Origin: a virus
Reading direction: 5' to 3' (one strand)
DNA length: 64,000 bases
IMG/VR virus record: IMGVR_UViG_3300013006_000020
Location: 1 to 64,000 of that record
Shown here: positions 1-64,000 of the stretch, one piece after another
How the letters are laid out: each line of letters starts with the position of its first letter
How positions within the stretch are numbered: position 1 is the first letter of the stretch
The notes under the pieces: model-generated
The model's database searches: none
Seen by the model: the letters and a program-made list of their open reading frames with translations, nothing else
Told to the model about the DNA's origin: nothing
Made by a program: the position numbers and the translations under genes

Positions 1-251
1 CCCGTGAACGGCTCCACCCTCACACAGGACGGCATGTTCTCGAGCATGGTCAGCAACTTCGTCAGCCCGCCCGTGGTCAGGAACTCCGGCACCTCATCCG
101 CCGAAGGCTGCACGTACGTCAGATCCTTCGACACCGTATAGAACACCTGACGCGGCCCCATCACCATCACCTTGCAGGCATTCCAGGACGGAACAACCCG
201 CACACTCCAACCGTTGACCCAAGAGAACGTCGTCTCATTGCTGATGTTCAT
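1..251 (-). CDS. hypothetical protein, truncated by window edge (MNISNETTFSWVNGWSVRVV...)
   Basis: Read manually: ATG at 251 preceded by AGAAAGGTTGG, frame open to base 1, strong G/C third-position bias; absent from ORF track because no stop in window. Confidence 0.7.
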   Translation of the reverse strand, partial: MNISNETTFSWVNGWSVRVVPSWNACKVMVMGPRQVFYTVSKDLTYVQPSADEVPEFLTTGGLTKLLTMLENMPSCVRVEPFT

Positions 252-289
252 GACCGTAATCCAACCTTTCTTCTATCAAGTAACAAGTA

Positions 290-1460
290 ACATGAGGACT
301 TTGAAACCGCACGCTGCGGTCCCATAAGTGAATGCCCACCACAACCCTTCCGGGCTGGGCGGGACTGTGTGCCTGGACGGGGTTGACCGTCGCAGGACTT
401 GGCGCCTTCCAGGCGTGAACCCCACGCACCACGTTTCCGCGATGCGTGAGGGGGAGAACCGGGCGTGATAGCACGCTAGCCCGGTCCATCTGCAGCCATG
501 CGTGCGGCTGCGTGTTGCTGTTGTTGTTGACTCGGCTACTGCAGTAGAATCGTCCGCTTACCCCACTACTGTGTAGCCTACAGATACCGCCGTGTCATGC
601 GTGGCTGGTTGCTAGGCAACCACGCGTGATCGACTTCCTGGTGCGCATGCCGCGCGTATGCAACCCCGTAGCCGTTGGCTACCGGACATAGCGCACCGTT
701 GTCATCAGCCCTGGGGCTGACCGTCCAGCGGAGTTACCCGCTGTATTGAATCTAGGTCGTTGGCATCATCGACCGTAGCGTAACCTTGCTGACGTACTTA
801 TCAGGGTTGTCATGTACCCCGGCCTGTGGCGAACCCGCTCATGGGGAACTTCGCAGTCGCTGCATAGTTACCAAGCCGCCTGCCACGCCTGGATCCACGC
901 CGAAGCGCAGAGCCGAACGCGACCACGTACTACTACGGTAGGACTATCGCGCACCTGTCTGCCATGCAGAGGAGCAACGCGATAGCCGCCATACGGTATC
1001 TGTCGGTGGATAGCCTATAGTACCTTTCGACCGTTGACGAGCATGGCCTGGCGCTACTCGCTGTGTCGATATGGGTACTCTGATCCTAGCGCGGTCTAGC
1101 CTCCACAGGGTAGCCGCCCCGCTCCACTGTCGCATAGTGGTAGCGGACTACGAATGGTTTCGGTGCCGTGTTGGATCGGTACTTGCGTACCTTGCACCTA
1201 CCTTCACGCTCCCGCGTGAATGTCCCACCCATTCGCATCTAGGGTTCCACGGCTTCCGCGTTTCTTTCGCCTATGTCTAGGCAGCGGATCCCAGGCTAGT
1301 TCCTCTGTGCCCAGGGCGATATCGGTCTATGGCTGCCATGTTTCAGGCAACTAGTTCCGTATCACACCCTGCGGTGCGGATACTATAACCTCGTGGTTCT
1401 ATGTTCGTCCGGCTTTACGGCTAATAATATCGAACCGTCGCGTTTCCGCGGCGGTCGATT
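290..1460 (-). ncRNA. candidate long structured non-coding region/RNA
   Basis: No convincing ORF; many stem-loops with GAAA and UUCG tetraloops and G-U wobbles on the minus strand (1429-1459, 896-909, 726-743, 705-720, 606-622, 420-452). Confidence 0.4.
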
Positions 1461-1465
1461 GTGGG

Positions 1466-1936
1466 TTACTTACCCTTCGGTGCGGAGTCCGCAGCGATCG
1501 CTGCGCGGATGGTACGTTCGGTCTGCGCGGACGTTTCGGGCGCGAAGACCATAGCGATCACGGATTCGAGCGTGATAGCCGCTCCGCTAGCCGTGTTCCA
1601 CACGGGACGCGAACGGTCTAGCGTAGCGACCACGCGCACTAGGGATGCCGCCCATGCTTCGGATTCCGCGAGGCGGGCTTCCGCCGCGAGTAGATCGGAT
1701 TCCGCCGCGTGACCGCGCACGAAATCCGCCGCTACGCGGCGCAGTCGATTCGCGGCAATATGCGGAACGCGACCGCTAGCCTTACGCTCAATCCATTCCG
1801 CCGCGACCGCCTTACCGAACGTACCGATGGCATTCCGCGCCTTATCGACCGTCCACGCCGTAGCCGCGTTCACGCGCGCCGTATGCATGAGGATAACGGA
1901 CGGGAGGGCAAGAACGCTGGTGGAAACCTGGGTCAT
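1466..1936 (-). CDS. hypothetical Ala-rich helical protein (MTQVSTSV...)
   Basis: CAGGAG RBS-like site upstream of ATG at 1936; start moved from 1999. Confidence 0.65.
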   Translation of the reverse strand: MTQVSTSVLALPSVILMHTARVNAATAWTVDKARNAIGTFGKAVAAEWIERKASGRVPHIAANRLRRVAADFVRGHAAESDLLAAEARLAESEAWAASLVRVVATLDRSRPVWNTASGAAITLESVIAMVFAPETSAQTERTIRAAIAADSAPKGK

Positions 1937-2115
1937 GACATAACTCCTGGCGCTGCGCGCCGTAGGTGGGTGATTTGTCCCGCCACACGGCGGGAACACC
2001 TATGGGGGCGCCGGAGGGCGGGGGAGTCCACCCAATTTCACAGCTCAAAAAATCAATATGAGGACTTATAACACGAGCGTATCGCTATCGAAAAGACGAA
2101 GGCGCCACTTCTAAA

Positions 2116-2637
2116 TCAGGACTTTGCCCAACTTTTTCCATTTCTAATATTTCGTATTGCGCCAGCGCTTATATTAAAGCGTACAGCAATCACATCATCT
2201 CCAAATCCCATCTCTATCATTTTCCTTATTTCATCCACGTTTGCCTGTGTTAGTTTACTAAACCGTGAATTCTCCCCTGATATCCGGCTTAAATCTCTAT
2301 TTTCTGTCTGTTCAGCTTTTGTTGCGTATCGTAAATTAGCCAAAGTGTTGTTTGTACGAACTCTATCGATATGATCAACACTCATTTGATCTGGACATTC
2401 TCCTATAAAGACCTCCATTACTAAACGATGCACAAATATTTTCTCTGCTCCAGTGCCCATGGGCTTTCGCATTACTACAAACGCGTATCCTTCTGTGTCG
2501 ATAAAAGGATCAATAGTTCTTGGGGGTTTTGAGTGGATCCTACCACGGTTAAAAACAGGTCGCGCCTTTTCACGGACGCGACCTTCGGTGCTGACTTCGT
2601 AGTTGGGATTACGGGCTAGTGCTTTCCAGGTTTCCAC
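2116..2637 (-). CDS. NUMOD4-HNH homing endonuclease
   Basis: ETWK...YEVSTEGRVR (NUMOD4) and VHRLV...VDHIDRVRTNN..NLRY (HNH_3), C-terminal HTH. Confidence 0.9.
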   Translation of the reverse strand: METWKALARNPNYEVSTEGRVREKARPVFNRGRIHSKPPRTIDPFIDTEGYAFVVMRKPMGTGAEKIFVHRLVMEVFIGECPDQMSVDHIDRVRTNNTLANLRYATKAEQTENRDLSRISGENSRFSKLTQANVDEIRKMIEMGFGDDVIAVRFNISAGAIRNIRNGKSWAKS

Positions 2638-2643
2638 CCATTA

Positions 2644-3672
2644 TTATAGGAGGAATGGAGGCCTAGGAAAATTATCTAGTTGCGGTCTAGTAAAACAATG
2701 TCCGCAATAACTCTTTACCCATTCAAATCCAGCCATCACTAATACTGTCACTTTTTGAATTTCTGTTTTTCCCTCAAATTTTGTTTTATTCTTTGGGTTT
2801 TGCAGATAATTTTCTAAATATTTAGCAAGACTCTCACGCCATGATGGATTAAAAATTCTAAGATCATTTAGACATTGTATTTCGCATTTTCCAAGTAGCC
2901 CCGATATTATATCAACTGCTTTACTAACCATTGATATATTTTCCGCAGCATAAAAATTTGGATCTTCATACCATCTATCCATTTTTTTTGCCATAGAAGG
3001 CTGTAAATTGTTAAAACATCCTGTGCAATTTTCTTTTAGCCAATTAATTATTTGCGCATGCGTCAAAGCGCTAATTTCTAAATTATTTGGTTGGGCGTTG
3101 TTATTGGGCTGCAATAAAAATAAACTATCCAAAACTGATGTTTTTAAAGTCTCCTCCCAGGTTCCAAGCAAAAAGGTTTCAGACTCTAGACATTTTTTTA
3201 AGCACTCTGATTCTTTAATGATAACAGAAATATCTTTAATTATTTCGTCTATCTTCATGCTTTCCGGATTATAAAAAGACAGATCTTCGTACCACTCACC
3301 CATGGCTTTTGACACAGAAGGCTGCGCGTGTACAGCCGCTGCTAATTTATTTAAAAGTAGATCAAAAGAGTTTGCCTTTTTGCTATTGTATTTTACAAAC
3401 TTTAGGTATATGCCCCGCGCTCTTGCCTGCATTCGATCTTTTTGTACTCTAGATAAAAATTTAGCCTGTGGAATTCTCGCAATCGCGTTAAGAATGTGTG
3501 CGCGGTCAACTTTTCCGTCCGCGTCCTTGTAAGGAAAGTGACGTAGTGAACGAGGTTTGATTTTACCTTCGGAATCTTTTTTGCCACCAGCCTCTATATA
3601 AAGAAAAGCAGAGTCAGGAAGATTATTCTTGTATCGTGTGGTCCACTCGGCGCCTTGGGAAAAGTTTTCCAT
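2644..3672 (-). CDS. putative head-associated protein: phage LPDSAF/HFPY domain plus tandem-duplicated CxxC-ending domain
   Basis: NNLPDSAFLYIE...RHFPYKD...HILNAIARIPQ resembles a small domain common in phage head genes; internal repeats WYEDxxFY and WxKxxCxxCF; GTGTAT 8 nt upstream. Confidence 0.6.
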   Translation of the reverse strand: MENFSQGAEWTTRYKNNLPDSAFLYIEAGGKKDSEGKIKPRSLRHFPYKDADGKVDRAHILNAIARIPQAKFLSRVQKDRMQARARGIYLKFVKYNSKKANSFDLLLNKLAAAVHAQPSVSKAMGEWYEDLSFYNPESMKIDEIIKDISVIIKESECLKKCLESETFLLGTWEETLKTSVLDSLFLLQPNNNAQPNNLEISALTHAQIINWLKENCTGCFNNLQPSMAKKMDRWYEDPNFYAAENISMVSKAVDIISGLLGKCEIQCLNDLRIFNPSWRESLAKYLENYLQNPKNKTKFEGKTEIQKVTVLVMAGFEWVKSYCGHCFTRPQLDNFPRPPFLL

Positions 3673-3698
3673 GGTTATTTATACACAATTAAATGTTG

Positions 3699-4523
3699 TT
3701 ATACCTCAATACCCATTGATCGTAGCTCTTCTTTGGTTGGCGGTTTCTGACCAAGAAGAACAAAACCAGCTATAAGAATAGCTAAAATAGGACCGGTAAC
3801 AGGTGCGCTAGTTCCGCCACTAGCGATGGTTATGCCTAGCGCTGCAAGCATCGCTATAATGAGCGCGCCTCGCAAATCAACCGATGCAAGTCCCTGTGAA
3901 AGAACAGCAGATCCAGCTTGTAACACAGACGAAACCTTCTCAAATTCAGCCATTATTACCGTAACTAGTGTTGCTGCTTCTTCTTCAGTCATTTGGGCTA
4001 TTGTTGAACAAAAAGCGTTTGTGTTGCTTCGTCCGCCCATTAGCAGATCGCTTAAAAATTGACTAAATTGTGGACTATTAAATACAGAACGATTAAATGA
4101 ATAAAATGTTTCACCTAAAATAAAACCAAGCTTGCCAATAATTTGTTGAACTAATATTTGAACGAGTGCTGGGTTTGCTAAAAACTGGTTAGCTACGCCT
4201 ATCTGCAAAAGTGTGTCAATTATGCTTTTTATAAAAGCGCACAGCATCTTAAAGAAATCAAGCCAACTCGCTACAGATCCAGCTCTAATCATTGATATTG
4301 CAAGTTCGCCTAGTTTGGTTACTATCATACCAATAACAACAACAGACGTTATTGCACCGCCACCAGCAGTAAAGCATGAATTTACTGAAGTCAATAATTC
4401 TTTAATTGTTTTTGCTAGGTTAAGTTCAGGACATTGGGCCTTTTCTTTTATGCCCTCATTTTCAACAGTTAAAAGCTCAACCTGTCTATTCATTGCCTTG
4501 ATAAATAATTCGTATCTATTCAC
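3699..4523 (-). CDS. hypothetical membrane-interacting protein with C-terminal Gly/Ala hydrophobic hairpin
   Basis: ALIIAMLAALGITIASGGTSAPVTGPILAILIAGFVLLG; GTGTAT 8 nt before GTG start. Confidence 0.7.
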   Translation of the reverse strand: MNRYELFIKAMNRQVELLTVENEGIKEKAQCPELNLAKTIKELLTSVNSCFTAGGGAITSVVVIGMIVTKLGELAISMIRAGSVASWLDFFKMLCAFIKSIIDTLLQIGVANQFLANPALVQILVQQIIGKLGFILGETFYSFNRSVFNSPQFSQFLSDLLMGGRSNTNAFCSTIAQMTEEEAATLVTVIMAEFEKVSSVLQAGSAVLSQGLASVDLRGALIIAMLAALGITIASGGTSAPVTGPILAILIAGFVLLGQKPPTKEELRSMGIEV

Positions 4524-4531
4524 ACATTAAA

Positions 4532-4564
4532 ATACACTCAAAGCAAAACATATGATAAGTGTAT
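4532..4564. promoter_or_regulatory. back-to-back GTGTAT promoter-like motifs for divergent genes
   Basis: ATACAC at 4532-4537 and GTGTAT at 4559-4564 between divergent ORFs. Confidence 0.6.
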
Positions 4565-4576
4565 CTATTAAAGAAT

Positions 4577-5266
4577 ATGAACAGTCTCAAAGCTAAAATA
4601 GAAGTTTTAAGAGTTGCTGTGAGTGCAGCACCACCACCATCAACACCTGTTAGATGTAAAGATATAGTAGCAAAATGGGCAAATATAAGAGCAAAAATAA
4701 ATCAGGCTTACGAGGCTGGTGTAAGCCAAGTTAATGGTTTAACTTTTAACACTCTTGGTAATGTTTGGACTTTTGAGACGTGGAATGATCAAAACGGAAA
4801 TCCCTTTCCACCAGAGCTTTTTAAGTTTGATCTTTCAAATCCTTATACCCCATCAAACAACTACCCGCCAGCTGCTGCAGCCGTACAGGTTGCTCCACAA
4901 ATTGGTCCAGCTTTAGAAAATGAAGCTAATGTTGCAAAAGAAAAACTATTACAGTGCATTAGAGAGATGCGAAAATGCGCAATTACACGGGGTTATAAAG
5001 ACCAAAGAAGTGGAAAATATATTCGTGGAAAATGGGATATGCTTTACGCGGCAGCTGTTGGTGAAGCAATAGAATTGGCACGAAAAGCGTGCGAGCCTTA
5101 CGCCTCCGCTGGTGGAATGAGTAGACCTACTACATCTCAAAAGAGGGATTTTTTCAAAGCTCAAATGACATCTATTTTAGACGGAGTAAGATCAGCTCTT
5201 GGGCCACCGTGTAAGCCATGTATTAAAACTCCAGCACCAGCACAAACAGCTCCAGCAACACCATAA
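4577..5266 (+). CDS. leader-bearing Cys-containing hypothetical protein
   Basis: Start moved to ATG 4577 (the track's GTG is the promoter motif); MNSLKAKIEVLRVAVSAA leader, Pro linker, C-terminal PPCKPC. Confidence 0.75.
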   Translation: MNSLKAKIEVLRVAVSAAPPPSTPVRCKDIVAKWANIRAKINQAYEAGVSQVNGLTFNTLGNVWTFETWNDQNGNPFPPELFKFDLSNPYTPSNNYPPAAAAVQVAPQIGPALENEANVAKEKLLQCIREMRKCAITRGYKDQRSGKYIRGKWDMLYAAAVGEAIELARKACEPYASAGGMSRPTTSQKRDFFKAQMTSILDGVRSALGPPCKPCIKTPAPAQTAPATP

Positions 5267-5287
5267 AATAATAGCCTAGGAATAATA

Positions 5288-5917
5288 ATGAACCCTATTG
5301 ATAAATTAAAATTTGTATTAGCAAAAGAGCCAACAGACTGCACTAAGATAACCGCTAAATATGCAAAAAAAATAGCAGCTGCTAATTCTTGCAAAACGGC
5401 TGGATTTAGAGCGGCAGATAATATTACTTGGATAAATAACAATAGACCTGATGATGGAATGACTAATTTTAGTTGGACCTGGGAGCGATGTGCTCCAGAA
5501 GGAGAGACTTCTTTTTTTCCTGAGGGTAATAAAAATCCTTTAAGGGGTGGCGCTAGTAGCCCAAACCAAGACGGTGGTGGTGGATCTATGAGACCGCCAC
5601 GTGGTCGTGGTGCTGTTATGCCAGCAGTTTTGACCCCGGGCTTAATGGATCCTTCAATGGGGCCTCCATCAAATCAAGATCGTCTTGATGCACGGCAAAG
5701 TGAAGAAAAATGCAAAATTTTGCTAAAGCACAACCAGATTCTTTATTCCCTAGCTGTAGAAAAAGAAAATGAACTTTACGCTGGCGGTTGCTCTCCGTAT
5801 CAAACAAATGTCGGCACAAGAAAAGAGTTGTTGGAGAAGAAAAAGGCGGACCTTGAAGCAAAATTTCTTAAAAACCAATCTGTAATAAATGGAAAAAAAC
5901 CATGCAAAAAAACTTAA
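5288..5917 (+). CDS. leader-bearing Cys-containing hypothetical protein
   Basis: MNPIDKLKFVLA leader-like start; AGGA upstream; 209 aa. Confidence 0.75.
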   Translation: MNPIDKLKFVLAKEPTDCTKITAKYAKKIAAANSCKTAGFRAADNITWINNNRPDDGMTNFSWTWERCAPEGETSFFPEGNKNPLRGGASSPNQDGGGGSMRPPRGRGAVMPAVLTPGLMDPSMGPPSNQDRLDARQSEEKCKILLKHNQILYSLAVEKENELYAGGCSPYQTNVGTRKELLEKKKADLEAKFLKNQSVINGKKPCKKT

Positions 5918-6348
5918 TTATTGCAATTGCTAAGCTCGCAACAGCTGTAAGAGAAAATTACGCTGTGGTCCCTTGCACACTAATGAAAATTAGCCCCTCC
6001 AAAAGAGCATTACGCTGCAATTGGAAACCAACAGATATATCAAAGATTGCTTCTGATATAGCAACAAAGGCTAAAACTCAACAATTGTCTTCTGAGTGTG
6101 TTGAGCAAATAGTTCGATCATTTTCAGATACTTTTAATATGAAGTGTGGCAACATGGGAAAAGGTATGTACTCTGGCGCCTATCAGGCTCTTAGATCTGA
6201 TCTTATTAGACGTGGTATAATTAAAACAACAACCAAGACTAGCAAACCAGCACCAAAACCAAATTATAATAAACCATCGGTGCTTGTACCAGACTCGCCA
6301 AGACCATACGAGACAATACGAATGGCAAATGTTGACATAACTAAATAA
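5902..6348 (+). CDS. leader-bearing Cys-containing hypothetical protein
   Basis: MQKNLIIAIAKLATAVRE leader; overlaps upstream gene end. Confidence 0.75.
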   Translation: MQKNLIIAIAKLATAVRENYAVVPCTLMKISPSKRALRCNWKPTDISKIASDIATKAKTQQLSSECVEQIVRSFSDTFNMKCGNMGKGMYSGAYQALRSDLIRRGIIKTTTKTSKPAPKPNYNKPSVLVPDSPRPYETIRMANVDITK

Positions 6349-6380
6349 CAGGTGTATAATAAAAAAGGATATATAATTAT

Positions 6381-6710
6381 ATGTCGCTAGAAAATACTAT
6401 AAATCGTTTAACACAAGTAATTAAAGCGGCTAATAGTCGTATGTCAGCGCCAACTAGTCCTTGGTTACCTGGCGACGACCAATTTCCTCGCGATAACAGC
6501 GGAACTTCCAAATGCGCGGGTGTAAGAGCACAAATTACTAGTAATCCTAATATAAGAATATTGGGCTGTCTTGAAGAGACTGGTCGCACTCCCGGTTGCC
6601 AATGCACTACTTATCAAAGAGCCGCTCCTGGTGGCGCTATTTCTACAAGCGGACCAGTAGCAGTTCCATGTAGATGGAGTGAATGCATAACACAGCCTGT
6701 TATGTTTTAA
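6381..6710 (+). CDS. MSLE-leader small Cys-rich protein 1
   Basis: MSLENTINRLTQVIKAA; 6 Cys incl. CQC; GTGTAT at 6352. Confidence 0.8.
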   Translation: MSLENTINRLTQVIKAANSRMSAPTSPWLPGDDQFPRDNSGTSKCAGVRAQITSNPNIRILGCLEETGRTPGCQCTTYQRAAPGGAISTSGPVAVPCRWSECITQPVMF

Positions 6711-6740
6711 TAATTAGTGTATAAAAAATAAGGAATAACC

Positions 6741-7010
6741 ATGTCACTAGAAAAATCAATTCAAAAACTTACAAATGCAATTACTGCTGCAAAAATGGCC
6801 CCATCTGTAATGACAGATCCATCTATAGAGCCAATACGAAATCCACCTTTAAAAGTAGTCTGCAAAACGGAATGGGAAGGTATGTGGCCAAACGTCACAG
6901 CAAAATGCGTTTGCAGATTTGGCAAGGATTGCATTGTGGAATCTATGTCAGGACCATGCCTAATAGAAAATTTCAGAACAAATGTCCCCATGGGAACTCC
7001 ATGTCAATAA
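6741..7010 (+). CDS. MSLE-leader small Cys-rich protein 2
   Basis: MSLEKSIQKLTNAITAA; 6 Cys incl. CVC and GPC; GTGTAT at 6717, AAGGA RBS. Confidence 0.8.
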   Translation: MSLEKSIQKLTNAITAAKMAPSVMTDPSIEPIRNPPLKVVCKTEWEGMWPNVTAKCVCRFGKDCIVESMSGPCLIENFRTNVPMGTPCQ

Positions 7011-7036
7011 TAATGTAATTAGAAATATTTTAAAAC

Positions 7037-7065
7037 AGCCCTCCTTAACAGGGGGGTTATTTTTT
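7037..7065 (+). terminator. intrinsic terminator, repeat copy 1
   Basis: AGCCCTCCT-TAAC-AGGGGGGTT stem-loop followed by T-run. Confidence 0.8.
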
Positions 7066-7144
7066 GTGTATAATAAATAAGAAAAAACCCATTATGTCTT
7101 TAGAAAAATCAATTCAAAAACTAACTCAAGTAATTCAAGCGGCT
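7037..7144 (+). repeat. terminator-promoter-leader cassette repeat, copy 1
   Basis: Near-identical to 7575-7682; partial copies at 7917-7977 and 8417-8451. Confidence 0.9.
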
Positions 7145-7549
7145 AAGCAGTTGGGATGCGTTGGTCGTGAGCGTTGCACAACAATGCCAAGAGGAGGTCA
7201 AATAGTTTGTGAGTGCCAAGAACTTAACGCAGACTGCAGTGTTAAGACCAATGGGCGAGTAACAATCACCCCAGGCGAATGCGCAACACAAGGTGACCGT
7301 CCGATGCAAACTCCACGAGTTCCAGTAGCTCCACGGGGTCCAGCAGAGACTGTCGGTCCACCAGCTCCAACTGAAGATTATCCACAGTTTTCGACTTGCT
7401 GGTGGGCGCGCCAAAGGATGATAGAAAATCCAAATTCTATGTCGGATGTCTGTTTTGATGCACGTACACCTGTTCCACATACAAGAATTGAGTTCTATAG
7501 AGATACCCCTGGTGGCCCAATCAAGACCCGGTCAAGCCGGTCGGACTAA
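7094..7549 (+). CDS. MSLE-leader Cys-rich protein 3 (modules A+B)
   Basis: Start moved to ATG 7094; MSLEKSIQKLTQVIQAA; paralogue of 7927-8391. Confidence 0.85.
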   Translation: MSLEKSIQKLTQVIQAAKQLGCVGRERCTTMPRGGQIVCECQELNADCSVKTNGRVTITPGECATQGDRPMQTPRVPVAPRGPAETVGPPAPTEDYPQFSTCWWARQRMIENPNSMSDVCFDARTPVPHTRIEFYRDTPGGPIKTRSSRSD

Positions 7550-7570
7550 CATCACTAGAAAAAGCAATTA

Positions 7571-7603
7571 AAATAGCCCTCCTTAACAGGGGGGTTATTT
7601 TTT
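7571..7603 (+). terminator. intrinsic terminator, repeat copy 2
   Basis: AAATAGCCCTCCT-TAAC-AGGGGGGTTATTT plus T-run. Confidence 0.8.
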
Positions 7604-7682
7604 GTGTATAATAAATAAGAAGAAACCCATTATGTCGTTAGAAAAATCAATTCAAAAATTAACTCAAGTAATTCAAGCGGCT
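7575..7682 (+). repeat. terminator-promoter-leader cassette repeat, copy 2
   Basis: Near-identical to 7037-7144. Confidence 0.9.
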
Positions 7683-7916
7683 CAGCTAGGAAGCCAAGAA
7701 CCTACGCAAAATATTAAAAGGCGTGGTGATATGCTGTATGACGATATTAGAGATCTTCCAAAAAATAGATTTGGTCAATCTAGTAAGGATTGCTACAATG
7801 CGCTCAAATATCTAGAACAAGATCCATTTGCGTTGGAGAGCTGCTGTACTGATTCAGAGTTACCTGTTTGCTACTATAGAAATGAAAGGGATGGCGAAAT
7901 TTTTGTTCGTCACTAA
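7632..7916 (+). CDS. MSLE-leader Cys-rich protein 4 (module B only)
   Basis: Start moved to ATG 7632; DCYNAL...ESCC...CYYRN matches the C-half of 7927-8391. Confidence 0.85.
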   Translation: MSLEKSIQKLTQVIQAAQLGSQEPTQNIKRRGDMLYDDIRDLPKNRFGQSSKDCYNALKYLEQDPFALESCCTDSELPVCYYRNERDGEIFVRH

Positions 7917-7926
7917 AAAACCCATT

Positions 7927-8391
7927 ATGTCTTTAGAAAAATCAATTCAAAAGTTAACCCAGGTAATTCAAGCGGCTCAGCTATACTCAGCACAGGCAAT
8001 AGTTGGTGGCCCCTATGCTAACAGTAGTGAGCGTTGCACAACAGAAACTAGAGGAGGCCAAAAAATGTGTGTGTGCGTGACAATTGGCGCAGACGGCCAG
8101 GTTATACTCAATGGACCAATAACAACCACCCCAGGCCCTTGTAAACCTCGTATACGACAAGTTCACGACCGAGATCCAGATTTTGTCGGCCCACCAACGC
8201 CACTTCCACCACTTCCACCAGAGCCTGTAGATGGATGGGATTGCTATTGGGCGCTCAAAGCTATGACAGACGATACAACAAAAATGGAGTCCTGCTGTTC
8301 TTTGAGACCTCCTGAAATGACAAGAATTTGCTACTATAGAAATACCCCTGGTGGCCCAATACAGAACCGGCCGGCAAACCCGGGAGGATAA
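7927..8391 (+). CDS. MSLE-leader Cys-rich protein 5 (modules A+B)
   Basis: Start moved to ATG 7927; same leader; ERCTT..RGGQ..CxC and DCYWAL..ESCC..CYYRNTPGGPI. Confidence 0.85.
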   Translation: MSLEKSIQKLTQVIQAAQLYSAQAIVGGPYANSSERCTTETRGGQKMCVCVTIGADGQVILNGPITTTPGPCKPRIRQVHDRDPDFVGPPTPLPPLPPEPVDGWDCYWALKAMTDDTTKMESCCSLRPPEMTRICYYRNTPGGPIQNRPANPGG

Positions 8392-8413
8392 CTTTACTAT
8401 AAAAACCAATTAA

Positions 8414-8445
8414 AATAGCCCTCCTTAACAGGAGGGTTATTCTTT
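8414..8445 (+). terminator. intrinsic terminator, repeat copy 3
   Basis: AATAGCCCTCCT-TAAC-AGGAGGGTTATT; the G-to-A change converts a G-U pair to A-U. Confidence 0.75.
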
Positions 8446-8458
8446 GTGTATTAAAAAT

Positions 8459-9304
8459 ATGGATTTTTCCGCTATTAATAAACTTAATATTCTGCTTGGT
8501 ATCGCAAAGCCAGAACCAACAGTTTTTACACCATCGCCAGCCGAGCCAGCAGCAAAACCACCGAAAAAACCAAAGCCTGCACCTATTCCTTGTTTTAAGC
8601 TTAATGCATACTGGAAAAGCCTAATTGGTTTTTGGGAGGGCTATAGGCCCTATAGATATAGAGATAGCGAAGGCTATTGGACAGTAGGAGTTGGAACACT
8701 AATTGATAAAAGAAAAGTTTCAATTTCAAGAATTCAATCAAGGCTTGGTGGATATTTTACATCAGTAATGGATGGTATAAACTCCGACACTGATCCAATA
8801 ATATTTTCTGCAGGCTCTAGAAATGGAGATAGTCCAATGCCAGGAACATCTCAAGCTCCAGTATCTATTGATACTGCTTGGCAGTGGGCGGATGTAGATC
8901 TACAAAACGCATATAAGGTTATATTTAACCTTTTAGGTCCAGAAGCATGGTCAAGATTATCGTATCCAGTACAATGTGTTTTGGTTTCGCTAAGCTATCA
9001 AGCAGATATAAGAAACTTTGTTTTATTAATAGCAGCCTTAAAACAACAGCCACCAGACTATGTAGAAGCGGCAAACCAAATGAAAAGATCAACTTGGTAT
9101 AGTCAAACACAAAGTGACAGAAAAGAACCAATGATTGCGATAATGAAATCAGGAGGTTCGTATACACCAACAACGATTGGCACATTTACAGCATCAAATC
9201 CAGAAACAGCAAGAACAAATCCATGTAATTTAAATTCTTCAACAAATCCAGAAAGTTTACCAAATTGGCCATCTACACCTCAAGAAACATTGATCTTGGA
9301 TTAA
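8459..9304 (+). CDS. T4-type (GH24) lysozyme with leader-like N-terminus
   Basis: WEGYRPYRYRDSEGYWTVGVG (E-x8-D-x5-T triad), AANQMKRSTWYSQT..R C-terminal motif; start moved to 8459. Confidence 0.85.
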   Translation: MDFSAINKLNILLGIAKPEPTVFTPSPAEPAAKPPKKPKPAPIPCFKLNAYWKSLIGFWEGYRPYRYRDSEGYWTVGVGTLIDKRKVSISRIQSRLGGYFTSVMDGINSDTDPIIFSAGSRNGDSPMPGTSQAPVSIDTAWQWADVDLQNAYKVIFNLLGPEAWSRLSYPVQCVLVSLSYQADIRNFVLLIAALKQQPPDYVEAANQMKRSTWYSQTQSDRKEPMIAIMKSGGSYTPTTIGTFTASNPETARTNPCNLNSSTNPESLPNWPSTPQETLILD

Positions 9305-9311
9305 GTGCTAC

Positions 9312-9707
9312 TTAAATAGTTGGAAATTTTCTGCGTTGACTCTGGGTTGGATTATACGATGATTCCTTTGTTATTTTTGAGAATACTGTTTTAAATCTTT
9401 TAACTGTATTTTCAGGAACCGCAAATGGAGCTATATAAAATCCAAACTGATAGCACCCTGGATTGTCTTCTGCATCAATAGAGTATGTTCCAAAAAATCC
9501 AGCGTCTGTTATTCCAGTTAAAGTAATCTGCCAAGAGTATCCAGTCAAAACATCGCCGCCTAGCAAATAAGAAGCTTGAAGAACATTGTTTTGCGCATCG
9601 TAAATCATTACGGCTTGAGGTGGACAGCTTGAAAGTGGGGTTTGAAATCCCGAACCGTTTAATACTACGGAGCTTGTTGTTCGGTTACTTGTAGTAATTG
9701 TAGGCAT
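9312..9707 (-). CDS. hypothetical beta-rich (Ig/Fn3-like?) protein
   Basis: 131 aa, Thr/Ser/aromatic beta pattern, basic C-tail; adjacent to 9708-10196. Confidence 0.6.
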   Translation of the reverse strand: MPTITTSNRTTSSVVLNGSGFQTPLSSCPPQAVMIYDAQNNVLQASYLLGGDVLTGYSWQITLTGITDAGFFGTYSIDAEDNPGCYQFGFYIAPFAVPENTVKRFKTVFSKITKESSYNPTQSQRRKFPTI

Positions 9708-10196
9708 TTAAAATTTCGGCACTTCGTTTCTGGTTTTTTTTGATCTTTTTAAAGGGCCATTACTAGAAGATCTTGTTGTTTTAATTCCAAAGCCATAAAA
9801 TGCTGGTACGGTAAGAATATTAGAAAATGTCGTAACAAAACCATCTGGGTTTGTTACACTAACCCTATATTGACTGCTACCACTCGCCCCGTGCTTATGA
9901 GTATACACCCAGTAATTTTTTGTAATAAACGCGGGTTCTACACCAAACTGGCCTGCTTGAAATGAAAAAATTGACGTAAAAGTTGGTGCACCAGGTGCCT
10001 TGTAGGATAACTCATAAATTAACTGCTCTGCATTGCCACCACTTAAAGCCGATCCCATATAACACTCAAGTGTTGTTGATGACTCGTCTCTGCCGTAAGC
10101 AAAAAGAGTTATATCATTTGGCAGTTCTTGTGGCGGTGTATTCACTTTAAATCTGCGATTGTTGTATTGGTCGCAACTCGACCCTTCCTCTACCAC
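9708..10196 (-). CDS. hypothetical Fn3-like protein
   Basis: YELSYK...QYRVSVTNPDG..FSNILTV resembles Fn3 C-terminal strands. Confidence 0.55.
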   Translation of the reverse strand: MVEEGSSCDQYNNRRFKVNTPPQELPNDITLFAYGRDESSTTLECYMGSALSGGNAEQLIYELSYKAPGAPTFTSIFSFQAGQFGVEPAFITKNYWVYTHKHGASGSSQYRVSVTNPDGFVTTFSNILTVPAFYGFGIKTTRSSSNGPLKRSKKTRNEVPKF

Positions 10197-10350
10197 ACAT
10201 CTTTACAAGACCCATGCGCCTGCGCATTTCACGTATTGACTTTAGTGTTCTACCCAAAGTTGACGCTATTTCACAGTCTCTCATTTTTCCAGCTTCTAGC
10301 TTTAAAAAATTCTTATGTTCTTCGCTCCATCTCTCTTTTTTATCCTGCAT
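10147..10350 (-). CDS. small HTH/Myb-like DNA-binding protein
   Basis: WSEEHKNFLK...EIASTLGRTLKSIREMRRRMGL; AGGAG RBS and GTGTAT upstream. Confidence 0.75.
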   Translation of the reverse strand: MQDKKERWSEEHKNFLKLEAGKMRDCEIASTLGRTLKSIREMRRRMGLVKMCGRGRVELRPIQQSQI

Positions 10351-10368
10351 AATATTCTCCTGTAATTA

Positions 10369-10390
10369 ATACACCTTTCTAGTCTATAAT
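10369..10390. promoter_or_regulatory. divergent GTGTAT (minus) / CTATAAT (plus) promoter-like pair
   Basis: ATACAC 10369-10374; CTATAAT 10384-10390, 5 nt before GTG 10396. Confidence 0.55.
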
Positions 10391-10395
10391 AGAAC

Positions 10396-10992
10396 GTGAA
10401 AAGACCTCAGAAAGACACAGTTGCCATCTTTTTGAAAAAATTCTCAAAAACTTCTGAGTATAAAATCTCAAGAGAAGAGGTCTTGTCTCTTGTTGAAAAA
10501 ATAGCACAAACGCATATGACAAAAACATTTGCGTATATGACAGTAGAAGATATAGCATCCCAGACGCGCCTAATATGCATGCAACAGTTAAAATTTTACG
10601 AACCAGAAAAAGGCGCTGGGTGGGATGATATTAATTCGCTTGAAAGATGGCTCAATCGTGTTGTAAAAAATAGACTTAAAAATTTTTATAGAGACCATTG
10701 CGGTAGTCTTAATGAACAACACAAGAAAGCACGAGTCTCTTTAAGCGCCAAAGCAAGAAACACAAAAGAAGACGCTATTGCATATGAGCCAGCAACTGGC
10801 AAAAATGAAACGGAAAACTCCGTTGTCTTTGCTGAGCTAAAAGATTTTATGGAATCTCGTTTATCTGAAGAGGGACGAGAAATATATAGAGCATGCCTAT
10901 CTGAGGAGCCAGTAAACTCATACTATAAAAACAAACTCAGAATAGAAATATCGCAAATCATGCAGGAGTGGACACATGGCAAAGCGAATTGA
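10396..10992 (+). CDS. phage sigma-70-like factor
   Basis: EDIASQTRLICMQQLKFYEPEKG...LERWLNRVVKNRLKNFYRD matches sigma region 2 pattern. Confidence 0.7.
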   Translation: MKRPQKDTVAIFLKKFSKTSEYKISREEVLSLVEKIAQTHMTKTFAYMTVEDIASQTRLICMQQLKFYEPEKGAGWDDINSLERWLNRVVKNRLKNFYRDHCGSLNEQHKKARVSLSAKARNTKEDAIAYEPATGKNETENSVVFAELKDFMESRLSEEGREIYRACLSEEPVNSYYKNKLRIEISQIMQEWTHGKAN

Positions 10993-11818
10993 AGAAGCTG
11001 ATAAGGTTTATATAGAAAATAACTGTAAATATAAAACTGATGCCGAAATAGCCAAGCATATTGGCTGTTCTGTAAAAACAGTTGAGCGCTATAGAAAAAG
11101 CATTGGCATGATGAAAAACGCGACCAAAGATCCAGTTGTTATAGTTGAGGGTCGCAAAGAAAATTATAATAGAGACATATTTGACTTTCACGTTCGCTCT
11201 TTTGAAACAAGTCCGAGGGGCGGCAGAATTAAAAAACAGCTTCCGCCAGACGAATGGACTCTTTTTGCCGAAGAATGGGCAAATTATAAAATTCAGCTTG
11301 AAGATCTCACACACACAGAACAAAACACTGTTGAGCAGCTTATATTTTTAAAGCTAAGAATAGATAAAAATCAAAAAGATTATTACGAAGCCATGAGAAT
11401 ACGAGATTCTATAATGGCTGAAAATGAAATTGTTGATATTAAAGATCTTGATTTATCTGATCCAAAACAGGCAGAGCTTTATCAAAAGGTATTTAATTCT
11501 TCAATAAGGGCTACCGATCTTAACAAAGAGTATAAAGATTTACTTGAAAAATCTACAAAATTAAATGAAACACTAAACGCCACAAGACGGCAAAGAGAAG
11601 AAAAGGGTAAGGTTGGTGGAGATACGTTTTTTTCTCTTTGCAAAAAGTTTGAATCAATGCAAACACGAGAAAAAGAAGGCCGTATGGCGGAACTGCTTCG
11701 TCTTTCAATGGAAAAGAAACAAGACAAAATGAGAAACGCAATAGAGTTTATGGATGGAGAACTGGCTCCACAACTAATGGACTCAGAAACAGTAGCAAAG
11801 GTTAGAGATCAACAATGA
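10976..11818 (+). CDS. HTH/coiled-coil protein, possible terminase small subunit
   Basis: N-terminal TDAEIAKHIGCSVKTVERYRK HTH; upstream of TerL. Confidence 0.5.
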   Translation: MAKRIEEADKVYIENNCKYKTDAEIAKHIGCSVKTVERYRKSIGMMKNATKDPVVIVEGRKENYNRDIFDFHVRSFETSPRGGRIKKQLPPDEWTLFAEEWANYKIQLEDLTHTEQNTVEQLIFLKLRIDKNQKDYYEAMRIRDSIMAENEIVDIKDLDLSDPKQAELYQKVFNSSIRATDLNKEYKDLLEKSTKLNETLNATRRQREEKGKVGGDTFFSLCKKFESMQTREKEGRMAELLRLSMEKKQDKMRNAIEFMDGELAPQLMDSETVAKVRDQQ

Positions 11819-12837
11819 AAACAGCAATAGTAACAGGTTGCCCTGGACAAGACGCATCATATCTATCAGAGCTTTTACTAGAAAAGGGATATAAGGTATA
11901 TGGAATATATCGCCGTAGCTCTACTGAAAAAAACGCATCAAATATGGCAGTTGCAGAAAGACATACAGACTTTCATCAGATCAATCTTGATATAACTGAC
12001 GCTTCTGGTATCTTCAGTATTATTTCCCATATTAGACCAGACGAATATTATAATCTTGCAGCAATGTCTCATGTTGGACAAAGCTTTAAAGAGCCAATTT
12101 CCTGTGCTTACGTAAATGGAACTGCGGTTACAATCGTTCTTGAGGCAATTGCAAAACATTCGCCACACACAAGATTTTATCAGGCTTCTACATCAGAGAT
12201 GTTTGGTGGAATAACGGAAAGCCAATCGGAAACAACTTCGTTTGTCCCGAGAAGTCCATATTCTGCCGCCAAGCTGTACGCTCATAATATGGTTGATATT
12301 TATAGAAAGTCATACGGGATATATGCTTGTTGTGGCATTCTATTTAATCATGAAAGCCCTAGACGTGGTTTTGATTTTGTGACTAGAAAAATAACTAGTG
12401 GAATAGCAAGATATAAACTTGGTCTTTCTAGTCATATAGAACTTGGAAACCTTGCAGCTAAAAGAGACTGGGGGCACGCTAAAGATTATGTTAGAGCCAT
12501 GTGGATGATGTTGCAGGCTCAAGAACCAAGCGATTATGTTGTTGCGACTGGTGAAACAATTTCAATTAAAGATGCTCTTGAATATGTTTGTGGTATTGCT
12601 GGGGTTGAGCCAAATGAAGCTTGTAAAATCAACCCAGCATTTAATCGACCACTAGAGGTAAATGTACTTTGTGGAGACCCATCAAAAATTAAAAGAGAAC
12701 TAGGATGGCAACCAGAATATACCTGGCAAGACTTGCTTTACGAGATGTATCAACACGATTACAGTATTAATTACTCTCAAAGTGTATTAAATAGTAGTGG
12801 CAAAGAAAAGGTTGAGGAAACCCAGGTTCAGGCGTAG
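11815..12837 (+). CDS. gmd: GDP-mannose 4,6-dehydratase
   Basis: TGCPGQDASYL, YNLAAMSHVGQSF, YQASTSEMFG, PRSPYSAAK, ILFNHESPRRG, RDWGHAKDYV. Confidence 0.95.
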   Translation: MKTAIVTGCPGQDASYLSELLLEKGYKVYGIYRRSSTEKNASNMAVAERHTDFHQINLDITDASGIFSIISHIRPDEYYNLAAMSHVGQSFKEPISCAYVNGTAVTIVLEAIAKHSPHTRFYQASTSEMFGGITESQSETTSFVPRSPYSAAKLYAHNMVDIYRKSYGIYACCGILFNHESPRRGFDFVTRKITSGIARYKLGLSSHIELGNLAAKRDWGHAKDYVRAMWMMLQAQEPSDYVVATGETISIKDALEYVCGIAGVEPNEACKINPAFNRPLEVNVLCGDPSKIKRELGWQPEYTWQDLLYEMYQHDYSINYSQSVLNSSGKEKVEETQVQA

Positions 12838-13195
12838 AGATGGTCGATACTCACCAGAGTATTGGAGTTTCAGAAAAGAAGTTCTTAAAAGAGATGGGTT
12901 TTGTTGTCAGTTTCCTGGGTGTAATGAAAAACGTGGTCTTGAAGTTCACCATATAAAAAAATATGCTAGCTCTGCAAGGTTAAGAACAGAAAAATTTAAT
13001 GGTATAACGCTTTGTAAAAAGCATCATGATCAAGTAACTGGAAAAGAAGAGCAGTTTGAATCGGAGTTTTTTAAAATAATTTGTCAAAAAAACACCGAAG
13101 AAATACAGAGGATAAATGAACTCCGGAAACAAGGGTTCGCTAAAGAAGGCCCAAAAAACACTAGAGAGCGTTACATACGCAAACGTAATCATTGA
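12797..13195 (+). CDS. HNH endonuclease
   Basis: RDGFCCQFPGC...LEVHHIK...NGITLCKKHH. Confidence 0.9.
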   Translation: MAKKRLRKPRFRRRDGRYSPEYWSFRKEVLKRDGFCCQFPGCNEKRGLEVHHIKKYASSARLRTEKFNGITLCKKHHDQVTGKEEQFESEFFKIICQKNTEEIQRINELRKQGFAKEGPKNTRERYIRKRNH

Positions 13196-13685
13196 TAATC
13201 AAGAAAAAAAACCATGGGACTTTACTGAAAAGCTACCTTCAAAGTTTTTTGTAAAAAATGTTATGGTAAAAAATCTTGAGTATGGCGATTATACTCTTGA
13301 TGGTTACGATCTTCCAGAGTTTAAAAACAGTATTATAATTGAAAGAAAAGCTTCTGTAGAAGAGCTTTTGGGTAATGTTGGAAAAAACTGGGAAAGATTT
13401 CAAAGAGAACTAGACGGCCTTCAAAAGTATTCAAGAGCGGTAATAATAGTAGAGGATGATCTTCATGACGCATATGCAAAATACATGGGGAGAAATCCAA
13501 AAAAGGGAATGTACTTTACATTACCGCCGGACTTTTTGCTTTCTCGAATAACAGAGATAGATTACAAATGGGGCATCAAAACTTTATTTTTAAGCAGCAA
13601 GTATTTTGCAAGACGATACGCATGTAATATGTTTAGATCAATATTAGGAGAAATTAAAAATGAATCTGAGCCAAGAGTATCTTGA
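13116..13685 (+). CDS. ERCC4-domain nuclease
   Basis: IIDNQEKKPW...LEYGDY...IIIERK...ELL (GDY-xn-ERK). Confidence 0.8.
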   Translation: MNSGNKGSLKKAQKTLESVTYANVIIDNQEKKPWDFTEKLPSKFFVKNVMVKNLEYGDYTLDGYDLPEFKNSIIIERKASVEELLGNVGKNWERFQRELDGLQKYSRAVIIVEDDLHDAYAKYMGRNPKKGMYFTLPPDFLLSRITEIDYKWGIKTLFLSSKYFARRYACNMFRSILGEIKNESEPRVS

Positions 13686-15630
13686 TAATTTATACCTAGA
13701 GCTTGGAGACACTAGATCTCTTGATATCTCTAATCCTATAGATATATACGCGCCAAAAGAAAGAACCGCTGAAGAACTTATTAAAATGGGGATGGACCCA
13801 CGATACATTGGGTTTACCGCAAAACACTTTCTAGGTGTTAATTTATTCCCGTATCAAATGGCGGTATTAAACGAAATATGGAATAAAAGACTTCCAATTT
13901 TGATTGCAACCAGAGGTGGTGCAAAAACAACCATGCTTGGTATAACAGCAATACTAAAAGCCATGTTTAATCAAGGCTCTAAAATAGTCATTGCTGGTGC
14001 TGGTTTAAGACAATCTGGTTTAGTGTTTGAGTCTATGGAAAATATTTGGAAGAACGCTCCCATTCTTCAAGATATATGTGGATCAAACAATGGACCAAGA
14101 CGAAGCGTCCTTGGATTCAACTGGGATATTGGTGATAGCAAGATCATGGGCATCCCAATTGGTACAGGTGAAAAAATCAGAGGTCTGCGTGCCAATGTAA
14201 TTATCGTTGACGAGTTTGCATCAGTTAATCCTGATATTTTTGAAGTTGTAATTAGAGGCTTTGCAGCAGTACAAAGTCAAAATACCTTTGAAAAAGTAAA
14301 ACAAGAATATATACGAAGAGCAATTCAAGAAACTCTTGGTGAAGAAGCCGTTGATGATGCGTTAAAAAACACAGGCAACCAAATAATACTTGCGGGTACT
14401 GTTAGCTATCAATTTAATCATTTTTATAAATACTATCAAGACTACGTAAACATTATAACCTCTGATGGAAAAGCAGGAGTTGATCCAAGTGAATACGCAA
14501 TAGTCAGAATACCTTTTGATCAAATGCCACCTGGCATTATGGATGAAACCATTTTAAATCAAGGTAGAGCCACAATGGATTCTGTAATTTTTAAAATGGA
14601 ATATGGCTGTGTGTTTGCAAAAGACTCAGAAGGATTCTATCCGGCGTCTGCAATATATGCCGCCACAAGCCCGATTAAAACCCCCGAGGGAGATATATCC
14701 TTTACTGTTGAGTCGTACGGAGACAAAACAGCTAAATATGTTCTTGGAATTGACCCCGCATCCGAGCGAGATAATCTTGCAATCAGTATTATCAAAGTAA
14801 CAGAAAACGCTAAACAGCTTGTTTTTTGTTGGAGCACAAACAGAAAGCGATTTGAGGCCGACAAGAAAAAACACCCAGACAGATACAAAGAAATATCTGA
14901 TTACAATACCTTCATTCTTAGAAAGATACATGAGCTTTTTGCTAGATTTAATATAGTTAGAATGCATTTAGACTCTGGCGGTGGTGGTAGATCCATTCTT
15001 GAGGGCCTAAAGGACCATTCTAAACTTAAAGATGGCGAGTATTGCATATATGATATGGATGACGAAGAGTGTTCTGATAAAGTTGGTTTGCATGTTATCA
15101 AAGTAATAGAGTTCTCTTCTAGAGAGTGGTATGAGGGAGCACATTTTAATCTACTTAAAGATATCACAACTATGAAAATACTTTTTCCCGAGTACGATGC
15201 TTTGGGAATAGAGCAGGCAAAAATACTTGGTTTAGAATCAGATAATGATTACAACCACGATAACATACTATCAGAGATAGAAGAGTGTAAGTATCAAACC
15301 ACCTTAATACAAGAACAAACCACTCCTAAAGGACAAAAAAGATGGGATCTACCAAGGATAAAAGGGGTGGTTACAGAGGGTGTAAAACTCAGACTTAAAA
15401 AAGACCATTTCACAAGCTTGTTGCTAGCAAATGATGCCGCACGAAATCTTAATACTGAGGTGCAGCAACAAATATCTACTTTTGGTGGATACTCTTCAAA
15501 ATACATAGTGCAAAACAATATACGCTCAGATGTGATGTATCAAGGTCGTGGAATGAGAAAGATGAAAGGTGATCAAAGATCTTCAAATATTTCTATAGAA
15601 CAGGGCAGACAGGGAAACATAGCGTATTAG
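13660..15630 (+). CDS. terminase large subunit
   Basis: LFPYQ, ATRGGAKTT Walker A, IRGLRANVIIVDEFA Walker B, LGIDPA nuclease motif. Confidence 0.9.
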   Translation: MNLSQEYLDNLYLELGDTRSLDISNPIDIYAPKERTAEELIKMGMDPRYIGFTAKHFLGVNLFPYQMAVLNEIWNKRLPILIATRGGAKTTMLGITAILKAMFNQGSKIVIAGAGLRQSGLVFESMENIWKNAPILQDICGSNNGPRRSVLGFNWDIGDSKIMGIPIGTGEKIRGLRANVIIVDEFASVNPDIFEVVIRGFAAVQSQNTFEKVKQEYIRRAIQETLGEEAVDDALKNTGNQIILAGTVSYQFNHFYKYYQDYVNIITSDGKAGVDPSEYAIVRIPFDQMPPGIMDETILNQGRATMDSVIFKMEYGCVFAKDSEGFYPASAIYAATSPIKTPEGDISFTVESYGDKTAKYVLGIDPASERDNLAISIIKVTENAKQLVFCWSTNRKRFEADKKKHPDRYKEISDYNTFILRKIHELFARFNIVRMHLDSGGGGRSILEGLKDHSKLKDGEYCIYDMDDEECSDKVGLHVIKVIEFSSREWYEGAHFNLLKDITTMKILFPEYDALGIEQAKILGLESDNDYNHDNILSEIEECKYQTTLIQEQTTPKGQKRWDLPRIKGVVTEGVKLRLKKDHFTSLLLANDAARNLNTEVQQQISTFGGYSSKYIVQNNIRSDVMYQGRGMRKMKGDQRSSNISIEQGRQGNIAY

Positions 15631-15661
15631 TGTATTAAACAAATAGCTATAATGGTGTAAC

Positions 15662-17296
15662 ATGTCAGAGGAACAGAACTTTTATATATCGCCCGATGCA
15701 GATAAACAAGATGGCCTAAACAAGCTTGGCAAGGCTATGGCTGGTCAAGACATGGCGGTTGCAGGATTCTATTCAAATCTTGAAGAGAACATTTCTGTTC
15801 GCCCGCCATTTACAAGAACAACATACGAAAGATTTAGACCGCACGAAAGAATTCCAGATAAAGATAACGATATAATGACCTCCTGCCGAAACGCTTATCA
15901 AAGCGTCGGCGTCATTAGATCGGTTGTTGATCTAATAACTGAAACAGCAGTTGAGGGTCTTGAAATTGTAAGTGAAAACGAAAACATTAACAATTTCTTT
16001 AGGGTTTGGTCTAATAACGTTTCCTTAAAAGAACGAGCTGAAAGATTTGCAAATTATTTTGTTGTTGAGGGTAATGTTGTCGTTCGAAGAAAGACATCGC
16101 AAATTGATACTCCAACAGCTCGTAGAATGAAACGAGCTAATGGTATTGAAAAAATTGATATTCCAACAGAATACGTTTTTTATGACCCACAAACAATACG
16201 TCTTCTTGGTGGCGAGCTTGCTATTTTTTCTGGCATAAAACGTTGGGGGATTAAAGTAAGTTCAGCCCAGGTTCAAGATCTAAAAGATGCTTACGCACAA
16301 GATAAAAGCATACTTAAGAGCGTGCCAGATGAAATCAAGAAGTTAATTGGTGATAAAAGTAACACAGGAGAAACAGTAATACCAATTCCAGAAGATGAGG
16401 TTTACGTTGCTCACTATAAGAAAAAAGACAGTGAAATATGGGCAAAAAGCTTTATATTTAGTATTTTGCACGATGTCATATACAATGAAAAATTGCGTAT
16501 GGCAAAGATAAGCGCTCTTGACAGCTGGTATAACTCTGTTCGCCTTTGGAAACTTGGTGATCACAAAGCAGAAATTTTACCAGACACTGGATCAATAGTA
16601 AAACTAGCAAAGATACTTGAAAACCATAGCGGTGGTACACTTGATGTCATTTGGGATTCCATGCTTGATTATCAGCAGTACTTTCCGCCAATCGAAAAGC
16701 TTCAAAACTTTGAAGAAAATTATGAGTCAATGCTTCTTGGTTTAGGTGTTCATAAAAGTTTAATTGGTGGTGATAGTAATGTTCCGGGAAGCTCAGATTC
16801 ATTTATTGGCCTAAGAAATTTAATGAAGCGGATAGATTGTGTTAGAAGAGCAATGGCTGATTGGATTACAACAGAAATAAATCAGATTTGCGATGAGATG
16901 GGATTTCAAGATAGACCAACTGTTAGATTTAATAATGATAACTTGTTTGATCAACCAAGTTACTTTAAATTGCTCATAGAGCTGGCTGATAGAAATATAA
17001 TATCTAATCAAACTATTCTTGAAAAGATTGGTGAAATGTGGAATATTGAAAAAACTAGAGTTAAAAATGAAAGCGAGTCACGAAAAGATGGTGAAATTCT
17101 TGATAAGCTTAGCCCGTTCATTCAAACTATTATTCCTGAAAGCAATCATAAAAAGGCAAAAGAACTGCAGCAGTTGCGACTAGAAATACCTGGTGCGAAA
17201 GAACCACCAGGTCAAGCTGGTCGCCCCGATGGATCAAAAGATACTGTTACAAGAAAAGTTAAGAAAAGAACTCGGGCTGATAAAAAGAGCACTTAA
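15662..17296 (+). CDS. portal protein
   Basis: 544 aa directly after TerL; VIRSVVDLITE, YFVVEGNV, C-terminal GRP motif typical of portals. Confidence 0.8.
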   Translation: MSEEQNFYISPDADKQDGLNKLGKAMAGQDMAVAGFYSNLEENISVRPPFTRTTYERFRPHERIPDKDNDIMTSCRNAYQSVGVIRSVVDLITETAVEGLEIVSENENINNFFRVWSNNVSLKERAERFANYFVVEGNVVVRRKTSQIDTPTARRMKRANGIEKIDIPTEYVFYDPQTIRLLGGELAIFSGIKRWGIKVSSAQVQDLKDAYAQDKSILKSVPDEIKKLIGDKSNTGETVIPIPEDEVYVAHYKKKDSEIWAKSFIFSILHDVIYNEKLRMAKISALDSWYNSVRLWKLGDHKAEILPDTGSIVKLAKILENHSGGTLDVIWDSMLDYQQYFPPIEKLQNFEENYESMLLGLGVHKSLIGGDSNVPGSSDSFIGLRNLMKRIDCVRRAMADWITTEINQICDEMGFQDRPTVRFNNDNLFDQPSYFKLLIELADRNIISNQTILEKIGEMWNIEKTRVKNESESRKDGEILDKLSPFIQTIIPESNHKKAKELQQLRLEIPGAKEPPGQAGRPDGSKDTVTRKVKKRTRADKKST

Positions 17297-17339
17297 GTAA
17301 ATAACAATTAAAAATTGTGTATTAGCTCAGGAGGCAAAT

Positions 17340-17774
17340 ATGCCAATTGAGCTTTTATCAATGATCGGCGGTAGTACTCTAGGGTTTGTTTTTAGATACC
17401 TAGCCGAAAAAAGACAGGATGAAAAAGAGCTTTTCGAAAGAGCGCTCGAAGCAAACAAGCAGACTACATCTAATCAAGATCAAGCATCAAAGCGAGTTCC
17501 TATTGATGTTGGTAAAGGCGTTAGACAGCTGATAGTACTAACTGTTCTTTTCGGATCAATAGCGGCACCATTTATACTTCCGTTCTTTGGTGTTCCAACT
17601 TTTGTTGAGGTAGATGCAAAAAATCCAGAAGTTCTTTTTGGAATAGTTCCTGAAACAACTCGCAAGTTTTTTGTTGAAGTAAATGGGTTTTTATACTCAT
17701 CTGAAAATAGACAGATACTTTTAAGCATTGTTGGTTTTTACTTTGGCACATCTGCAGCAGCGAGGAAGTCATGA
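17340..17774 (+). CDS. membrane protein (holin-like?)
   Basis: 2-3 hydrophobic segments ending SIVGFYFG; AGGAGG RBS. Confidence 0.55.
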   Translation: MPIELLSMIGGSTLGFVFRYLAEKRQDEKELFERALEANKQTTSNQDQASKRVPIDVGKGVRQLIVLTVLFGSIAAPFILPFFGVPTFVEVDAKNPEVLFGIVPETTRKFFVEVNGFLYSSENRQILLSIVGFYFGTSAAARKS

Positions 17775-18070
17775 AATCAATACCCAAACTAATTTGGCCA
17801 ATTTTTCTTTCGTACTCAATGGTTGCCTGCGATACTACGCCAAAAATAATACCAGACCAAACCGGTGACAGTGCAGTTATGTTATCAATTAAAAAATCAA
17901 TCGAGCATCAATCAACTGATACAACTGGCTACGGTTGGCTTTTTTGGTATGCCCCTGTTGCATTAATAGCACTGCTTTGGGCATATAGAGAATTTATTAG
18001 AAAACCATTGCTTTGCGATGATGGCGATGTAAAAGACGAGCCAGTGGAAAATAAGGAAGAGACTACGTGA
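17771..18070 (+). CDS. lipoprotein with second TM segment (spanin-like?)
   Basis: Signal ending MVA-C, then GWLFWYAPVALIALLWAY. Confidence 0.5.
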   Translation: MKSIPKLIWPIFLSYSMVACDTTPKIIPDQTGDSAVMLSIKKSIEHQSTDTTGYGWLFWYAPVALIALLWAYREFIRKPLLCDDGDVKDEPVENKEETT

Positions 18071-18115
18071 AAGCCTAATTTGGATTCGGCTAGCCATAGC
18101 TATGCACGCTAGCTT

Positions 18116-18364
18116 TTACGCCTGATCTAGGCTTTCACTATTAACTTTTTTTAATGTACCATCAATATACTGAAAAACCAAAAACGAAGAAGGCACGTCT
18201 TCTTTATTTTTTTCAGCTCGTCGCTTTGCTCTTTTTAACTCATCTTTAGTCAAAAGAAGCGGATAAACGTCTCCGTCTGATTCCAAAAACGCACAAAAGT
18301 AATAAAACATAGCCTCAGACGGCTTTTTATTCTGGTTGCGAATTGCATTCTTTTTCTTCTTCAT
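18116..18364 (-). CDS. hypothetical protein
   Basis: 82 aa, overlaps end of 18327-18989. Confidence 0.6.
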   Translation of the reverse strand: MKKKKNAIRNQNKKPSEAMFYYFCAFLESDGDVYPLLLTKDELKRAKRRAEKNKEDVPSSFLVFQYIDGTLKKVNSESLDQA

Positions 18365-18989
18365 CTAGATAAAATACACCATTGTCCTCAGAAACAGACC
18401 AACGATCACATGTTTCTGCACTCCAATTTGATTCAGAAACACGATATCCACACGCTCCTGGATTTGGTTTATTTCCAATAAAGTACGCATCCTTAAAAGC
18501 AATTCTATTTGTTGGAAGTGCTGCAATTTGACCATTATCCAATTTTATTAAATGAGCGCATTTATCTTGATCAGATGTGCTAACAAAAGATGTGTCTGGA
18601 TTCCCATCCTTCAGCCACTCCACTGAACACCAATACTCACCACCCACCATTTTTTTATTTCTTAAAAAGCAATCGCACTGGTGCCCAAGTAAATAATCCC
18701 ACTGAATTACCTGTGTCTTTTCCGTAAAACAATCCCATAGCTGTAGATTCTCAAGATCATAGTACTCAATTTTTTCATCAGCATCAGGCTTGTACCACCA
18801 CATTGAATGAATGGGAAGACCACGCCAGTGTGCTCCAGACTTCAACATTACATGAAAAAGGAGCGCTCGTGCTCTCATTGATTTAATCCCAAAGATGTAC
18901 CCTTCAGTAAATCCCTCTATCTCTTCGTCCATATTATATAGAAATTGATTTTTAACAAATACCTTCAGGACTGGAGTGTTGGTGTGCAT
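18327..18989 (-). CDS. hypothetical phage protein
   Basis: 220 aa; CTATAAT 5 nt upstream of ATG. Confidence 0.75.
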   Translation of the reverse strand: MHTNTPVLKVFVKNQFLYNMDEEIEGFTEGYIFGIKSMRARALLFHVMLKSGAHWRGLPIHSMWWYKPDADEKIEYYDLENLQLWDCFTEKTQVIQWDYLLGHQCDCFLRNKKMVGGEYWCSVEWLKDGNPDTSFVSTSDQDKCAHLIKLDNGQIAALPTNRIAFKDAYFIGNKPNPGACGYRVSESNWSAETCDRWSVSEDNGVFYLDEEEKECNSQPE

Positions 18990-18994
18990 GAAAT

Positions 18995-19030
18995 ATTATA
19001 GAGCTTTTAGTCTTTAAAACTAATGTGTAT
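18995..19030. promoter_or_regulatory. divergent CTATAAT (minus) / GTGTAT (plus) promoter-like pair
   Basis: ATTATAG 18995-19001; GTGTAT 19025-19030, 8 nt before ATG 19039. Confidence 0.55.
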
Positions 19031-19038
19031 ATCAAATC

Positions 19039-20973
19039 ATGAAGGTCTTTGAAGGCGAAAAAGAAATAGCGTCACTTGTAGCTAACAATAAAACAAAGTG
19101 CGATTCTACTTTGGTTACTGATATTTCAGTAAAAACAGATTCGCTAAATAATGTCTGCAAAGGGAATGCATGCGCAATTGCCTCTATTGCACCCAATGGA
19201 TACAAGCCAACGGATGATGTAACCACATTATCCTCAATACTTGTAAGTGATATATGGAATGCAAATGATGATGTCTTCACCTCAGAAGAAATTCTTTCTA
19301 GATACTCTACCGCAAAATTTAAACCAATAAACTGGATGCATAAGGGTTCTGAAGACACCGAAAATGAAAATATCGGCGTCATGCTTGAGACTACCCTAGT
19401 CGAGGGTGATGTCCCTGAAGTTAATATAATTAAAGCCGAAGACGCTTCTTGCAGCGATCCTAGAGCGTGCAGTGGAAAAATACACGTTAAACAAGACGGT
19501 ATTATTTGGTCTGGTTATTTCCCAACCTATGCACAAAAAATCAAAAAAGGAATTCAAGACGGTAAGCTTTTCGTTTCAATGGAATGTTTCTTTGAAGATT
19601 TTGGTTATGCCTTAAGAAATAGCGAAGATTCTGAAATTATATTCCTTGACAGAACTGATGCAAACTCAAAGATGTCAAAGGATCTTATTGCTTTTGGCGG
19701 CAAGGGTACAACTCAATATAAAGGTCAGAAATATCAAATTGGTAGATGGCTAAAGAAAATAACTTTTTCTGGTCAGGGCGTTGTATACGAGCCAGCGAAT
19801 AAGAAAAAGAACAAAATATACAGCATAATTTTTGCTCAAACAGCACAGGATCTTATGAATGCAAATTCCCCAATCCCAACTGTTCAGGAGCCTGGGGCTA
19901 TTCTAAATCCTGCAGAGATGATGGACGATACTTCAAATGTCTCTAGAACAGACACCCCACAAGATCTCAAAAATAAAAGAGAGATGCCAACAACATATAC
20001 CGCACCATCAGACGGTTTCATGTTCTTTACAGCAAAAGAAGCTGAATCTGTTGGTAAAATTAAGCTTGGGTGTACTGGATATCACCTGTACCAAGAAGAT
20101 AGACATGGTGATAAGCCACTACTTTATTCTGCGCTGATTGCAGACCCAACAGATCTTGAAAAGCAAATGGCAATACCACAGTATCGTCCATGCGAGGACG
20201 AGCGCGAGCTTCGTTTTGTTCTTAAAGAGCTTGGTATTTCACAAGAATCAGAAACCTCTTATTATATAGACAAACCAGAGGGTGATACAGATCCTGAGAT
20301 TGATCCTGCAACTGGTCTCCCAAGGAATCCAAGTTCTGGCGCCTTTGATCCCGCAACTGGTCTTCCTACAGGTCGTTCTGATGCACCAAATCAAGGGGGT
20401 GCAATTACAACTAGATCACAGATAACAAATGTTTCAAATATAAAAAAAGAAGTGTATAAAAATAAAGAGGAAAAAATGTCCGAACAAAACATCACAGAAA
20501 ACGCCCAAATCACCGAGCTTAAAGAGCAGCTCTCATACGCAGAACAAGCAATTGTTTTGGCTACTTCACATATTGAAAATATGAACTTCAAGCTGTCAAG
20601 AATTGATGAGCTAGAGAGTTTTAAGGCGCAAGCTGAGCAAATTATTGAAGAGGCATATGATAACAAGGTGGCACAAGACAGACTCACCGAAATGCGTGAA
20701 ATTGTGGGCGAAAGCTACACAGAAGAAGATCTACCAGAGCTAAAGGCTATGTCTGAAGCGTCTTTTGCCGAACTTCGTAAGGCTGTAAGCAAAGTAAGCT
20801 CGAAGATCGAAAAAGTAATTACAGAACAAGAAATAGTAGCAAGAGCTTCTCATGCAATCTCACAAGCAAAGAAGCAACAAGCTCAAACCCCAAATTTTGT
20901 TGTAGCGACAAAGCATGAGAACAAGGCCGACGTGGCGAAAAATCTCATAGCTCATGCGCTGCGAAGAAAATAA
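19039..20973 (+). CDS. prohead protease / scaffold fusion
   Basis: WNANDDVF, KPINWMH, LFVSMECFF, FSGQGVVYEPAN protease-like motifs; central DUF3721-like motif; coiled-coil C-terminus; between portal and capsid. Confidence 0.75.
   Translation: MKVFEGEKEIASLVANNKTKCDSTLVTDISVKTDSLNNVCKGNACAIASIAPNGYKPTDDVTTLSSILVSDIWNANDDVFTSEEILSRYSTAKFKPINWMHKGSEDTENENIGVMLETTLVEGDVPEVNIIKAEDASCSDPRACSGKIHVKQDGIIWSGYFPTYAQKIKKGIQDGKLFVSMECFFEDFGYALRNSEDSEIIFLDRTDANSKMSKDLIAFGGKGTTQYKGQKYQIGRWLKKITFSGQGVVYEPANKKKNKIYSIIFAQTAQDLMNANSPIPTVQEPGAILNPAEMMDDTSNVSRTDTPQDLKNKREMPTTYTAPSDGFMFFTAKEAESVGKIKLGCTGYHLYQEDRHGDKPLLYSALIADPTDLEKQMAIPQYRPCEDERELRFVLKELGISQESETSYYIDKPEGDTDPEIDPATGLPRNPSSGAFDPATGLPTGRSDAPNQGGAITTRSQITNVSNIKKEVYKNKEEKMSEQNITENAQITELKEQLSYAEQAIVLATSHIENMNFKLSRIDELESFKAQAEQIIEEAYDNKVAQDRLTEMREIVGESYTEEDLPELKAMSEASFAELRKAVSKVSSKIEKVITEQEIVARASHAISQAKKQQAQTPNFVVATKHENKADVAKNLIAHALRRK
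20476..20973 (+). CDS. nested in-frame scaffold protein (MSEQNITENAQ...)
   Basis: Internal GTGTAT at 20452 and AGAGG RBS before in-frame ATG 20476; coiled-coil 165 aa. Confidence 0.6.
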   Translation: MSEQNITENAQITELKEQLSYAEQAIVLATSHIENMNFKLSRIDELESFKAQAEQIIEEAYDNKVAQDRLTEMREIVGESYTEEDLPELKAMSEASFAELRKAVSKVSSKIEKVITEQEIVARASHAISQAKKQQAQTPNFVVATKHENKADVAKNLIAHALRRK

Positions 20974-21019
20974 TTAAAGCAAATTTTAAATTTGTGTATA
21001 ATAAAACAAAGGTAAAACA

Positions 21020-21595
21020 ATGGCATTAAAACCTGATAGAAACGAACTCGACGTAGACATCTCTTATTTCTGGGCTACCGGTATTGGTTATGGTAGCGAG
21101 CGTGGTGGCTGGTGCAGCGCGACTGGTGTAAACGCTGCTGCAAGCAACGTTGCCTCTGGTGCCGCTATGGACCAATCAGCAAACCAAGTCTGGTACGGCT
21201 TAAGCGCTACTGGCGTTCGTCCCATTGGTCTTCTCCTCAACGATGTAGTAAATATCGATCTCACCAGACAGATCCTCAATCCATACAAGAGCGAGGTTCA
21301 AGTTGGTGATAAGGTCACCCTACTAAAGAAGGGCTACGTTGTAACAAATAGAATAGTGGAAAGCATTGGTGCTGTAGTAGTTAGAATTACACCAGGCGCA
21401 CCAGCATTTACTGGCCCAAGCGGATTCATCACTAGCGTAGCGTCAGGTACTGTCCACATGCTTCAGCCAACAGGTGCTACCCAAGACTGGACATCTAGAG
21501 GAATGCTTAATAGCGCCTCAGGCTCGTATGTTGTTGGTAAATTCCTAAGCAGACCAGACGAAGATGGCTATGCTAAGGTCTACGTTGATCTATGA
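21020..21595 (+). CDS. head decoration / capsid-associated protein
   Basis: Immediately before MCP; PIGLLLNDV..., VGDKVTLLKKGYVVT beta-rich pattern. Confidence 0.65.
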   Translation: MALKPDRNELDVDISYFWATGIGYGSERGGWCSATGVNAAASNVASGAAMDQSANQVWYGLSATGVRPIGLLLNDVVNIDLTRQILNPYKSEVQVGDKVTLLKKGYVVTNRIVESIGAVVVRITPGAPAFTGPSGFITSVASGTVHMLQPTGATQDWTSRGMLNSASGSYVVGKFLSRPDEDGYAKVYVDL

Positions 21596-21633
21596 TAATT
21601 GCGCTGATCTAAAATAAAAAAGGTATAAAAACA

Positions 21634-22698
21634 ATGAATAACGAAATCAAAGACAGCGTAGAAACACAAGAATTAACCGATGCAGCAAAGCAGCTGCTTT
21701 CCGATGCTGGCAGCAACGATAAGGCCGTTTCAATGAGAGCGCAAGCTCAAATTGCTAAGGGTATTGCTTCAGCCCTGAACGAGTTTAACTACTCTGAGGC
21801 TGTTGAAGGCCCAATCAGAGAGGGTATACTCAAGGGCGACGTTGTTTCTGATATCTTCGTTACCGAAGACTTCAGCACCACCAATGACCTTAGAATCCCA
21901 CTCGACCTTCTTGCTCCAGGCACAGAGAAGGATCACGTTGCCTACGTCATTCCAGACCACGGCAAGATCCCAATGCGTAGAGTTGAGGCTGATTACATTC
22001 AATTGAACACCTACATGATAGGCAGCTCAATTGACTGCACTAGAAAGTTCCTCAAGAATGCTAGATTCGATGTTCTTCGTAGAATGATCGAAGTTCTCAA
22101 CATGTCCTTCGTTAAGAAGAACAACGACGACGGCTGGCAGACTCTTCTTGCCGCTGCCTACGGTCGTGGTATCGCCGCTTATGACGCTGACGCTCCAGCG
22201 GGTTCTTTCACCCCCAAGCTCGTTAGCCTCATGAAGACTATAGTTCGTAGAAACGGTGGTGGTAACTCCACTAGCACTAATCGTCGTAAGCTCACCGATC
22301 TTTACATGTCTCCAGAGGCATTTGAAGACATGAGCGCGTGGGGTCTGAGCTTGGTTTCTGACGACATCAGAAGCTCCATCCAAAGAAGCGAAGAAGGCGC
22401 AGTCCGTGGTATGTATGGCGTAAACTTCCATGATCTTGATGAGCTTGGTGTTGGTCAAGAGTATCAACTCTACTACGAGAGCACTCTTAGTGGCACCAAG
22501 GGTCCATCTGATGAAGAGATAGTAATCGGTCTTGACCTCACTCAGCCCGACAAGTCTTTCATCCACCCAGTGTCTCAGAAGATCGAGATCACTGAAGATG
22601 AAAACCTCCACAGACACGGCCTAGTTGGCTTCTACGGTTCTATGGAAGGTGGATGGGCTTGCCTTGACGTTCGCTACATCCTCGCTGGCTCCTTCTGA
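21634..22698 (+). CDS. major capsid protein (HK97-like)
   Basis: 354 aa, position after scaffold/decoration, DLYMSPEAFED, C-ending codon bias, followed by terminator. Confidence 0.85.
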   Translation: MNNEIKDSVETQELTDAAKQLLSDAGSNDKAVSMRAQAQIAKGIASALNEFNYSEAVEGPIREGILKGDVVSDIFVTEDFSTTNDLRIPLDLLAPGTEKDHVAYVIPDHGKIPMRRVEADYIQLNTYMIGSSIDCTRKFLKNARFDVLRRMIEVLNMSFVKKNNDDGWQTLLAAAYGRGIAAYDADAPAGSFTPKLVSLMKTIVRRNGGGNSTSTNRRKLTDLYMSPEAFEDMSAWGLSLVSDDIRSSIQRSEEGAVRGMYGVNFHDLDELGVGQEYQLYYESTLSGTKGPSDEEIVIGLDLTQPDKSFIHPVSQKIEITEDENLHRHGLVGFYGSMEGGWACLDVRYILAGSF

Positions 22699-22721
22699 GT
22701 TAAGCTAACGCAACTATTAAG

Positions 22722-22753
22722 AATCCCGTCCCTTTGGGGCGGGATTTTTATTT
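22722..22753 (+). terminator. intrinsic terminator after MCP
   Basis: AATCCCGTCCC-TTT-GGGGCGGGATT followed by T-rich tail. Confidence 0.8.
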
Positions 22754-22776
22754 GTGTATTTCAATTAGAGGAAAAA

Positions 22777-23259
22777 ATGCCATTAGCCCCTACAAATCCA
22801 AGCAATGTTAGCGGAGTGACGAATCGCGCTATAGTTTATCAAAATCCCACAGTACAGCAATTTATTACATACGGAATAGTTGGTTTAACTTCTGAAAATA
22901 TCGTAGCGAATCAATTTGTATACGACAAAACAATTAAGCCATTTGCCACAGGTTGGCCAGGAATAGACTCAAACGGTAGATATGTTTTTGCTTCAGAAAG
23001 TGGTCACCACGGTGAGCCAGTAGAATCAATTATTATTTATAATCCAGGCCCAACAGCAATTCGTGTTGGTTTTAACATACCTGTATCAGGAAGCTGGTCT
23101 GCAGAAACAGGATTCCCTCTTGGCTCTGGCGACAGTATACAGCTTGGTGGTCAAAATATCGCCACTGTAAGAAATGCATGGGCAAAAACCGTTACTGGCG
23201 ATATGGGTGCTGGTCAAGTAATTTACATTCAAACATATCCAAAAGATCACTGGGTCTAA
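22777..23259 (+). CDS. putative virion structural protein
   Basis: Beta-rich 160 aa; GTGTAT plus GAGG upstream. Confidence 0.6.
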   Translation: MPLAPTNPSNVSGVTNRAIVYQNPTVQQFITYGIVGLTSENIVANQFVYDKTIKPFATGWPGIDSNGRYVFASESGHHGEPVESIIIYNPGPTAIRVGFNIPVSGSWSAETGFPLGSGDSIQLGGQNIATVRNAWAKTVTGDMGAGQVIYIQTYPKDHWV

Positions 23260-23262
23260 AAA

Positions 23263-23790
23263 ATGCCAACAGTAAACAGCTGGACAGATGTTTTACCAGA
23301 AAGATTGCGCTATTATATAGGCGATTTAGATTCGCCACAAAGATATACAGACACAATACTTCAAAGTTTTATTACACTTGCTGCGGCAGCTGTTGTTTCT
23401 GAGGTCCAGCTAATCAATAACACCTTTTTAATAGATACAGCCAACAACACTATATCCCCTGATCCAATTATTAGCGGTGATGTTGACCGCGGAATTGCCG
23501 CTTTGTTTGTCTTTAAAGCAGGGTCAATAGTGGCAATGTCAGAAATGCGTAGAGATGCGGCAAAATATGGTGTTAAAATCAGAGATGATGTTACATCATA
23601 TGATGGAACAGCTGCGCTAAAAGCACGAAGCGACTCCTATAAAGTTTATCTTGAAAATTATGAGAAGGCTCGCTGGGCATGGGAGAAGGGTAATCGTGCA
23701 ACACTTAAGGCTATCTTTGGAGCTTACGAAAGCGCCAATATTGGTCAAACAAGCGTCGATTTTTACTGGCCAACAATTAGTAGGAGATAA
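23263..23790 (+). CDS. head-tail adaptor
   Basis: LRYYIGDLDSPQRYTD helical connector pattern; synteny. Confidence 0.6.
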   Translation: MPTVNSWTDVLPERLRYYIGDLDSPQRYTDTILQSFITLAAAAVVSEVQLINNTFLIDTANNTISPDPIISGDVDRGIAALFVFKAGSIVAMSEMRRDAAKYGVKIRDDVTSYDGTAALKARSDSYKVYLENYEKARWAWEKGNRATLKAIFGAYESANIGQTSVDFYWPTISRR

Positions 23791-23792
23791 AG

Positions 23793-24323
23793 ATGGGAAA
23801 TCTGTCAAGCTCAGAGTTAAGCGCAATAAAAGCAGAATGGCGCAGTGTAGCAACTGACTTGACTGATGGCTTTGGTATGTCTTGCAAGCTTGTTTTTGCT
23901 CATGCTGTTGAGGCTACAACTTCTGTTTCTCAAGACCCAATAGGCAAAAAAGAAGCCTTTATGCCTGGATTTGGTGGTAGATCAAACCCAAGACTTGTTC
24001 CTGGTATAGGTAATTCTAATTTACCAATAGCACCAACTGGTTTAAAGATACTAGAAAATACAAAAACAATAATTGCACGAGTCTACGGAGCCAATAAGGA
24101 ATACAAGGAGCTTAATCCAGCAGCTGGTATTTCCGAGAATGTGTGGAAAATGATTTGCGCAAAAGAGTATGCTCCAGATCTAGTGAGGTGCACAGATGCT
24201 GTTTTTGATCCGTCATTTAAGGGTAGGGAAATAAAGGTAAAAATTTTAATGGCTCCAGTGCCTTATGGTCTTGGTGGTTATCACCAGGTAAAGACCTATT
24301 GGGTGGAGATATCAAATGGCTAA
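23793..24323 (+). CDS. putative head closure/neck protein
   Basis: Synteny and size. Confidence 0.45.
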   Translation: MGNLSSSELSAIKAEWRSVATDLTDGFGMSCKLVFAHAVEATTSVSQDPIGKKEAFMPGFGGRSNPRLVPGIGNSNLPIAPTGLKILENTKTIIARVYGANKEYKELNPAAGISENVWKMICAKEYAPDLVRCTDAVFDPSFKGREIKVKILMAPVPYGLGGYHQVKTYWVEISNG

Positions 24324-25296
24324 AGGCGCAAAAATTGGCGCTGAAATATTGATATTAGATCAGACAGAATACTCTGCCGCAATCCGACAGCTGCAAAAAG
24401 ATCTACGTGGTCTTGGTGCTATTTCTAGATTAATGAAGCGCGCAGTTAATGTCGCTGCTAAAAAAACAGCCTCTTATTTAGCTAACAGATTTCGAGAGTT
24501 TGTCATCAATGATCCAAACATCAAACAAGCTATGAACGATCTTGAGCTTCGAGGCGCCCTTGGCTTGAGAAAAGAAAGCAAAGTTGAAGATTTAATCTTT
24601 AAGAAAGCCCGTGCATTTTTTAAAGTAGAAATAAACCAAAATGGCACAGACGGTACTGTACGATTTAAAAACGCAACTAATTTAGACAAAATTGCCTCAT
24701 CAATATCCTACGTCTCCAAAAGATCTTTTTTGTCTCCTTATTCAGATCAAAAAGTTAAAAAATCGACACCCCAAAAAATAAACTGGTTTGAGTGGTTGCT
24801 TCGTCCGTCTAAAGGTAATATTCAAGGATACAGCGTGTGGCCTGGGGTTGGAAATAACCAGTCATTAAGCCCCAAACTACAACCTCTTAAAGATACAATT
24901 TTAGAAAACGTTGCCAAGCGATCACGAAGCGGAACCCACACAATGTTATTTGGTGGTTCTTTTGCTATAAAGTCATGGGTAAATCGCAAAAAAGATATTA
25001 ATATCGATGTTGAATTTATAAAAACGGCCAATGAAGAAGCCGCTCAATATTTTCGTGTAGCCCTACAGGAACAGGTGCTAAAATATGGTGGAAATAAAAG
25101 AGGAATAATTACAGAGGGCAGAGCTGGAGGCCTAGAAGGCCGCGCTGTTTCAAGAGCCGCTAGTGCAGAGGATAAAGCTCAGGCATCGGAATTGGTAAAA
25201 CAAATCCTTGAAGCGGCTCAAAGGGGTCAAAAAACATTTATGGGCAAACCAATTCAGGGATTGCTAAACTTGGTTCGTGGAATAGAAGGAGGATAA
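24316..25296 (+). CDS. putative neck/tail completion protein
   Basis: Basic 326 aa, INWFEWLL motif; synteny. Confidence 0.45.
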   Translation: MAKGAKIGAEILILDQTEYSAAIRQLQKDLRGLGAISRLMKRAVNVAAKKTASYLANRFREFVINDPNIKQAMNDLELRGALGLRKESKVEDLIFKKARAFFKVEINQNGTDGTVRFKNATNLDKIASSISYVSKRSFLSPYSDQKVKKSTPQKINWFEWLLRPSKGNIQGYSVWPGVGNNQSLSPKLQPLKDTILENVAKRSRSGTHTMLFGGSFAIKSWVNRKKDINIDVEFIKTANEEAAQYFRVALQEQVLKYGGNKRGIITEGRAGGLEGRAVSRAASAEDKAQASELVKQILEAAQRGQKTFMGKPIQGLLNLVRGIEGG

Positions 25297-25299
25297 AAC

Positions 25300-26238
25300 A
25301 TGTTCAGGAATCTTACTTATTTAGGACAGTACAGTAACAGGGCGCAAATACGCGAAAATCTCACTTGGAGATTGCGCGAGTCTTTTATAAATATTGGCGC
25401 TTATTACAATATAGAATCTGGAACAAAATCATTTGACGGCAGTGAAATGGCCGTACTTAAACCATCTTACCGTCCCGAGCTTCATAACGCTTCTGGATTT
25501 AAGTTTTGGCAAGGATTAAGTTCCGATTGGGTTTGGGAAAATGCTTCACCAACTTATACTGGTGGATCAAATCCAATACAAGTGAGCGGTATTTTTATCA
25601 ATGACGTGTTTTACCCAACTGGCACCGTTGGTACATTTCAATACTATGTTGATTATGCTAGAGGTGGCATAGTTTTCACAAACGCCCTTACTGAAAGTGG
25701 AAACACTATTTATTGCAACAGATCAGAGCGTGTAGTATTTGTTTATCCAACCAAATCAAGCCAATACAAACTTCTTTTTACAGAGCATTTGAAAAGATTT
25801 GAAAATTATACCCCTGGATCTGGCGTAGATTCAATACCAAATGAACTTAGATCTTTTATGCCAGCTGTATTTATAGACGTTTCTCAATCTAATGGTGATC
25901 CTTTCCAGCTTGGAGACATTAATAAACTTCAAAACTTTAGTATTGCACTTGACATAATTTCAGAAGATCCTGGGCTTCATGATACAATAGTTGATGCCGC
26001 CCTTGCTTTAGCTGGTCAGGGCGTTAAGATGTTTGACGTTAATAATGCTATAGAAAACCGCAAGTATCCCCTAGACCACAAGGGTCAGGTGGAAAATAGA
26101 ATAAGTGCTGATCAACTGTACTCACTTTACCCATGGAAAACTGGCCGTTTTGATTACAATCCAACAGAAATTGAAGGTTATACAGCTTTGCCTATTTATA
26201 AATCTACAGTTGTGTTTGATTTTGAGATAGTTACGTAG
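25300..26238 (+). CDS. putative tail terminator protein
   Basis: YYVDYARGGIVF, MPAVFID, PFQLG; precedes tail tube. Confidence 0.5.
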   Translation: MFRNLTYLGQYSNRAQIRENLTWRLRESFINIGAYYNIESGTKSFDGSEMAVLKPSYRPELHNASGFKFWQGLSSDWVWENASPTYTGGSNPIQVSGIFINDVFYPTGTVGTFQYYVDYARGGIVFTNALTESGNTIYCNRSERVVFVYPTKSSQYKLLFTEHLKRFENYTPGSGVDSIPNELRSFMPAVFIDVSQSNGDPFQLGDINKLQNFSIALDIISEDPGLHDTIVDAALALAGQGVKMFDVNNAIENRKYPLDHKGQVENRISADQLYSLYPWKTGRFDYNPTEIEGYTALPIYKSTVVFDFEIVT

Positions 26239-26270
26239 TTGTGTATTATTATACGGAGACTATAAAATAA

Positions 26271-27428
26271 ATGGCTGACAACAAAAGACTATATTACGCC
26301 GCATACGGAGTTGGTATTTCAAAAAATACTACAGCTGGCACAGTTGGTTATACAACTGGCTTTATTCCCGTTAGCGGCCTACAAAGCGTTGGTATAGACA
26401 CAACCTTTAACCTCGATACCGTTTTCCAGCTTGGTGAACTAGAGCTTTTTGACCAACCAGAAAATCTTCCAGCTGTTGAGTGCACAATGGAACAGGTTTT
26501 ATGTGGCGCTACATTACTAGCCTGTCTTGGAACCCCGGGAGCTACAACTGGTACTCTTGTAGGTCGTTTCTCGAACGAGCAGTGCAACATTGCTGTTGGC
26601 TTCTGGCAAGATACCGTTGATATAATGGGAACAGGCACCGCCTATGGTGGTCCACCAAGCGGAACTTGCATCATGAGCGGTATGTATGTTAACTCCATTA
26701 ACTTTAACATGCCTGTTGATGGCAACTTTACCCATAGCGTTACTTTCGTTGGAAACAACAAGTTGTGGGTTTATGGAACTGGAGTTGCAGTTGCTAACGC
26801 TACTGGCTTCTTCAACCCAACCAACTTTGGTGCGACTATTGACTCAACTGGCGTTCGCAGACGTTATAACTGGAATCCAACAGGATCCATTCTTCCAAGA
26901 AGCATCGCTGGTGTAAGACCAATTACTGCATCCACGAATTTACCAGCTTCTGGTCAAAGCGCAACTGGTGAAGACGGTGGCTATCTACCAAGAATTCAGT
27001 CCATTCAGATCTCGACAGACTTTGGTCGCCCAGAAATCTTCCAGCTTGGTCGTCGCGCTCCATACGCTCGTTACATTGACTTCCCAGTTGAGGTTACTAC
27101 CACTTTTGAAATTATTAACAGAGCTGGCGATAAAGTTTCTGCTATTGATAACACCGCAAACCTTACCGATGAGCCAATCATTATTGGTCTCAATGACGGA
27201 ACCCTGTTTGACGTAGGTCTTAAAAATAAGCTTACATCTGTTTCAGATACCGGTGGCGATACTGGCGGTGGTAATAGAACCACAACATATACCTATAGCT
27301 CTTACAACACTTTTTACATTAGAGATCCTAAAGATGTTGCTACCTCACCCACTGGTCAGCTTCTTTCAACCGGTGGTACAAATGTTGGTGCTGCTGCTAC
27401 TGCTGGTTTCTCTGGTCCACCAACCTAA
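26271..27428 (+). CDS. major tail (tube) protein
   Basis: Duplicated QSVGIDTTF..VFQLG / QSIQISTDF..IFQLG motif; followed by terminator. Confidence 0.7.
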   Translation: MADNKRLYYAAYGVGISKNTTAGTVGYTTGFIPVSGLQSVGIDTTFNLDTVFQLGELELFDQPENLPAVECTMEQVLCGATLLACLGTPGATTGTLVGRFSNEQCNIAVGFWQDTVDIMGTGTAYGGPPSGTCIMSGMYVNSINFNMPVDGNFTHSVTFVGNNKLWVYGTGVAVANATGFFNPTNFGATIDSTGVRRRYNWNPTGSILPRSIAGVRPITASTNLPASGQSATGEDGGYLPRIQSIQISTDFGRPEIFQLGRRAPYARYIDFPVEVTTTFEIINRAGDKVSAIDNTANLTDEPIIIGLNDGTLFDVGLKNKLTSVSDTGGDTGGGNRTTTYTYSSYNTFYIRDPKDVATSPTGQLLSTGGTNVGAAATAGFSGPPT

Positions 27429-27450
27429 TAGTAGTCTTCAGTTTAAAGAA

Positions 27451-27478
27451 AAGCCCAGCCGAAAGGTTGGGTTTTTTC
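27451..27478 (+). terminator. intrinsic terminator
   Basis: AGCCCAGCC-GAAA-GGTTGGGTT then T-run. Confidence 0.85.
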
Positions 27479-27490
27479 TATAATATTATA

Positions 27491-28528
27491 GTGATATCAG
27501 ACTCTTTGGTTTACGCAGTAATATCGGGTGAGTTCTGCATAGAATGCAGTGGAAATTCTTACGTATTTAGACAGCCTGGAATTATCACATCTGCTAGAAT
27601 ATTTAATTCAAATAATAACACAGAAAAAAAGCTTAAAAAAGACGGATTTATTTCTAAAGAAGAGGAAAAAGAGCTTTTATATAAGCATGGGCTTTGGAGC
27701 GACGATCTTGAAAAAGAATTTGAAGAAGTAAAAAACTTTATCAAGGAAATCACACAGGCTCTTCCAAATTACCAGTTTAAAGCAATTGAAAAAAATTTAA
27801 TGCTTTCTCGTCGTAAAATGGCGGAAATTAGGATTAAAGAACTGCTTGATCTTAAGATGTCATTTTTTACACAAACAATTGACTACCAGCTTAAGAAAAA
27901 TCAAGCCTCATCATTATTGCCAAGCTCCGTATACAAAGACGGAAGTTTACTGTGGAAAGATCAGAAAAGTTTTGATGAAGAAGAAGATGTTGAGCTTGTA
28001 AATTGTTTAATTGGAGAGACTCTACAAGAGTTCTATTCTGAAAAAGAAATAAGAAAAATTGCACGCTCTGAGCCATGGAGATCTATTTGGAAAACTTATA
28101 AGGGCGGTGGTGGTGATTTATTTGGGCGACCTATTGCTGATATGGCAAAATCACAAAGAGATCTTACGTACTGGTCTAGTATATACGATAATGTTTTTGA
28201 AAGTCACGAGAGACCAGAGTGGTCCATTATAGATGACGACGAAGCTCTTGATAAATGGTTTGAAGATCAATATAATAAGACATCCAAAAAGATTACCAAC
28301 TTTACAACAAACCCAAGAATAGCTGGAGCGAAAGAGGTTTTCATTGTTGCACAAACACCTCAAGACGCACAAAAAGTGTATTCTACAATGAATTCACCGC
28401 TTGGTCTTGCAAGTATACAAAGCAGGAATAGGACACTAGAGGTCAAGGGTGAGGCAAAGGAACATGAGCTGCCAGATGTGCGCGCAGACATACAAATTCA
28501 GCAAAATAATTTGAGGATGAAAAAATGA
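27491..28528 (+). CDS. putative tail assembly chaperone, paralogue of 28880-29545
   Basis: Start moved to GTG 27491 (6 nt after CTATAAT); between tube and TMP. Confidence 0.55.
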   Translation: MISDSLVYAVISGEFCIECSGNSYVFRQPGIITSARIFNSNNNTEKKLKKDGFISKEEEKELLYKHGLWSDDLEKEFEEVKNFIKEITQALPNYQFKAIEKNLMLSRRKMAEIRIKELLDLKMSFFTQTIDYQLKKNQASSLLPSSVYKDGSLLWKDQKSFDEEEDVELVNCLIGETLQEFYSEKEIRKIARSEPWRSIWKTYKGGGGDLFGRPIADMAKSQRDLTYWSSIYDNVFESHERPEWSIIDDDEALDKWFEDQYNKTSKKITNFTTNPRIAGAKEVFIVAQTPQDAQKVYSTMNSPLGLASIQSRNRTLEVKGEAKEHELPDVRADIQIQQNNLRMKK

Positions 28529-28902
28529 ATTACAAAGAGGCGCGAGAAAGATTGCGTCTAATACAACAGCAAAAGCTGCAAGATCTTACCGAGCAGAAGT
28601 GCTCTGAGATTTTACAAAAATCTGCATGCTCAAGAATAGAAACCGTGTTTGTCGGCGCTGTTTCAAAAATAGAGGATTTCTTTGGGGTTCTCTGGGGAGA
28701 AAATGAAAAAATTGAAGAAGACCAGATGACCCCCGAGCAAAAGATATGGTTTAACAAATTTCTTGATTTGCGAGAGTCAATATTTGACCAGGGCAATAAA
28801 GAAAAAAAGAAGATGTCTAGTGATATTGCCAACTTTAAAATATCAATCATAGAAGCTAAAATAGAATTAGGAACAAACAATGGACGAAGTAAGAAAATTT
28901 GA
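28525..28902 (+). CDS. hypothetical protein
   Basis: ATGA overlap with upstream gene. Confidence 0.7.
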   Translation: MNYKEARERLRLIQQQKLQDLTEQKCSEILQKSACSRIETVFVGAVSKIEDFFGVLWGENEKIEEDQMTPEQKIWFNKFLDLRESIFDQGNKEKKKMSSDIANFKISIIEAKIELGTNNGRSKKI

Positions 28903-29545
28903 ATTTGAGAGTGTTAAATATAGAATTATTAAGCCAACAAACAAAATTCGCCGCGAAAGTGATGCGATTTATGCACGGGCATATAGAGAAGCTATAGCAA
29001 ATGGTCTTTTTCTTGAGGCTGAAGTCGAAAAAATATTAAAGGAGCGTGGGCTTGATCGTTATTCTCGAGAAGAAGAACGTCGTGAATGTGAAAAGAAAAT
29101 TGAAAAACTTCTTTTGAAGCTCAACACTATCGAAGACAAGACCACTGGCATGAAGATTGTTGATGAAATTCGCGCCGCACGCAAGACACTCGATGAGGTT
29201 GATAACGCTAGATATGAGCTAAACTCTCAGTCTGCGACCCTTTTTGCTGAAAACCGTAGATTTAACTACTATGCCTTTGCTTGCTGCTCCCGTGAAGACG
29301 GTGGTAAGATCTGGGCATCATTTAAAGAATTTGAGGAAGATGATTCTGCACTCGCAAATCGCGCCGCCTCTGAAATAATGTCTTTTATCTACGAAGGAAC
29401 TCAAGAAATTCTTCGCCAGATAGAAAAACTTCGACCAGAAAACGAATGGCTCGAAAGACATGGAGAAGAAGCCGATCAATCACCAGTTGTTGAAAAGGCA
29501 ATGGGTGAAAGTAAGCCAAAGAAGAAAAAGGCCTCAGTAAAATAA
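28880..29545 (+). CDS. putative tail assembly chaperone
   Basis: Charged helical protein before TMP. Confidence 0.55.
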   Translation: MDEVRKFEFESVKYRIIKPTNKIRRESDAIYARAYREAIANGLFLEAEVEKILKERGLDRYSREEERRECEKKIEKLLLKLNTIEDKTTGMKIVDEIRAARKTLDEVDNARYELNSQSATLFAENRRFNYYAFACCSREDGGKIWASFKEFEEDDSALANRAASEIMSFIYEGTQEILRQIEKLRPENEWLERHGEEADQSPVVEKAMGESKPKKKKASVK

Positions 29546-29580
29546 ACAAACTCTAGTGTATTTAATCTAGAGGACAGAAC

Positions 29581-32500
29581 GTGGCAGAGGACTTCTTTTT
29601 AAGATTTGGCGCGCTTGTCAACACAATTAACATAAATAAATCAGCTGTTGCACAGGCTGCAAAAGCTATCCAGGGCGCACTTAACCAAAAGGCTGCAGTT
29701 GAGGTTTCTGTTGACTTTAAACAACAAAACGCAGATGATCTATTCAAGCAACTAGCCCAAGTTGCAGCAGAGGCTAAAAAGATCATAAATGATCCGAAAC
29801 TGAAGGTTGGTGCTGGTAGCGGAAAAAATGTAGATGATCTTTTGCGGTCAGTAAGTGCTCTAAAGGGCGCATCAGCGGGTGTTCGAGAAGCAATTCGTTT
29901 AATACAATTAAGTCCAAAAACATTTCAAGACTCACAAGATCTTGTAACACTTTTTCAGTATCTCGGAGAAGAACTTAAAGTTCTTCAAAGGGACGCAAAA
30001 AAGGCAATAAAACTTGAATTTGATACAGACGCAATAGATAAAGCACTAGAAAAAACAGAAAACTTAAAAACAAGACTCGGAACAAGACAGCAAGTTTTAG
30101 GATCATCAATAGCTCAGTTTATTCGCGCACGATCAGCTCAAGAAGAGCAGCGCGCACAGCTTGACCCATCTTATGTTGCAAAGTCTAGAGATGACGTTCG
30201 ATCTGAAGCGCTTACATTATTTGATCCATCTTCAGTAAACAATCTACGAGAAGCCAACGATCTTATAAATAAAGTTCGAGACGCAACGCAAAAAATAAGT
30301 GCGGAAAACTTTAAAACATCTAAAGATGTAAAAGACGCAAATGCTGCATCTAAGGTGCGCGAATCAAACGCAAACAAGATCTACAGTGTAGAGCAGCAAA
30401 TAAAAAAAACCGTAGAGGAACAGCTCAAACTAGAGGCTGCACGAGCAACCACCGCAGCAAAGTCTGGAACAGTTTATAAGGCAAAAACTGCCGCAGAACT
30501 AGAGGCTGATATTCGTGCACGGCCAGAAGTGGCTGCTGTTCTTTCATCACCGGGTAAAACCACGGGACTAGACAGAAGAAAGGCAGAAGATGCTGTTAAG
30601 GCTGAGGGTGTTGCCGCTAAGAAAGAATCAAAAGATTTACTAGATAAGCTTACATCAAAAGAAAAAGAGCGATCAAAGGCATTACTTGACCAATTAAGAT
30701 TTAGAGAATCGCTTCGCCCAATAATAGAAAAAGAAATAGCTCTTGAGCAAAAGCTGGTTGAGCTTGATAGGCTTAAAGGAAAAACAAGAGTTGCAAGAAG
30801 TGATTTAGATATTACTTCTAGTGTTGAGAATCAATTTGGTATTATTGCCCCGGGGGCTTCAGCAGCGTCAACTTCTGATATAATTAGGGCAAACTCTCAA
30901 AGAGCAGCTCTGTCTAGATCACAGTCTGACAATGAAAAAAATGTAAATAAAGAAATCGCGCAACGACAGGCTGTTCTTGATAATGAAGCAAAACAGCGTC
31001 AAAAAATACGTGATCGTGTTCGTGAAACATATGAGTCTCTTGTTAAGTTAAATAATGAGGTTGCTCGTAAGGCTGGTCCTGGATATACAAAGCTTAGCAA
31101 TTCTGAGCTTGCAAAACAAGCGCTTGAGGTAAATAAACTTACTGGCGTAAATATATCAAATCTAACTGGTGGATCACTTGAGGCTACGGTTGCAAGAACC
31201 ACAAAAACATCCAAAGAAGCAAAGGCTGCTTTAAAAGAATTTAATCAAGCTCTTCGTGATGTAGAAGGTGGTCGCCAAAGCACAATTCAATTTATAGCAA
31301 GATTCGGAAATGGGTTTGAAAGACTTGGCGCTCAAGTAACTATAGCCACTCAAAGAATAGCCGCCTATACAATAGGTGCATCTGGAATTTATGGTGCTGT
31401 TACCTTCATTAAAGCATCAACTAGTGAGTTTTTCAAGCTTGAACAGCAGTTAACAAAAGTTCGTCAGGTACTTGGAGACACCGTAGAAAACAACAGCAAG
31501 ATCAAGCAACTTTCTGAGTTTATAAAAAACCTAGGCACTTCTCTTGGTATTGCACCAAGTGATATTGCTAGCGGAGTTGCTTTACTAGCACAGGCTGGTT
31601 TTACTAACGTAACTGAGCTTCAGGGTGCAATAAGTGCTATATCTGAAGCTAGACTAGGCCCATCTTTTGGTTCACAAGAACAAACCGTCGATGGATTGAT
31701 TGCTGTATACAGACAGTTCAATCTTACCCTTACTGACACACGAAATATTCTTGATCTTGTAAATCAGTTTTCTAAAGATTACGCCGTAGAATCACAAGAT
31801 CTATTTGAAATTGTAAAGCGTGGTGGCTCTGCATTTGCTGAACTTGGCGGAAATTTTCAAGAGTTCCTGCAGATATCTTCTGCACTGAGACAACAAACAA
31901 GAGAGTCAGCCTCGGTAATTGGTACTTCGCTTAAGACAATTACAACATCTCTATTTAAGCCTAAATTTGAACAGTTTATTGGTCGTATAGATCCAAAGAT
32001 TTTACAAGAACTTAATCCATCGCGAAGGCTTCAAGCTGTAGCAAAACTTTTTCAGACACAGTTTGGTACTGAAACAGAAAAAGTATCAGCTATATCTCAA
32101 TTTGTTGATGTCAGAAACGCCTCTCGTGTACTTGCCCTTTTTGAGGCGATAAATTCACAAGCCGAAAATCTAGAGAACACAGTAAACAAAGCCTCAGGAT
32201 CTGTTCTTCGTGACGCAAAGACTCAGCTAGAAACAGTTGGAAAAGCATTAGAGAGGGCACAAGTTGCCCTTCAAGAGGCTGCGATTGGGCTTATTGACAA
32301 TCCGTTCATAAAAGATATATTTAGATCTGGTGCTAATTTAGTCAGCGGTGCCATTGCTCCAGCTTTGAAAGCTACCGCACCAGTCGTAGGTCCAGCTGCT
32401 GCAGCAACAGCAATATTCGCCCTTACCAACATTATTAAGGCTTCGTTCACCACGTATAGAGCGCTTATTAATAATAATAATAGATTGATTACTGGCCTTG

Positions 32501-35304
32501 ATACAGTAAACCGTACGATATCGATACTTAATAATAACATAGCTGGTAGTCTTGGTGGTTCTTCAATTTCGCCTGGCGGTGCCGCTGGTGGCCGCGCTGG
32601 TGGCGGCGCTGGTGGCGGAAAAGGTGGTCTTTTAAAGAGTACAATATTTTCGCCCCTAGGACAAGGAGCTGGTTTATTTCTTGCCTCCGCTGGTCTATCG
32701 AAAATATCTGAAGTACTAACTAATCTTGAGGCCTCAAATGATCGACAAAGACTTGGGAACGAAGCAGTTGCAGCTGGAGTAAGTGTTGCTGGTGCTGGTC
32801 TTGGTGGTGCTGGATTGGCTAGACTTTTTGGTCTTGGGGTGCGTGGAACAGCCGCTGGAGCCGCTGTTGGTGCTGGTCTTGAGATTATTAATCAGTTCAG
32901 TCAAAAAAACCAACAATTAAGATTAAAGCAAGAGCAAAAAATCCAAGAGCAACAGTCTGCTAGACAAAATCTAACAGCTGAATTTATATCCACAGGAAAG
33001 ATAGCTCAAGGTGGAACCCCTACCTTTGGACCAAACATAGAACGGTTTTTCCTTGATAAAAATGGACTACCACAAAGAATAGACGCGTTAATATCTCTAA
33101 TAATTAAGAGAGAAGGAAATGTAACTGGCTCACTTGAAAATTTGGTTAGAAGATCTGATCCAAATTTAACGTCAGAAAAATTAGCAGAAACAGTCAAGGA
33201 TTTGGCTAGTCCTGAAGGTGGTGGCACTCAAGCCCTTGAATTGCTTCGCCAGTCATTAAAAAATGCTTTTGTAAGAGCGAGAAATCTTGGGTTAACAGGT
33301 GCTAAAGCAGACGAGTTTGTTAAAAAAGAGCTGCAGACATTACTTTCAAGACCATCAGAAGGTGTAATAGTACAAGGCGCTGAAATAGAAAAAGTATTTG
33401 GTGCTCTTGTTAAACAATTTGGCAGAGTAGGAAGGGCCTCACAAAATCTAGATGAGGTGCTTGATACGTACTCACAAAGTCTAGAGCTTTCTTCTGCAAA
33501 GATTTTTGCTTCTCTTGGTCAAGTTAATAGGTCATCGCAGCTTCGTCAAAACATAAGAGGTAGAAACGCTCTTGGGTCAGATGCCCTGTCTTCTGTATTT
33601 GGAACTAGCTCATTTACTCCAAGAGCAGCGGAGATTTCCCCATTTACATCTGACGCTTCGATGCTTCAGGGTTTTGGACTATCACCATTAGTCACACCAG
33701 CATTGCAGAAAAGCATAGATAAAATAAATACCTTGGCGGAACAGTTTAGGTCTGATAAGTTTGCTGGGGGCGCGCCACCACTTTTCGTTGCGCAACAAGC
33801 AGCATTGACTGCGTCACAGGCTGGTGATGAAACTACACAAGATCTTCGTGGTAGAGAATCTGAACTGCAAAAGCGTTTTGAGCAATTAGCTAAGTCTGGC
33901 GAGGCAAATGTTGGAGAAGCTTTACTAGGTATTGATAAATTAAGAGAGGCAAGAATAAGTTCTATTAATGAGCTTATTAAAGAGCAAAACGAATATTTAA
34001 AAGATGCCGTAGCTCTTTCTGATCTAGCAAACCAGAAAAGATTCCAACAGCTTGATGCACAAAAGCAAATAGTTGCCACACAAGATTCAATAAAAAGACA
34101 ATTGCTTGAGATAGATCGTGCGAGTGGAAATATTAACGAGAAGCAATTCCAAGCTGGTGTTCGTGCTATTAAACCACAGCTTCCTGGTGTTGCTACAGGG
34201 CTGTTGACTGGTGGACCTGGAGGATTTGCAGGACTTGGTGGTGTTCTTGCAGATGTTCAAAGGGCCTTTGCTAACTTTTCCGATAATATCTCTAGAGGTA
34301 ATTTTGCCCCTGGAAACAGGACTGGGTCCGCAAGCTCACCAGGTGCCTTTGGTTCTTTTATTAATAGTATAATACAGTCAAATAAATTAGCTGTTGGTAC
34401 AGTAAATGTAGCAGAAACAGACCCAAATAAGCTCATATCAGATGTCACAAGAGCCTTTAACGAAACTAAAGCTCTCATACCAAGACTTTTCGATGAGTTT
34501 GGAAACTATCTAGATGCTTCTAGACAAGGCGTACTTGAGCAAATTCAAATAGTTCAAGGTCAATTGCAGGCGAGTCTTGGTTTTAGCAAGGATATTGTAA
34601 GTAAGGCATTTGGTGGAACACCAGATGATCAAGCCCTTGCGCGACAAGAAATTGAAAAAAACCGAGATAACCTTAGAAGGCTGGCTTCTGAATTGCAAGG
34701 TGCTGGTTTTAAACCAGCAGATCTTACCCCAGAAAAAATAGTAAATAATCCAGCTCTTCAAGCAATTGCAGAAGATTTTGCTCGTAGGATTGGTGCAACT
34801 GGAGATTTCCTTGGAACTACTGGTTTAGCTCAAGGCGCTGGCAGCGCTACATTACAAGGCTTTGCTTTTACAGGCAATCAACTTAGTGATGTATTAAACT
34901 TCGGTCAGAATCTTGTGCCAAGCTTAACAGGTTTCAATACTGGAATAAAAGACAGCTTTAATGAAATAACAAAACTAAAAGCAGAGCTTACAAGTATTGG
35001 CCAATCTCAAATAGATCTGCAAAAAGAATCAATTAAAGTTATACAAGAACAAACTTCGCTAGTTCAGAAAACCGCAGATACTCTTGCAAAAGCCCTAGAG
35101 GGTGTTCCAGATACAATAACCTTTAAGTTTGAAGGCTTAAGCGATATTAATCTTAAATTTAACCTATCTAGTGCCGAACAGGATATCCAAAATATCAAAA
35201 ATGTTGTTGCTGTACAAGTAAGTGAGTATATCAAAAACGCACTTAATACAGCCGGCTTTAATATATCTTCATTTGTCTTCCCAGTAGCCCCACCAGCAAA
35301 GTAA
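29581..35304 (+). CDS. tail tape measure protein
   Basis: 1907 aa Ala/Gln/Lys-rich helical; TP901-type core (FFKLEQQLTKVRQV...LAQAGF...TRESASVIGTSLKTI). Confidence 0.9.
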   Translation: MAEDFFLRFGALVNTININKSAVAQAAKAIQGALNQKAAVEVSVDFKQQNADDLFKQLAQVAAEAKKIINDPKLKVGAGSGKNVDDLLRSVSALKGASAGVREAIRLIQLSPKTFQDSQDLVTLFQYLGEELKVLQRDAKKAIKLEFDTDAIDKALEKTENLKTRLGTRQQVLGSSIAQFIRARSAQEEQRAQLDPSYVAKSRDDVRSEALTLFDPSSVNNLREANDLINKVRDATQKISAENFKTSKDVKDANAASKVRESNANKIYSVEQQIKKTVEEQLKLEAARATTAAKSGTVYKAKTAAELEADIRARPEVAAVLSSPGKTTGLDRRKAEDAVKAEGVAAKKESKDLLDKLTSKEKERSKALLDQLRFRESLRPIIEKEIALEQKLVELDRLKGKTRVARSDLDITSSVENQFGIIAPGASAASTSDIIRANSQRAALSRSQSDNEKNVNKEIAQRQAVLDNEAKQRQKIRDRVRETYESLVKLNNEVARKAGPGYTKLSNSELAKQALEVNKLTGVNISNLTGGSLEATVARTTKTSKEAKAALKEFNQALRDVEGGRQSTIQFIARFGNGFERLGAQVTIATQRIAAYTIGASGIYGAVTFIKASTSEFFKLEQQLTKVRQVLGDTVENNSKIKQLSEFIKNLGTSLGIAPSDIASGVALLAQAGFTNVTELQGAISAISEARLGPSFGSQEQTVDGLIAVYRQFNLTLTDTRNILDLVNQFSKDYAVESQDLFEIVKRGGSAFAELGGNFQEFLQISSALRQQTRESASVIGTSLKTITTSLFKPKFEQFIGRIDPKILQELNPSRRLQAVAKLFQTQFGTETEKVSAISQFVDVRNASRVLALFEAINSQAENLENTVNKASGSVLRDAKTQLETVGKALERAQVALQEAAIGLIDNPFIKDIFRSGANLVSGAIAPALKATAPVVGPAAAATAIFALTNIIKASFTTYRALINNNNRLITGLDTVNRTISILNNNIAGSLGGSSISPGGAAGGRAGGGAGGGKGGLLKSTIFSPLGQGAGLFLASAGLSKISEVLTNLEASNDRQRLGNEAVAAGVSVAGAGLGGAGLARLFGLGVRGTAAGAAVGAGLEIINQFSQKNQQLRLKQEQKIQEQQSARQNLTAEFISTGKIAQGGTPTFGPNIERFFLDKNGLPQRIDALISLIIKREGNVTGSLENLVRRSDPNLTSEKLAETVKDLASPEGGGTQALELLRQSLKNAFVRARNLGLTGAKADEFVKKELQTLLSRPSEGVIVQGAEIEKVFGALVKQFGRVGRASQNLDEVLDTYSQSLELSSAKIFASLGQVNRSSQLRQNIRGRNALGSDALSSVFGTSSFTPRAAEISPFTSDASMLQGFGLSPLVTPALQKSIDKINTLAEQFRSDKFAGGAPPLFVAQQAALTASQAGDETTQDLRGRESELQKRFEQLAKSGEANVGEALLGIDKLREARISSINELIKEQNEYLKDAVALSDLANQKRFQQLDAQKQIVATQDSIKRQLLEIDRASGNINEKQFQAGVRAIKPQLPGVATGLLTGGPGGFAGLGGVLADVQRAFANFSDNISRGNFAPGNRTGSASSPGAFGSFINSIIQSNKLAVGTVNVAETDPNKLISDVTRAFNETKALIPRLFDEFGNYLDASRQGVLEQIQIVQGQLQASLGFSKDIVSKAFGGTPDDQALARQEIEKNRDNLRRLASELQGAGFKPADLTPEKIVNNPALQAIAEDFARRIGATGDFLGTTGLAQGAGSATLQGFAFTGNQLSDVLNFGQNLVPSLTGFNTGIKDSFNEITKLKAELTSIGQSQIDLQKESIKVIQEQTSLVQKTADTLAKALEGVPDTITFKFEGLSDINLKFNLSSAEQDIQNIKNVVAVQVSEYIKNALNTAGFNISSFVFPVAPPAK

Positions 35305-35305
35305 A

Positions 35306-35908
35306 ATGACAATACAGAGCACAACAATCGCCAACCTGATTACCTATGGCGCTTACGGTGTCTCTAGTGGTACTGCAACTATATTTGCCTCTGGCTCTCC
35401 TGGTTTAAGCATAGGCGCCATGCCTATGTACATTGGCACTGTTGAAACACCAGCAACGGGCACCGCCACACTTTTTCTTTCCGCAATGGATCAGTGTGGC
35501 ATTTGGAATGGCGGACTGAGACAGCAGTGGGAAACATACAATAGCTCAGTACTAGAGCAATGGCAAGTAATACCTTCTAGCTGCACTCAGGGTGCGTATA
35601 TAACAAAGTCCACATCTGTTTTTATGTCTGGCACAAGTACAGGAAATTACAATGTACAAATGCCGTTGTTCTTGTACGCTAGTGGAGATGGCATTATCAC
35701 TAGTTCAACTACTGCTTTTATGTACGCGCCAGCCTTTCAAAGCGCTACTGGAACTGTATTTATTGGAGGATATGGTGTTGCTACTGGAGTTACAACAATA
35801 GCAATTTCAGGTGAATATGCTAGCTCTACAGGCACAGCAACCGCATTTATAGGTGGCCTTGAGGTATCAACTCTTGAGGTAGAACTTTATATTTCTGGTA
35901 TAGAATGA
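35306..35908 (+). CDS. putative tail-associated protein, S/T-G rich
   Basis: Repeated TATxFxxG beta motif; after TMP. Confidence 0.6.
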   Translation: MTIQSTTIANLITYGAYGVSSGTATIFASGSPGLSIGAMPMYIGTVETPATGTATLFLSAMDQCGIWNGGLRQQWETYNSSVLEQWQVIPSSCTQGAYITKSTSVFMSGTSTGNYNVQMPLFLYASGDGIITSSTTAFMYAPAFQSATGTVFIGGYGVATGVTTIAISGEYASSTGTATAFIGGLEVSTLEVELYISGIE

Positions 35909-35923
35909 GGTGTATAAAATAAT

Positions 35924-36763
35924 ATGGGAACTTCATTTTTAGGACAAACTCCAAGTCAAACATATAAAGATATACTCCAGATATCTAATTCCAATAACGG
36001 CATGCCCACAACACTGCGCGCCGTTTCCGCTGGTAATGGAACTGACTCAGCTCTTCAAATATGCACCACTGGAATTGATGTAAATGGGGTTCTTTCAATT
36101 AGCGGCACCCGCTTAACAGCAACAGCAGCACAGTTAAATAAAATTAATATAAACGGATCAGATGGTGAGGTCGAATCCAACAGAGCCATTGTTGCTGGCT
36201 CTAATCGCGATGTTGCTTTTAACGGAGGAATTATAAGCATGGCTGGGTCTGGATTGTACCAAAATGGAACAATTAGAAATCTAGCCATTGAAAGCTTTGC
36301 GTTTGCTGGGTATCAAGTAAGCTCTACTGGATCTACTGCTACAGGATCTTTTGTTATTTATCCAGCAAGCGGTAGCACACAAAAAGTAATCCTTAATCAG
36401 CCACTAACCCAAGTATCAATTGCAAAATCACCTTTTCAAGATCAAGACGCAAGCGGAACCACAGGTCTTCCGTCCACGTACATGCGTGATTATAGGGTAA
36501 CTTTATTTACAGTTCAGGATGCGGCTGGTAATAGAGAGGTTGATTTTAATGCTTCTATTATTTGGCCAAGAGAACAATGGGCTAGCGGATACTCAAAACC
36601 TCGAATTAATTACCCAGTAACAGCAACAGGAACACAGATTGATGGATTTGAGTTTTATAGTTTTGATTATGGCACTACATGGTATGGAAATAAAATAATT
36701 TCTTCTATGGCAGGATCAAGTGCAGGACCATTAGACTCTATAATTGATGGTGGGACATATTAA
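35924..36763 (+). CDS. putative tail/fibre-associated protein
   Basis: GQTPSQTYKDILQ start, VQDAAGNREV..WP..YSFDYGTTWYG, IDGGTY end. Confidence 0.6.
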   Translation: MGTSFLGQTPSQTYKDILQISNSNNGMPTTLRAVSAGNGTDSALQICTTGIDVNGVLSISGTRLTATAAQLNKININGSDGEVESNRAIVAGSNRDVAFNGGIISMAGSGLYQNGTIRNLAIESFAFAGYQVSSTGSTATGSFVIYPASGSTQKVILNQPLTQVSIAKSPFQDQDASGTTGLPSTYMRDYRVTLFTVQDAAGNREVDFNASIIWPREQWASGYSKPRINYPVTATGTQIDGFEFYSFDYGTTWYGNKIISSMAGSSAGPLDSIIDGGTY

Positions 36764-36774
36764 GGTAGGAACAA

Positions 36775-38352
36775 ATGGCAATAGTACTATATAACGGTAA
36801 ATATATTACCCCAGCACCGCTTTACAGCCTTTCCGAAAGCTTCACACGAACCTCGGATGGCACTGTACTATCATCACAATTTGAAATAACATTAAACGGC
36901 ACTCTTTTACCCGACAGAGGATCTCCAGGTCCGACAGGGCAACTTTTCACAACTTTTGCCACCGCAAATGCTGTTGATACATCCATAAACACAGACGATA
37001 AAAGATTTGGATCACTTGTAAAGAAGCAAAGAGCTTTAAGAGATCTTTTTACTATAAACCCAGGTGAGCCTGATACTGGAACTACAGCCGTAAAGAATGC
37101 AACAGAATATCTTCTCGAAATAAAAACTGATGATGGAACAACAACAGTTTTAAAATGTAAACCTCAAATAGCCAGCGTTTCTTTTGCTGATTCAATCCAT
37201 GTAATTAGGACTGACTATACAATAAGCGTTGTAACGAATGAAATTTTAATAGACGGATTTAATCCAGTAAATCCAACATTCTCTCAATTTGACGGATATA
37301 ACCTCAAATCAGCATCAGATTCGATAACTGTTTCTTCTGATAACGATTTTGAAAATTCTTATTCTGTAAATAGAACAGTATCCGCACAGTCATACAAGGC
37401 ATTTGCTACAGAATATGCAGCAACAGGAAACTATGCCCCGTTTTCAAAAGCTCAGGAATGGGTGGCTAAAAGAGTTTCTCAGACTGGTCTTATTAGCCCA
37501 ATAACTTTCTATAGTTTGTATTCACCCAAGTCTGGATATGAATACGTTGGTCACCAAACATCGGAGCAAATGGACCAGATTGGTGGTTCATATTCAATAC
37601 AGCAGTCTTGGAAATTTATAAAGACAACTACAAGCGGTGTGCAAGATGACTTTAATATAACAATGACATCTAGAGCTAGTGGACCAAATTCAATAAGCCG
37701 ATCTCATGGATACGATAAAGTATTTAGAGTTGCTGGTGCCATAAAGGGCATTGCCCCTGGTGCAACCGGATATCAAAAATCAAAAGACTATTTTGAAAAC
37801 ATTATTGCCGCAAATAATTTTGCCATCCTAAAGACTCGTATTACCGAAACAGGATCATTAACTAATCCGTATGTGACAGGATCAAGTTATATTTATGGAC
37901 CTTATGGGATGACGATTTCAGAGAATCGTCGTTCTGGTACTGTTAATTACGAAGGAGAATTCAAAGAAAAAACAATTGATCTTACCAGCACCTCCTTTAT
38001 TGATTTTGATGTGAATGTAAGTCAAAACACAAAAGAAAATTTTGTTGCAGAAATACCAGTTCCAGGAAGGACGGCTGGTCCTGTTATCCAAGATATAAAA
38101 ACCACAAACACAACGAAAAGAAACATCTCTGCTAGTTTTGTGATTGGCACAGGTACAAAAGCTGACTTTGATTCTGTAGAAACATATAGAACACAAGCCA
38201 AAACAGTCCTAAGTACATTAAAAGTCTATCCCACAGGAACCCAAGGTACACATTACTGGTTAACATCATTTAATGAATCTGTTGATATCTTTAAAGGAAC
38301 ATATTCTTTTAATGCTACAACTCTCACACCGGGTGATGGGGGCGCTTTATAA
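36775..38352 (+). CDS. putative distal tail/baseplate protein
   Basis: 525 aa beta-rich in tail module. Confidence 0.55.
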   Translation: MAIVLYNGKYITPAPLYSLSESFTRTSDGTVLSSQFEITLNGTLLPDRGSPGPTGQLFTTFATANAVDTSINTDDKRFGSLVKKQRALRDLFTINPGEPDTGTTAVKNATEYLLEIKTDDGTTTVLKCKPQIASVSFADSIHVIRTDYTISVVTNEILIDGFNPVNPTFSQFDGYNLKSASDSITVSSDNDFENSYSVNRTVSAQSYKAFATEYAATGNYAPFSKAQEWVAKRVSQTGLISPITFYSLYSPKSGYEYVGHQTSEQMDQIGGSYSIQQSWKFIKTTTSGVQDDFNITMTSRASGPNSISRSHGYDKVFRVAGAIKGIAPGATGYQKSKDYFENIIAANNFAILKTRITETGSLTNPYVTGSSYIYGPYGMTISENRRSGTVNYEGEFKEKTIDLTSTSFIDFDVNVSQNTKENFVAEIPVPGRTAGPVIQDIKTTNTTKRNISASFVIGTGTKADFDSVETYRTQAKTVLSTLKVYPTGTQGTHYWLTSFNESVDIFKGTYSFNATTLTPGDGGAL

Positions 38353-41300
38353 TGCCAGCAGACTCAACTATAGGATCACCAATAAAATTTCTTGGTTGTT
38401 CAGTTGTTAGCTTTAGTTGCACTCTTGGATTTAATGGATCGTCTTCAACACTTGATGTACAGTTGGTAGAAGACAATGGTGAAAGTTTTACTGGACATGG
38501 AACTCTTAATTATTCAAGCACAGAATCAGATCTAATTAAATCCATCAAAGGAGGTTCTGAATTTCTGTCAGGTAATCCAGGTAGCTATCATCTTTTTAAA
38601 AATGGAAATTTTAAATTTGGTGGCATAGTAACTTCTTGGAGAAGAACGCATTCACCATCAGGAAGATTAATAAATGTACAACTTACTGACCCAAGATCCA
38701 TACTTAAAGACATTCCAGTAATCACCGATCACTGCCCAGCTTTTAATAGCGGAGTAACCCAATGGGATGGGTACAACGTAGTAACACCACTTAATACATT
38801 TGCTAATGCTGTTGCGGCAAACTGGACTACTGATGGAATGATTTGGCGCAATATTTTGGACACAAGACTTCAGCAGCCAAAATATAATTTTTATGGCAAA
38901 GAATACAAGATAGCTTTTGACGACACATTTACTCTTAGAATTCCAGTAAATTACAGAGTTCAAATACAAAATGCAAGCGTAGAAGATTTTATCAATCGCG
39001 TTGCCAAAGATAATAATATTGATTGGTATGCCGTTTGTATTTCTGAAGAATCAGATTTAAAAATAATATCTATTCGCGGAATAAGCAGAGTAAACCAATA
39101 CGCTCTTACAAATGATTCAATAAACACATTTATAAGCTCCCTTTCAGATAAGCTTTCATCGTATGAAGTTGGTAGAGAGTTAAGATCAGATCCAACTAAG
39201 GCAATATTTATTGGAGATAACAAGCGAACGCTTCAAATCAATACAGATTTAAGTCAGGTTTATCACATTGGTGGTGATGGATACATATGCGATCAGCCAT
39301 TTATTGATCTATCATCAATACATTCAGAATCTTCATCTTTGATTGCTGATTTGCCAACCGTAACACTAGGAGCAATAAGATCCACAAAAACAAATGGTGC
39401 TGTTACTGGTTCCACAGTTGGAAACCCAACAACTAACAAAAACAAATCAGCAGTAACCAAAAAGGGTTATATTGCTACGGAAAGAATACTTCGCGCCGCC
39501 TTGCACAGCAAAGAATCTTGGGCCACAGCGATTTGGTACGCTTTTAGAAATATATATACTGATGGAATTACATATACAACTTATAGCAGCTTCCACAAAA
39601 ACAAATTTATAGCTGGTACACACGGAGGTGTTGAACAAACAATACCATTTGGTACTTTAAATTCAATACCTCTTAAAATGGGTATTTACTCACCACCATT
39701 CAATAGAGATGCGCCGTCATTCTCCGATGTACCCACTACGTTTGTAATCGGCTATATTCCAAGTCCACAAACAGAAGCACTAAAAGAAGCTTGCTACCAA
39801 GCAACCCTTAGGGTCGCTCAAGAATATTATGGAAAGGTGTTTGTTGGATTTATAGGTGACGATCCAGCTTTTACATCTATAACTGGTTCTGATACGGGAG
39901 GCGATCAAGGATCATATACATATTCTGGAAAAAAAATACCGCTTACATATGAAATTTGCGATGCTGCCCCAGACCTAAGGGATCCACAAAACGATTCACT
40001 TGTTCAAAGTTTATACGGTCTGCATCTTAATACAGACTCTGGTGCGTTTAAAAACGAACAGGGTTTATTTAGACAATATTGTGAAATAGACTTTGGGACC
40101 CTGTCAACAAACAGACCTGGAGCAAAATTAGAAAATTTAGATCCAGCTTCGTATTTAAAAATAAATAGAGCAAACACTTCATTTCCTGCAGACACATCCA
40201 ATTGTTACTTATTAAGATCTGACGTTTCTATTGAGCAATATAAATTTGATCCTAGATATTTTATTGCAACAATAAACGAGCCATTCCATGTTGGATTTGA
40301 TCCGTTTCGAGTTTGTTCTTTTACAGTTTACTCTTACTCTAATGATCAGACAACCATAGAGGGAAATCCACGACTGCTAGGCACCACTAAAACTGTTGAT
40401 TCAACATTTAATGCGATACCATCGTTGACAACTAAAAAAGACAAAAGTATAGGCACTCAAGAATTTTTAGCCTGGATATACAGTGATTACACTATTAGTG
40501 CCGTTACAGATGATATAATACCTTCCACTAAGGTAATTTCAGCCAAAAAATATATGGAGATGATTAATAGTTCATCTAAAATTTGGCAAGAAAAAATAGG
40601 TTTAGCCGAAAGACGATACACTCCTGCAATGGGTGCTGGATTTAAAGTTGCTATTCCATTAAAATGGAGATTTTTAAAGTATGGACCATTTGTTGGTACT
40701 AACACCAATATAAACTACAATTTACGACCAACACAGGTTATTGAAGATACTAGTCTTTCCCCATGGACTTATGGAAACATTGGCAATATGAATTCTGCTG
40801 GTAATATTCTTGCTGACAATTCTTCTGGACAGGTCTCGACTGTTGGATATGCCTCTATAACCGTGGCTGGATTGCCAGAGTATTCAATTGGTTATGAAAT
40901 ATCATCTGGTGGTGCTGTTGTTTCAAATCTAGCCGATATATCTCTATCATATGGCAGCAGCGGCTTTACCACAACATATAGGTTTAAAACCTTCTTTGGT
41001 CCAACTGGTTTCAGAAGAAAGCAAGAAATAGATTCTGAAAGATCCAATACTTTTAGGCTCGCTGATGCAAAGAAAGAGTTCATAAAGCTAGATTCAATAG
41101 TTAAAGATTATCAACCAGATTCAGGTAAAAAGTTTATCTATATCGATAGATCAAAATCGACACCAGCAACAGTGATAACTACAGGTCAGGATAAAAATAC
41201 TTCAGTCGATACAAGCTATCTAATGTGCAGTACATCGCCAGGAGCAGAAAAGCCCAATGTTTCTCTCATCTCAGGTGGTGCAATCAAAGAAATGGTAAAC

Positions 41301-41549
41301 GCTGATGTTAATGGCACATACATTGCATCTGCTTACGCTGGATTAAGTGAGATTTTTACACCAGTTGGGGGTGACTTACCTGAAAACCTAAGAGCATCTA
41401 ACACTATAATACCGAGTATACATGGTATACCGATTGGTGGCGGTGTAGCATTTACATCAACAGCCGCACCAGCATCAGTGGAATCTAAATATATACCAGT
41501 GTTTGAGGCTAAGGAATTTGAGGGAGAGGTATCTCTACCAAAGGCATAA
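38352..41549 (+). CDS. putative tail tip/hub protein
   Basis: 1065 aa; N-terminal STLDVQLVED...FGGIVTSW..VQLTDPR hub-like pattern. Confidence 0.6.
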   Translation: MPADSTIGSPIKFLGCSVVSFSCTLGFNGSSSTLDVQLVEDNGESFTGHGTLNYSSTESDLIKSIKGGSEFLSGNPGSYHLFKNGNFKFGGIVTSWRRTHSPSGRLINVQLTDPRSILKDIPVITDHCPAFNSGVTQWDGYNVVTPLNTFANAVAANWTTDGMIWRNILDTRLQQPKYNFYGKEYKIAFDDTFTLRIPVNYRVQIQNASVEDFINRVAKDNNIDWYAVCISEESDLKIISIRGISRVNQYALTNDSINTFISSLSDKLSSYEVGRELRSDPTKAIFIGDNKRTLQINTDLSQVYHIGGDGYICDQPFIDLSSIHSESSSLIADLPTVTLGAIRSTKTNGAVTGSTVGNPTTNKNKSAVTKKGYIATERILRAALHSKESWATAIWYAFRNIYTDGITYTTYSSFHKNKFIAGTHGGVEQTIPFGTLNSIPLKMGIYSPPFNRDAPSFSDVPTTFVIGYIPSPQTEALKEACYQATLRVAQEYYGKVFVGFIGDDPAFTSITGSDTGGDQGSYTYSGKKIPLTYEICDAAPDLRDPQNDSLVQSLYGLHLNTDSGAFKNEQGLFRQYCEIDFGTLSTNRPGAKLENLDPASYLKINRANTSFPADTSNCYLLRSDVSIEQYKFDPRYFIATINEPFHVGFDPFRVCSFTVYSYSNDQTTIEGNPRLLGTTKTVDSTFNAIPSLTTKKDKSIGTQEFLAWIYSDYTISAVTDDIIPSTKVISAKKYMEMINSSSKIWQEKIGLAERRYTPAMGAGFKVAIPLKWRFLKYGPFVGTNTNINYNLRPTQVIEDTSLSPWTYGNIGNMNSAGNILADNSSGQVSTVGYASITVAGLPEYSIGYEISSGGAVVSNLADISLSYGSSGFTTTYRFKTFFGPTGFRRKQEIDSERSNTFRLADAKKEFIKLDSIVKDYQPDSGKKFIYIDRSKSTPATVITTGQDKNTSVDTSYLMCSTSPGAEKPNVSLISGGAIKEMVNADVNGTYIASAYAGLSEIFTPVGGDLPENLRASNTIIPSIHGIPIGGGVAFTSTAAPASVESKYIPVFEAKEFEGEVSLPKA

Positions 41550-41550
41550 A

Positions 41551-42927
41551 ATGGAAATACCAAAAGATACACACGGATTAGTACCTGGCGACACTTCGTT
41601 CTCAAATCTAAGAAATAGGCCCGTCCCACAGGGAAATGCGCCTGGAACAATTAATCCATTTACAGCTAGATTTATTGGTTTAAGTGGGCCAGTAGCTATT
41701 GCTGGATGGGGATATGATATTTTTGGTCGCCCAGCCCCTGGTGCTGTTAACCTAGCCGAATTAAATGGAAGAGATGGGCAATCTAGAGACTATAGTCAAA
41801 CAAGATTTATAACTAAAGATGCTGGTGGGGCAAAATTTCCTCTTGGTGGAGAATCACTTCCCACACACCATGTCGGCGGTATGTTGGATGTAAGATACGA
41901 TCCGCGACACGGATTATGGAGAACCAATCATTTTTTCCTAGCTGAAATTACCGGAGTTGTTTCTACCGGAAATAGTATATTCTGTAATCGTTATGGTTGG
42001 CGTGAAATAGAAATTCATGAAATTAATCTTGCAGACCCAACAACAAAAAATTTTCCAATTAACACGTTTGAATTTCCATACCCAGCAAGATCATACGATG
42101 TCACTAATGGAATACAAAACTATGCAGTGAATCTAGCTGAAGCATCTGCAAATCAATACGACCGTATTTATCACAAAATACCATCTGGCACGATTGTACA
42201 GATGCGATCAATAAATGTTTTAAAAGCTAAGAATAGTAATGATCCTGTTCTTAATGATTATCAACCGTTGTATGTATTTGAACAAGCTGGATACAATAGT
42301 GTTTTCATAAAAATACTTGGATACGATGGCACTTATCCAGCAACGCTTTCTGAGTGGGATGCGTATCCAGTTGGTGATATAAACAATTACAATAGTGGTC
42401 GTATGCCCAATAGATGGATTTATCAGGGTGTAATAGTACAGTTTAGTGGTGGAAATTTTCAAGATAGTTCTTCTAGAGCAGGAATAACACCGTTTGGCGT
42501 CTTTGTAGAGGATGAATCAATACCATCTACGTATAGAAAAGTTCAATGTATAAATCTTATCGAGCTTGGAAACCCACCTGGCAAAAGAGGCATGATATGT
42601 CCTGGTGTTGTTACTGCTACAGGAAATTCAATAGCACCAAGTAATGTTTGGCCTAATGGTGTTCCGGGCAATATAACATTTACAGGTGGTACAAAGTCCG
42701 CATACCCCAAGGGTTTTGCCGTTCAACCAGTTTGCAGTGGAACAATTGTGGAGGCTCGTAGACTTCCAAATCCAAACGGTGTTGCAAATTACGGACCAAT
42801 ATATTATTTTCAAGTAGAAAACGCTCACGATGGTGGATGCGCAAGCGGAGTTTGGCCCTTCTACGGTCATACAACCCAAGCCCCAATGGAATATAGTTCT
42901 GCAAACGTTGTGAGACCTGGTGTATAA
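41551..42927 (+). CDS. putative tail protein
   Basis: Start moved to ATG 41551 directly after upstream stop. Confidence 0.6.
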   Translation: MEIPKDTHGLVPGDTSFSNLRNRPVPQGNAPGTINPFTARFIGLSGPVAIAGWGYDIFGRPAPGAVNLAELNGRDGQSRDYSQTRFITKDAGGAKFPLGGESLPTHHVGGMLDVRYDPRHGLWRTNHFFLAEITGVVSTGNSIFCNRYGWREIEIHEINLADPTTKNFPINTFEFPYPARSYDVTNGIQNYAVNLAEASANQYDRIYHKIPSGTIVQMRSINVLKAKNSNDPVLNDYQPLYVFEQAGYNSVFIKILGYDGTYPATLSEWDAYPVGDINNYNSGRMPNRWIYQGVIVQFSGGNFQDSSSRAGITPFGVFVEDESIPSTYRKVQCINLIELGNPPGKRGMICPGVVTATGNSIAPSNVWPNGVPGNITFTGGTKSAYPKGFAVQPVCSGTIVEARRLPNPNGVANYGPIYYFQVENAHDGGCASGVWPFYGHTTQAPMEYSSANVVRPGV

Positions 42928-42933
42928 TACAAT

Positions 42934-43578
42934 ATGGCAACAGTTACTTTTTACGCAAACGAAGGCATAGGCGCAATAAACAGCGGAAGCCAAAACTTAA
43001 ACGGCTCAGGAATTGGTTTTTTCGGTAATGGCGGCGCTTTTGCTAGTGTTCGCATTGGAGAATACCAAGACAGAACATTTGTTTGTGACGCCAATGGCAC
43101 AGCAGTTGGTGCGGAAATAGATAACGTAAAATATGTTAATGCAACTGGCGCTCTTATTAGCCGTGGCGGATCAACTGATGCGTCTTTACCATTGGTTAAT
43201 ATTCCGAATTATAAATCCACACTTAATATAAGATTTGACCACGGTTCTGCTGTTAGAACGCAGAACGCTAAAGTTCAAATTTACGATAGATCTAACGTTA
43301 ATAACGCTCCATCTGGAGTAATTTGTCAGGCAGCAGAAATAGTTCACCCTGAGGTATCTCAAGCTGTTGTAGGCTCTGGAGATACAACTTGGATTTCTTG
43401 CAGCGGATCTACCCCATATGTTGATTTGATTGCAAGCCCAGGAATTAGCGGTATTCGTGTTTCTGGATCTAATACAACGCAAATACAACACGACTGGTAT
43501 GTCTGCATATCCGCTTCGCCTACTGGTATTGGATCACATACTAACTTTGGTATTTATTTTACGACAGAGTATCTATAA
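42934..43578 (+). CDS. putative virion protein, paralogue 1
   Basis: GTGTAT 8 nt upstream; TLNIRF...HDWYVCISASP. Confidence 0.7.
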   Translation: MATVTFYANEGIGAINSGSQNLNGSGIGFFGNGGAFASVRIGEYQDRTFVCDANGTAVGAEIDNVKYVNATGALISRGGSTDASLPLVNIPNYKSTLNIRFDHGSAVRTQNAKVQIYDRSNVNNAPSGVICQAAEIVHPEVSQAVVGSGDTTWISCSGSTPYVDLIASPGISGIRVSGSNTTQIQHDWYVCISASPTGIGSHTNFGIYFTTEYL

Positions 43579-44249
43579 TGCCCACATTTGCCCTATTTGG
43601 TCAGTTTGGAAATAATAAAGTCCAACAAATAGGAAACGAATTCATCTCCAAAAGCTCTTTTAGAAGCGCACTTGGTATGGGTATAATTAACGGAGATGGT
43701 AGCATTGGCTACCAGATAATTGGTAATTATCAAGAGGCCACATTTATATCAACAGCTGATTCTGTATCGGTTCTAGATAAAATTAATGATGTAAGATATA
43801 AAACCTCTAGCACCGCAGATGCTGTAAGTCCGAACATTGGCCCGTATAAAGATATAGAGGTTAGATATATACCAAACAGGGCGGCTACACTTAACTTAAG
43901 GATTTCAGATTTAACGCCCATTCGCGTTTCTTCTTGCAGGATGTATTTTCATGAAGGATCTTCTACAGGTGCGGCTAATTCTTTTTATAATACTCAATGG
44001 TATGAGTGCATACACACGAGTACAGATGAAACGCTTCCTGGATCAGGGGCCTCTACTTGGTCATCAATGCCAGCTAGCTCCACAGGATCTATAGTACTCA
44101 GAAGCAGCCCTGGTCCCACTGGATCAAACCCAACTGGAAGCACTGCCTTTGCAACAAGGCACGATTGGTATTTATGCCTGAGCGTAACTCCAGCTAAATC
44201 ATTTCCTCAATCCTCCATCAACATTTCGTGTATGATAGACTATGTGTGA
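43578..44249 (+). CDS. putative virion protein, paralogue 2
   Basis: TLNLRI...HDWYLCLSVTP. Confidence 0.7.
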   Translation: MPTFALFGQFGNNKVQQIGNEFISKSSFRSALGMGIINGDGSIGYQIIGNYQEATFISTADSVSVLDKINDVRYKTSSTADAVSPNIGPYKDIEVRYIPNRAATLNLRISDLTPIRVSSCRMYFHEGSSTGAANSFYNTQWYECIHTSTDETLPGSGASTWSSMPASSTGSIVLRSSPGPTGSNPTGSTAFATRHDWYLCLSVTPAKSFPQSSINISCMIDYV

Positions 44250-44258
44250 GGTGTAATA

Positions 44259-44468
44259 ATGGAAGATAGTGGATGGCCCGAATATCGTAAATTAGTGCTC
44301 AGCGAGCTGCAAAGATCAAATGATCGTCTTTCTCGTATAGAAAACGACATTGGTGAAATCAAAGAAAAACTGGCAATACTGCAAACAAAAGTATACTTTA
44401 CATCTAGCTCGATCGCTTTTATGATTTCAACGATGGTGGCCTTTTTCACTACGTCCATGAGGGGCTAA
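44259..44468 (+). CDS. small coiled-coil plus TM protein (holin/XhlA-like)
   Basis: RLSRIENDIGEIKEKL then hydrophobic C-terminus; GAGGTG RBS. Confidence 0.55.
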   Translation: MEDSGWPEYRKLVLSELQRSNDRLSRIENDIGEIKEKLAILQTKVYFTSSSIAFMISTMVAFFTTSMRG

Positions 44469-44469
44469 A

Positions 44470-45063
44470 ATGCAAGAAAATAAATCAATAGCTAAATTAA
44501 CAGAACTTTTAGTCCAGCAAAAACTCATAGCAAATGATGCTCAACTAGGCGTAGTTATGCCAAATCCATATGACACTCCACCTATTACTATTCCAGAAAT
44601 GGCGCCATTGTTTCCAGGAGTAAAGCCATGCGGATCTACCGAGCAAAATGATTCGTGCGCTGCCTGCGATGAGCTTGCTAGAATAACCGCTCGTATCGAA
44701 AGGGTATCAGATCCTATTGTAATAGGAAGGCTAATAAAAGCAAAAAACGCAATTGGAGATATGTGCGCTCTTATTCAGGGGTGTTCAACACAGCAAAGCG
44801 GAAATATAGCACCATATCAAGACGGTACAGTGTGTTTGTGTTCTGCATTTATGCAATTAATTACATCCTTTATAGGCACCGTTAATGCCGCTTTAGTTCA
44901 ACCTCAATGGAGTGACAAATCAAGAAAGGCATTGACAAAAACGCTTAACTCTCAAAAAGATACATTCCGCAGGACTATAACTGAATGCTATAGACGTTAT
45001 AGAATCTCAGATAATAAAACATCTCAAAATGAGATTTTAAAAATAATTAATACACACTCATGA
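44470..45063 (+). CDS. leader-bearing Cys-rich hypothetical protein
   Basis: MQENKSIAKLTELL leader, Pro linker, 8 Cys. Confidence 0.75.
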   Translation: MQENKSIAKLTELLVQQKLIANDAQLGVVMPNPYDTPPITIPEMAPLFPGVKPCGSTEQNDSCAACDELARITARIERVSDPIVIGRLIKAKNAIGDMCALIQGCSTQQSGNIAPYQDGTVCLCSAFMQLITSFIGTVNAALVQPQWSDKSRKALTKTLNSQKDTFRRTITECYRRYRISDNKTSQNEILKIINTHS

Positions 45064-45081
45064 GTATTGAGCAAAAAAGAT

Positions 45082-45561
45082 TTAGTCTCCACATCCAGCA
45101 AATGTGCTTGAGATTATATTTTTGCAAATCGTCTCAATAACAAATGCCTCAGCTACAGTTATTCGATGACCAGCCCAAAAACGCTGGTCTCCTTTTTTTG
45201 AGCTTACCTCAAAAGCAAATCCTTCGTCAAGCTTATAAAGCTTTAATATAACATTACCGCTTTTATTTTGATGAAAAAATCCCTTACCCTTTCCAGACTC
45301 ATCCGCCGCTCCAAGAAATGCCTTTCTTCCTGAAAGCACACACGCTATTTCAGCAGCCTCCTCTATATCAAGCTTTACTGTTTCCGAATCATCCTTCCAA
45401 GAAAAACGATTGTTTCCATCACCGTCTTTTTGGGCTTCTTGCTTCGCTATAGTCAGAAAAAAGTTGCATGTCTTATGATTCCATTCCCAACAAGACGCAC
45501 ACCCCTTTGTGTGATCTTTCATGTTTGGCTTGTATATACGATAAGAAGAGTTGTATTGCAT
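45082..45561 (-). CDS. putative ssDNA-binding protein (Whirly/PC4-like)
   Basis: Duplicated beta-beta-beta-alpha pattern (VKLDIEEAAEI / HRITVAEAFVI); next to SSAP. Confidence 0.45.
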   Translation of the reverse strand: MQYNSSYRIYKPNMKDHTKGCASCWEWNHKTCNFFLTIAKQEAQKDGDGNNRFSWKDDSETVKLDIEEAAEIACVLSGRKAFLGAADESGKGKGFFHQNKSGNVILKLYKLDEGFAFEVSSKKGDQRFWAGHRITVAEAFVIETICKNIISSTFAGCGD

Positions 45562-46382
45562 TAGAAGATTACCTCACCTTTAATTTGATCTGGAACTGTC
45601 TGCCCACCGTTTTCTGGTCCACGACTAAAACCATTTAGCACATTAATAACTTCATGCGATTGCTTATACGTTAGTGCGTGAATACTTTCAGCCTCAAGCC
45701 CACAGAATTTAATCAGCTTATTCTGATCAATTCCCATTCTGTTGCACATTGTATTAATAGCAATTTTTGCACTGTCAGAGATCGGCTTGTTATCATCAAT
45801 CATCATCGGATCCATTTCGTCCTTTGATGCGCTTTGATTTACTTCCTCGAGTGTGTAAACCTTCACAAGACCAATTGCCTTTCGAAGAGCGCGAGCTTCC
45901 GCCTTTGTAGCAGCTGTTGCTACAGCAGCATTGCAGTATGGAAATGGTGTATTGTCTGGGTTTACATCAAAAACATCGCTGACATATTCTGGACTAAATC
46001 CAGAAACCCCATGTCTACGGAATGTAATAGAGCAACGAACAGTTGCAGTTCTATCTGAAATAGTTGGTGACTTTAACACATCAATATCAACAGATGTAAT
46101 CTTACCAACTAATTTCTTAAAAATTCTGCGAAGGCCATCGCATGTTGGCATGCCATCCTTGCATTCTTTGTCAGTTAGCTGAGACATTACAAAATCTGAC
46201 CATTTTGGATCAGTGTCATCAAGCACACCAGTATCTGTTTTAACCGCATCGGGAACCTTTGTAGGCTCAGCATCTACCATCATTGCCTCTAGATCAGCCA
46301 TTGGAAGATCCGAAATCAATGCTTCATTCTTACCAAGTTCAACCAGTTTATTAATTAGTGCTTTTTTGTTCTTTCGTGGCAT
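45561..46382 (-). CDS. ssDNA-annealing recombinase (Rad52/RecT-like SSAP)
   Basis: ATVRCSITF...ATAATKAEARALRKAIGL..YTLEE. Confidence 0.6.
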   Translation of the reverse strand: MPRKNKKALINKLVELGKNEALISDLPMADLEAMMVDAEPTKVPDAVKTDTGVLDDTDPKWSDFVMSQLTDKECKDGMPTCDGLRRIFKKLVGKITSVDIDVLKSPTISDRTATVRCSITFRRHGVSGFSPEYVSDVFDVNPDNTPFPYCNAAVATAATKAEARALRKAIGLVKVYTLEEVNQSASKDEMDPMMIDDNKPISDSAKIAINTMCNRMGIDQNKLIKFCGLEAESIHALTYKQSHEVINVLNGFSRGPENGGQTVPDQIKGEVIF

Positions 46383-46896
46383 ATTGTAATATCCTTATAT
46401 AGTCCTCTCCTGATTGTGGGAGTATGATCGCTGCTTTTCTATACATACCAGAGTATCTTGAATCAAATACTTGCTTGATGTATTCGTTTGGAAATATTAC
46501 AAGATCAGCTGATGAAAAAATATTTTCACTTGTGATATGTTCAATTTTCCAATCTTCCATGTCAGTTACCATTAGAATCAATGGCTTGGCTAAATTTATA
46601 TTTGATTTAACCGCATTAAATGCATTATAAGAAAAGCACAGGGTGGGTCCGTATATCGCACATAAATACGAAGCCGAAAAAACTGGAAATGATGGTACTG
46701 ATATTGTCGCAGTATCACTTAGGGTGAACAGATTAAATGATATTTTCTTAGATGTGGCCTCTGATGCAAACTTATTTATTTCATAGTATTTTTGAGTCAT
46801 ACAACCATCTAAAACAAAATTTAGATTGGCTCTCTTGTAAAGAGATCCTAGGAAAAATGTCTCATCAATACAATTTTCATTCATTACTGCTGTCAT
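46351..46896 (-). CDS. hypothetical protein (glycosyltransferase-like fragment?)
   Basis: ADLVIFPNEYIKQ resembles GT-B N-domain. Confidence 0.5.
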   Translation of the reverse strand: MTAVMNENCIDETFFLGSLYKRANLNFVLDGCMTQKYYEINKFASEATSKKISFNLFTLSDTATISVPSFPVFSASYLCAIYGPTLCFSYNAFNAVKSNINLAKPLILMVTDMEDWKIEHITSENIFSSADLVIFPNEYIKQVFDSRYSGMYRKAAIILPQSGEDYIRILQYATKEQKSTN

Positions 46897-46897
46897 T

Positions 46898-47572
46898 TTA
46901 TCTCCTGAGCATTGCGTGCTCTTTGTTTATGTCTTCTGAGCGAGAAACAACTGTTTTGTTTTGTCCATGTAAATAATAAGTAAAAAGCGGCATTGGTATT
47001 CTAAGACACATATAGTTTGCCGCAGATATTCGCATCCAGTAATCGTAGTCCTCAATTATTTTGATTGCTTCATTAAAGTAGCCAACTGTGTTTATAATGT
47101 CTCGTTTGATAAACGAATTTGTTGACACAATACAGTGCTGTTTAAGAATAGAAGGATCAAAATCCCTCTTTGCAGTATAAAACATTTTCTGTTCATTCAC
47201 CTCGATATAATCGGAATAGACCAATCCAACCTCTGAACCAAACTCTAAGTATTTTATGCTAAGCTCCGCTTTTTGTGGAGCATATTCATCATCAGCATCA
47301 AGAAAACCTATGTATTTTCCCGATGAGTTTACCATGCCAGCGTTTCTTGCGCTTGCAGTTCCTCCATTAGGTTTTTTGATAAGCTTGATATCGTGAGTCT
47401 TGTTTTTAGAGATTATATTCTGAGCGATAAGAAGCGAGTTGTCTTTACTGCCATCATCAACAATGATAATTTCATACTCTGATGGATTAAGAGTTTGCCT
47501 CATAGCACTGCTAACAGACCGCTCAAGAAAATGACCCTGGTTATAATTTGGTATGATTATAGAGCATTTCAT
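46898..47572 (-). CDS. glycosyltransferase family 2
   Basis: SIIIPNYN, IIVDDGSKD, NGGTASARNAG, FLDADD, EDYDYW. Confidence 0.95.
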   Translation of the reverse strand: MKCSIIIPNYNQGHFLERSVSSAMRQTLNPSEYEIIIVDDGSKDNSLLIAQNIISKNKTHDIKLIKKPNGGTASARNAGMVNSSGKYIGFLDADDEYAPQKAELSIKYLEFGSEVGLVYSDYIEVNEQKMFYTAKRDFDPSILKQHCIVSTNSFIKRDIINTVGYFNEAIKIIEDYDYWMRISAANYMCLRIPMPLFTYYLHGQNKTVVSRSEDINKEHAMLRR

Positions 47573-48096
47573 ATTACTGCAACACGCTCCGTTTCACGAT
47601 TGAAAAGCTCTTCCTCGCTCATATCTTCGTATCTATAAATATTAAACGCTCCGTATTGCGAGAATCCAGGATCTGCAGATCTATGAAGTATTGGCTTTTT
47701 ATTTGTGGACAATGCTGAGATCAAATCATTAATTTTGTGAGCATACCTTTCATTTGACCATACGCAATGATCAAATCCAGCCTTTTTGTAAGGCATTTTT
47801 TGACTTTTCAAGTAATCATTCCATATAATGAATATTGCTGATTCAACGCGCTCCATTGTTGATGTCATGTTTGTATCTTTAAAGAAAATTTCTGAAATTC
47901 TTACAAATCTGACGTTTTTATAGTCGTTGTATTTTGAGCGCTTACAATCAAGCTCATCACCAGAGATTCCAATATCAACAAAAATATACTCGTACTCTAG
48001 ATTTATCTCAATTGTTTTTTTGCACTCAGCAGTTGTTCCAAAGTACATTGGTCCATTTCTGTTCTCTGTCAGAAAAATACAAATTACTGGTTTCAT
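47569..48096 (-). CDS. hypothetical protein
   Basis: Start moved to ATG 48096 (ATGA overlap with upstream stop). Confidence 0.6.
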   Translation of the reverse strand: MKPVICIFLTENRNGPMYFGTTAECKKTIEINLEYEYIFVDIGISGDELDCKRSKYNDYKNVRFVRISEIFFKDTNMTSTMERVESAIFIIWNDYLKSQKMPYKKAGFDHCVWSNERYAHKINDLISALSTNKKPILHRSADPGFSQYGAFNIYRYEDMSEEELFNRETERVAVI

Positions 48097-48539
48097 GTCT
48101 TCTTTGCCTCCACGTTTAAAACCCATTGGTGCGGACCATACCATGTTTTTGTGGGTTTAAACCCTGCGACTGACAGTGCTTCTACAAAAGACTGCTTATC
48201 AAAGAAAACCAAATACCCGCTTAATATTGAATTAAAAGTGTCTCTATCTATTGTCCCAGCAGATAGCGCATTTGACATGGCCTCAATATCAATGCATTTT
48301 GCCTTTATTAAGCATTCGCTAGATGAAAAGGAAGACCATGATTTAAGTACCTCTTGGTATCCAGCTTGACTTTTTTCTAGCGCCCCTGGGTGGCAAATAA
48401 TTTCATATATTTTGTCTTCGCCACTTACACTATTAATAACGTAATCGTTAACAACGTGGTCTGTTTTGAAAGAACTATTCTTTTCAAGATTTATGTATCC
48501 GTCTAGATAGTTTTCGTTGTGATTTATGTTCAGTTTCAT
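48093..48539 (-). CDS. degenerate class I methyltransferase-like protein
   Basis: MKLNI...GYINLE...LSVAGF...LNVEAKK resembles phage MTase_11 but lacks the GCG motif. Confidence 0.45.
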   Translation of the reverse strand: MKLNINHNENYLDGYINLEKNSSFKTDHVVNDYVINSVSGEDKIYEIICHPGALEKSQAGYQEVLKSWSSFSSSECLIKAKCIDIEAMSNALSAGTIDRDTFNSILSGYLVFFDKQSFVEALSVAGFKPTKTWYGPHQWVLNVEAKKT

Positions 48540-49558
48540 ATTACTCTTCCAATTCTAATTTCGTGTGCCAAGTCAAATACTTTATTCCATGCGTTGACAA
48601 AGTCACCTATATTATAGTTGTTTACTATTTGATTACGACAATGCGAGCCAATTTTAACTGCATATTCTTTATCGTTGCAAATTTTCACAATTTGAGCGGC
48701 CATTTGATCAAGATCATTAGTGCAAACATCATCATTTTGCATTATTTTTGGTATTTCTTGCTTGGCGCTTGAAACACATGGTGCTCCACAAGACATTGCT
48801 TCCATAAGAGACATAGGCACAGGCGAAAGTCGTGATGTGTTTATGTAGCAAGCGCACTTATTTATTGATGCCACAAGCATTTTTTCATTTGAGATTGGTT
48901 GACTTACGCCAGGATTTTCCCCAATTAAAGCAAACTTGATAGAAGGATCAATTGCTTCAACCTTTTCTTTTACAGCAGACCATTCTGTAAACCCACAGAA
49001 TTGGTCCCTTGACTCTAGACCGTTAACTATATATAGAACATATTTCACATCCCCATCAGCTGGACCAGTCCAACCGTTGAAGTCATCTGTTCTTATTCCA
49101 TGCTTTACAACAATAGAATCATTAAGGCCCCAGGACTTTTGATTATGCTCAGTGATAAATACATTTATGTCAGCTTTAAACGACCTCATATGGTCAAACT
49201 GCTCTTGTGGCCAGTTGTTTAGCTGCGGCTCTATATGCTCAAGATGAATGATTGGTATGCGAAGACTTTTTGAAATTTCCTGCGCAAATTGTATTTGACC
49301 AAATCTCTCTTGAGATAAAACAAAATCTATATCATATTCAGTGTCTGTAATGGCATTGAATATATGGGTATTTTTTGGAAGTGGCTTGTATTTCTCCTCC
49401 CAAATCTTGTTGCCACCACCACGATTAAATAAAATAAATTCATGTCCAGTCTCAGCTAGATTGGTTTGGTATGACTCGTGTGTTGGAAAAGACAATATTC
49501 TGTACTTGTCTTTCTTTGGTGCGTTTACTCGGTTTAAAATTGAAACTATTGGATTCAT
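48536..49558 (-). CDS. glycosyltransferase family 4 (GT-B)
   Basis: YINTSRLSPVPMSLMEAMSCGAPCVS. Confidence 0.85.
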   Translation of the reverse strand: MNPIVSILNRVNAPKKDKYRILSFPTHESYQTNLAETGHEFILFNRGGGNKIWEEKYKPLPKNTHIFNAITDTEYDIDFVLSQERFGQIQFAQEISKSLRIPIIHLEHIEPQLNNWPQEQFDHMRSFKADINVFITEHNQKSWGLNDSIVVKHGIRTDDFNGWTGPADGDVKYVLYIVNGLESRDQFCGFTEWSAVKEKVEAIDPSIKFALIGENPGVSQPISNEKMLVASINKCACYINTSRLSPVPMSLMEAMSCGAPCVSSAKQEIPKIMQNDDVCTNDLDQMAAQIVKICNDKEYAVKIGSHCRNQIVNNYNIGDFVNAWNKVFDLAHEIRIGRVI

Positions 49559-49560
49559 TT

Positions 49561-50667
49561 TTATCTCAGCATTGAAATTAGTTTTGGACCGACCGAAGAG
49601 TATGAGAATTTATTGTGCATATGCTTAATATTTTCAATAGCTAATTTTTTAAATTCTCCATTCATTGCTCTTCTCATTTTTACCATCATTTCTGTAAGCG
49701 AACCCTCCATCCACACACCATTGTGTGAATAAAGCCCTGGTATAATTGCATTCTTCGACATAGCAAACACAGGCTTGCTTATCATTTCTTTTACTGTTGG
49801 CTCGTAATCACTAGGGAACATTCTTCTTATTCCATTGAAGTGAGTTGCTATTACGGGCTTGCCCATAGCAGCAGCATCAAACGCTGGTATACATTCACCC
49901 TCACCACGCGAGGCTGTAACATAACAGTCACCCGTGTTATGTATTGCGCTAATGCCATCATCTGAAAGCATGTCTGTTATAAGAAATATTTTTGGATGCA
50001 GCTTGTCTGGTCTTTTAATTTCTGCTTTTATCGACTCTATAGAAGCTTTTACTGCCTCAAGAGATTCAACTGGATTTTTGCCATCAATGTATGTTTTTAC
50101 TATTAATGAGACATTGTCTCTTGATGTAAACTCTGACAAAAACGCGGCAATAGTTCCAGATACGTTTTTCCTATACGAGTAATCAGAAATGGTATAGAAC
50201 TTATACGTATCTTTGATTTCATCTGGGAGATCAAGATGACTATGCCAAGTGTCGTATTTTGAGAAATCTGCTGGTCTAGTTGTCATACCAATGGGTGTGG
50301 TTACCCTAGAATTGACAGCAGCCTCTATTTGTTCTTGGGTGGTCATCCATATCTCGTCCATTAGATTGCACGAGTATTGCCACCCAGAGTCTTTAAAGGA
50401 CGATGTCTCCCAATAAAATAGACCTACGTTCTTGACCCCTTCCACTCTAACAAATGTATTTGGGATTGTGTGTTGAATTACGACATCAACGCCATCTAGA
50501 GATCCGCCCTCTTTAATTTGATTGTCAATAAAGTTCGGTCTTTGGTTCAGACTAAACCAAATAGGAACCACATCGACACCATGAGCCTGCATGCATTTAA
50601 TAAAATCTCTAGCAGAATTTGCGTAACCAGTACCATCTCTATAAACGGATATATATGCTACTTTCAT
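49561..50667 (-). CDS. glycosyltransferase family 4 (GT-B)
   Basis: TGYANSAR, RKN, DCYVTASRGEGECIPAFDAAAMGKPVI. Confidence 0.9.
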   Translation of the reverse strand: MKVAYISVYRDGTGYANSARDFIKCMQAHGVDVVPIWFSLNQRPNFIDNQIKEGGSLDGVDVVIQHTIPNTFVRVEGVKNVGLFYWETSSFKDSGWQYSCNLMDEIWMTTQEQIEAAVNSRVTTPIGMTTRPADFSKYDTWHSHLDLPDEIKDTYKFYTISDYSYRKNVSGTIAAFLSEFTSRDNVSLIVKTYIDGKNPVESLEAVKASIESIKAEIKRPDKLHPKIFLITDMLSDDGISAIHNTGDCYVTASRGEGECIPAFDAAAMGKPVIATHFNGIRRMFPSDYEPTVKEMISKPVFAMSKNAIIPGLYSHNGVWMEGSLTEMMVKMRRAMNGEFKKLAIENIKHMHNKFSYSSVGPKLISMLR

Positions 50668-52331
50668 ATTAGCTTTGAGTTCCCTGTATTTTGGACAACA
50701 GCCTTTTTCTTTACGTTGCTAAAGTATCTGTTTTGTTCAAAATTATTTCTATCAAACACTTCTTTGTTGGCAATATTATTTAACTTTTCAAGATCTATTT
50801 CGTTACCAGTGAAAGCTGCATTTTTGTTCATTACATCAGATATAGCGGCCATCTGAAATGGCGAACCTTGCATGCAACCTTTTGTAAACGCCTCTGATGC
50901 TATGGTACAAGCCTTGAAAGCATCATATGCGCCATTGCTTTGTAAATTTATATAGTTTGAGTGTTTGGGTGTTGCAAACCATCTAAACGGGTTTTTATTT
51001 GGTATTGATGAAAATATCTCATCCCATTTTTTAGCAAACCCATCACTTGAGTGATATTTTTCAGCGGTATCACGTGCAAGCTCACGCATAAGTTCTCTTT
51101 TTTCACTACCCTCTTGTAAAAAGCTAGTCAATATTTCTTCTAGATGCTTATCATCTGGAACACCACGTATTTGGCTAGTTTCACGTACTGACTCCTGCTT
51201 CCATCCCGCCATTCTAACTTGACCGTATCCACCACCAAGCCTAGCAAGCTCATATGGCGCGGCATATTCTACGGAGACAACTGGAACGCCACAAGCCTTT
51301 GCCTCTATGATCGGTATCTCCAAAGCACCAGCTACGCTATATTGCAAATACAAATCGGCAAGATTGTAAATCTTTGCAAGCTCTTCTCTTGTTGATCCAT
51401 TTGATGTATTTGCCATAGCACAGGCTTTTGCCCTGCACTTTGGGCAATATTTTCGATCACCAGCATAGAAACCAGGGGTGGATTGTTTACAGGTTTGACA
51501 ATAGTATGTTACAATAACTCTGTTACCAATACCATATCTAATCATCTCCTTTGGTATATCAAAACCACAGTCAGGATTGCCCGTATGCAAATAAAGGTAT
51601 GTCTTATCTGCAATAGAATCTAAGCCCATGCTGTATAGATTGTCAAGGGCGTTTGCAAACGCACTCATAATGCTTGGAAACAGCTTACGAGGCTGATTTC
51701 TCATGACGGTCATAATTATATTTGCGTCTTGAGGAATTCCATACTCAGCACGGATCTTCGCTCTATCCATTGGCTTAAATGTCTCAATGTCAACACCAGG
51801 CATTGTGTCAAGGTTTGAAACATTGAGTTTGCCGCCACCATATTTACGTAAAACGTTTAAACCCCATTGAGTGTAAGAAGTAAGCAAATCAACTGTAGAA
51901 AATGTTGACATCCATTCATCACGTGGTGGCTCAGAGTCAATACAAGCAGACCATATATATGTGTAGTATGGTCTAGAAGGAGACTTTGTAATAAATTCAT
52001 CATGCCAATAATCTCGATATGAAAAAACAATATCTGGCTTAAAATGATTTACCGCACTTTCGAACCGCAGACCGCCAAATTGCGCTGTCTGATATTCACG
52101 ATGATATCGTTCCATTTCTTCTTTTTTAGAATGTGATGGAATAACAGGATATACCTTCCATGGAAGTTGATTTATCCGTGGATCATCATCAGATACATAA
52201 GACGCAAGCTCAGCCACCTCATATTTGCCGCTATTATGAAGACGAGAAAGTACATCATATGCCATAACAGAAAAGCCTGTATTTAGCAGGCTAAACTCAC
52301 TAACAAGCAAGATTCTTTTTTTATCGCTCAC
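50664..52331 (-). CDS. glycosyltransferase family 4 with inserted Zn-ribbon
   Basis: NTGFS, RNQPRK, YNLADLYL...IPIIEAKACGVPVV; CQTC...CPKC insertion. Confidence 0.9.
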   Translation of the reverse strand: MSDKKRILLVSEFSLLNTGFSVMAYDVLSRLHNSGKYEVAELASYVSDDDPRINQLPWKVYPVIPSHSKKEEMERYHREYQTAQFGGLRFESAVNHFKPDIVFSYRDYWHDEFITKSPSRPYYTYIWSACIDSEPPRDEWMSTFSTVDLLTSYTQWGLNVLRKYGGGKLNVSNLDTMPGVDIETFKPMDRAKIRAEYGIPQDANIIMTVMRNQPRKLFPSIMSAFANALDNLYSMGLDSIADKTYLYLHTGNPDCGFDIPKEMIRYGIGNRVIVTYYCQTCKQSTPGFYAGDRKYCPKCRAKACAMANTSNGSTREELAKIYNLADLYLQYSVAGALEIPIIEAKACGVPVVSVEYAAPYELARLGGGYGQVRMAGWKQESVRETSQIRGVPDDKHLEEILTSFLQEGSEKRELMRELARDTAEKYHSSDGFAKKWDEIFSSIPNKNPFRWFATPKHSNYINLQSNGAYDAFKACTIASEAFTKGCMQGSPFQMAAISDVMNKNAAFTGNEIDLEKLNNIANKEVFDRNNFEQNRYFSNVKKKAVVQNTGNSKLI

Positions 52332-52497
52332 CGGTTGTAAACCCTTTAAATTTTCCTAAGTTTTTTGCACTTGCCTTTGTTGAAAGACTAAGTTCTTTTT
52401 CAATTTCTTCAGCTAGTAAGTCAAGCTGGCCAGGGGCTTGAAGTAAACCCCTGGCCTGCAAGATCTCAAGAACCTTAAGTATCTTGATTGATGACAT
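52321..52497 (-). CDS. small hypothetical protein (58 aa, MSSIKILKVLE...)
   Basis: Read manually; TGATG coupling to ssb stop; fills gap before GT gene. Confidence 0.6.
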   Translation of the reverse strand: MSSIKILKVLEILQARGLLQAPGQLDLLAEEIEKELSLSTKASAKNLGKFKGFTTGER

Positions 52498-52928
52498 CAG
52501 AATGGGATGTCCTGTAAATCAGATTGCTTCTTATTTACCTTCGAGGAGGTCTTTTGAGAAGCTCTTGGCTCTTCCTTTTGCTCTTCACCGCCACCACCAC
52601 GACGAGATAGGAACTCAAAGTCTTCAATGCTTACGAGAATCTTACTTCTCTTTTCGCCGTCCTTGTTTTCCCAATTCTCTTGCTTGAGATGGCCCTCAAC
52701 TAGAATTGGATCTGCCTTCTTTACATATTCAGAAATGACTCCAGCTCTAGCGCCCCACATTTCGCAATCAATGTATGTGGTCTCTTCCTTCTTTTCACCA
52801 GACTTAGTGGTGTAACGACGATTAATCGCCATTCTGAAACGAACGACATTGTTGTTATCGCCAATTTCCTTAAGTTCTGGATCGCTGACTAGATTACCGA
52901 CTAAAACGACTTTGTTAAAATTTGACAT
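52497..52928 (-). CDS. ssb: single-stranded DNA-binding protein
   Basis: NKVVLVGNLVSDPEL, VEGHLKQENW, acidic DIPF C-terminus. Confidence 0.95.
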   Translation of the reverse strand: MSNFNKVVLVGNLVSDPELKEIGDNNNVVRFRMAINRRYTTKSGEKKEETTYIDCEMWGARAGVISEYVKKADPILVEGHLKQENWENKDGEKRSKILVSIEDFEFLSRRGGGGEEQKEEPRASQKTSSKVNKKQSDLQDIPF

Positions 52929-52979
52929 GTTTTTACCTGTGATATATTGTAGTTACTTACTTAAATTTTGACCATTAAA

Positions 52980-54524
52980 TCAACTGATTTCTGTTAAAGA
53001 CTCTACTGACCAACCATTTCCAGTGCCTCTTATAGTGAACTCATATTTGCCATCCTTTCTAATTTTAGCTTTATGTTTTGCGTAAGCATTTGGAAAAACA
53101 ACAATTCTAATGCTCCCGCTTGAATCCGTGATATTTATCTGACACATTTCCTGCCCAGGATTTTCACCCTTCTTTGTTACAGTAAATGTGGTATCAACAA
53201 TTGATGCTATTACTCGTTTTGTGACGCCCTTGTTATTACGTAGCATTCTGTGGCAATCTTTGCAAGTGAAATCTGATATATCTTTGTACTCGTCCACGGC
53301 GCTGCAAGTCATTGCAATTGATAATAGCTCTTGCTCGCTTGATGCCTTCCAATCAATCATATCTTTGCTGTTTTCATCGATTGCATCAGCTTCAGACTTC
53401 ACAATGGGCTTTCTCTTTTTGGTGCTAATAAGCTCAGAGCATTCAACCATTTTATCTTTTATTAGGGAGATGGAGTTATTTGGGCCATCCTTACTAATAC
53501 CGTCAATTACATGCTTGACTTCTCTTGCTGTAAGTTCGTTCAAAGCACCAATTACATCAAGCATTGTTTTGCGACCAATACCATATATATCGCAAGCACC
53601 ACTTTTAATTAATGATTCAACACCTAGAGAACGCAGCGAGTCCTTTTCCTTATAAGAAAGACACAGAAAATCAGAGAAATATTCGGGCCGTTTGTCCTTG
53701 ATTGTTTCCCAGTCCTTCTCGCCAAATTGCTTAATATGGCTAAGACCAAAAATAATAGCTCTTTTACTATCATGTTGGACTATTTTAAAATCCTTTGATG
53801 ATGAAATGACGGTTGGTGGAAGTATTGTAATACCACACAGCTTAGCCTCATTAATCATATCATGAAGTTCTTCTCTAGATCGCTGTCTCGCCTTTGAGTA
53901 TGTTAGATATGTGCAGTAGAATTCGTATGGGAAATTAGCTTTCATATACGCGGTTCGATAAGACCAAACTGCGTACTTTTTTGCGTGAGCATCATTGAAA
54001 GCATATCGCCCTGCGCTTTCAATCATTGAAAAAAGCTGTTCAGCAAGATCTTTTGACTTACCATTTTTTACGCAACCAGAAACGAACTTCTCACGAAGAT
54101 CATTAATTACTTTGTAGTCTTTTTTACCAATACCTTTACGAAGCTTATCAACAATAACCAATCGGTCAATATATGGCATATCACGCCATGCAATTTCACC
54201 ACCGAACTTCATAAGCTGCTCTTGGTAGATCAAGACGCCACTAGTTGGTTGGAGAATGCGATCAACATCTTCATCTCCAAATTTATGAGCAACATCAAGA
54301 CCATTTTTTACACGAGCATATTTCTCAGTCATTCCCGACTCAAGACATGCTGGACGAATTAAAGCAAGTACCGCACTAAGCTCGTTTATATTCTTCGGCT
54401 TGATTTTAGAAGCCCATTGCTTTCCAAGCTCGCTTTCCAATTGGAAAACACCACCTGTATTGCCAGATTGAATAAGCCTCCACGTTTTGTCGTTCTTAAA
54501 GTTTACTTCTTCTATGTTAAACAT
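52980..54524 (-). CDS. dnaE: DNA polymerase III alpha, C-terminal piece (fingers, HhH, OB)
   Basis: GVFQLES, LALIRPACL, GVLIYQEQLM, YAFNDAHA, GLSHIK, LIKSGACD, OB-fold end. Confidence 0.9.
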   Translation of the reverse strand: MFNIEEVNFKNDKTWRLIQSGNTGGVFQLESELGKQWASKIKPKNINELSAVLALIRPACLESGMTEKYARVKNGLDVAHKFGDEDVDRILQPTSGVLIYQEQLMKFGGEIAWRDMPYIDRLVIVDKLRKGIGKKDYKVINDLREKFVSGCVKNGKSKDLAEQLFSMIESAGRYAFNDAHAKKYAVWSYRTAYMKANFPYEFYCTYLTYSKARQRSREELHDMINEAKLCGITILPPTVISSSKDFKIVQHDSKRAIIFGLSHIKQFGEKDWETIKDKRPEYFSDFLCLSYKEKDSLRSLGVESLIKSGACDIYGIGRKTMLDVIGALNELTAREVKHVIDGISKDGPNNSISLIKDKMVECSELISTKKRKPIVKSEADAIDENSKDMIDWKASSEQELLSIAMTCSAVDEYKDISDFTCKDCHRMLRNNKGVTKRVIASIVDTTFTVTKKGENPGQEMCQINITDSSGSIRIVVFPNAYAKHKAKIRKDGKYEFTIRGTGNGWSVESLTEIS

Positions 54525-54531
54525 GCGTTTC

Positions 54532-55167
54532 TCAGTTTGCTATCTTGATCTTAGGACGAATTCTAAAGTTCATAAACGACATATATCGCTTAAACATCTC
54601 AGCGGTGATTTTTACATCTTCAAGTGCATCGTGTGTTTCTGCGGTTCTTTTCATACCTAATAGACCGGCATATGTATCCAGCTTATTGTTTTTAAGGTTG
54701 TCTCTACCAAATATAGAAAACATCATTGGTAGCATATCAAGTTTAATATTTGACCACGGACAGTCATTACGGCTAGTAATAATCTTGTACTTTCTCATCC
54801 AGAACTCAATAAACTTATCGTCAAAATTGCAGTTATTATAACCAACAATTATTGGATATTCCCAAGGATTTTCTGACGGGTTAGATATTGCAAGATACTC
54901 TCGAAATTTTCGAAGTGCTGTTTTTGGGTGCATGCCCTCATTTTGAGCCTTAGTCCATAGATCTTGGCCAATCACTTGTATTGCTTTGGCGTCAGCCTTT
55001 TCAGGACTTTGTGGCTGAACGGTAACGCAAAAATCTGGTATAGACTTTGAAATTTCATAATCTGAGTAGTTTAGTGTTACCGCAGCAATCTGAACTATCT
55101 CCGCACCATTTTCATAATCGAGGCCAGTTGTTTCAATATCGTAAACAACGAAGTTCCGCTTGTTCAT
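54532..55167 (-). CDS. DEDDh 3'-5' exonuclease (DnaQ-like)
   Basis: YDIETTGLD, VGYNNCNFDD, HDALEDV. Confidence 0.9.
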   Translation of the reverse strand: MNKRNFVVYDIETTGLDYENGAEIVQIAAVTLNYSDYEISKSIPDFCVTVQPQSPEKADAKAIQVIGQDLWTKAQNEGMHPKTALRKFREYLAISNPSENPWEYPIIVGYNNCNFDDKFIEFWMRKYKIITSRNDCPWSNIKLDMLPMMFSIFGRDNLKNNKLDTYAGLLGMKRTAETHDALEDVKITAEMFKRYMSFMNFRIRPKIKIAN

Positions 55168-55172
55168 ATCTC

Positions 55173-55190
55173 ATTGTAGGATTGGTGTAT
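55173..55190. promoter_or_regulatory. divergent CTACAAT (minus) / GTGTAT (plus) promoter-like pair
   Basis: ATTGTAG 55173-55179, 5 nt from ATG 55167; GTGTAT 55185-55190. Confidence 0.55.
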
Positions 55191-55200
55191 ATTACTATTG

Positions 55201-55896
55201 ATGGATCATCGCGCTAAAGTTATTAAAAAACATTTAAACGCTGTCGCAAAACAAGTTGTTGTTCCTCCACAACCTACGCGATTCGATGAGCCTAATCTGC
55301 CACTCGATACAACTCCAGGCCCTTGGTATGATCCTACGCCATCACGTTGGCAATTTTCAATGCTAGATCTGTTGCGAGCGTTTTATAATGGGGTTGACTC
55401 TTTAAGAGCATACATTCAAAAGTGGCTTATAAGCCTTGGTTTAACACCAAGCCTTGCTAGAATATTAACAATAAATCTTACTCTAACAAGCGAAACAATA
55501 TATACTATTGCTAATTGGATTTTAAGACCAGGAAGCGTAAATTTACCACGTGATCTTTTTCAAAACTTACTTAGGGAGCTTTTGTGGCAATTGCTTCCCG
55601 CTAATGTTGTAACCTCCATAGACAGCGATGTATGGGATACTTTTTATTATTTTGAAAACAGAGGCGTGTTTTTCTTTGGTGAAATTGCTGCAGCTATCAA
55701 CAGGGGTTGGACATTACAACAAATAATAAGCTGGTTAAAATTTTCAATTGAAAGAATGATGAATGATAGCGATTGGACTTTTTATTGGCCAGAAACAGTA
55801 GAAGAGGCGCAAGAGTTTATAGATTCTTACGGGGAAAATAATGATACAAACGGACCTGGTGATCTAGTGAATCCAGAACAGCCACCAGTTCCATAA
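55201..55896 (+). CDS. hypothetical helical protein with leader-like N-terminus
   Basis: MDHRAKVIKKHLNAVAKQ then Pro linker; start 55198 or 55201. Confidence 0.7.
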   Translation: MDHRAKVIKKHLNAVAKQVVVPPQPTRFDEPNLPLDTTPGPWYDPTPSRWQFSMLDLLRAFYNGVDSLRAYIQKWLISLGLTPSLARILTINLTLTSETIYTIANWILRPGSVNLPRDLFQNLLRELLWQLLPANVVTSIDSDVWDTFYYFENRGVFFFGEIAAAINRGWTLQQIISWLKFSIERMMNDSDWTFYWPETVEEAQEFIDSYGENNDTNGPGDLVNPEQPPVP

Positions 55897-55909
55897 TCAG
55901 GATATTAAA

Positions 55910-56482
55910 ATGAATAAATTTGAGCAAATATTACGCAAAAACATTCAGGCCGTTACCTTAGATACAGTTCAAAGACAAACAGATCAGGTTGAGAGATTTC
56001 CTGCTGATAAATTTCCATGCAACGTTCCAGGTACTGCAGTTCTAGATGTAAACGCTGTATGTACAGCTGTTAATCAATTAAGTTCAACTGCTGGTAATCC
56101 AGGAAATAATAAGTGCGCCAAGTTAATTAAAAAATATAACACTACGGCGTGCATTGACAGGGACTATATAAAAGCAGATACAGTCATACGTAAATGTGAT
56201 GATTACGTTAACTCCGTGGTCTCCGCGCTGTCTAACAATGCTACAGATGCAAAAAGAGCAGAAGCTAGAAGAAAAGCAAAATGCGATTGTCTAAATTTTG
56301 CCATATACGGAAGACCAGTATTAACTTCTGTTACCTTCCCAGCTGGAGTTATGAATAAGCAAATTGCGGATTTTGATAATGCGTATTGCTCTTATACATA
56401 TCTTGCAAGAGTCTGCGATGAAAGAAGGAAAGTTTCAGATGCCTTAAATGCTATTAGTCCCGTTTGTCGCTTCCCTCTATAA
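55910..56482 (+). CDS. Cys-rich hypothetical protein with leader-like N-terminus
   Basis: MNKFEQILRKNIQAV; 10 Cys; AGGA RBS. Confidence 0.7.
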   Translation: MNKFEQILRKNIQAVTLDTVQRQTDQVERFPADKFPCNVPGTAVLDVNAVCTAVNQLSSTAGNPGNNKCAKLIKKYNTTACIDRDYIKADTVIRKCDDYVNSVVSALSNNATDAKRAEARRKAKCDCLNFAIYGRPVLTSVTFPAGVMNKQIADFDNAYCSYTYLARVCDERRKVSDALNAISPVCRFPL

Positions 56483-57098
56483 TTGATTCTAGTTCCCGTG
56501 GAACTTTGTGAAACCGTCCTTTAAGGGATGGTTTTACTTTATTCATTACAGAGCGTCTTTTTTCTAGCGTATCGCCCATCCATTTTCCAGTCTTGCACAA
56601 AACCCAATACTTATATAAAGTGATTGCTGCACCTCGCTTGTATTGCTCCACATTTATTGGAAGTCTAAATTTTTTGATGGTTTTTACAGCGCGCCTTTCG
56701 CAGTCCAGCTCACAAGCTATTGTTTTTTTGGTATATACATTACGTAGTCGTTTGTTGTAATCAGCCTGCCCATTTTCTAAAAGGCTTAATTTATATGTTG
56801 CGTCTTCACCATTACGCAAAAATGTATTGGTATAAGCTGGACAACTCTCTATCCATTGAAGCATATGGCAATACTCATGAACTAAAAAACCAAGCCATTC
56901 ACTAATAGGTCTTTCGCCCCGTGCCACAACTATTGTTTTTTTATTAGAAGATTCAAGAAAATAACCACAGCAAAGTGTGTTTCCTGCTGGCTCTCTTACA
57001 TGTTTAGTATTTTTAATTTTAATTTTGACGCCGTGTTCTTTGGCGACCTTACGGACATGAGCAATAAAGGCATCTACCCTAGTTCCGTAGCTCTTCAT
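56454..57098 (-). CDS. HExxH zinc metallopeptidase-like protein
   Basis: FLVHEYCHMLQW...CELDCERRA; GTGTAT 8 nt upstream. Confidence 0.7.
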   Translation of the reverse strand: MKSYGTRVDAFIAHVRKVAKEHGVKIKIKNTKHVREPAGNTLCCGYFLESSNKKTIVVARGERPISEWLGFLVHEYCHMLQWIESCPAYTNTFLRNGEDATYKLSLLENGQADYNKRLRNVYTKKTIACELDCERRAVKTIKKFRLPINVEQYKRGAAITLYKYWVLCKTGKWMGDTLEKRRSVMNKVKPSLKGRFHKVPRELESIIEGSDKRD

Positions 57099-57172
57099 AT
57101 CCTATAATACACTTAGAAGGATCTTGTTGATCTTTAAAGTGCTTAAATCCCATTTCGTGTATATTTAATGTA

Positions 57173-59026
57173 ATGGCAAGAATAAAGACAAAAAACTCCA
57201 CAACTTCTACATCCGTACCAGCCAGCGGTTCTTTGCTACGGGGAGAGATTGCGGTAAACATAACAGACAAAAAACTTTTTGTTGGTGACGCATCAGGAAA
57301 TCCAGTAGAAATCACAAACCAGGGCGTTACCGCTGTATACGGCTCAACAAGCGGTATTTACGTTACGCAAGCAACTGGATCGACAGTAATAGGTCTTGAT
57401 CCGGACATTTACGTTAGTGGAGTTTTGCAAGTTAGCGGTGTTATTTCCACAACCGGAACCGCTGGTAGTTTGTTTAACGATACAGCTCTGAGTGTAAATA
57501 TTGGCGGTGGCGCAAGCGGTGTACAGATTGGTCACCCGACCGGAACCGTGGTGATGGGAAACATCGCGGTGAACAGCGGAACCATTTCAACAACCGCGTT
57601 AGCCGGTGATATATTTAACGCTACAGCGGCAAGAATAAACATTGGCGCTGGTGCAAGCGGTGTTCTTATAGGTCACGCCACGGGTGTGGTCACAGTTGGC
57701 GACCTTGCTGTAAATTACGGAACCATTTCAACAACCGCCACTGGTGTCAGTATATTTGACGCGACTGCGCTTCGTGTAAACATAGGCGGTGGCGCAAGCG
57801 GTGTACAGATAGGTCATCCAACTGGAACCGTTGTGATGGGCAACATCGCGGTGAACAGCGGAACCATTTCAACAACTGCGTTAGCCGGCGATATATTTAA
57901 CGCTACAGCAGCACGAATAAACATTGGCGCTGCAGCAAGCGGTGTTAAAATAGGAAACGCGACCGGCGTAGTGGTTGTTGGTGACATTGCCGTTAACAAC
58001 GGAGCGATCACTACAACTGCTGCTACAGCAACACTGTTTAATGCTACAGCTTCTCGTGTAAACATTGGCGCTGGTGCAAGCGGGGTTCTTATAGGTCACG
58101 CTACTGGTGTCGTTACTGTTGGTGATATTGCTGTCAACGACGGAACCATTTCTACAACTGCCGCAACAGCCACACTTTTTGACGCAACAGCCACCACCAT
58201 AACAATTGGCAGCGCTGCTACAACAACAAACATAGCAGCTATTACCGGTAGTCAAACCATCAATATTGGTGCTGGAAATACTGCGGTTTTTACCACCAAA
58301 ACCATAAACATTGGCACAAATGGAGCGGCTGGAAGTATTTCTAACGTAAACATTGGAAATACGGTCGCGGGAGGAACTGTTACAATAAACGGCACATTAG
58401 CTGTGAACAGTGGAACTCTCACAACAGCTAATTCCACAGGCTTCATATTTAACGCAGGCACTTCTCGCGTAAACATTGGTGGCGCAGCAAGTGGTGTAAT
58501 GATTGGTAACGCTACTGGTGTCGTGACAGTTGGTGATATTGCCGTTAACAACGGAGCAATTACTACGACAGCAGCCACCGCAACACTATTCAATGCTACG
58601 GCTTCTCGCGTAAACATTGGCGCTGGCGCTAGTGGTGTGCAAATTGGACATCCAACTGGAACAGTTGTGATGGGAAACATTAGTGCTACTGGACATGTTT
58701 CTGCGGCAAGTGGATATAGAATTGCATCAGCGGCAATCAATGCACAAACAGCAACTGGTTATACGCTAGTTTCTACAGATAATGGTAAAATAATAACCTT
58801 TGATAGCGCCGCCACGCACACGCTAAGAATACCAACTGGTCTGGATATTGGATTTAATGCCACAATAATTCAACTTGGAACTGGACAAGTTACCTGTACT
58901 GGTTTAGCTGGAGCAACAGTCAACTGCTACGCATCTGGAAACAAAATACTAGGACAGCACGGATCTGCAAGCGTACTATGCTATGCTAGCAATGTCTATA
59001 ATTTAGCAGGAACACTCGGAATATGA
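57173..59026 (+). CDS. tail fibre with internal repeats
   Basis: N-terminal VPASGSLLRGEIAVNITDKKLFVG fibre-attachment motif; repeated GDIAVN.G.I.TTA...FNATA.RVNIG.GASGV.IG; YTLVSTDNGKII C-domain. Confidence 0.85.
   Translation: MARIKTKNSTTSTSVPASGSLLRGEIAVNITDKKLFVGDASGNPVEITNQGVTAVYGSTSGIYVTQATGSTVIGLDPDIYVSGVLQVSGVISTTGTAGSLFNDTALSVNIGGGASGVQIGHPTGTVVMGNIAVNSGTISTTALAGDIFNATAARINIGAGASGVLIGHATGVVTVGDLAVNYGTISTTATGVSIFDATALRVNIGGGASGVQIGHPTGTVVMGNIAVNSGTISTTALAGDIFNATAARINIGAAASGVKIGNATGVVVVGDIAVNNGAITTTAATATLFNATASRVNIGAGASGVLIGHATGVVTVGDIAVNDGTISTTAATATLFDATATTITIGSAATTTNIAAITGSQTINIGAGNTAVFTTKTINIGTNGAAGSISNVNIGNTVAGGTVTINGTLAVNSGTLTTANSTGFIFNAGTSRVNIGGAASGVMIGNATGVVTVGDIAVNNGAITTTAATATLFNATASRVNIGAGASGVQIGHPTGTVVMGNISATGHVSAASGYRIASAAINAQTATGYTLVSTDNGKIITFDSAATHTLRIPTGLDIGFNATIIQLGTGQVTCTGLAGATVNCYASGNKILGQHGSASVLCYASNVYNLAGTLGI
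57460..58680 (+). repeat. intragenic ~47-codon tandem repeats of the tail fibre
   Basis: Recurrent GGCGCAAGCGGTGTACAGAT and GGAACCATTTCAACAAC blocks; boundaries approximate. Confidence 0.8.
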
Positions 59027-59931
59027 TTGTAATACCAAGCGCAAAGCCACGATTAACATATAATCCAAGAGCAGAAATAGCAGAGTTTGGCACAAAGAGA
59101 TCATCTGGTACATTTGGAGCACTTGGTTCATTTCAAGTAGGCTCTTATACTGGATGGTTTAAGGTTAATTGGTGGGATGGAACATCCACTCTTTATAATC
59201 CTGGCATTGGTGTCTCAAGCGCATCAAAGGCTATTTCTGCGCCATATGATACAACAGCTGAAAAAAGATTTTCAATTATACCAACAAACTCATCTGGTGT
59301 TCAGATTGGCCAATTAAGCAATATTGCTTTTGGCAACAGCAGTCTTTCTCCAATAAGTTATGTTGATGTTCTTGGTTTATCTAAACTTGAGAATTTCGCT
59401 TGTGATCCAGGAACTAATTTAACGTCGTACACACACAATGGAAGAATAAAATATTTAACTCTTAGTAATATTTCACTTACATCTATTTCAATTCCACCTG
59501 GAAGCTTAACTCAGAGGATTACAATAGTTGGCAGTACAACCTTTACTACTTTAAACGGCCTAGATAATGTAAAAAACACATTACAAGAATTTGAATTGTC
59601 AACCTGTACATCGTTTACATCTGCTATAGATCTTTCCAACTTCTTAGCGTTATACCACATTGATATTAAGAGCAGTGCAATAACTTCGATTAGAGCGCAA
59701 AACTGCGCGCTAAATCTTGTATACTATTCTGACTATAATAATTTTTCTGGAGGTGCCGAATTTGATGGCTCAAATTTAGATAGAACGGCAATAGTTCAAT
59801 TTTTTAATGATCTTGCAAACGGAAATGGCTATCTTGATGTTTCTGGTACGATAGGCGCAGCATCTTTAACCGCATCTGACATTTTGATTGCAACTAATAA
59901 GGGGTACACAGTACTTAACATCCCAAGCTAA
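59023..59931 (+). CDS. LRR-like tail-associated protein
   Basis: VNWWDGT then LxxLxxLxL repeats and IATNKGYTV end. Confidence 0.6.
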   Translation: MIVIPSAKPRLTYNPRAEIAEFGTKRSSGTFGALGSFQVGSYTGWFKVNWWDGTSTLYNPGIGVSSASKAISAPYDTTAEKRFSIIPTNSSGVQIGQLSNIAFGNSSLSPISYVDVLGLSKLENFACDPGTNLTSYTHNGRIKYLTLSNISLTSISIPPGSLTQRITIVGSTTFTTLNGLDNVKNTLQEFELSTCTSFTSAIDLSNFLALYHIDIKSSAITSIRAQNCALNLVYYSDYNNFSGGAEFDGSNLDRTAIVQFFNDLANGNGYLDVSGTIGAASLTASDILIATNKGYTVLNIPS

Positions 59932-60575
59932 TGTCTTATTTTATAACACCAAACTATAGCGTCGCATTTATACCAAAATCTGGTTGTTCAACGATTTCTC
60001 GTGCTGTAATTAAAGCTTTTCAAACAGATGAAGAGTTGCTTATAACAACTGCTTCGTATCCTGTTGGTAAAAATGCAGATAACTCAATGTGGCAAGGTTT
60101 TGTGAAAAGAGAAAAATATCCATCAAAATCAATACTTGCAATGATAAGAAATCCAATAGAAAGATTTCGATCAGCAATAGCCCAATTTCATGCCGTTGAT
60201 GTTAACGCGGTAATTGATTCATTAATTAATGGATCAAAATTTGTATCTGGAACAGCGAGAGCAAGGGAAATAAATGCAAGCACTAATGCACATTTTAAAC
60301 CTCAAATACTATGGGTTGATGCAAACACTAAATTATATAAATTCCCAGATCATATAAATGAGGCGGCTGTTGAAATAGGCTTTACCTTACCGCTTCCACA
60401 AATTAACGTCGCTAGTTTTACAAAGCCAACGCTTGACGAGCAGCAAACGGCAATACTAGAGTCTTACTACGCAGAGGATATAGTCCTGTTTAATTCTATC
60501 ACATCGCCTGGCATAATTAGTGGAGTTATTTCTGCAAATCCACCAAACTTAACTCCACCAAGCGGTGAAGAGTAA
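59931..60575 (+). CDS. sulfotransferase family protein
   Basis: FIPKSGCSTI (5'-PSB-like), IRNPIERFRSA (3'-PB-like), HFKPQ, YYAEDIVLF. Confidence 0.75.
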   Translation: MSYFITPNYSVAFIPKSGCSTISRAVIKAFQTDEELLITTASYPVGKNADNSMWQGFVKREKYPSKSILAMIRNPIERFRSAIAQFHAVDVNAVIDSLINGSKFVSGTARAREINASTNAHFKPQILWVDANTKLYKFPDHINEAAVEIGFTLPLPQINVASFTKPTLDEQQTAILESYYAEDIVLFNSITSPGIISGVISANPPNLTPPSGEE

Positions 60576-60591
60576 TTGTGTATATTAAACT

Positions 60592-60873
60592 ATGAAAGCA
60601 AATAGCCATAAAGTAAAGAGGGCGCTTCGTGCCTTGCAGATAGCAATGGGTATGGAGGTGACTTCATACAAAGGAATTAATGTTGGAGACAGAGTTAAGG
60701 ACATTAATCAACAATGCATGCACTTTGGAAGTATTGGTGTAGTTACAGAGATTGAGCCGCTTCCAAACAATAGTGGTTATCTTATTCATTATACGGTTGA
60801 GAATGATGGGCCTTCTTATAGCCCAGGCACAGTACTAACAAAAACAGAAGATCAATTGGAGAAAATATCATGA
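60592..60873 (+). CDS. small SH3/Tudor-like protein with leader-like N-terminus
   Basis: INVGDRVKDIN..HFGSIGVVTEI; GTGTAT 8 nt upstream. Confidence 0.65.
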   Translation: MKANSHKVKRALRALQIAMGMEVTSYKGINVGDRVKDINQQCMHFGSIGVVTEIEPLPNNSGYLIHYTVENDGPSYSPGTVLTKTEDQLEKIS

Positions 60874-61115
60874 GCGAAGAAGAAAACGAATACTCTTACA
60901 CACCACCACAGCAGCCACAGCAGCCACAAGTGGCTAGCATTTCCGAGGGCGATATAGTTAGCTGCGGAAACAAGGACTCAGTTAACTTCGGCGTTTGGGG
61001 CGAGGTTTTAGAAATTAACTCTGGGATTGCAACGATTAAAATAATGAATCCTGAGTTTCCACGCAACACTGGATGGAATATAGCGGAAAGTGTTGAGAGT
61101 CTGGAGAAGTTATGA
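60870..61115 (+). CDS. small SH3/Tudor-like protein, paralogue of 60592-60873
   Basis: ISEGDIVSC..NFGVWGEVLEI...LEKL. Confidence 0.6.
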   Translation: MSEEENEYSYTPPQQPQQPQVASISEGDIVSCGNKDSVNFGVWGEVLEINSGIATIKIMNPEFPRNTGWNIAESVESLEKL

Positions 61116-61492
61116 CCGAATCTGAACTTGACGTAATTTTTGCAGCTGAGCAAACGCAAGCCGTTGAGTATCAGGGCAAGAAAGTTACCCTTAACCAACC
61201 AAGGCGAATAGGCAAGGGTGATCCAGGTTACGGCAAGAAGAAGTTTTATGTTTATGTAAAGAATGATCGCGGCAATGTTGTTCGCGTGATGTTTGGTGAT
61301 CCTAATATGGAAATCCGTCGTGACGATCCACAAAGACGAAAAAACTACAGATCTCGTCACGGATGCAGTAATCCAGGACCAAAGTGGAAAGCAAACTATT
61401 GGTCATGTAGGATGTGGGAAGCTAAAAAATCCGTTACTGATTATACTAGTAGCGGATTAATTAAGGCTTTTATACGTGCAATAAATTCTTGA
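61112..61492 (+). CDS. conserved basic phage protein (DUF6321-like)
   Basis: EYQGKKVTLNQP...KKFYVYVKN...FGDPNM...RRKNYRSRHGC...ANYWSCRMW. Confidence 0.75.
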   Translation: MTESELDVIFAAEQTQAVEYQGKKVTLNQPRRIGKGDPGYGKKKFYVYVKNDRGNVVRVMFGDPNMEIRRDDPQRRKNYRSRHGCSNPGPKWKANYWSCRMWEAKKSVTDYTSSGLIKAFIRAINS

Positions 61493-62287
61493 TTACACAG
61501 TGTTATCAGGTGGTTGATTGTTGCCTTGGTTTTGTTGCAACCAAATACCTAGAGCAATTATTGTTGCCGCGACTGTACCAACTGCAATACCAGCTGGTAA
61601 ACCCAAGCCTGTTAAATCTAGAACAAATGATCCAGCGGCTAAAGCTACGCCAAGAGCAATTATGGCTGCTACGGTTAGACCTAGACCAGCCAACCAATTA
61701 GCAAGTTGTTCGTTGCCACCGTTTGCCAACACATACATTCTAATAGCAGCATTTTGAGCGCCTGTTCGAAGATAGATGGCGGCTATTGCAATAAGACCTT
61801 CCTCGGTTTTATCCTTTAATCTTTCTAAAACTTCATCGGGTGTAAGCCCTAAGCCGTCAGCCGCAACCCCTATTCTGATTTTCACTTCATTAAGAGATAA
61901 AAACTCTGCCCTGCACTCATCGTCTAATTTATCGATTACGTCTTTTAGAATTGAAAATAACTCAACGGCATCCATCCCAGGTTCAGGCTTAGAATTTTTT
62001 ATTCTTCTTATTAATATATCTAAAGCCTTTTTTGCACAAGCACCTGTACCAGACTGATTTTCTTTATATAATTGGTATAATTTACGTAACAGGGGAATTA
62101 AAAGCAAGCCAAGTGTTGGTAATAAGACTGTAACCCACGTGTAATCTTTAGGTTCTTCTTGTCTTATTGAGTCATCAGATTCTAGAGGTCCAATGCCCTC
62201 AAATGTATTTGGCGCTATAACTGTATCGCCTTTACGTGCGGCGATCTTGGCAATGTAGTTGAATAGACGAATGTCGTTTTCTCTCAT
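61493..62287 (-). CDS. hypothetical membrane protein with C-terminal Gly/Ala hydrophobic hairpin
   Basis: TM at WVTVLLPTLGLLLIPLL and long hydrophobic C-terminal hairpin. Confidence 0.75.
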   Translation of the reverse strand: MRENDIRLFNYIAKIAARKGDTVIAPNTFEGIGPLESDDSIRQEEPKDYTWVTVLLPTLGLLLIPLLRKLYQLYKENQSGTGACAKKALDILIRRIKNSKPEPGMDAVELFSILKDVIDKLDDECRAEFLSLNEVKIRIGVAADGLGLTPDEVLERLKDKTEEGLIAIAAIYLRTGAQNAAIRMYVLANGGNEQLANWLAGLGLTVAAIIALGVALAAGSFVLDLTGLGLPAGIAVGTVAATIIALGIWLQQNQGNNQPPDNTV

Positions 62288-63276
62288 GTTGATGGCACCA
62301 GTCCTCTAGCTATCTTCTCTAATATCTCTTGTATTCTTTGTAGCGCAGCAGGATTTAATGCTGCCCCAGCCGCACTTGCTGCAGAGGCAGCAGCATTCGC
62401 TGCAGTTGAAGACAACCATACACCAAGAGTGGCAAGGCTTCCACCACCAAGCAAGAATGCGCTGAGGGCAACAAGACCCGCAGCAAGCGCCGCCACTAGA
62501 ACTGTAGAGCCGACGCCATATGAATCACTAAATCCACTTACAAGAAGTGTAGCGGCATCAACAGCTAAAGCTGTAGTCATGGCAGAACCAACACCAATTA
62601 CAAAAGCGTAAGCAAAAGCTTCTAGATCGCCATCATTAAAATATTTATCAATAGCGAATCTAATTTTATCAAGAATACCTTGTGGTAAGTTTGGAAGTCT
62701 ATCTGTTACATACTTTTTAAAAATATCTTTAACAAGTCCAGGAAATGATGTGATACAATTTCTTAGTTTTTTACGAATATCCGACATTTCTTCTGGACTA
62801 TCAACATTATTTATACCTCTAACATTGTCTATTGCTGTACCTATTTGGGTCATAGCAGTACCCCCCTCTTTAAACGCGTCCCACGCCGTTCTTAGCGCTA
62901 TAAGAAGTTCTGTTAATCCCATATTTGATGTTAAACTTTGACCAGTCTGCGATCCAAGAGAACCACCAAGACTTGTCCTGAAGGCATTTGAAACTATTCT
63001 TATAATATCTTCTTTTAACCATCTATTTATTAATTTTGCGCACTCTTTAAACTTTTTTATATTTTGACTTTTAGCCCAAGCAAATGCAACAACTGCACTA
63101 AGCCCAAGTGCCTTAGCTAGCGATATAAAAAAACTATAATCATCAGAATCACTAACCGGCGCATCTTCTTCCATTGGTTCAGCAGTATATAAAACTGTTG
63201 GAATAGGACTATTAACAGCAAATGCGTAATTGTTAGCTATAGAATTTAGTGATTTAATGAAGCGTTGGTTGTTCAC
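62284..63276 (-). CDS. hypothetical membrane protein with Gly/Ala-rich hydrophobic C-terminus
   Basis: Same layout as 61493-62287; GTGTAT 8 nt before GTG. Confidence 0.75.
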   Translation of the reverse strand: MNNQRFIKSLNSIANNYAFAVNSPIPTVLYTAEPMEEDAPVSDSDDYSFFISLAKALGLSAVVAFAWAKSQNIKKFKECAKLINRWLKEDIIRIVSNAFRTSLGGSLGSQTGQSLTSNMGLTELLIALRTAWDAFKEGGTAMTQIGTAIDNVRGINNVDSPEEMSDIRKKLRNCITSFPGLVKDIFKKYVTDRLPNLPQGILDKIRFAIDKYFNDGDLEAFAYAFVIGVGSAMTTALAVDAATLLVSGFSDSYGVGSTVLVAALAAGLVALSAFLLGGGSLATLGVWLSSTAANAAASAASAAGAALNPAALQRIQEILEKIARGLVPST

Positions 63277-63292
63277 AATAAATAATACACAA

Positions 63293-63499
63293 TCAGATTT
63301 GCAGTAAAAAGAACTTCTTTTTGTGATGAGCCATTTTTGCGTACTTTAGCACATCTATTACAGTATCTATTTCTTCTATAGAAGACAGGAGAACTGATGA
63401 TCCACCTGATTTTAATTCAATACCATGTTCTCTTTCAATTATTTCAATTCCACGAACACGATGAGAGGCTTTAATTTCACCAAAATTATTAGGACTCAT
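63293..63499 (-). CDS. hypothetical protein
   Basis: Probable ATG 63499 overlapping upstream gene end. Confidence 0.55.
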   Translation of the reverse strand: MSPNNFGEIKASHRVRGIEIIEREHGIELKSGGSSVLLSSIEEIDTVIDVLKYAKMAHHKKKFFLLQI

Positions 63500-63680
63500 T
63501 GGATTCTTTATTGCAGTTGATCTCAACACCATCTACCTTTGTAAAGGTTTTAGCGTAATCAATAGCCCTATTCCATAAGTCAATATCCATTTCTTTCGTG
63601 TACTCAGCAAACTTCAGACCAAATACAATCATCGCCTTAGCAAGTCTCGGATCCATATCGTTCATATCTATTTCGTCCAT
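63489..63680 (-). CDS. hypothetical protein
   Basis: AGGAGG RBS before ATG 63680. Confidence 0.7.
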   Translation of the reverse strand: MDEIDMNDMDPRLAKAMIVFGLKFAEYTKEMDIDLWNRAIDYAKTFTKVDGVEINCNKESNES

Positions 63681-63690
63681 AAATCCTCCT

Positions 63691-63725
63691 AAAAAGCCCA
63701 CCAGAACAGTTACGGACTGATGGGC
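63691..63725 (-). terminator. intrinsic terminator
   Basis: Minus strand GCCCATCAG...CTGGTGGGC followed by TTTTT. Confidence 0.7.
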
Positions 63726-63789
63726 GAACTACGCGTGTAACTCAGACGAGCCTAAGATGCCCGAATAGCGTAATCACCTATATATACAC

Positions 63790-64000
63790 TTAATCATAAT
63801 ACGAGTATGAAAACTCCCCAAACTCAATTTCATCAAGTTTGAAATTAATCATGCGCTGTATTTGCAAGACTTTTTCAAGAGCCGTCACACCAAGGATATC
63901 AAATTTAACACCACCTAAATATTCAATATCAGCTCCTTCAACATCAATTACCATAGAGTCTAGCTTTTCTGAATATACCATTGGAAATAGATTGCTTAGT
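63790..64000 (-). CDS. dnaE: DNA polymerase III alpha, end of an upstream piece (partial)
   Basis: EYLGGVKFDILGVTALEK palm motif; frame open to window edge. Confidence 0.8.
   Translation of the reverse strand, partial: LSNLFPMVYSEKLDSMVIDVEGADIEYLGGVKFDILGVTALEKVLQIQRMINFKLDEIEFGEFSYSYYD

Follow-up and report, generated by a model that had tools for sequence, protein, structure and literature searches.

Shared terminator/promoter cassettes and a conserved leader very probably mediate payload shuffling in a hyperplastic locus of a lake phage

The phage we investigated is a lake phage that is not T4-like, and the locus described here is hyperplastic. The window (the whole stretch of DNA that was analysed, 64,000 nucleotides) covers the opening 64 kb of a virus record that measures 122 kb (121,997 bp) and has terminal repeats. 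Positions 6352-8459 of the window hold five tandem paralogous genes, g1 to g5, interspersed with three predicted hairpin terminators and four promoter copies that recur along the array. The unit is a small gene whose product starts with a 17-residue amphipathic leader helix and carries one or two small modules with paired cysteines, in most cases behind a Pro-rich linker. A composite terminator/promoter cassette flanks most units on both sides, and the DNA common to all of them is this cassette, a short 5'UTR, and the leader codons only. It is very probable that cassette and leader mediate a shuffling of payloads, which themselves evolve fast.

All five genes lie on the plus strand. The first, g1 (6381-6710; 109 aa, 6 Cys), joins the leader to a module B-like domain, and g2 (6741-7010; 89 aa, 6 Cys) has a Pro-rich linker and a module A-like domain behind the leader. 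Leader, module A, Pro-rich linker, and module B make up both g3 (7094-7549; 151 aa) and g5 (7927-8391; 154 aa), each with 8 Cys; g4 (7632-7916; 94 aa, 4 Cys) consists of the leader and module B only. The payloads, 72-137 residues in size, are not unrelated to one another, which qualifies a preliminary description of the sequence: all five genes are assembled from few shared modules, and similarity is evident between 7164-7276 and 8024-8136 (73%) and between 7481-7531 and 8320-8370 (84%).

The stretches 7030-7148 and 7568-7686 are 96% identical over 119 nt (E 1.2e-51), which bears out the near-identical block that the preliminary description had placed at 7037-7144 and 7575-7682. Its partial and diverged copies are real as well: 7915-7981 (93%) contains the 5'UTR and leader part only, 8410-8459 (90%) the hairpin and promoter part only, and 6714-6772 (83%) and 6352-6433 (73%) are more diverged. 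When the 121,997-bp record was searched, all six block matches (6/6) lay inside 6352-8459 and none beyond it. Hairpins with a T-run, predicted to be terminators, are found on the plus strand at 7030-7066 (-14.0 kcal/mol, z -3.15), 7568-7604 (-18.3 kcal/mol, z -5.21), and 8410-8446 (-17.6 kcal/mol, z -5.36), and the stretches upstream of g1, g2, and g5 show no folding (z -0.24, -0.16, and +0.62). The picture of tandem terminator-promoter-leader cassettes thus stands as far as the repeats go, but g1 and g4 are not followed by a terminator, and g5 lacks both a promoter and a terminator of its own on its upstream side.

In the cassette, the terminator hairpin holds within its loop the -35 box of the promoter that follows, for example in the first of the three. 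Sigma-70-type promoters, all on the plus strand, are predicted for g1 (6332-6360; 12 of 12 consensus positions, 17-nt spacer), g3 (7045-7074), and g4 (7583-7612), the latter two with 11 of 12 positions and a spacer of 18. Upstream of g2 there is a promoter-like -10 motif (6717-6725, plus strand; one mismatch to the 9-mer) whose best -35 is weak (3/6), and a further predicted promoter copy (8425-8454, plus strand; -35 5/6, spacer 18) precedes the lysozyme-like gene, where the 9-mer ends only 4 nt before the ATG. The 9-mer itself, GTGTATAAT, is present exactly at 6352, 7066, and 7604 and with one mismatch at 6717. It is a genome-wide promoter-like motif found 4-20 nt upstream of many start codons, and on its own it is not enriched in the window (24 matches with at most one mismatch, 19.4 expected). 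A -35 match of at least 5/6 accompanies four of the five promoter sites of the array region, but only 2 of the 26 other GTGTAT-type sites in the genome and 1.8% of 20,000 random positions. Near-consensus -35 and -10 elements of this kind resemble host-polymerase (early) promoters, and early expression would run counter to a role of the products as head proteins.

Among relatives, eight distinct complete arrangements with one to five genes were found, and arrays of the same build with one to three genes are present on at least eight other contigs. A blastn comparison of 4400-10600 with seven relatives located the changes at 6812, 7010, 7617, and 8459. Collinearity of the relative L027 with the window extends to 6812, a point roughly 70 nt inside g2 and shortly after the leader; in L027 the g2 payload is replaced, and collinearity returns at the cassette (7010). 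In L017, too, an unrelated payload has been swapped in for that of g2 at breakpoint 6812, and an orthologue of g4 directly follows a g2'-type gene; orthologues of g1 occur in L027, L017, L026, and L015. L027 is also without g4 and g5 (7618-8459), a segment that in the window has 71-nt direct repeats on both sides. Contigs from two other public runs tell the same story: one from X3 has a joint from 7603 to 8516, and a 33-kb contig from X6 has joints from 6812 to 7568 and from 7916 to 8401. The second of these joints shows a 4-nt overlap at an 11-nt short repeat. One copy of this repeat, which is the 5'UTR of g5, marks the left edge of the g5 insertion/deletion (7917-7927, plus strand), and a second, identical at 10 of 11 positions, marks its right edge (8402-8412, plus strand); the window holds four matches to it, against 0.23 expected. 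Insertions, deletions, and replacements between relatives have their breakpoints either within the leader or within the terminator/promoter cassette. Two expectations of the preliminary description, that payloads are gained, lost, and swapped among relatives and that the constant head marks the recombination breakpoints, are therefore supported, the second by the L027 comparison and the X3 and X6 joints. Its view of the head as a recombination handle agrees with where the breakpoints lie; however, the head is not a DNA handle alone, since the leader peptide is selected.

The near-invariant leader opens all five genes (5/5), with M1, S2, L3, E4, I7, L10, T11, I14, A16, and A17 identical throughout. 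Among 38 distinct family proteins, positions 1-4, 7, 10, and 11 are invariant (38/38), I14 is kept in 37, and A16 and A17 in 34 each. Conservation collapses from residue 18 on, and the alignment of g1-g5 confirms the sharp divergence reported earlier, with identity dropping directly past the Ala-Ala codons. Of 18 pairs compared, 16 have 2-6 synonymous differences per 17 leader codons; non-synonymous differences number 0-1, also in 16 pairs, and the remaining two pairs have 2-3. Many synonymous and almost no amino-acid changes indicate that the peptide itself is selected, and, to judge from these codons, purifying selection acts strongly on the leader at the protein level. In orthologous pairs the leader dS exceeds the payload dS (for g4, five synonymous changes in 17 leader codons versus two in 77 payload codons), so that leader and payload have different histories. 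The leader is not a signal peptide: it lacks a hydrophobic core and is charged at positions 4, 5, and 9.

The payloads evolve under a different regime, as far as pairwise codon counts tell: dN/dS is 0.38-1.73, compared to 0.03-0.06 in three flanking genes, although these counts come from few non-independent sequences and values near 1 are also expected under relaxed constraint. Between g3 and its L027 orthologue there are 0 synonymous and 11 non-synonymous changes in 128 payload codons, and the g4 payload has 2 synonymous to 10 non-synonymous changes. The contrast of leader and payload dN/dS, a check that the preliminary description had proposed, thus suggests a strongly constrained leader joined to fast-evolving payloads. 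Its term hypervariable is overstated, as the 38 distinct members fall into only five payload clusters with recurring modules. A strict gene accordion, in the sense of a recent amplification of one gene, does not describe the array: even the most similar paralogues, g3 and g5, differ in their payloads by a dS of 0.48 and a dN of 0.63.

Cysteine counts are even in all 18 aligned members (18/18), and members with 2 or 6 Cys occur. Two Cys columns co-vary, both being occupied in 11 members and neither in 7, and in a second pair both are occupied in three members and neither in two, with 0 discordant members in either pair. These strictly even, co-varying counts point to disulfide bonds in the payloads. 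Proteins that are exposed at a surface or exported have paired cysteines and Pro-rich linkers at least as typically as the contents of a capsid do, which is a counterpoint to a capsid location. The predicted fold comprises an isolated leader helix (4-22) and two small beta-rich modules with a disordered linker between them; searches with the payloads returned no Foldseek match at E <= 0.001 and no Pfam, PHROG, or NCBIfam match.

Helices similar to the leader recur in the surroundings. The first gene of the same-strand cluster (4577-5266, plus strand) encodes a 229-aa Cys-containing protein whose N-terminal helix ends in Ala-Ala and is followed by a Pro-rich stretch; it has no Pfam, PHROG, or NCBIfam match, and its dN/dS versus relatives is 0.13-0.29. 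Similar N-terminal helices are present on a 209-aa protein (5288-5917, plus strand) and on a 148-aa protein (5902-6348, plus strand) that forms the conserved left flank of the array. The right flank is a 281-aa lysozyme-like protein (8459-9304, plus strand) with an N-terminal helix, a Pro-rich linker, and a phage-lysozyme-like domain. Its match to Pfam Phage_lysozyme (E 3.9e-4, 21.2 bits) falls just below the 22.3 cut-off, its L018 orthologue reaches 23.3 bits, and its PHROG matches are to endolysin and internal-virion-lysozyme-motif families. In L017 this gene is replaced by an unrelated 363-aa gene on the opposite strand, again with a similar N-terminal helix. Such helices are also found on DUF5856/Dps-like proteins in three of four distant relatives and, at genome positions 78999-82918, on Cys-rich proteins numbering at least four and possibly five; leader-like helices extend to proteins of 209-329 residues. 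A profile of 18 leaders from distant relatives, run on 879 genome N-termini, gave one significant ORF only (79954, E 0.0014); g2, the lysozyme-like gene, and the genes at 5902 and 5288 ranked 11, 14, 17, and 21 of 879 with E values of 2-10, the last (E 10) not significant, and under a narrow MSLE profile no other genome gene fell below E 0.4. These results speak only weakly for one common leader class beyond the MSLE family, a point against the sorting-tag reading. The window also encodes a 644-aa protein (19039-20973, plus strand) in which a prohead protease of the gp21/assemblin fold (about residues 57-275) is fused to a long-helix scaffold; the protease aligns to T4 gp21 over 136 residues (Z 8.8, rmsd 3.8 A). 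An internal promoter motif (20452) and ATG (20476) in this gene would yield a nested 165-aa scaffold.

We tentatively favour, at a little under even confidence, an overall explanation in which the array is shuffled through cassette and leader and the leader sorts its products to the virion. Homologous and short-homology recombination between the shared pieces would shuffle payloads within and between co-infecting relatives, and the leader would serve as a protein sorting tag. That it is a virion-sorting tag of any kind seems somewhat more probable than the contrary, because similar N-terminal helices occur on the lysozyme-like neighbour, the 363-aa L017 protein, the Dps-like proteins, and the proteins at 78999-82918, and because the phage encodes a protease of the gp21/assemblin fold joined to a scaffold. 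A tag for the capsid interior, by analogy with T4 internal proteins, is possible but the doubtful part of this proposal. Most likely the leader would load the array proteins and the lysozyme-like neighbour into the assembling virion via the protease-scaffold core, and compact disulfide-stabilised domains would enter together with the DNA, to work at the envelope of the host or to counter its defences.

An alternative, unlikely but deserving attention, is that the leader helix anchors the proteins on the virion exterior, on capsid or tail, and that the Pro-rich linker holds variable disulfide-bonded modules outward as adhesins or receptor-binding accessories, with paralogues competing for one docking site. 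Disulfides argue for an oxidising, extracellular working place, the linkers between leader and modules are extended, fast payload evolution is seen in host-range determinants, the helix-bearing lysozyme-like protein could be a tail-associated wall hydrolase, and the genome has many glycosyltransferases. However, 17 residues are a very small anchor, the payload searches connected them by neither fold nor family to known domains of fibres, decoration proteins, or adhesins, and the helix on Dps-like proteins of distant relatives is better suited to an interior, DNA-side location. Paired cysteines would also suit an amphipathic leader that directs the proteins, the lysozyme-like one included, to the membrane or a host export route in the infected cell, so that Cys-rich modules work in the envelope or medium and serve, say, to exclude superinfecting phages, to remodel the envelope, or to lyse the cell. 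Early expression is suggested by the full sigma-70-type promoters, and a wall hydrolase needs access to the wall. We consider this improbable, as the leader is not a signal peptide, its invariant polar residues S2, E4, and T11 favour a specific protein partner over lipid binding, and about 140 ORFs scanned against Pfam contained no peptidase-ABC exporter, Dsb-type oxidoreductase, or other export gene. The early-type promoters would also fit cytoplasmic host-takeover or anti-defence proteins that are not packaged, with cysteines that bind metal and a leader that is a shared interaction or oligomerisation helix, binding for example a host or phage hub protein; accessory and anti-defence loci typically combine fast-evolving payloads with shuffling by cassettes (PMC2839356). 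This reading has a similarly low probability: gain and loss of Cys strictly in twos, with 2- and 6-Cys members, fits disulfides better than four-ligand metal sites, and the lysozyme-like member has no obvious cytoplasmic role.

Three further readings are less probable still. The 96% identity of 7030-7148 and 7568-7686 spans non-coding and coding sequence alike, and the different histories of leader and payload imply that conversion or exchange occurs, as if the head were selected solely as nucleic acid (promoter, translation-initiation region, or gene-conversion tract) and the peptide were functionless; this is very improbable, since leader codons differ almost only synonymously and the seven invariant residues hold across contigs whose background dS reaches 1-2. 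A conserved leader with two small end residues before variable Cys-rich sequence also recalls RiPP-type precursors, whose leaders would be recognised by a modifying enzyme or leader-peptidase exporter, and weak protein-atlas leads were Cys-crosslinked peptide families (score 0.82, under the 0.9 bar). Payloads of this length with predicted folded modules, and leader-like helices on much larger proteins, make such an array extremely unlikely, and radical-SAM, lanthipeptide-type, or C39-peptidase/ABC genes were not found in the phage. Finally, repeat-induced mis-joining of reads from several strains could have produced the array as an assembly artefact: no X1 or X2 contig spans it, contigs end in the repeats, and the word depth of the g4 piece in X1 is lower (7.15 versus 11-15.1). 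The whole five-gene array was not found on one contig in public runs, because assemblies break at the repeats. Yet the pieces 5800-7066, 7090-7604, 7592-7944, and 7923-9400 are all present at 99-100% identity in two runs from two studies, one possibly the source sample, a single contig reads across the unusual junction between g4 and g5, and the smaller arrays on other contigs have the same build, which leaves an artefact scarcely credible.

The nearest known analogues of this array are the PeSL shuffling cassettes and the leader-tagged internal proteins (Ip) of T4-type phages. PeSL (promoter-early stem-loop) cassettes mediate shuffling (Arbiol et al. 2010, PMC2839356; Comeau et al. 2014, PMC4122927). 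As described for them, PeSLs and the cassettes of the array are both composites of a strong sigma-70-like promoter and a stem-loop terminator (predicted here), and in one PeSL subclass, as in the array, stem-loop and -35 box overlap. Both kinds of cassette recur within a variable region upstream of small genes of unknown function, and it is in the cassettes that insertions, deletions, and replacements distinguishing close relatives have their ends (PMC2839356). Unlike PeSLs, the shared block here belongs to a phage that is not T4-like and runs via a short 5'UTR into 17 conserved codons, so that the handle is partly coding and the product itself selected; the genes shuffled here are one modular protein family, whereas those of PeSLs are unrelated ORFans.

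Looser parallels exist. Conotoxin superfamilies and polymorphic toxins combine a conserved N-terminal trafficking part with rapidly diversifying payloads; conotoxin payloads are disulfide-rich, and polymorphic-toxin diversity stems from recombination with cassettes. The organisms and trafficking machinery are unrelated to ours and there is no homology, so the shared evolutionary logic of conserved head and variable tail is an analogy only. Gene accordions, reportedly known from work on poxvirus K3L, are recent amplifications of one gene. Segmental amplification in T4 has been presented as such a case (PMC9391042). The array resembles them as a tandem accessory locus that varies in copy number between close relatives, but its copies are old, diverged paralogues (closest payload dS 0.48) and its main process is replacement and shuffling.

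In T4 internal proteins, as the sources describe them, only the N-terminal leader is shared, it directs capsid packaging, and the loci are variable (PMC12373910, PMC9026906). T4 propeptides measure 10-19 residues, close to the 17 of our leader (PMC9026906, PMC12373910). In both systems a short N-terminal leader is the sole sequence common to otherwise diverse small proteins, and variable loci hold many variants across related phages; a gp21-fold prohead protease is present here too. There is, however, no link by sequence or by family (0 matches in PHROG or Pfam), and phage lineage and host are different. Ip proteins are small and basic, whereas the payloads here are cysteine-paired modules with Pro-rich linkers. 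An N-terminal stretch can act as a packaging signal outside the T4 group as well: in phage P1 DarB the N-terminal 30 residues can suffice for capsid entry, and DarB is believed to reach the cell interior, where it would counteract restriction (PMC9024508). DarB, as portrayed there, is a single very large protein, with no tandem family and no cassette structure. The known functions of Ip proteins covered by these sources are specific anti-restriction roles (PMC9026906, PMC12373910), and roles of that kind would fit the fast evolution of the payloads.

The array consists of five tandem genes on the plus strand (6352-8459) that share an N-terminal leader of 17 residues and differ in the payload that follows it. 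Two of them, g1 (6381-6710) and g4 (7632-7916), carry only a B-type module after the leader, g2 (6741-7010) carries an A-type module, and g3 (7094-7549) and g5 (7927-8391) combine module A, a Pro-rich linker and module B. Module A is composed of three predicted strands and module B of a helix plus strands, and the linker between them is predicted to be disordered in both g3 and g5. The genes are accompanied by a repeated block, which the preliminary description had reported as a set of near-identical, partial and diverged copies, and these copies are real: 7030-7148 and 7568-7686 match over 119 nt at 96% identity, 7915-7981 repeats only the 5'UTR and leader portion (93%), 8410-8459 repeats only the hairpin and promoter portion (90%), and 6714-6772 (83%) and 6352-6433 (73%) are diverged copies. 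We found no copy outside 6352-8459 in the complete record, which is 121,997 bp long, has direct terminal repeats and contains the window as its first 64 kb.

Three plus-strand hairpins with T-runs, located at 7030-7066 (-14.0 kcal/mol), 7568-7604 (-18.3 kcal/mol) and 8410-8446 (-17.6 kcal/mol), have folding energies with z-scores of -3.15, -5.21 and -5.36, respectively, against shuffled sequence, and no folding was found in the spacers 5' of g1, g2 and g5; terminators are therefore predicted only after g2, g3 and g5. The description of the array as repeats of one terminator-promoter-leader unit consequently holds in part: hairpins follow g2, g3 and g5, but none follows g1 or g4, and g5 lacks a promoter of its own. 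Every hairpin loop holds a -35 box 18 nt 5' of a -10 element, and the predicted promoters agree with the sigma-70 consensus at 11-12 of 12 positions, that of g1 at all 12. The 9-mer GTGTATAAT is not specific to the array; it is no more frequent in the window than expected by chance, and related sites lie 4-20 nt 5' of the start codons of at least 14 genes genome-wide, structural genes among them. A -35 box matching the consensus in at least five of six positions is found at four of the five array-region sites, compared to two of the 26 other such sites and 1.8% of random positions. The distinctive feature of the array is the -35 box, not the 9-mer. Elsewhere, the motif GTGTATA[AT][AT] ends just 4-7 nt 5' of an ATG (window positions 35910, 42920, 55185, 57157, 60578 and, on the minus strand, 3686; genome position 101357, minus strand). 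Judged by this spacing, many mRNAs of the phage may be leaderless, and the spacing together with Pfam matches to mycobacteriophage families (L5 gp82, GP88) is a weak hint of an actinobacterial host.

From the window, two protein searches and 14 related loci we assembled 38 distinct proteins, whose common element is the 17-residue leader. Within g1-g5, residues M1, S2, L3, E4, I7, L10, T11, I14, A16 and A17 are invariant; across the 38 proteins, positions 1-4, 7, 10 and 11 are invariant, I14 is present in 37, A16 and A17 are each present in 34, and conservation collapses past residue 17. The sharp divergence previously noted after the two alanines is borne out in that the sequences part past residue 17, but the payloads beyond this point are not unrelated; modules recur among them. 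Nor can the payloads be called hypervariable, as they had been: at a BLASTP E-value of 1e-3 the 38 proteins form only five payload clusters (with 24, 8, 3, 2 and 1 members). In a low-confidence model the leader forms an isolated helix (residues 4-22), and its hydrophobic residues (positions 3, 7, 10, 13/14 and 17) lie on a single face. The invariant polar residues S2, E4 and T11 suggest a specific protein partner, and the leader is too polar for a signal peptide.

The number of cysteines is even (2, 4, 6 or 8) in all 18 aligned members. At the first pair of Cys columns 11 members have both cysteines and seven have neither, while none has one alone; at the second pair three have both, two have neither, and the rest are gapped. 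We infer that these even, co-varying cysteines form disulfide pairs. The leader-bearing family is rare, and every database match is without a name: 16 proteins were found at E <= 0.01 in a collection of 5.8 billion proteins, and ten cluster representatives at E <= 0.001 among 1.84 billion, at least seven of them from the same phage family. No Pfam or PHROG family was found for g1-g5 and no NCBIfam family for g5, the one gene scanned against that collection. The g5 model is only moderate (mean pLDDT 64, pTM 0.35) and had no match at E <= 0.001 in a fold search of the PDB; module B is predicted best. In the protein atlas the top score of g5, to quinohemoprotein amine dehydrogenase gamma and to a putative rSAM-modified peptide, was 0.82, below the bar of 0.9, and serves as a lead only. 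We also considered an array of RiPP precursors and regard this explanation as very unlikely: the payloads are 72-137 residues long with predicted folded modules, and among about 140 ORFs of the 122-kb phage genome we found no Pfam family for a RiPP maturase or a leader-peptidase exporter.

Comparison with related phages reveals that the array is rearranged along its repeats. Relatives were recruited in three ways, using g5, the conserved sigma-like gene 2 kb downstream, and a degenerate leader pattern, and the interval from the conserved 5902-type gene to the right flank was taken as the complete array. The window has five leader genes in this interval; the related loci L027, L017/L045 and L015 have three, L021/L022 and L026 two, and L018 and L023/L025 one, and the payload repertoire varies from array to array. 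We mapped breakpoints by blastn of 4400-10600 against seven relatives. Collinearity with L027 and L017 ends at 6812, just past the g2 leader, and returns at 7010, where the cassette starts; between these points (6812-7010) the g2 payload is exchanged for an unrelated one in both relatives. The segment 7618-8459, comprising g4 and g5, is missing from L027 and is bracketed in the window by 71-nt direct repeats (7547-7617 and 8389-8459, 89% identical), and L017 has g4 and lacks both g3 and g5. Independent contigs from public sequencing runs contain the same joints. In run X3, 7603 is joined to 8516. In run X6, a 33-kb contig has three joints: 6812/7568 with 237 other letters in between, 7916/8401 with a 4-nt overlap, which removes precisely g5, and 8445/9316 with 1132 other letters in between. 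Copies of an 11-nt motif, present four times in the window against an expectation of 0.23, lie at both edges of the 7916/8401 joint. The edges of these indels and replacements (6812, 7010, 7603/7617, 7916, 8401 and 8445/8459) coincide with repeat copies.

The breakpoints in the relatives and the copy numbers of one to five support the earlier suggestion that the constant head acts as a recombination handle by which payloads are gained, lost and swapped, and the related genomes and metagenomic contigs show variation in both copy number and payload; the array is not invariant. The comparison of this process to a gene accordion, however, is not upheld. Even the closest paralogues, g3 and g5, have payloads that differ with a dS of 0.48 and a dN of 0.63, the DNA identity of the payloads is 73-84% over parts only, and there are no near-identical recent copies. 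Two runs from lake water, X1 and X2, contain 97% and 90% of the sampled words, respectively. All pieces of the window's array are found in them at 99-100% identity, and one contig bridges the junction of g4 and g5; the contigs break in repeats, and none spans all five genes. Word depth in these two runs is too coarse a measure for a claim of copy-number variation within the population. Only small parts of the stretch are represented in runs X3-X17, and absence in X3 and X6 was counted only where a contig joins across the gap.

Leaders and payloads also differ in how they evolve, as judged by Nei-Gojobori pairwise counts on few and related sequences. Over the 17 leader codons, synonymous changes amount to 2-6 in 16 of 18 comparisons, and non-synonymous changes to 0-1 in 16 of 18 and to 2-3 in the remaining two. 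Payload dN/dS ranges from 0.38 to 1.73 (0.39-1.73 for the g1 pairs), whereas three genes that flank the array (10976, the sugar dehydratase and the sigma-like gene) have a dN/dS of 0.03-0.06 at a dS of 0.16-0.34 against the same three close relatives. The payloads of g3 in the window and in L027 differ by 11 non-synonymous and no synonymous changes over 128 codons, which by rough arithmetic has a chance of about 0.04 if about a quarter of the sites are synonymous; those of g4 in the window and in L017 differ by ten non-synonymous and two synonymous changes over 77 codons. The fast payload evolution anticipated for the locus was therefore found: the counts show fast or relaxed evolution of the payloads and protein-level constraint on the leader, and as pairwise counts they fall short of formal proof of positive selection on the payloads. 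Synonymous divergence of the payloads (dS 0-0.1) is lower than the genomic background, and within a gene the leader (dS 0.2-0.7) exceeds its payload in this respect. We conclude that payloads and leaders moved between lineages independently.

The exchange of DNA is not confined to the array. The lysozyme-like gene on its right flank (8459-9304) has a dS of only 0.03 between the window and L026, despite a background dS to L026 above 1, so the whole neighborhood exchanges DNA. This gene reaches 21.2 bits against Phage_lysozyme (Pfam PF00959; curated cut-off 22.3), with 30 residues covered, its orthologue in L018 reaches 23.3 bits, and the window gene matches an endolysin PHROG at an E-value of 4.3e-7. 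In L017, L015 and the X6 contig it is swapped for an unrelated 363-aa gene on the opposite strand; the L017 copy is homologous (E 2e-17) to its positional counterpart in the distant relative L028. The 363-aa protein had no PDB match with a four-sequence profile. We did not retain its assignment as a SleB/CwlJ-type wall hydrolase, for which Pfam Hydrolase_2 reached only an E-value of 0.3 in a distant homologue.

N-terminal helices similar to the leader, usually followed by a Pro-rich stretch, were recognized by eye in other genes. They begin the products of three plus-strand genes upstream of the array (4577, 5288 and 5902), which matched none of the Pfam, PHROG and NCBIfam families (a single Pfam row for 5902, below the threshold, was discarded), of the lysozyme-like gene (8459-9304, plus strand), of the 363-aa gene of L017 (6673-7764, minus strand) and X6, and of at least four, possibly five, Cys-rich proteins of 119-329 residues encoded at genome 78999-82918 on the plus strand. 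In each of four distant relatives leader-like helices occur on 4-6 Cys-rich proteins, and in three of the four also on a DUF5856/Dps-like protein. When 18 leaders of the distant relatives were combined into a profile, it found genome ORF 79954 at an E-value of 0.0014 and placed g2, the lysozyme-like gene, 5902 and 5288 just 11th to 21st among 879 candidates; a profile built from the 38 leaders of the array family found no other N-terminus in the genome below an E-value of 0.4. The enrichment is modest and does not establish that all 13-14 genes with such helices belong to one leader class. The best match of the latter profile outside the family was a 197-aa ORF (44470-45063, plus strand; E 0.4, not significant).

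The cluster at genome 78999-82918 lies outside the window (15999-19918 in locus L011) and consists of five tightly packed genes for proteins of 318, 329, 254, 269 and 119 aa, with 6-14 cysteines each and a Pro-rich stretch after the helix. Four of these proteins have a Cys-rich C-terminal domain in common. They had no family in Pfam, PHROGs or NCBIfam, and the one protein of this cluster compared with the protein atlas had no usable match there. The DUF5856 genes (PHROG 858, Dps-like) of the distant relatives (L028 4307-4834, L030 5220-5780, L032 2927-3415) sit amid Cys-rich leader-bearing genes and carry the helix in an N-terminal extension.

Outside the array, positions 1-2030 form an island of about 2 kb and about 60% G+C within a 39% G+C phage. 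Its interval 300-1460 has no ORF of at least 80 aa, and the minus strand of 300-1000 folds with a z-score of -4.05 (none of 20 shuffles was as good; plus strand -1.93). The island had no Rfam match even at E <= 1, and L018, L021, L026, L028 and L029 have G+C-rich stretches with partial DNA conservation in the corresponding position. The island may be a large structured RNA adjoining the HNH endonuclease gene at 2116-2637 (minus strand). The DNA polymerase III alpha subunit is split between 52980-54524 and genome 63790-65673 (both minus strand), about 9 kb apart, into a finger/HhH/OB part and a PHP/NTPase part, with intervening genes, some of them on the other strand. Sugar-related genes are unusually numerous (window 46898-52331, minus, and 11815-12837, plus; genome 77388-78410 and 83379-84569, both minus) and include at least five glycosyltransferases, a GDP-mannose 4,6-dehydratase and an FkbM-type methyltransferase; their products may glycosylate virion proteins or Pro/Ser/Thr-rich linker proteins.

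A candidate for the machinery that could act on the leader is the 644-aa protein encoded at 19039-20973, between the genes for the portal (15662-17296) and the capsid protein (21634-22698). It belongs to a family of at least 571 members with no family name and no Pfam model, and a sequence search against the PDB returned only coiled-coil noise, so the assignment as a protease relies on the fold. Modelled residues ~57-275 align with T4 gp21 (5jbl_B) at Z 8.8 and an rmsd of 3.8 Å over 136 residues; the 24 rows after gp21 in this fold comparison are herpesvirus proteases (Z 6.5-7.8), and Foldseek alone gave an E-value of 0.027. H101 and S180 are invariant in 36 homologues, and the C-terminal 165 residues form long predicted helices. 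A nested 165-aa scaffold would result from an in-frame start codon (ATG at 20476) that follows a promoter motif at 20452, as in nested scaffold genes. On the strength of the model, the protein is a putative prohead protease of the gp21/assemblin fold fused to a scaffold-like helical tail, and the phage would hold the machinery required by a T4-like capsid-targeting mechanism. The conserved part of the array proteins ends in two alanines after a hydrophobic residue, a boundary which we take to resemble the kind of site cut by assemblin-type proteases.

The properties of the leader, the similar helices on other proteins and the predicted protease-scaffold together lead us to favor a virion-sorting tag as the function of the leader. 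We rank first, tentatively and as plausible rather than probable, a tag for the capsid interior like that of the T4 internal proteins. An alternative explanation is that the leader anchors the proteins at the virion surface; we place this second and consider it unlikely, yet such rivals to the interior location stay in play in view of the paired cysteines, the Pro-rich linkers and promoters that look early. A complex prediction for the leader (residues 1-35) and the putative scaffold (residues 480-644) scored 0.00 and, having been run without controls, says nothing either way. If the virion-sorting tag is taken as the basis, one could assume a wider system, which we regard as possible and on balance doubtful: in a new lineage of lake phages with genomes of about 120 kb, a phage-wide N-terminal helix would serve as an address that loads an exchangeable repertoire into the virion, namely disulfide-knotted mini-proteins, a wall hydrolase and, in distant relatives, a Dps-like protein, and the DNA encoding the address, together with the terminator/promoter cassette, would double as the recombination site at which cargo is exchanged. 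The logic of a conserved head and a variable Cys-rich tail is known from conotoxins, and the array would evolve likewise.

If the leader is a virion-sorting tag, then an uncultured lineage of freshwater phages would offer a second, independent case of the capsid-targeting principle of T4; the tag would be compact (17 residues) and come with a ready natural library of cargoes, and the fast evolution of these cargoes would point to a direct interface with the host, in defense or at the envelope. With a handle that spans terminator, promoter, 5'UTR and coding leader, each swap would automatically give an expressed and correctly addressed protein, a design that would explain how phages can try out novel small proteins cheaply. 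Irrespective of function, the breakpoints, copy-number variants and paired-Cys covariation provide a natural data set for the modular evolution of small disulfide-rich viral proteins.

Two known systems invite comparison. PeSLs are composite promoter/stem-loop cassettes before small variable genes that mediate modular shuffling (PMC2839356; PMC4122927), and in one subclass the stem-loop lies over the -35 box (PMC2839356). The array cassette likewise packs a predicted sigma-70-like promoter and a stable stem-loop into a single short motif between genes, and its repeated copies coincide with indel and replacement edges between close relatives. However, PeSLs are found in hyperplastic regions of T4-like myovirus genomes, and the phage described here is not T4-like: its terminase best matches records of Microcystis, Bacillus and Clostridium phages (25-28% identity), a blastn search with 4500-9400 found no DNA match in 50,697 phage records, and 46 scanned ORFs contained no match to T4 core-family PHROGs; a 1907-aa tape-measure-like gene is present. 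The locus carries the PeSL idea past the T4-like phages. The internal proteins of T-even phages have an N-terminal leader of 10-19 residues as their sole common feature; it guides them to the prohead core, and gp21 removes it. Variation of these proteins among related phages is great, and the GmrSD-type restriction enzyme that is blocked differs for each of Ip1-3 (PMC9026906; PMC12373910). An N-terminal packaging signal is also described outside T4, for DarB of phage P1 (PMC9024508). The array resembles the internal proteins in the short leader on otherwise dissimilar proteins and in the predicted gp21/assemblin-type protease and scaffold core of this phage, but its genes have no sequence membership in known internal-protein families. 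In the literature searched we found no account of such a system outside T4-like phages, and supplementary files or other papers may contain one. The locus, which could be a convergent coding-plus-regulatory counterpart of the internal-protein and PeSL systems, works like a fusion of the two ideas and is a member of neither. Unlike in either system, the block common to the array runs from the terminator through promoter and 5'UTR into the coding leader, and its cargoes are modular domains of the disulfide type.
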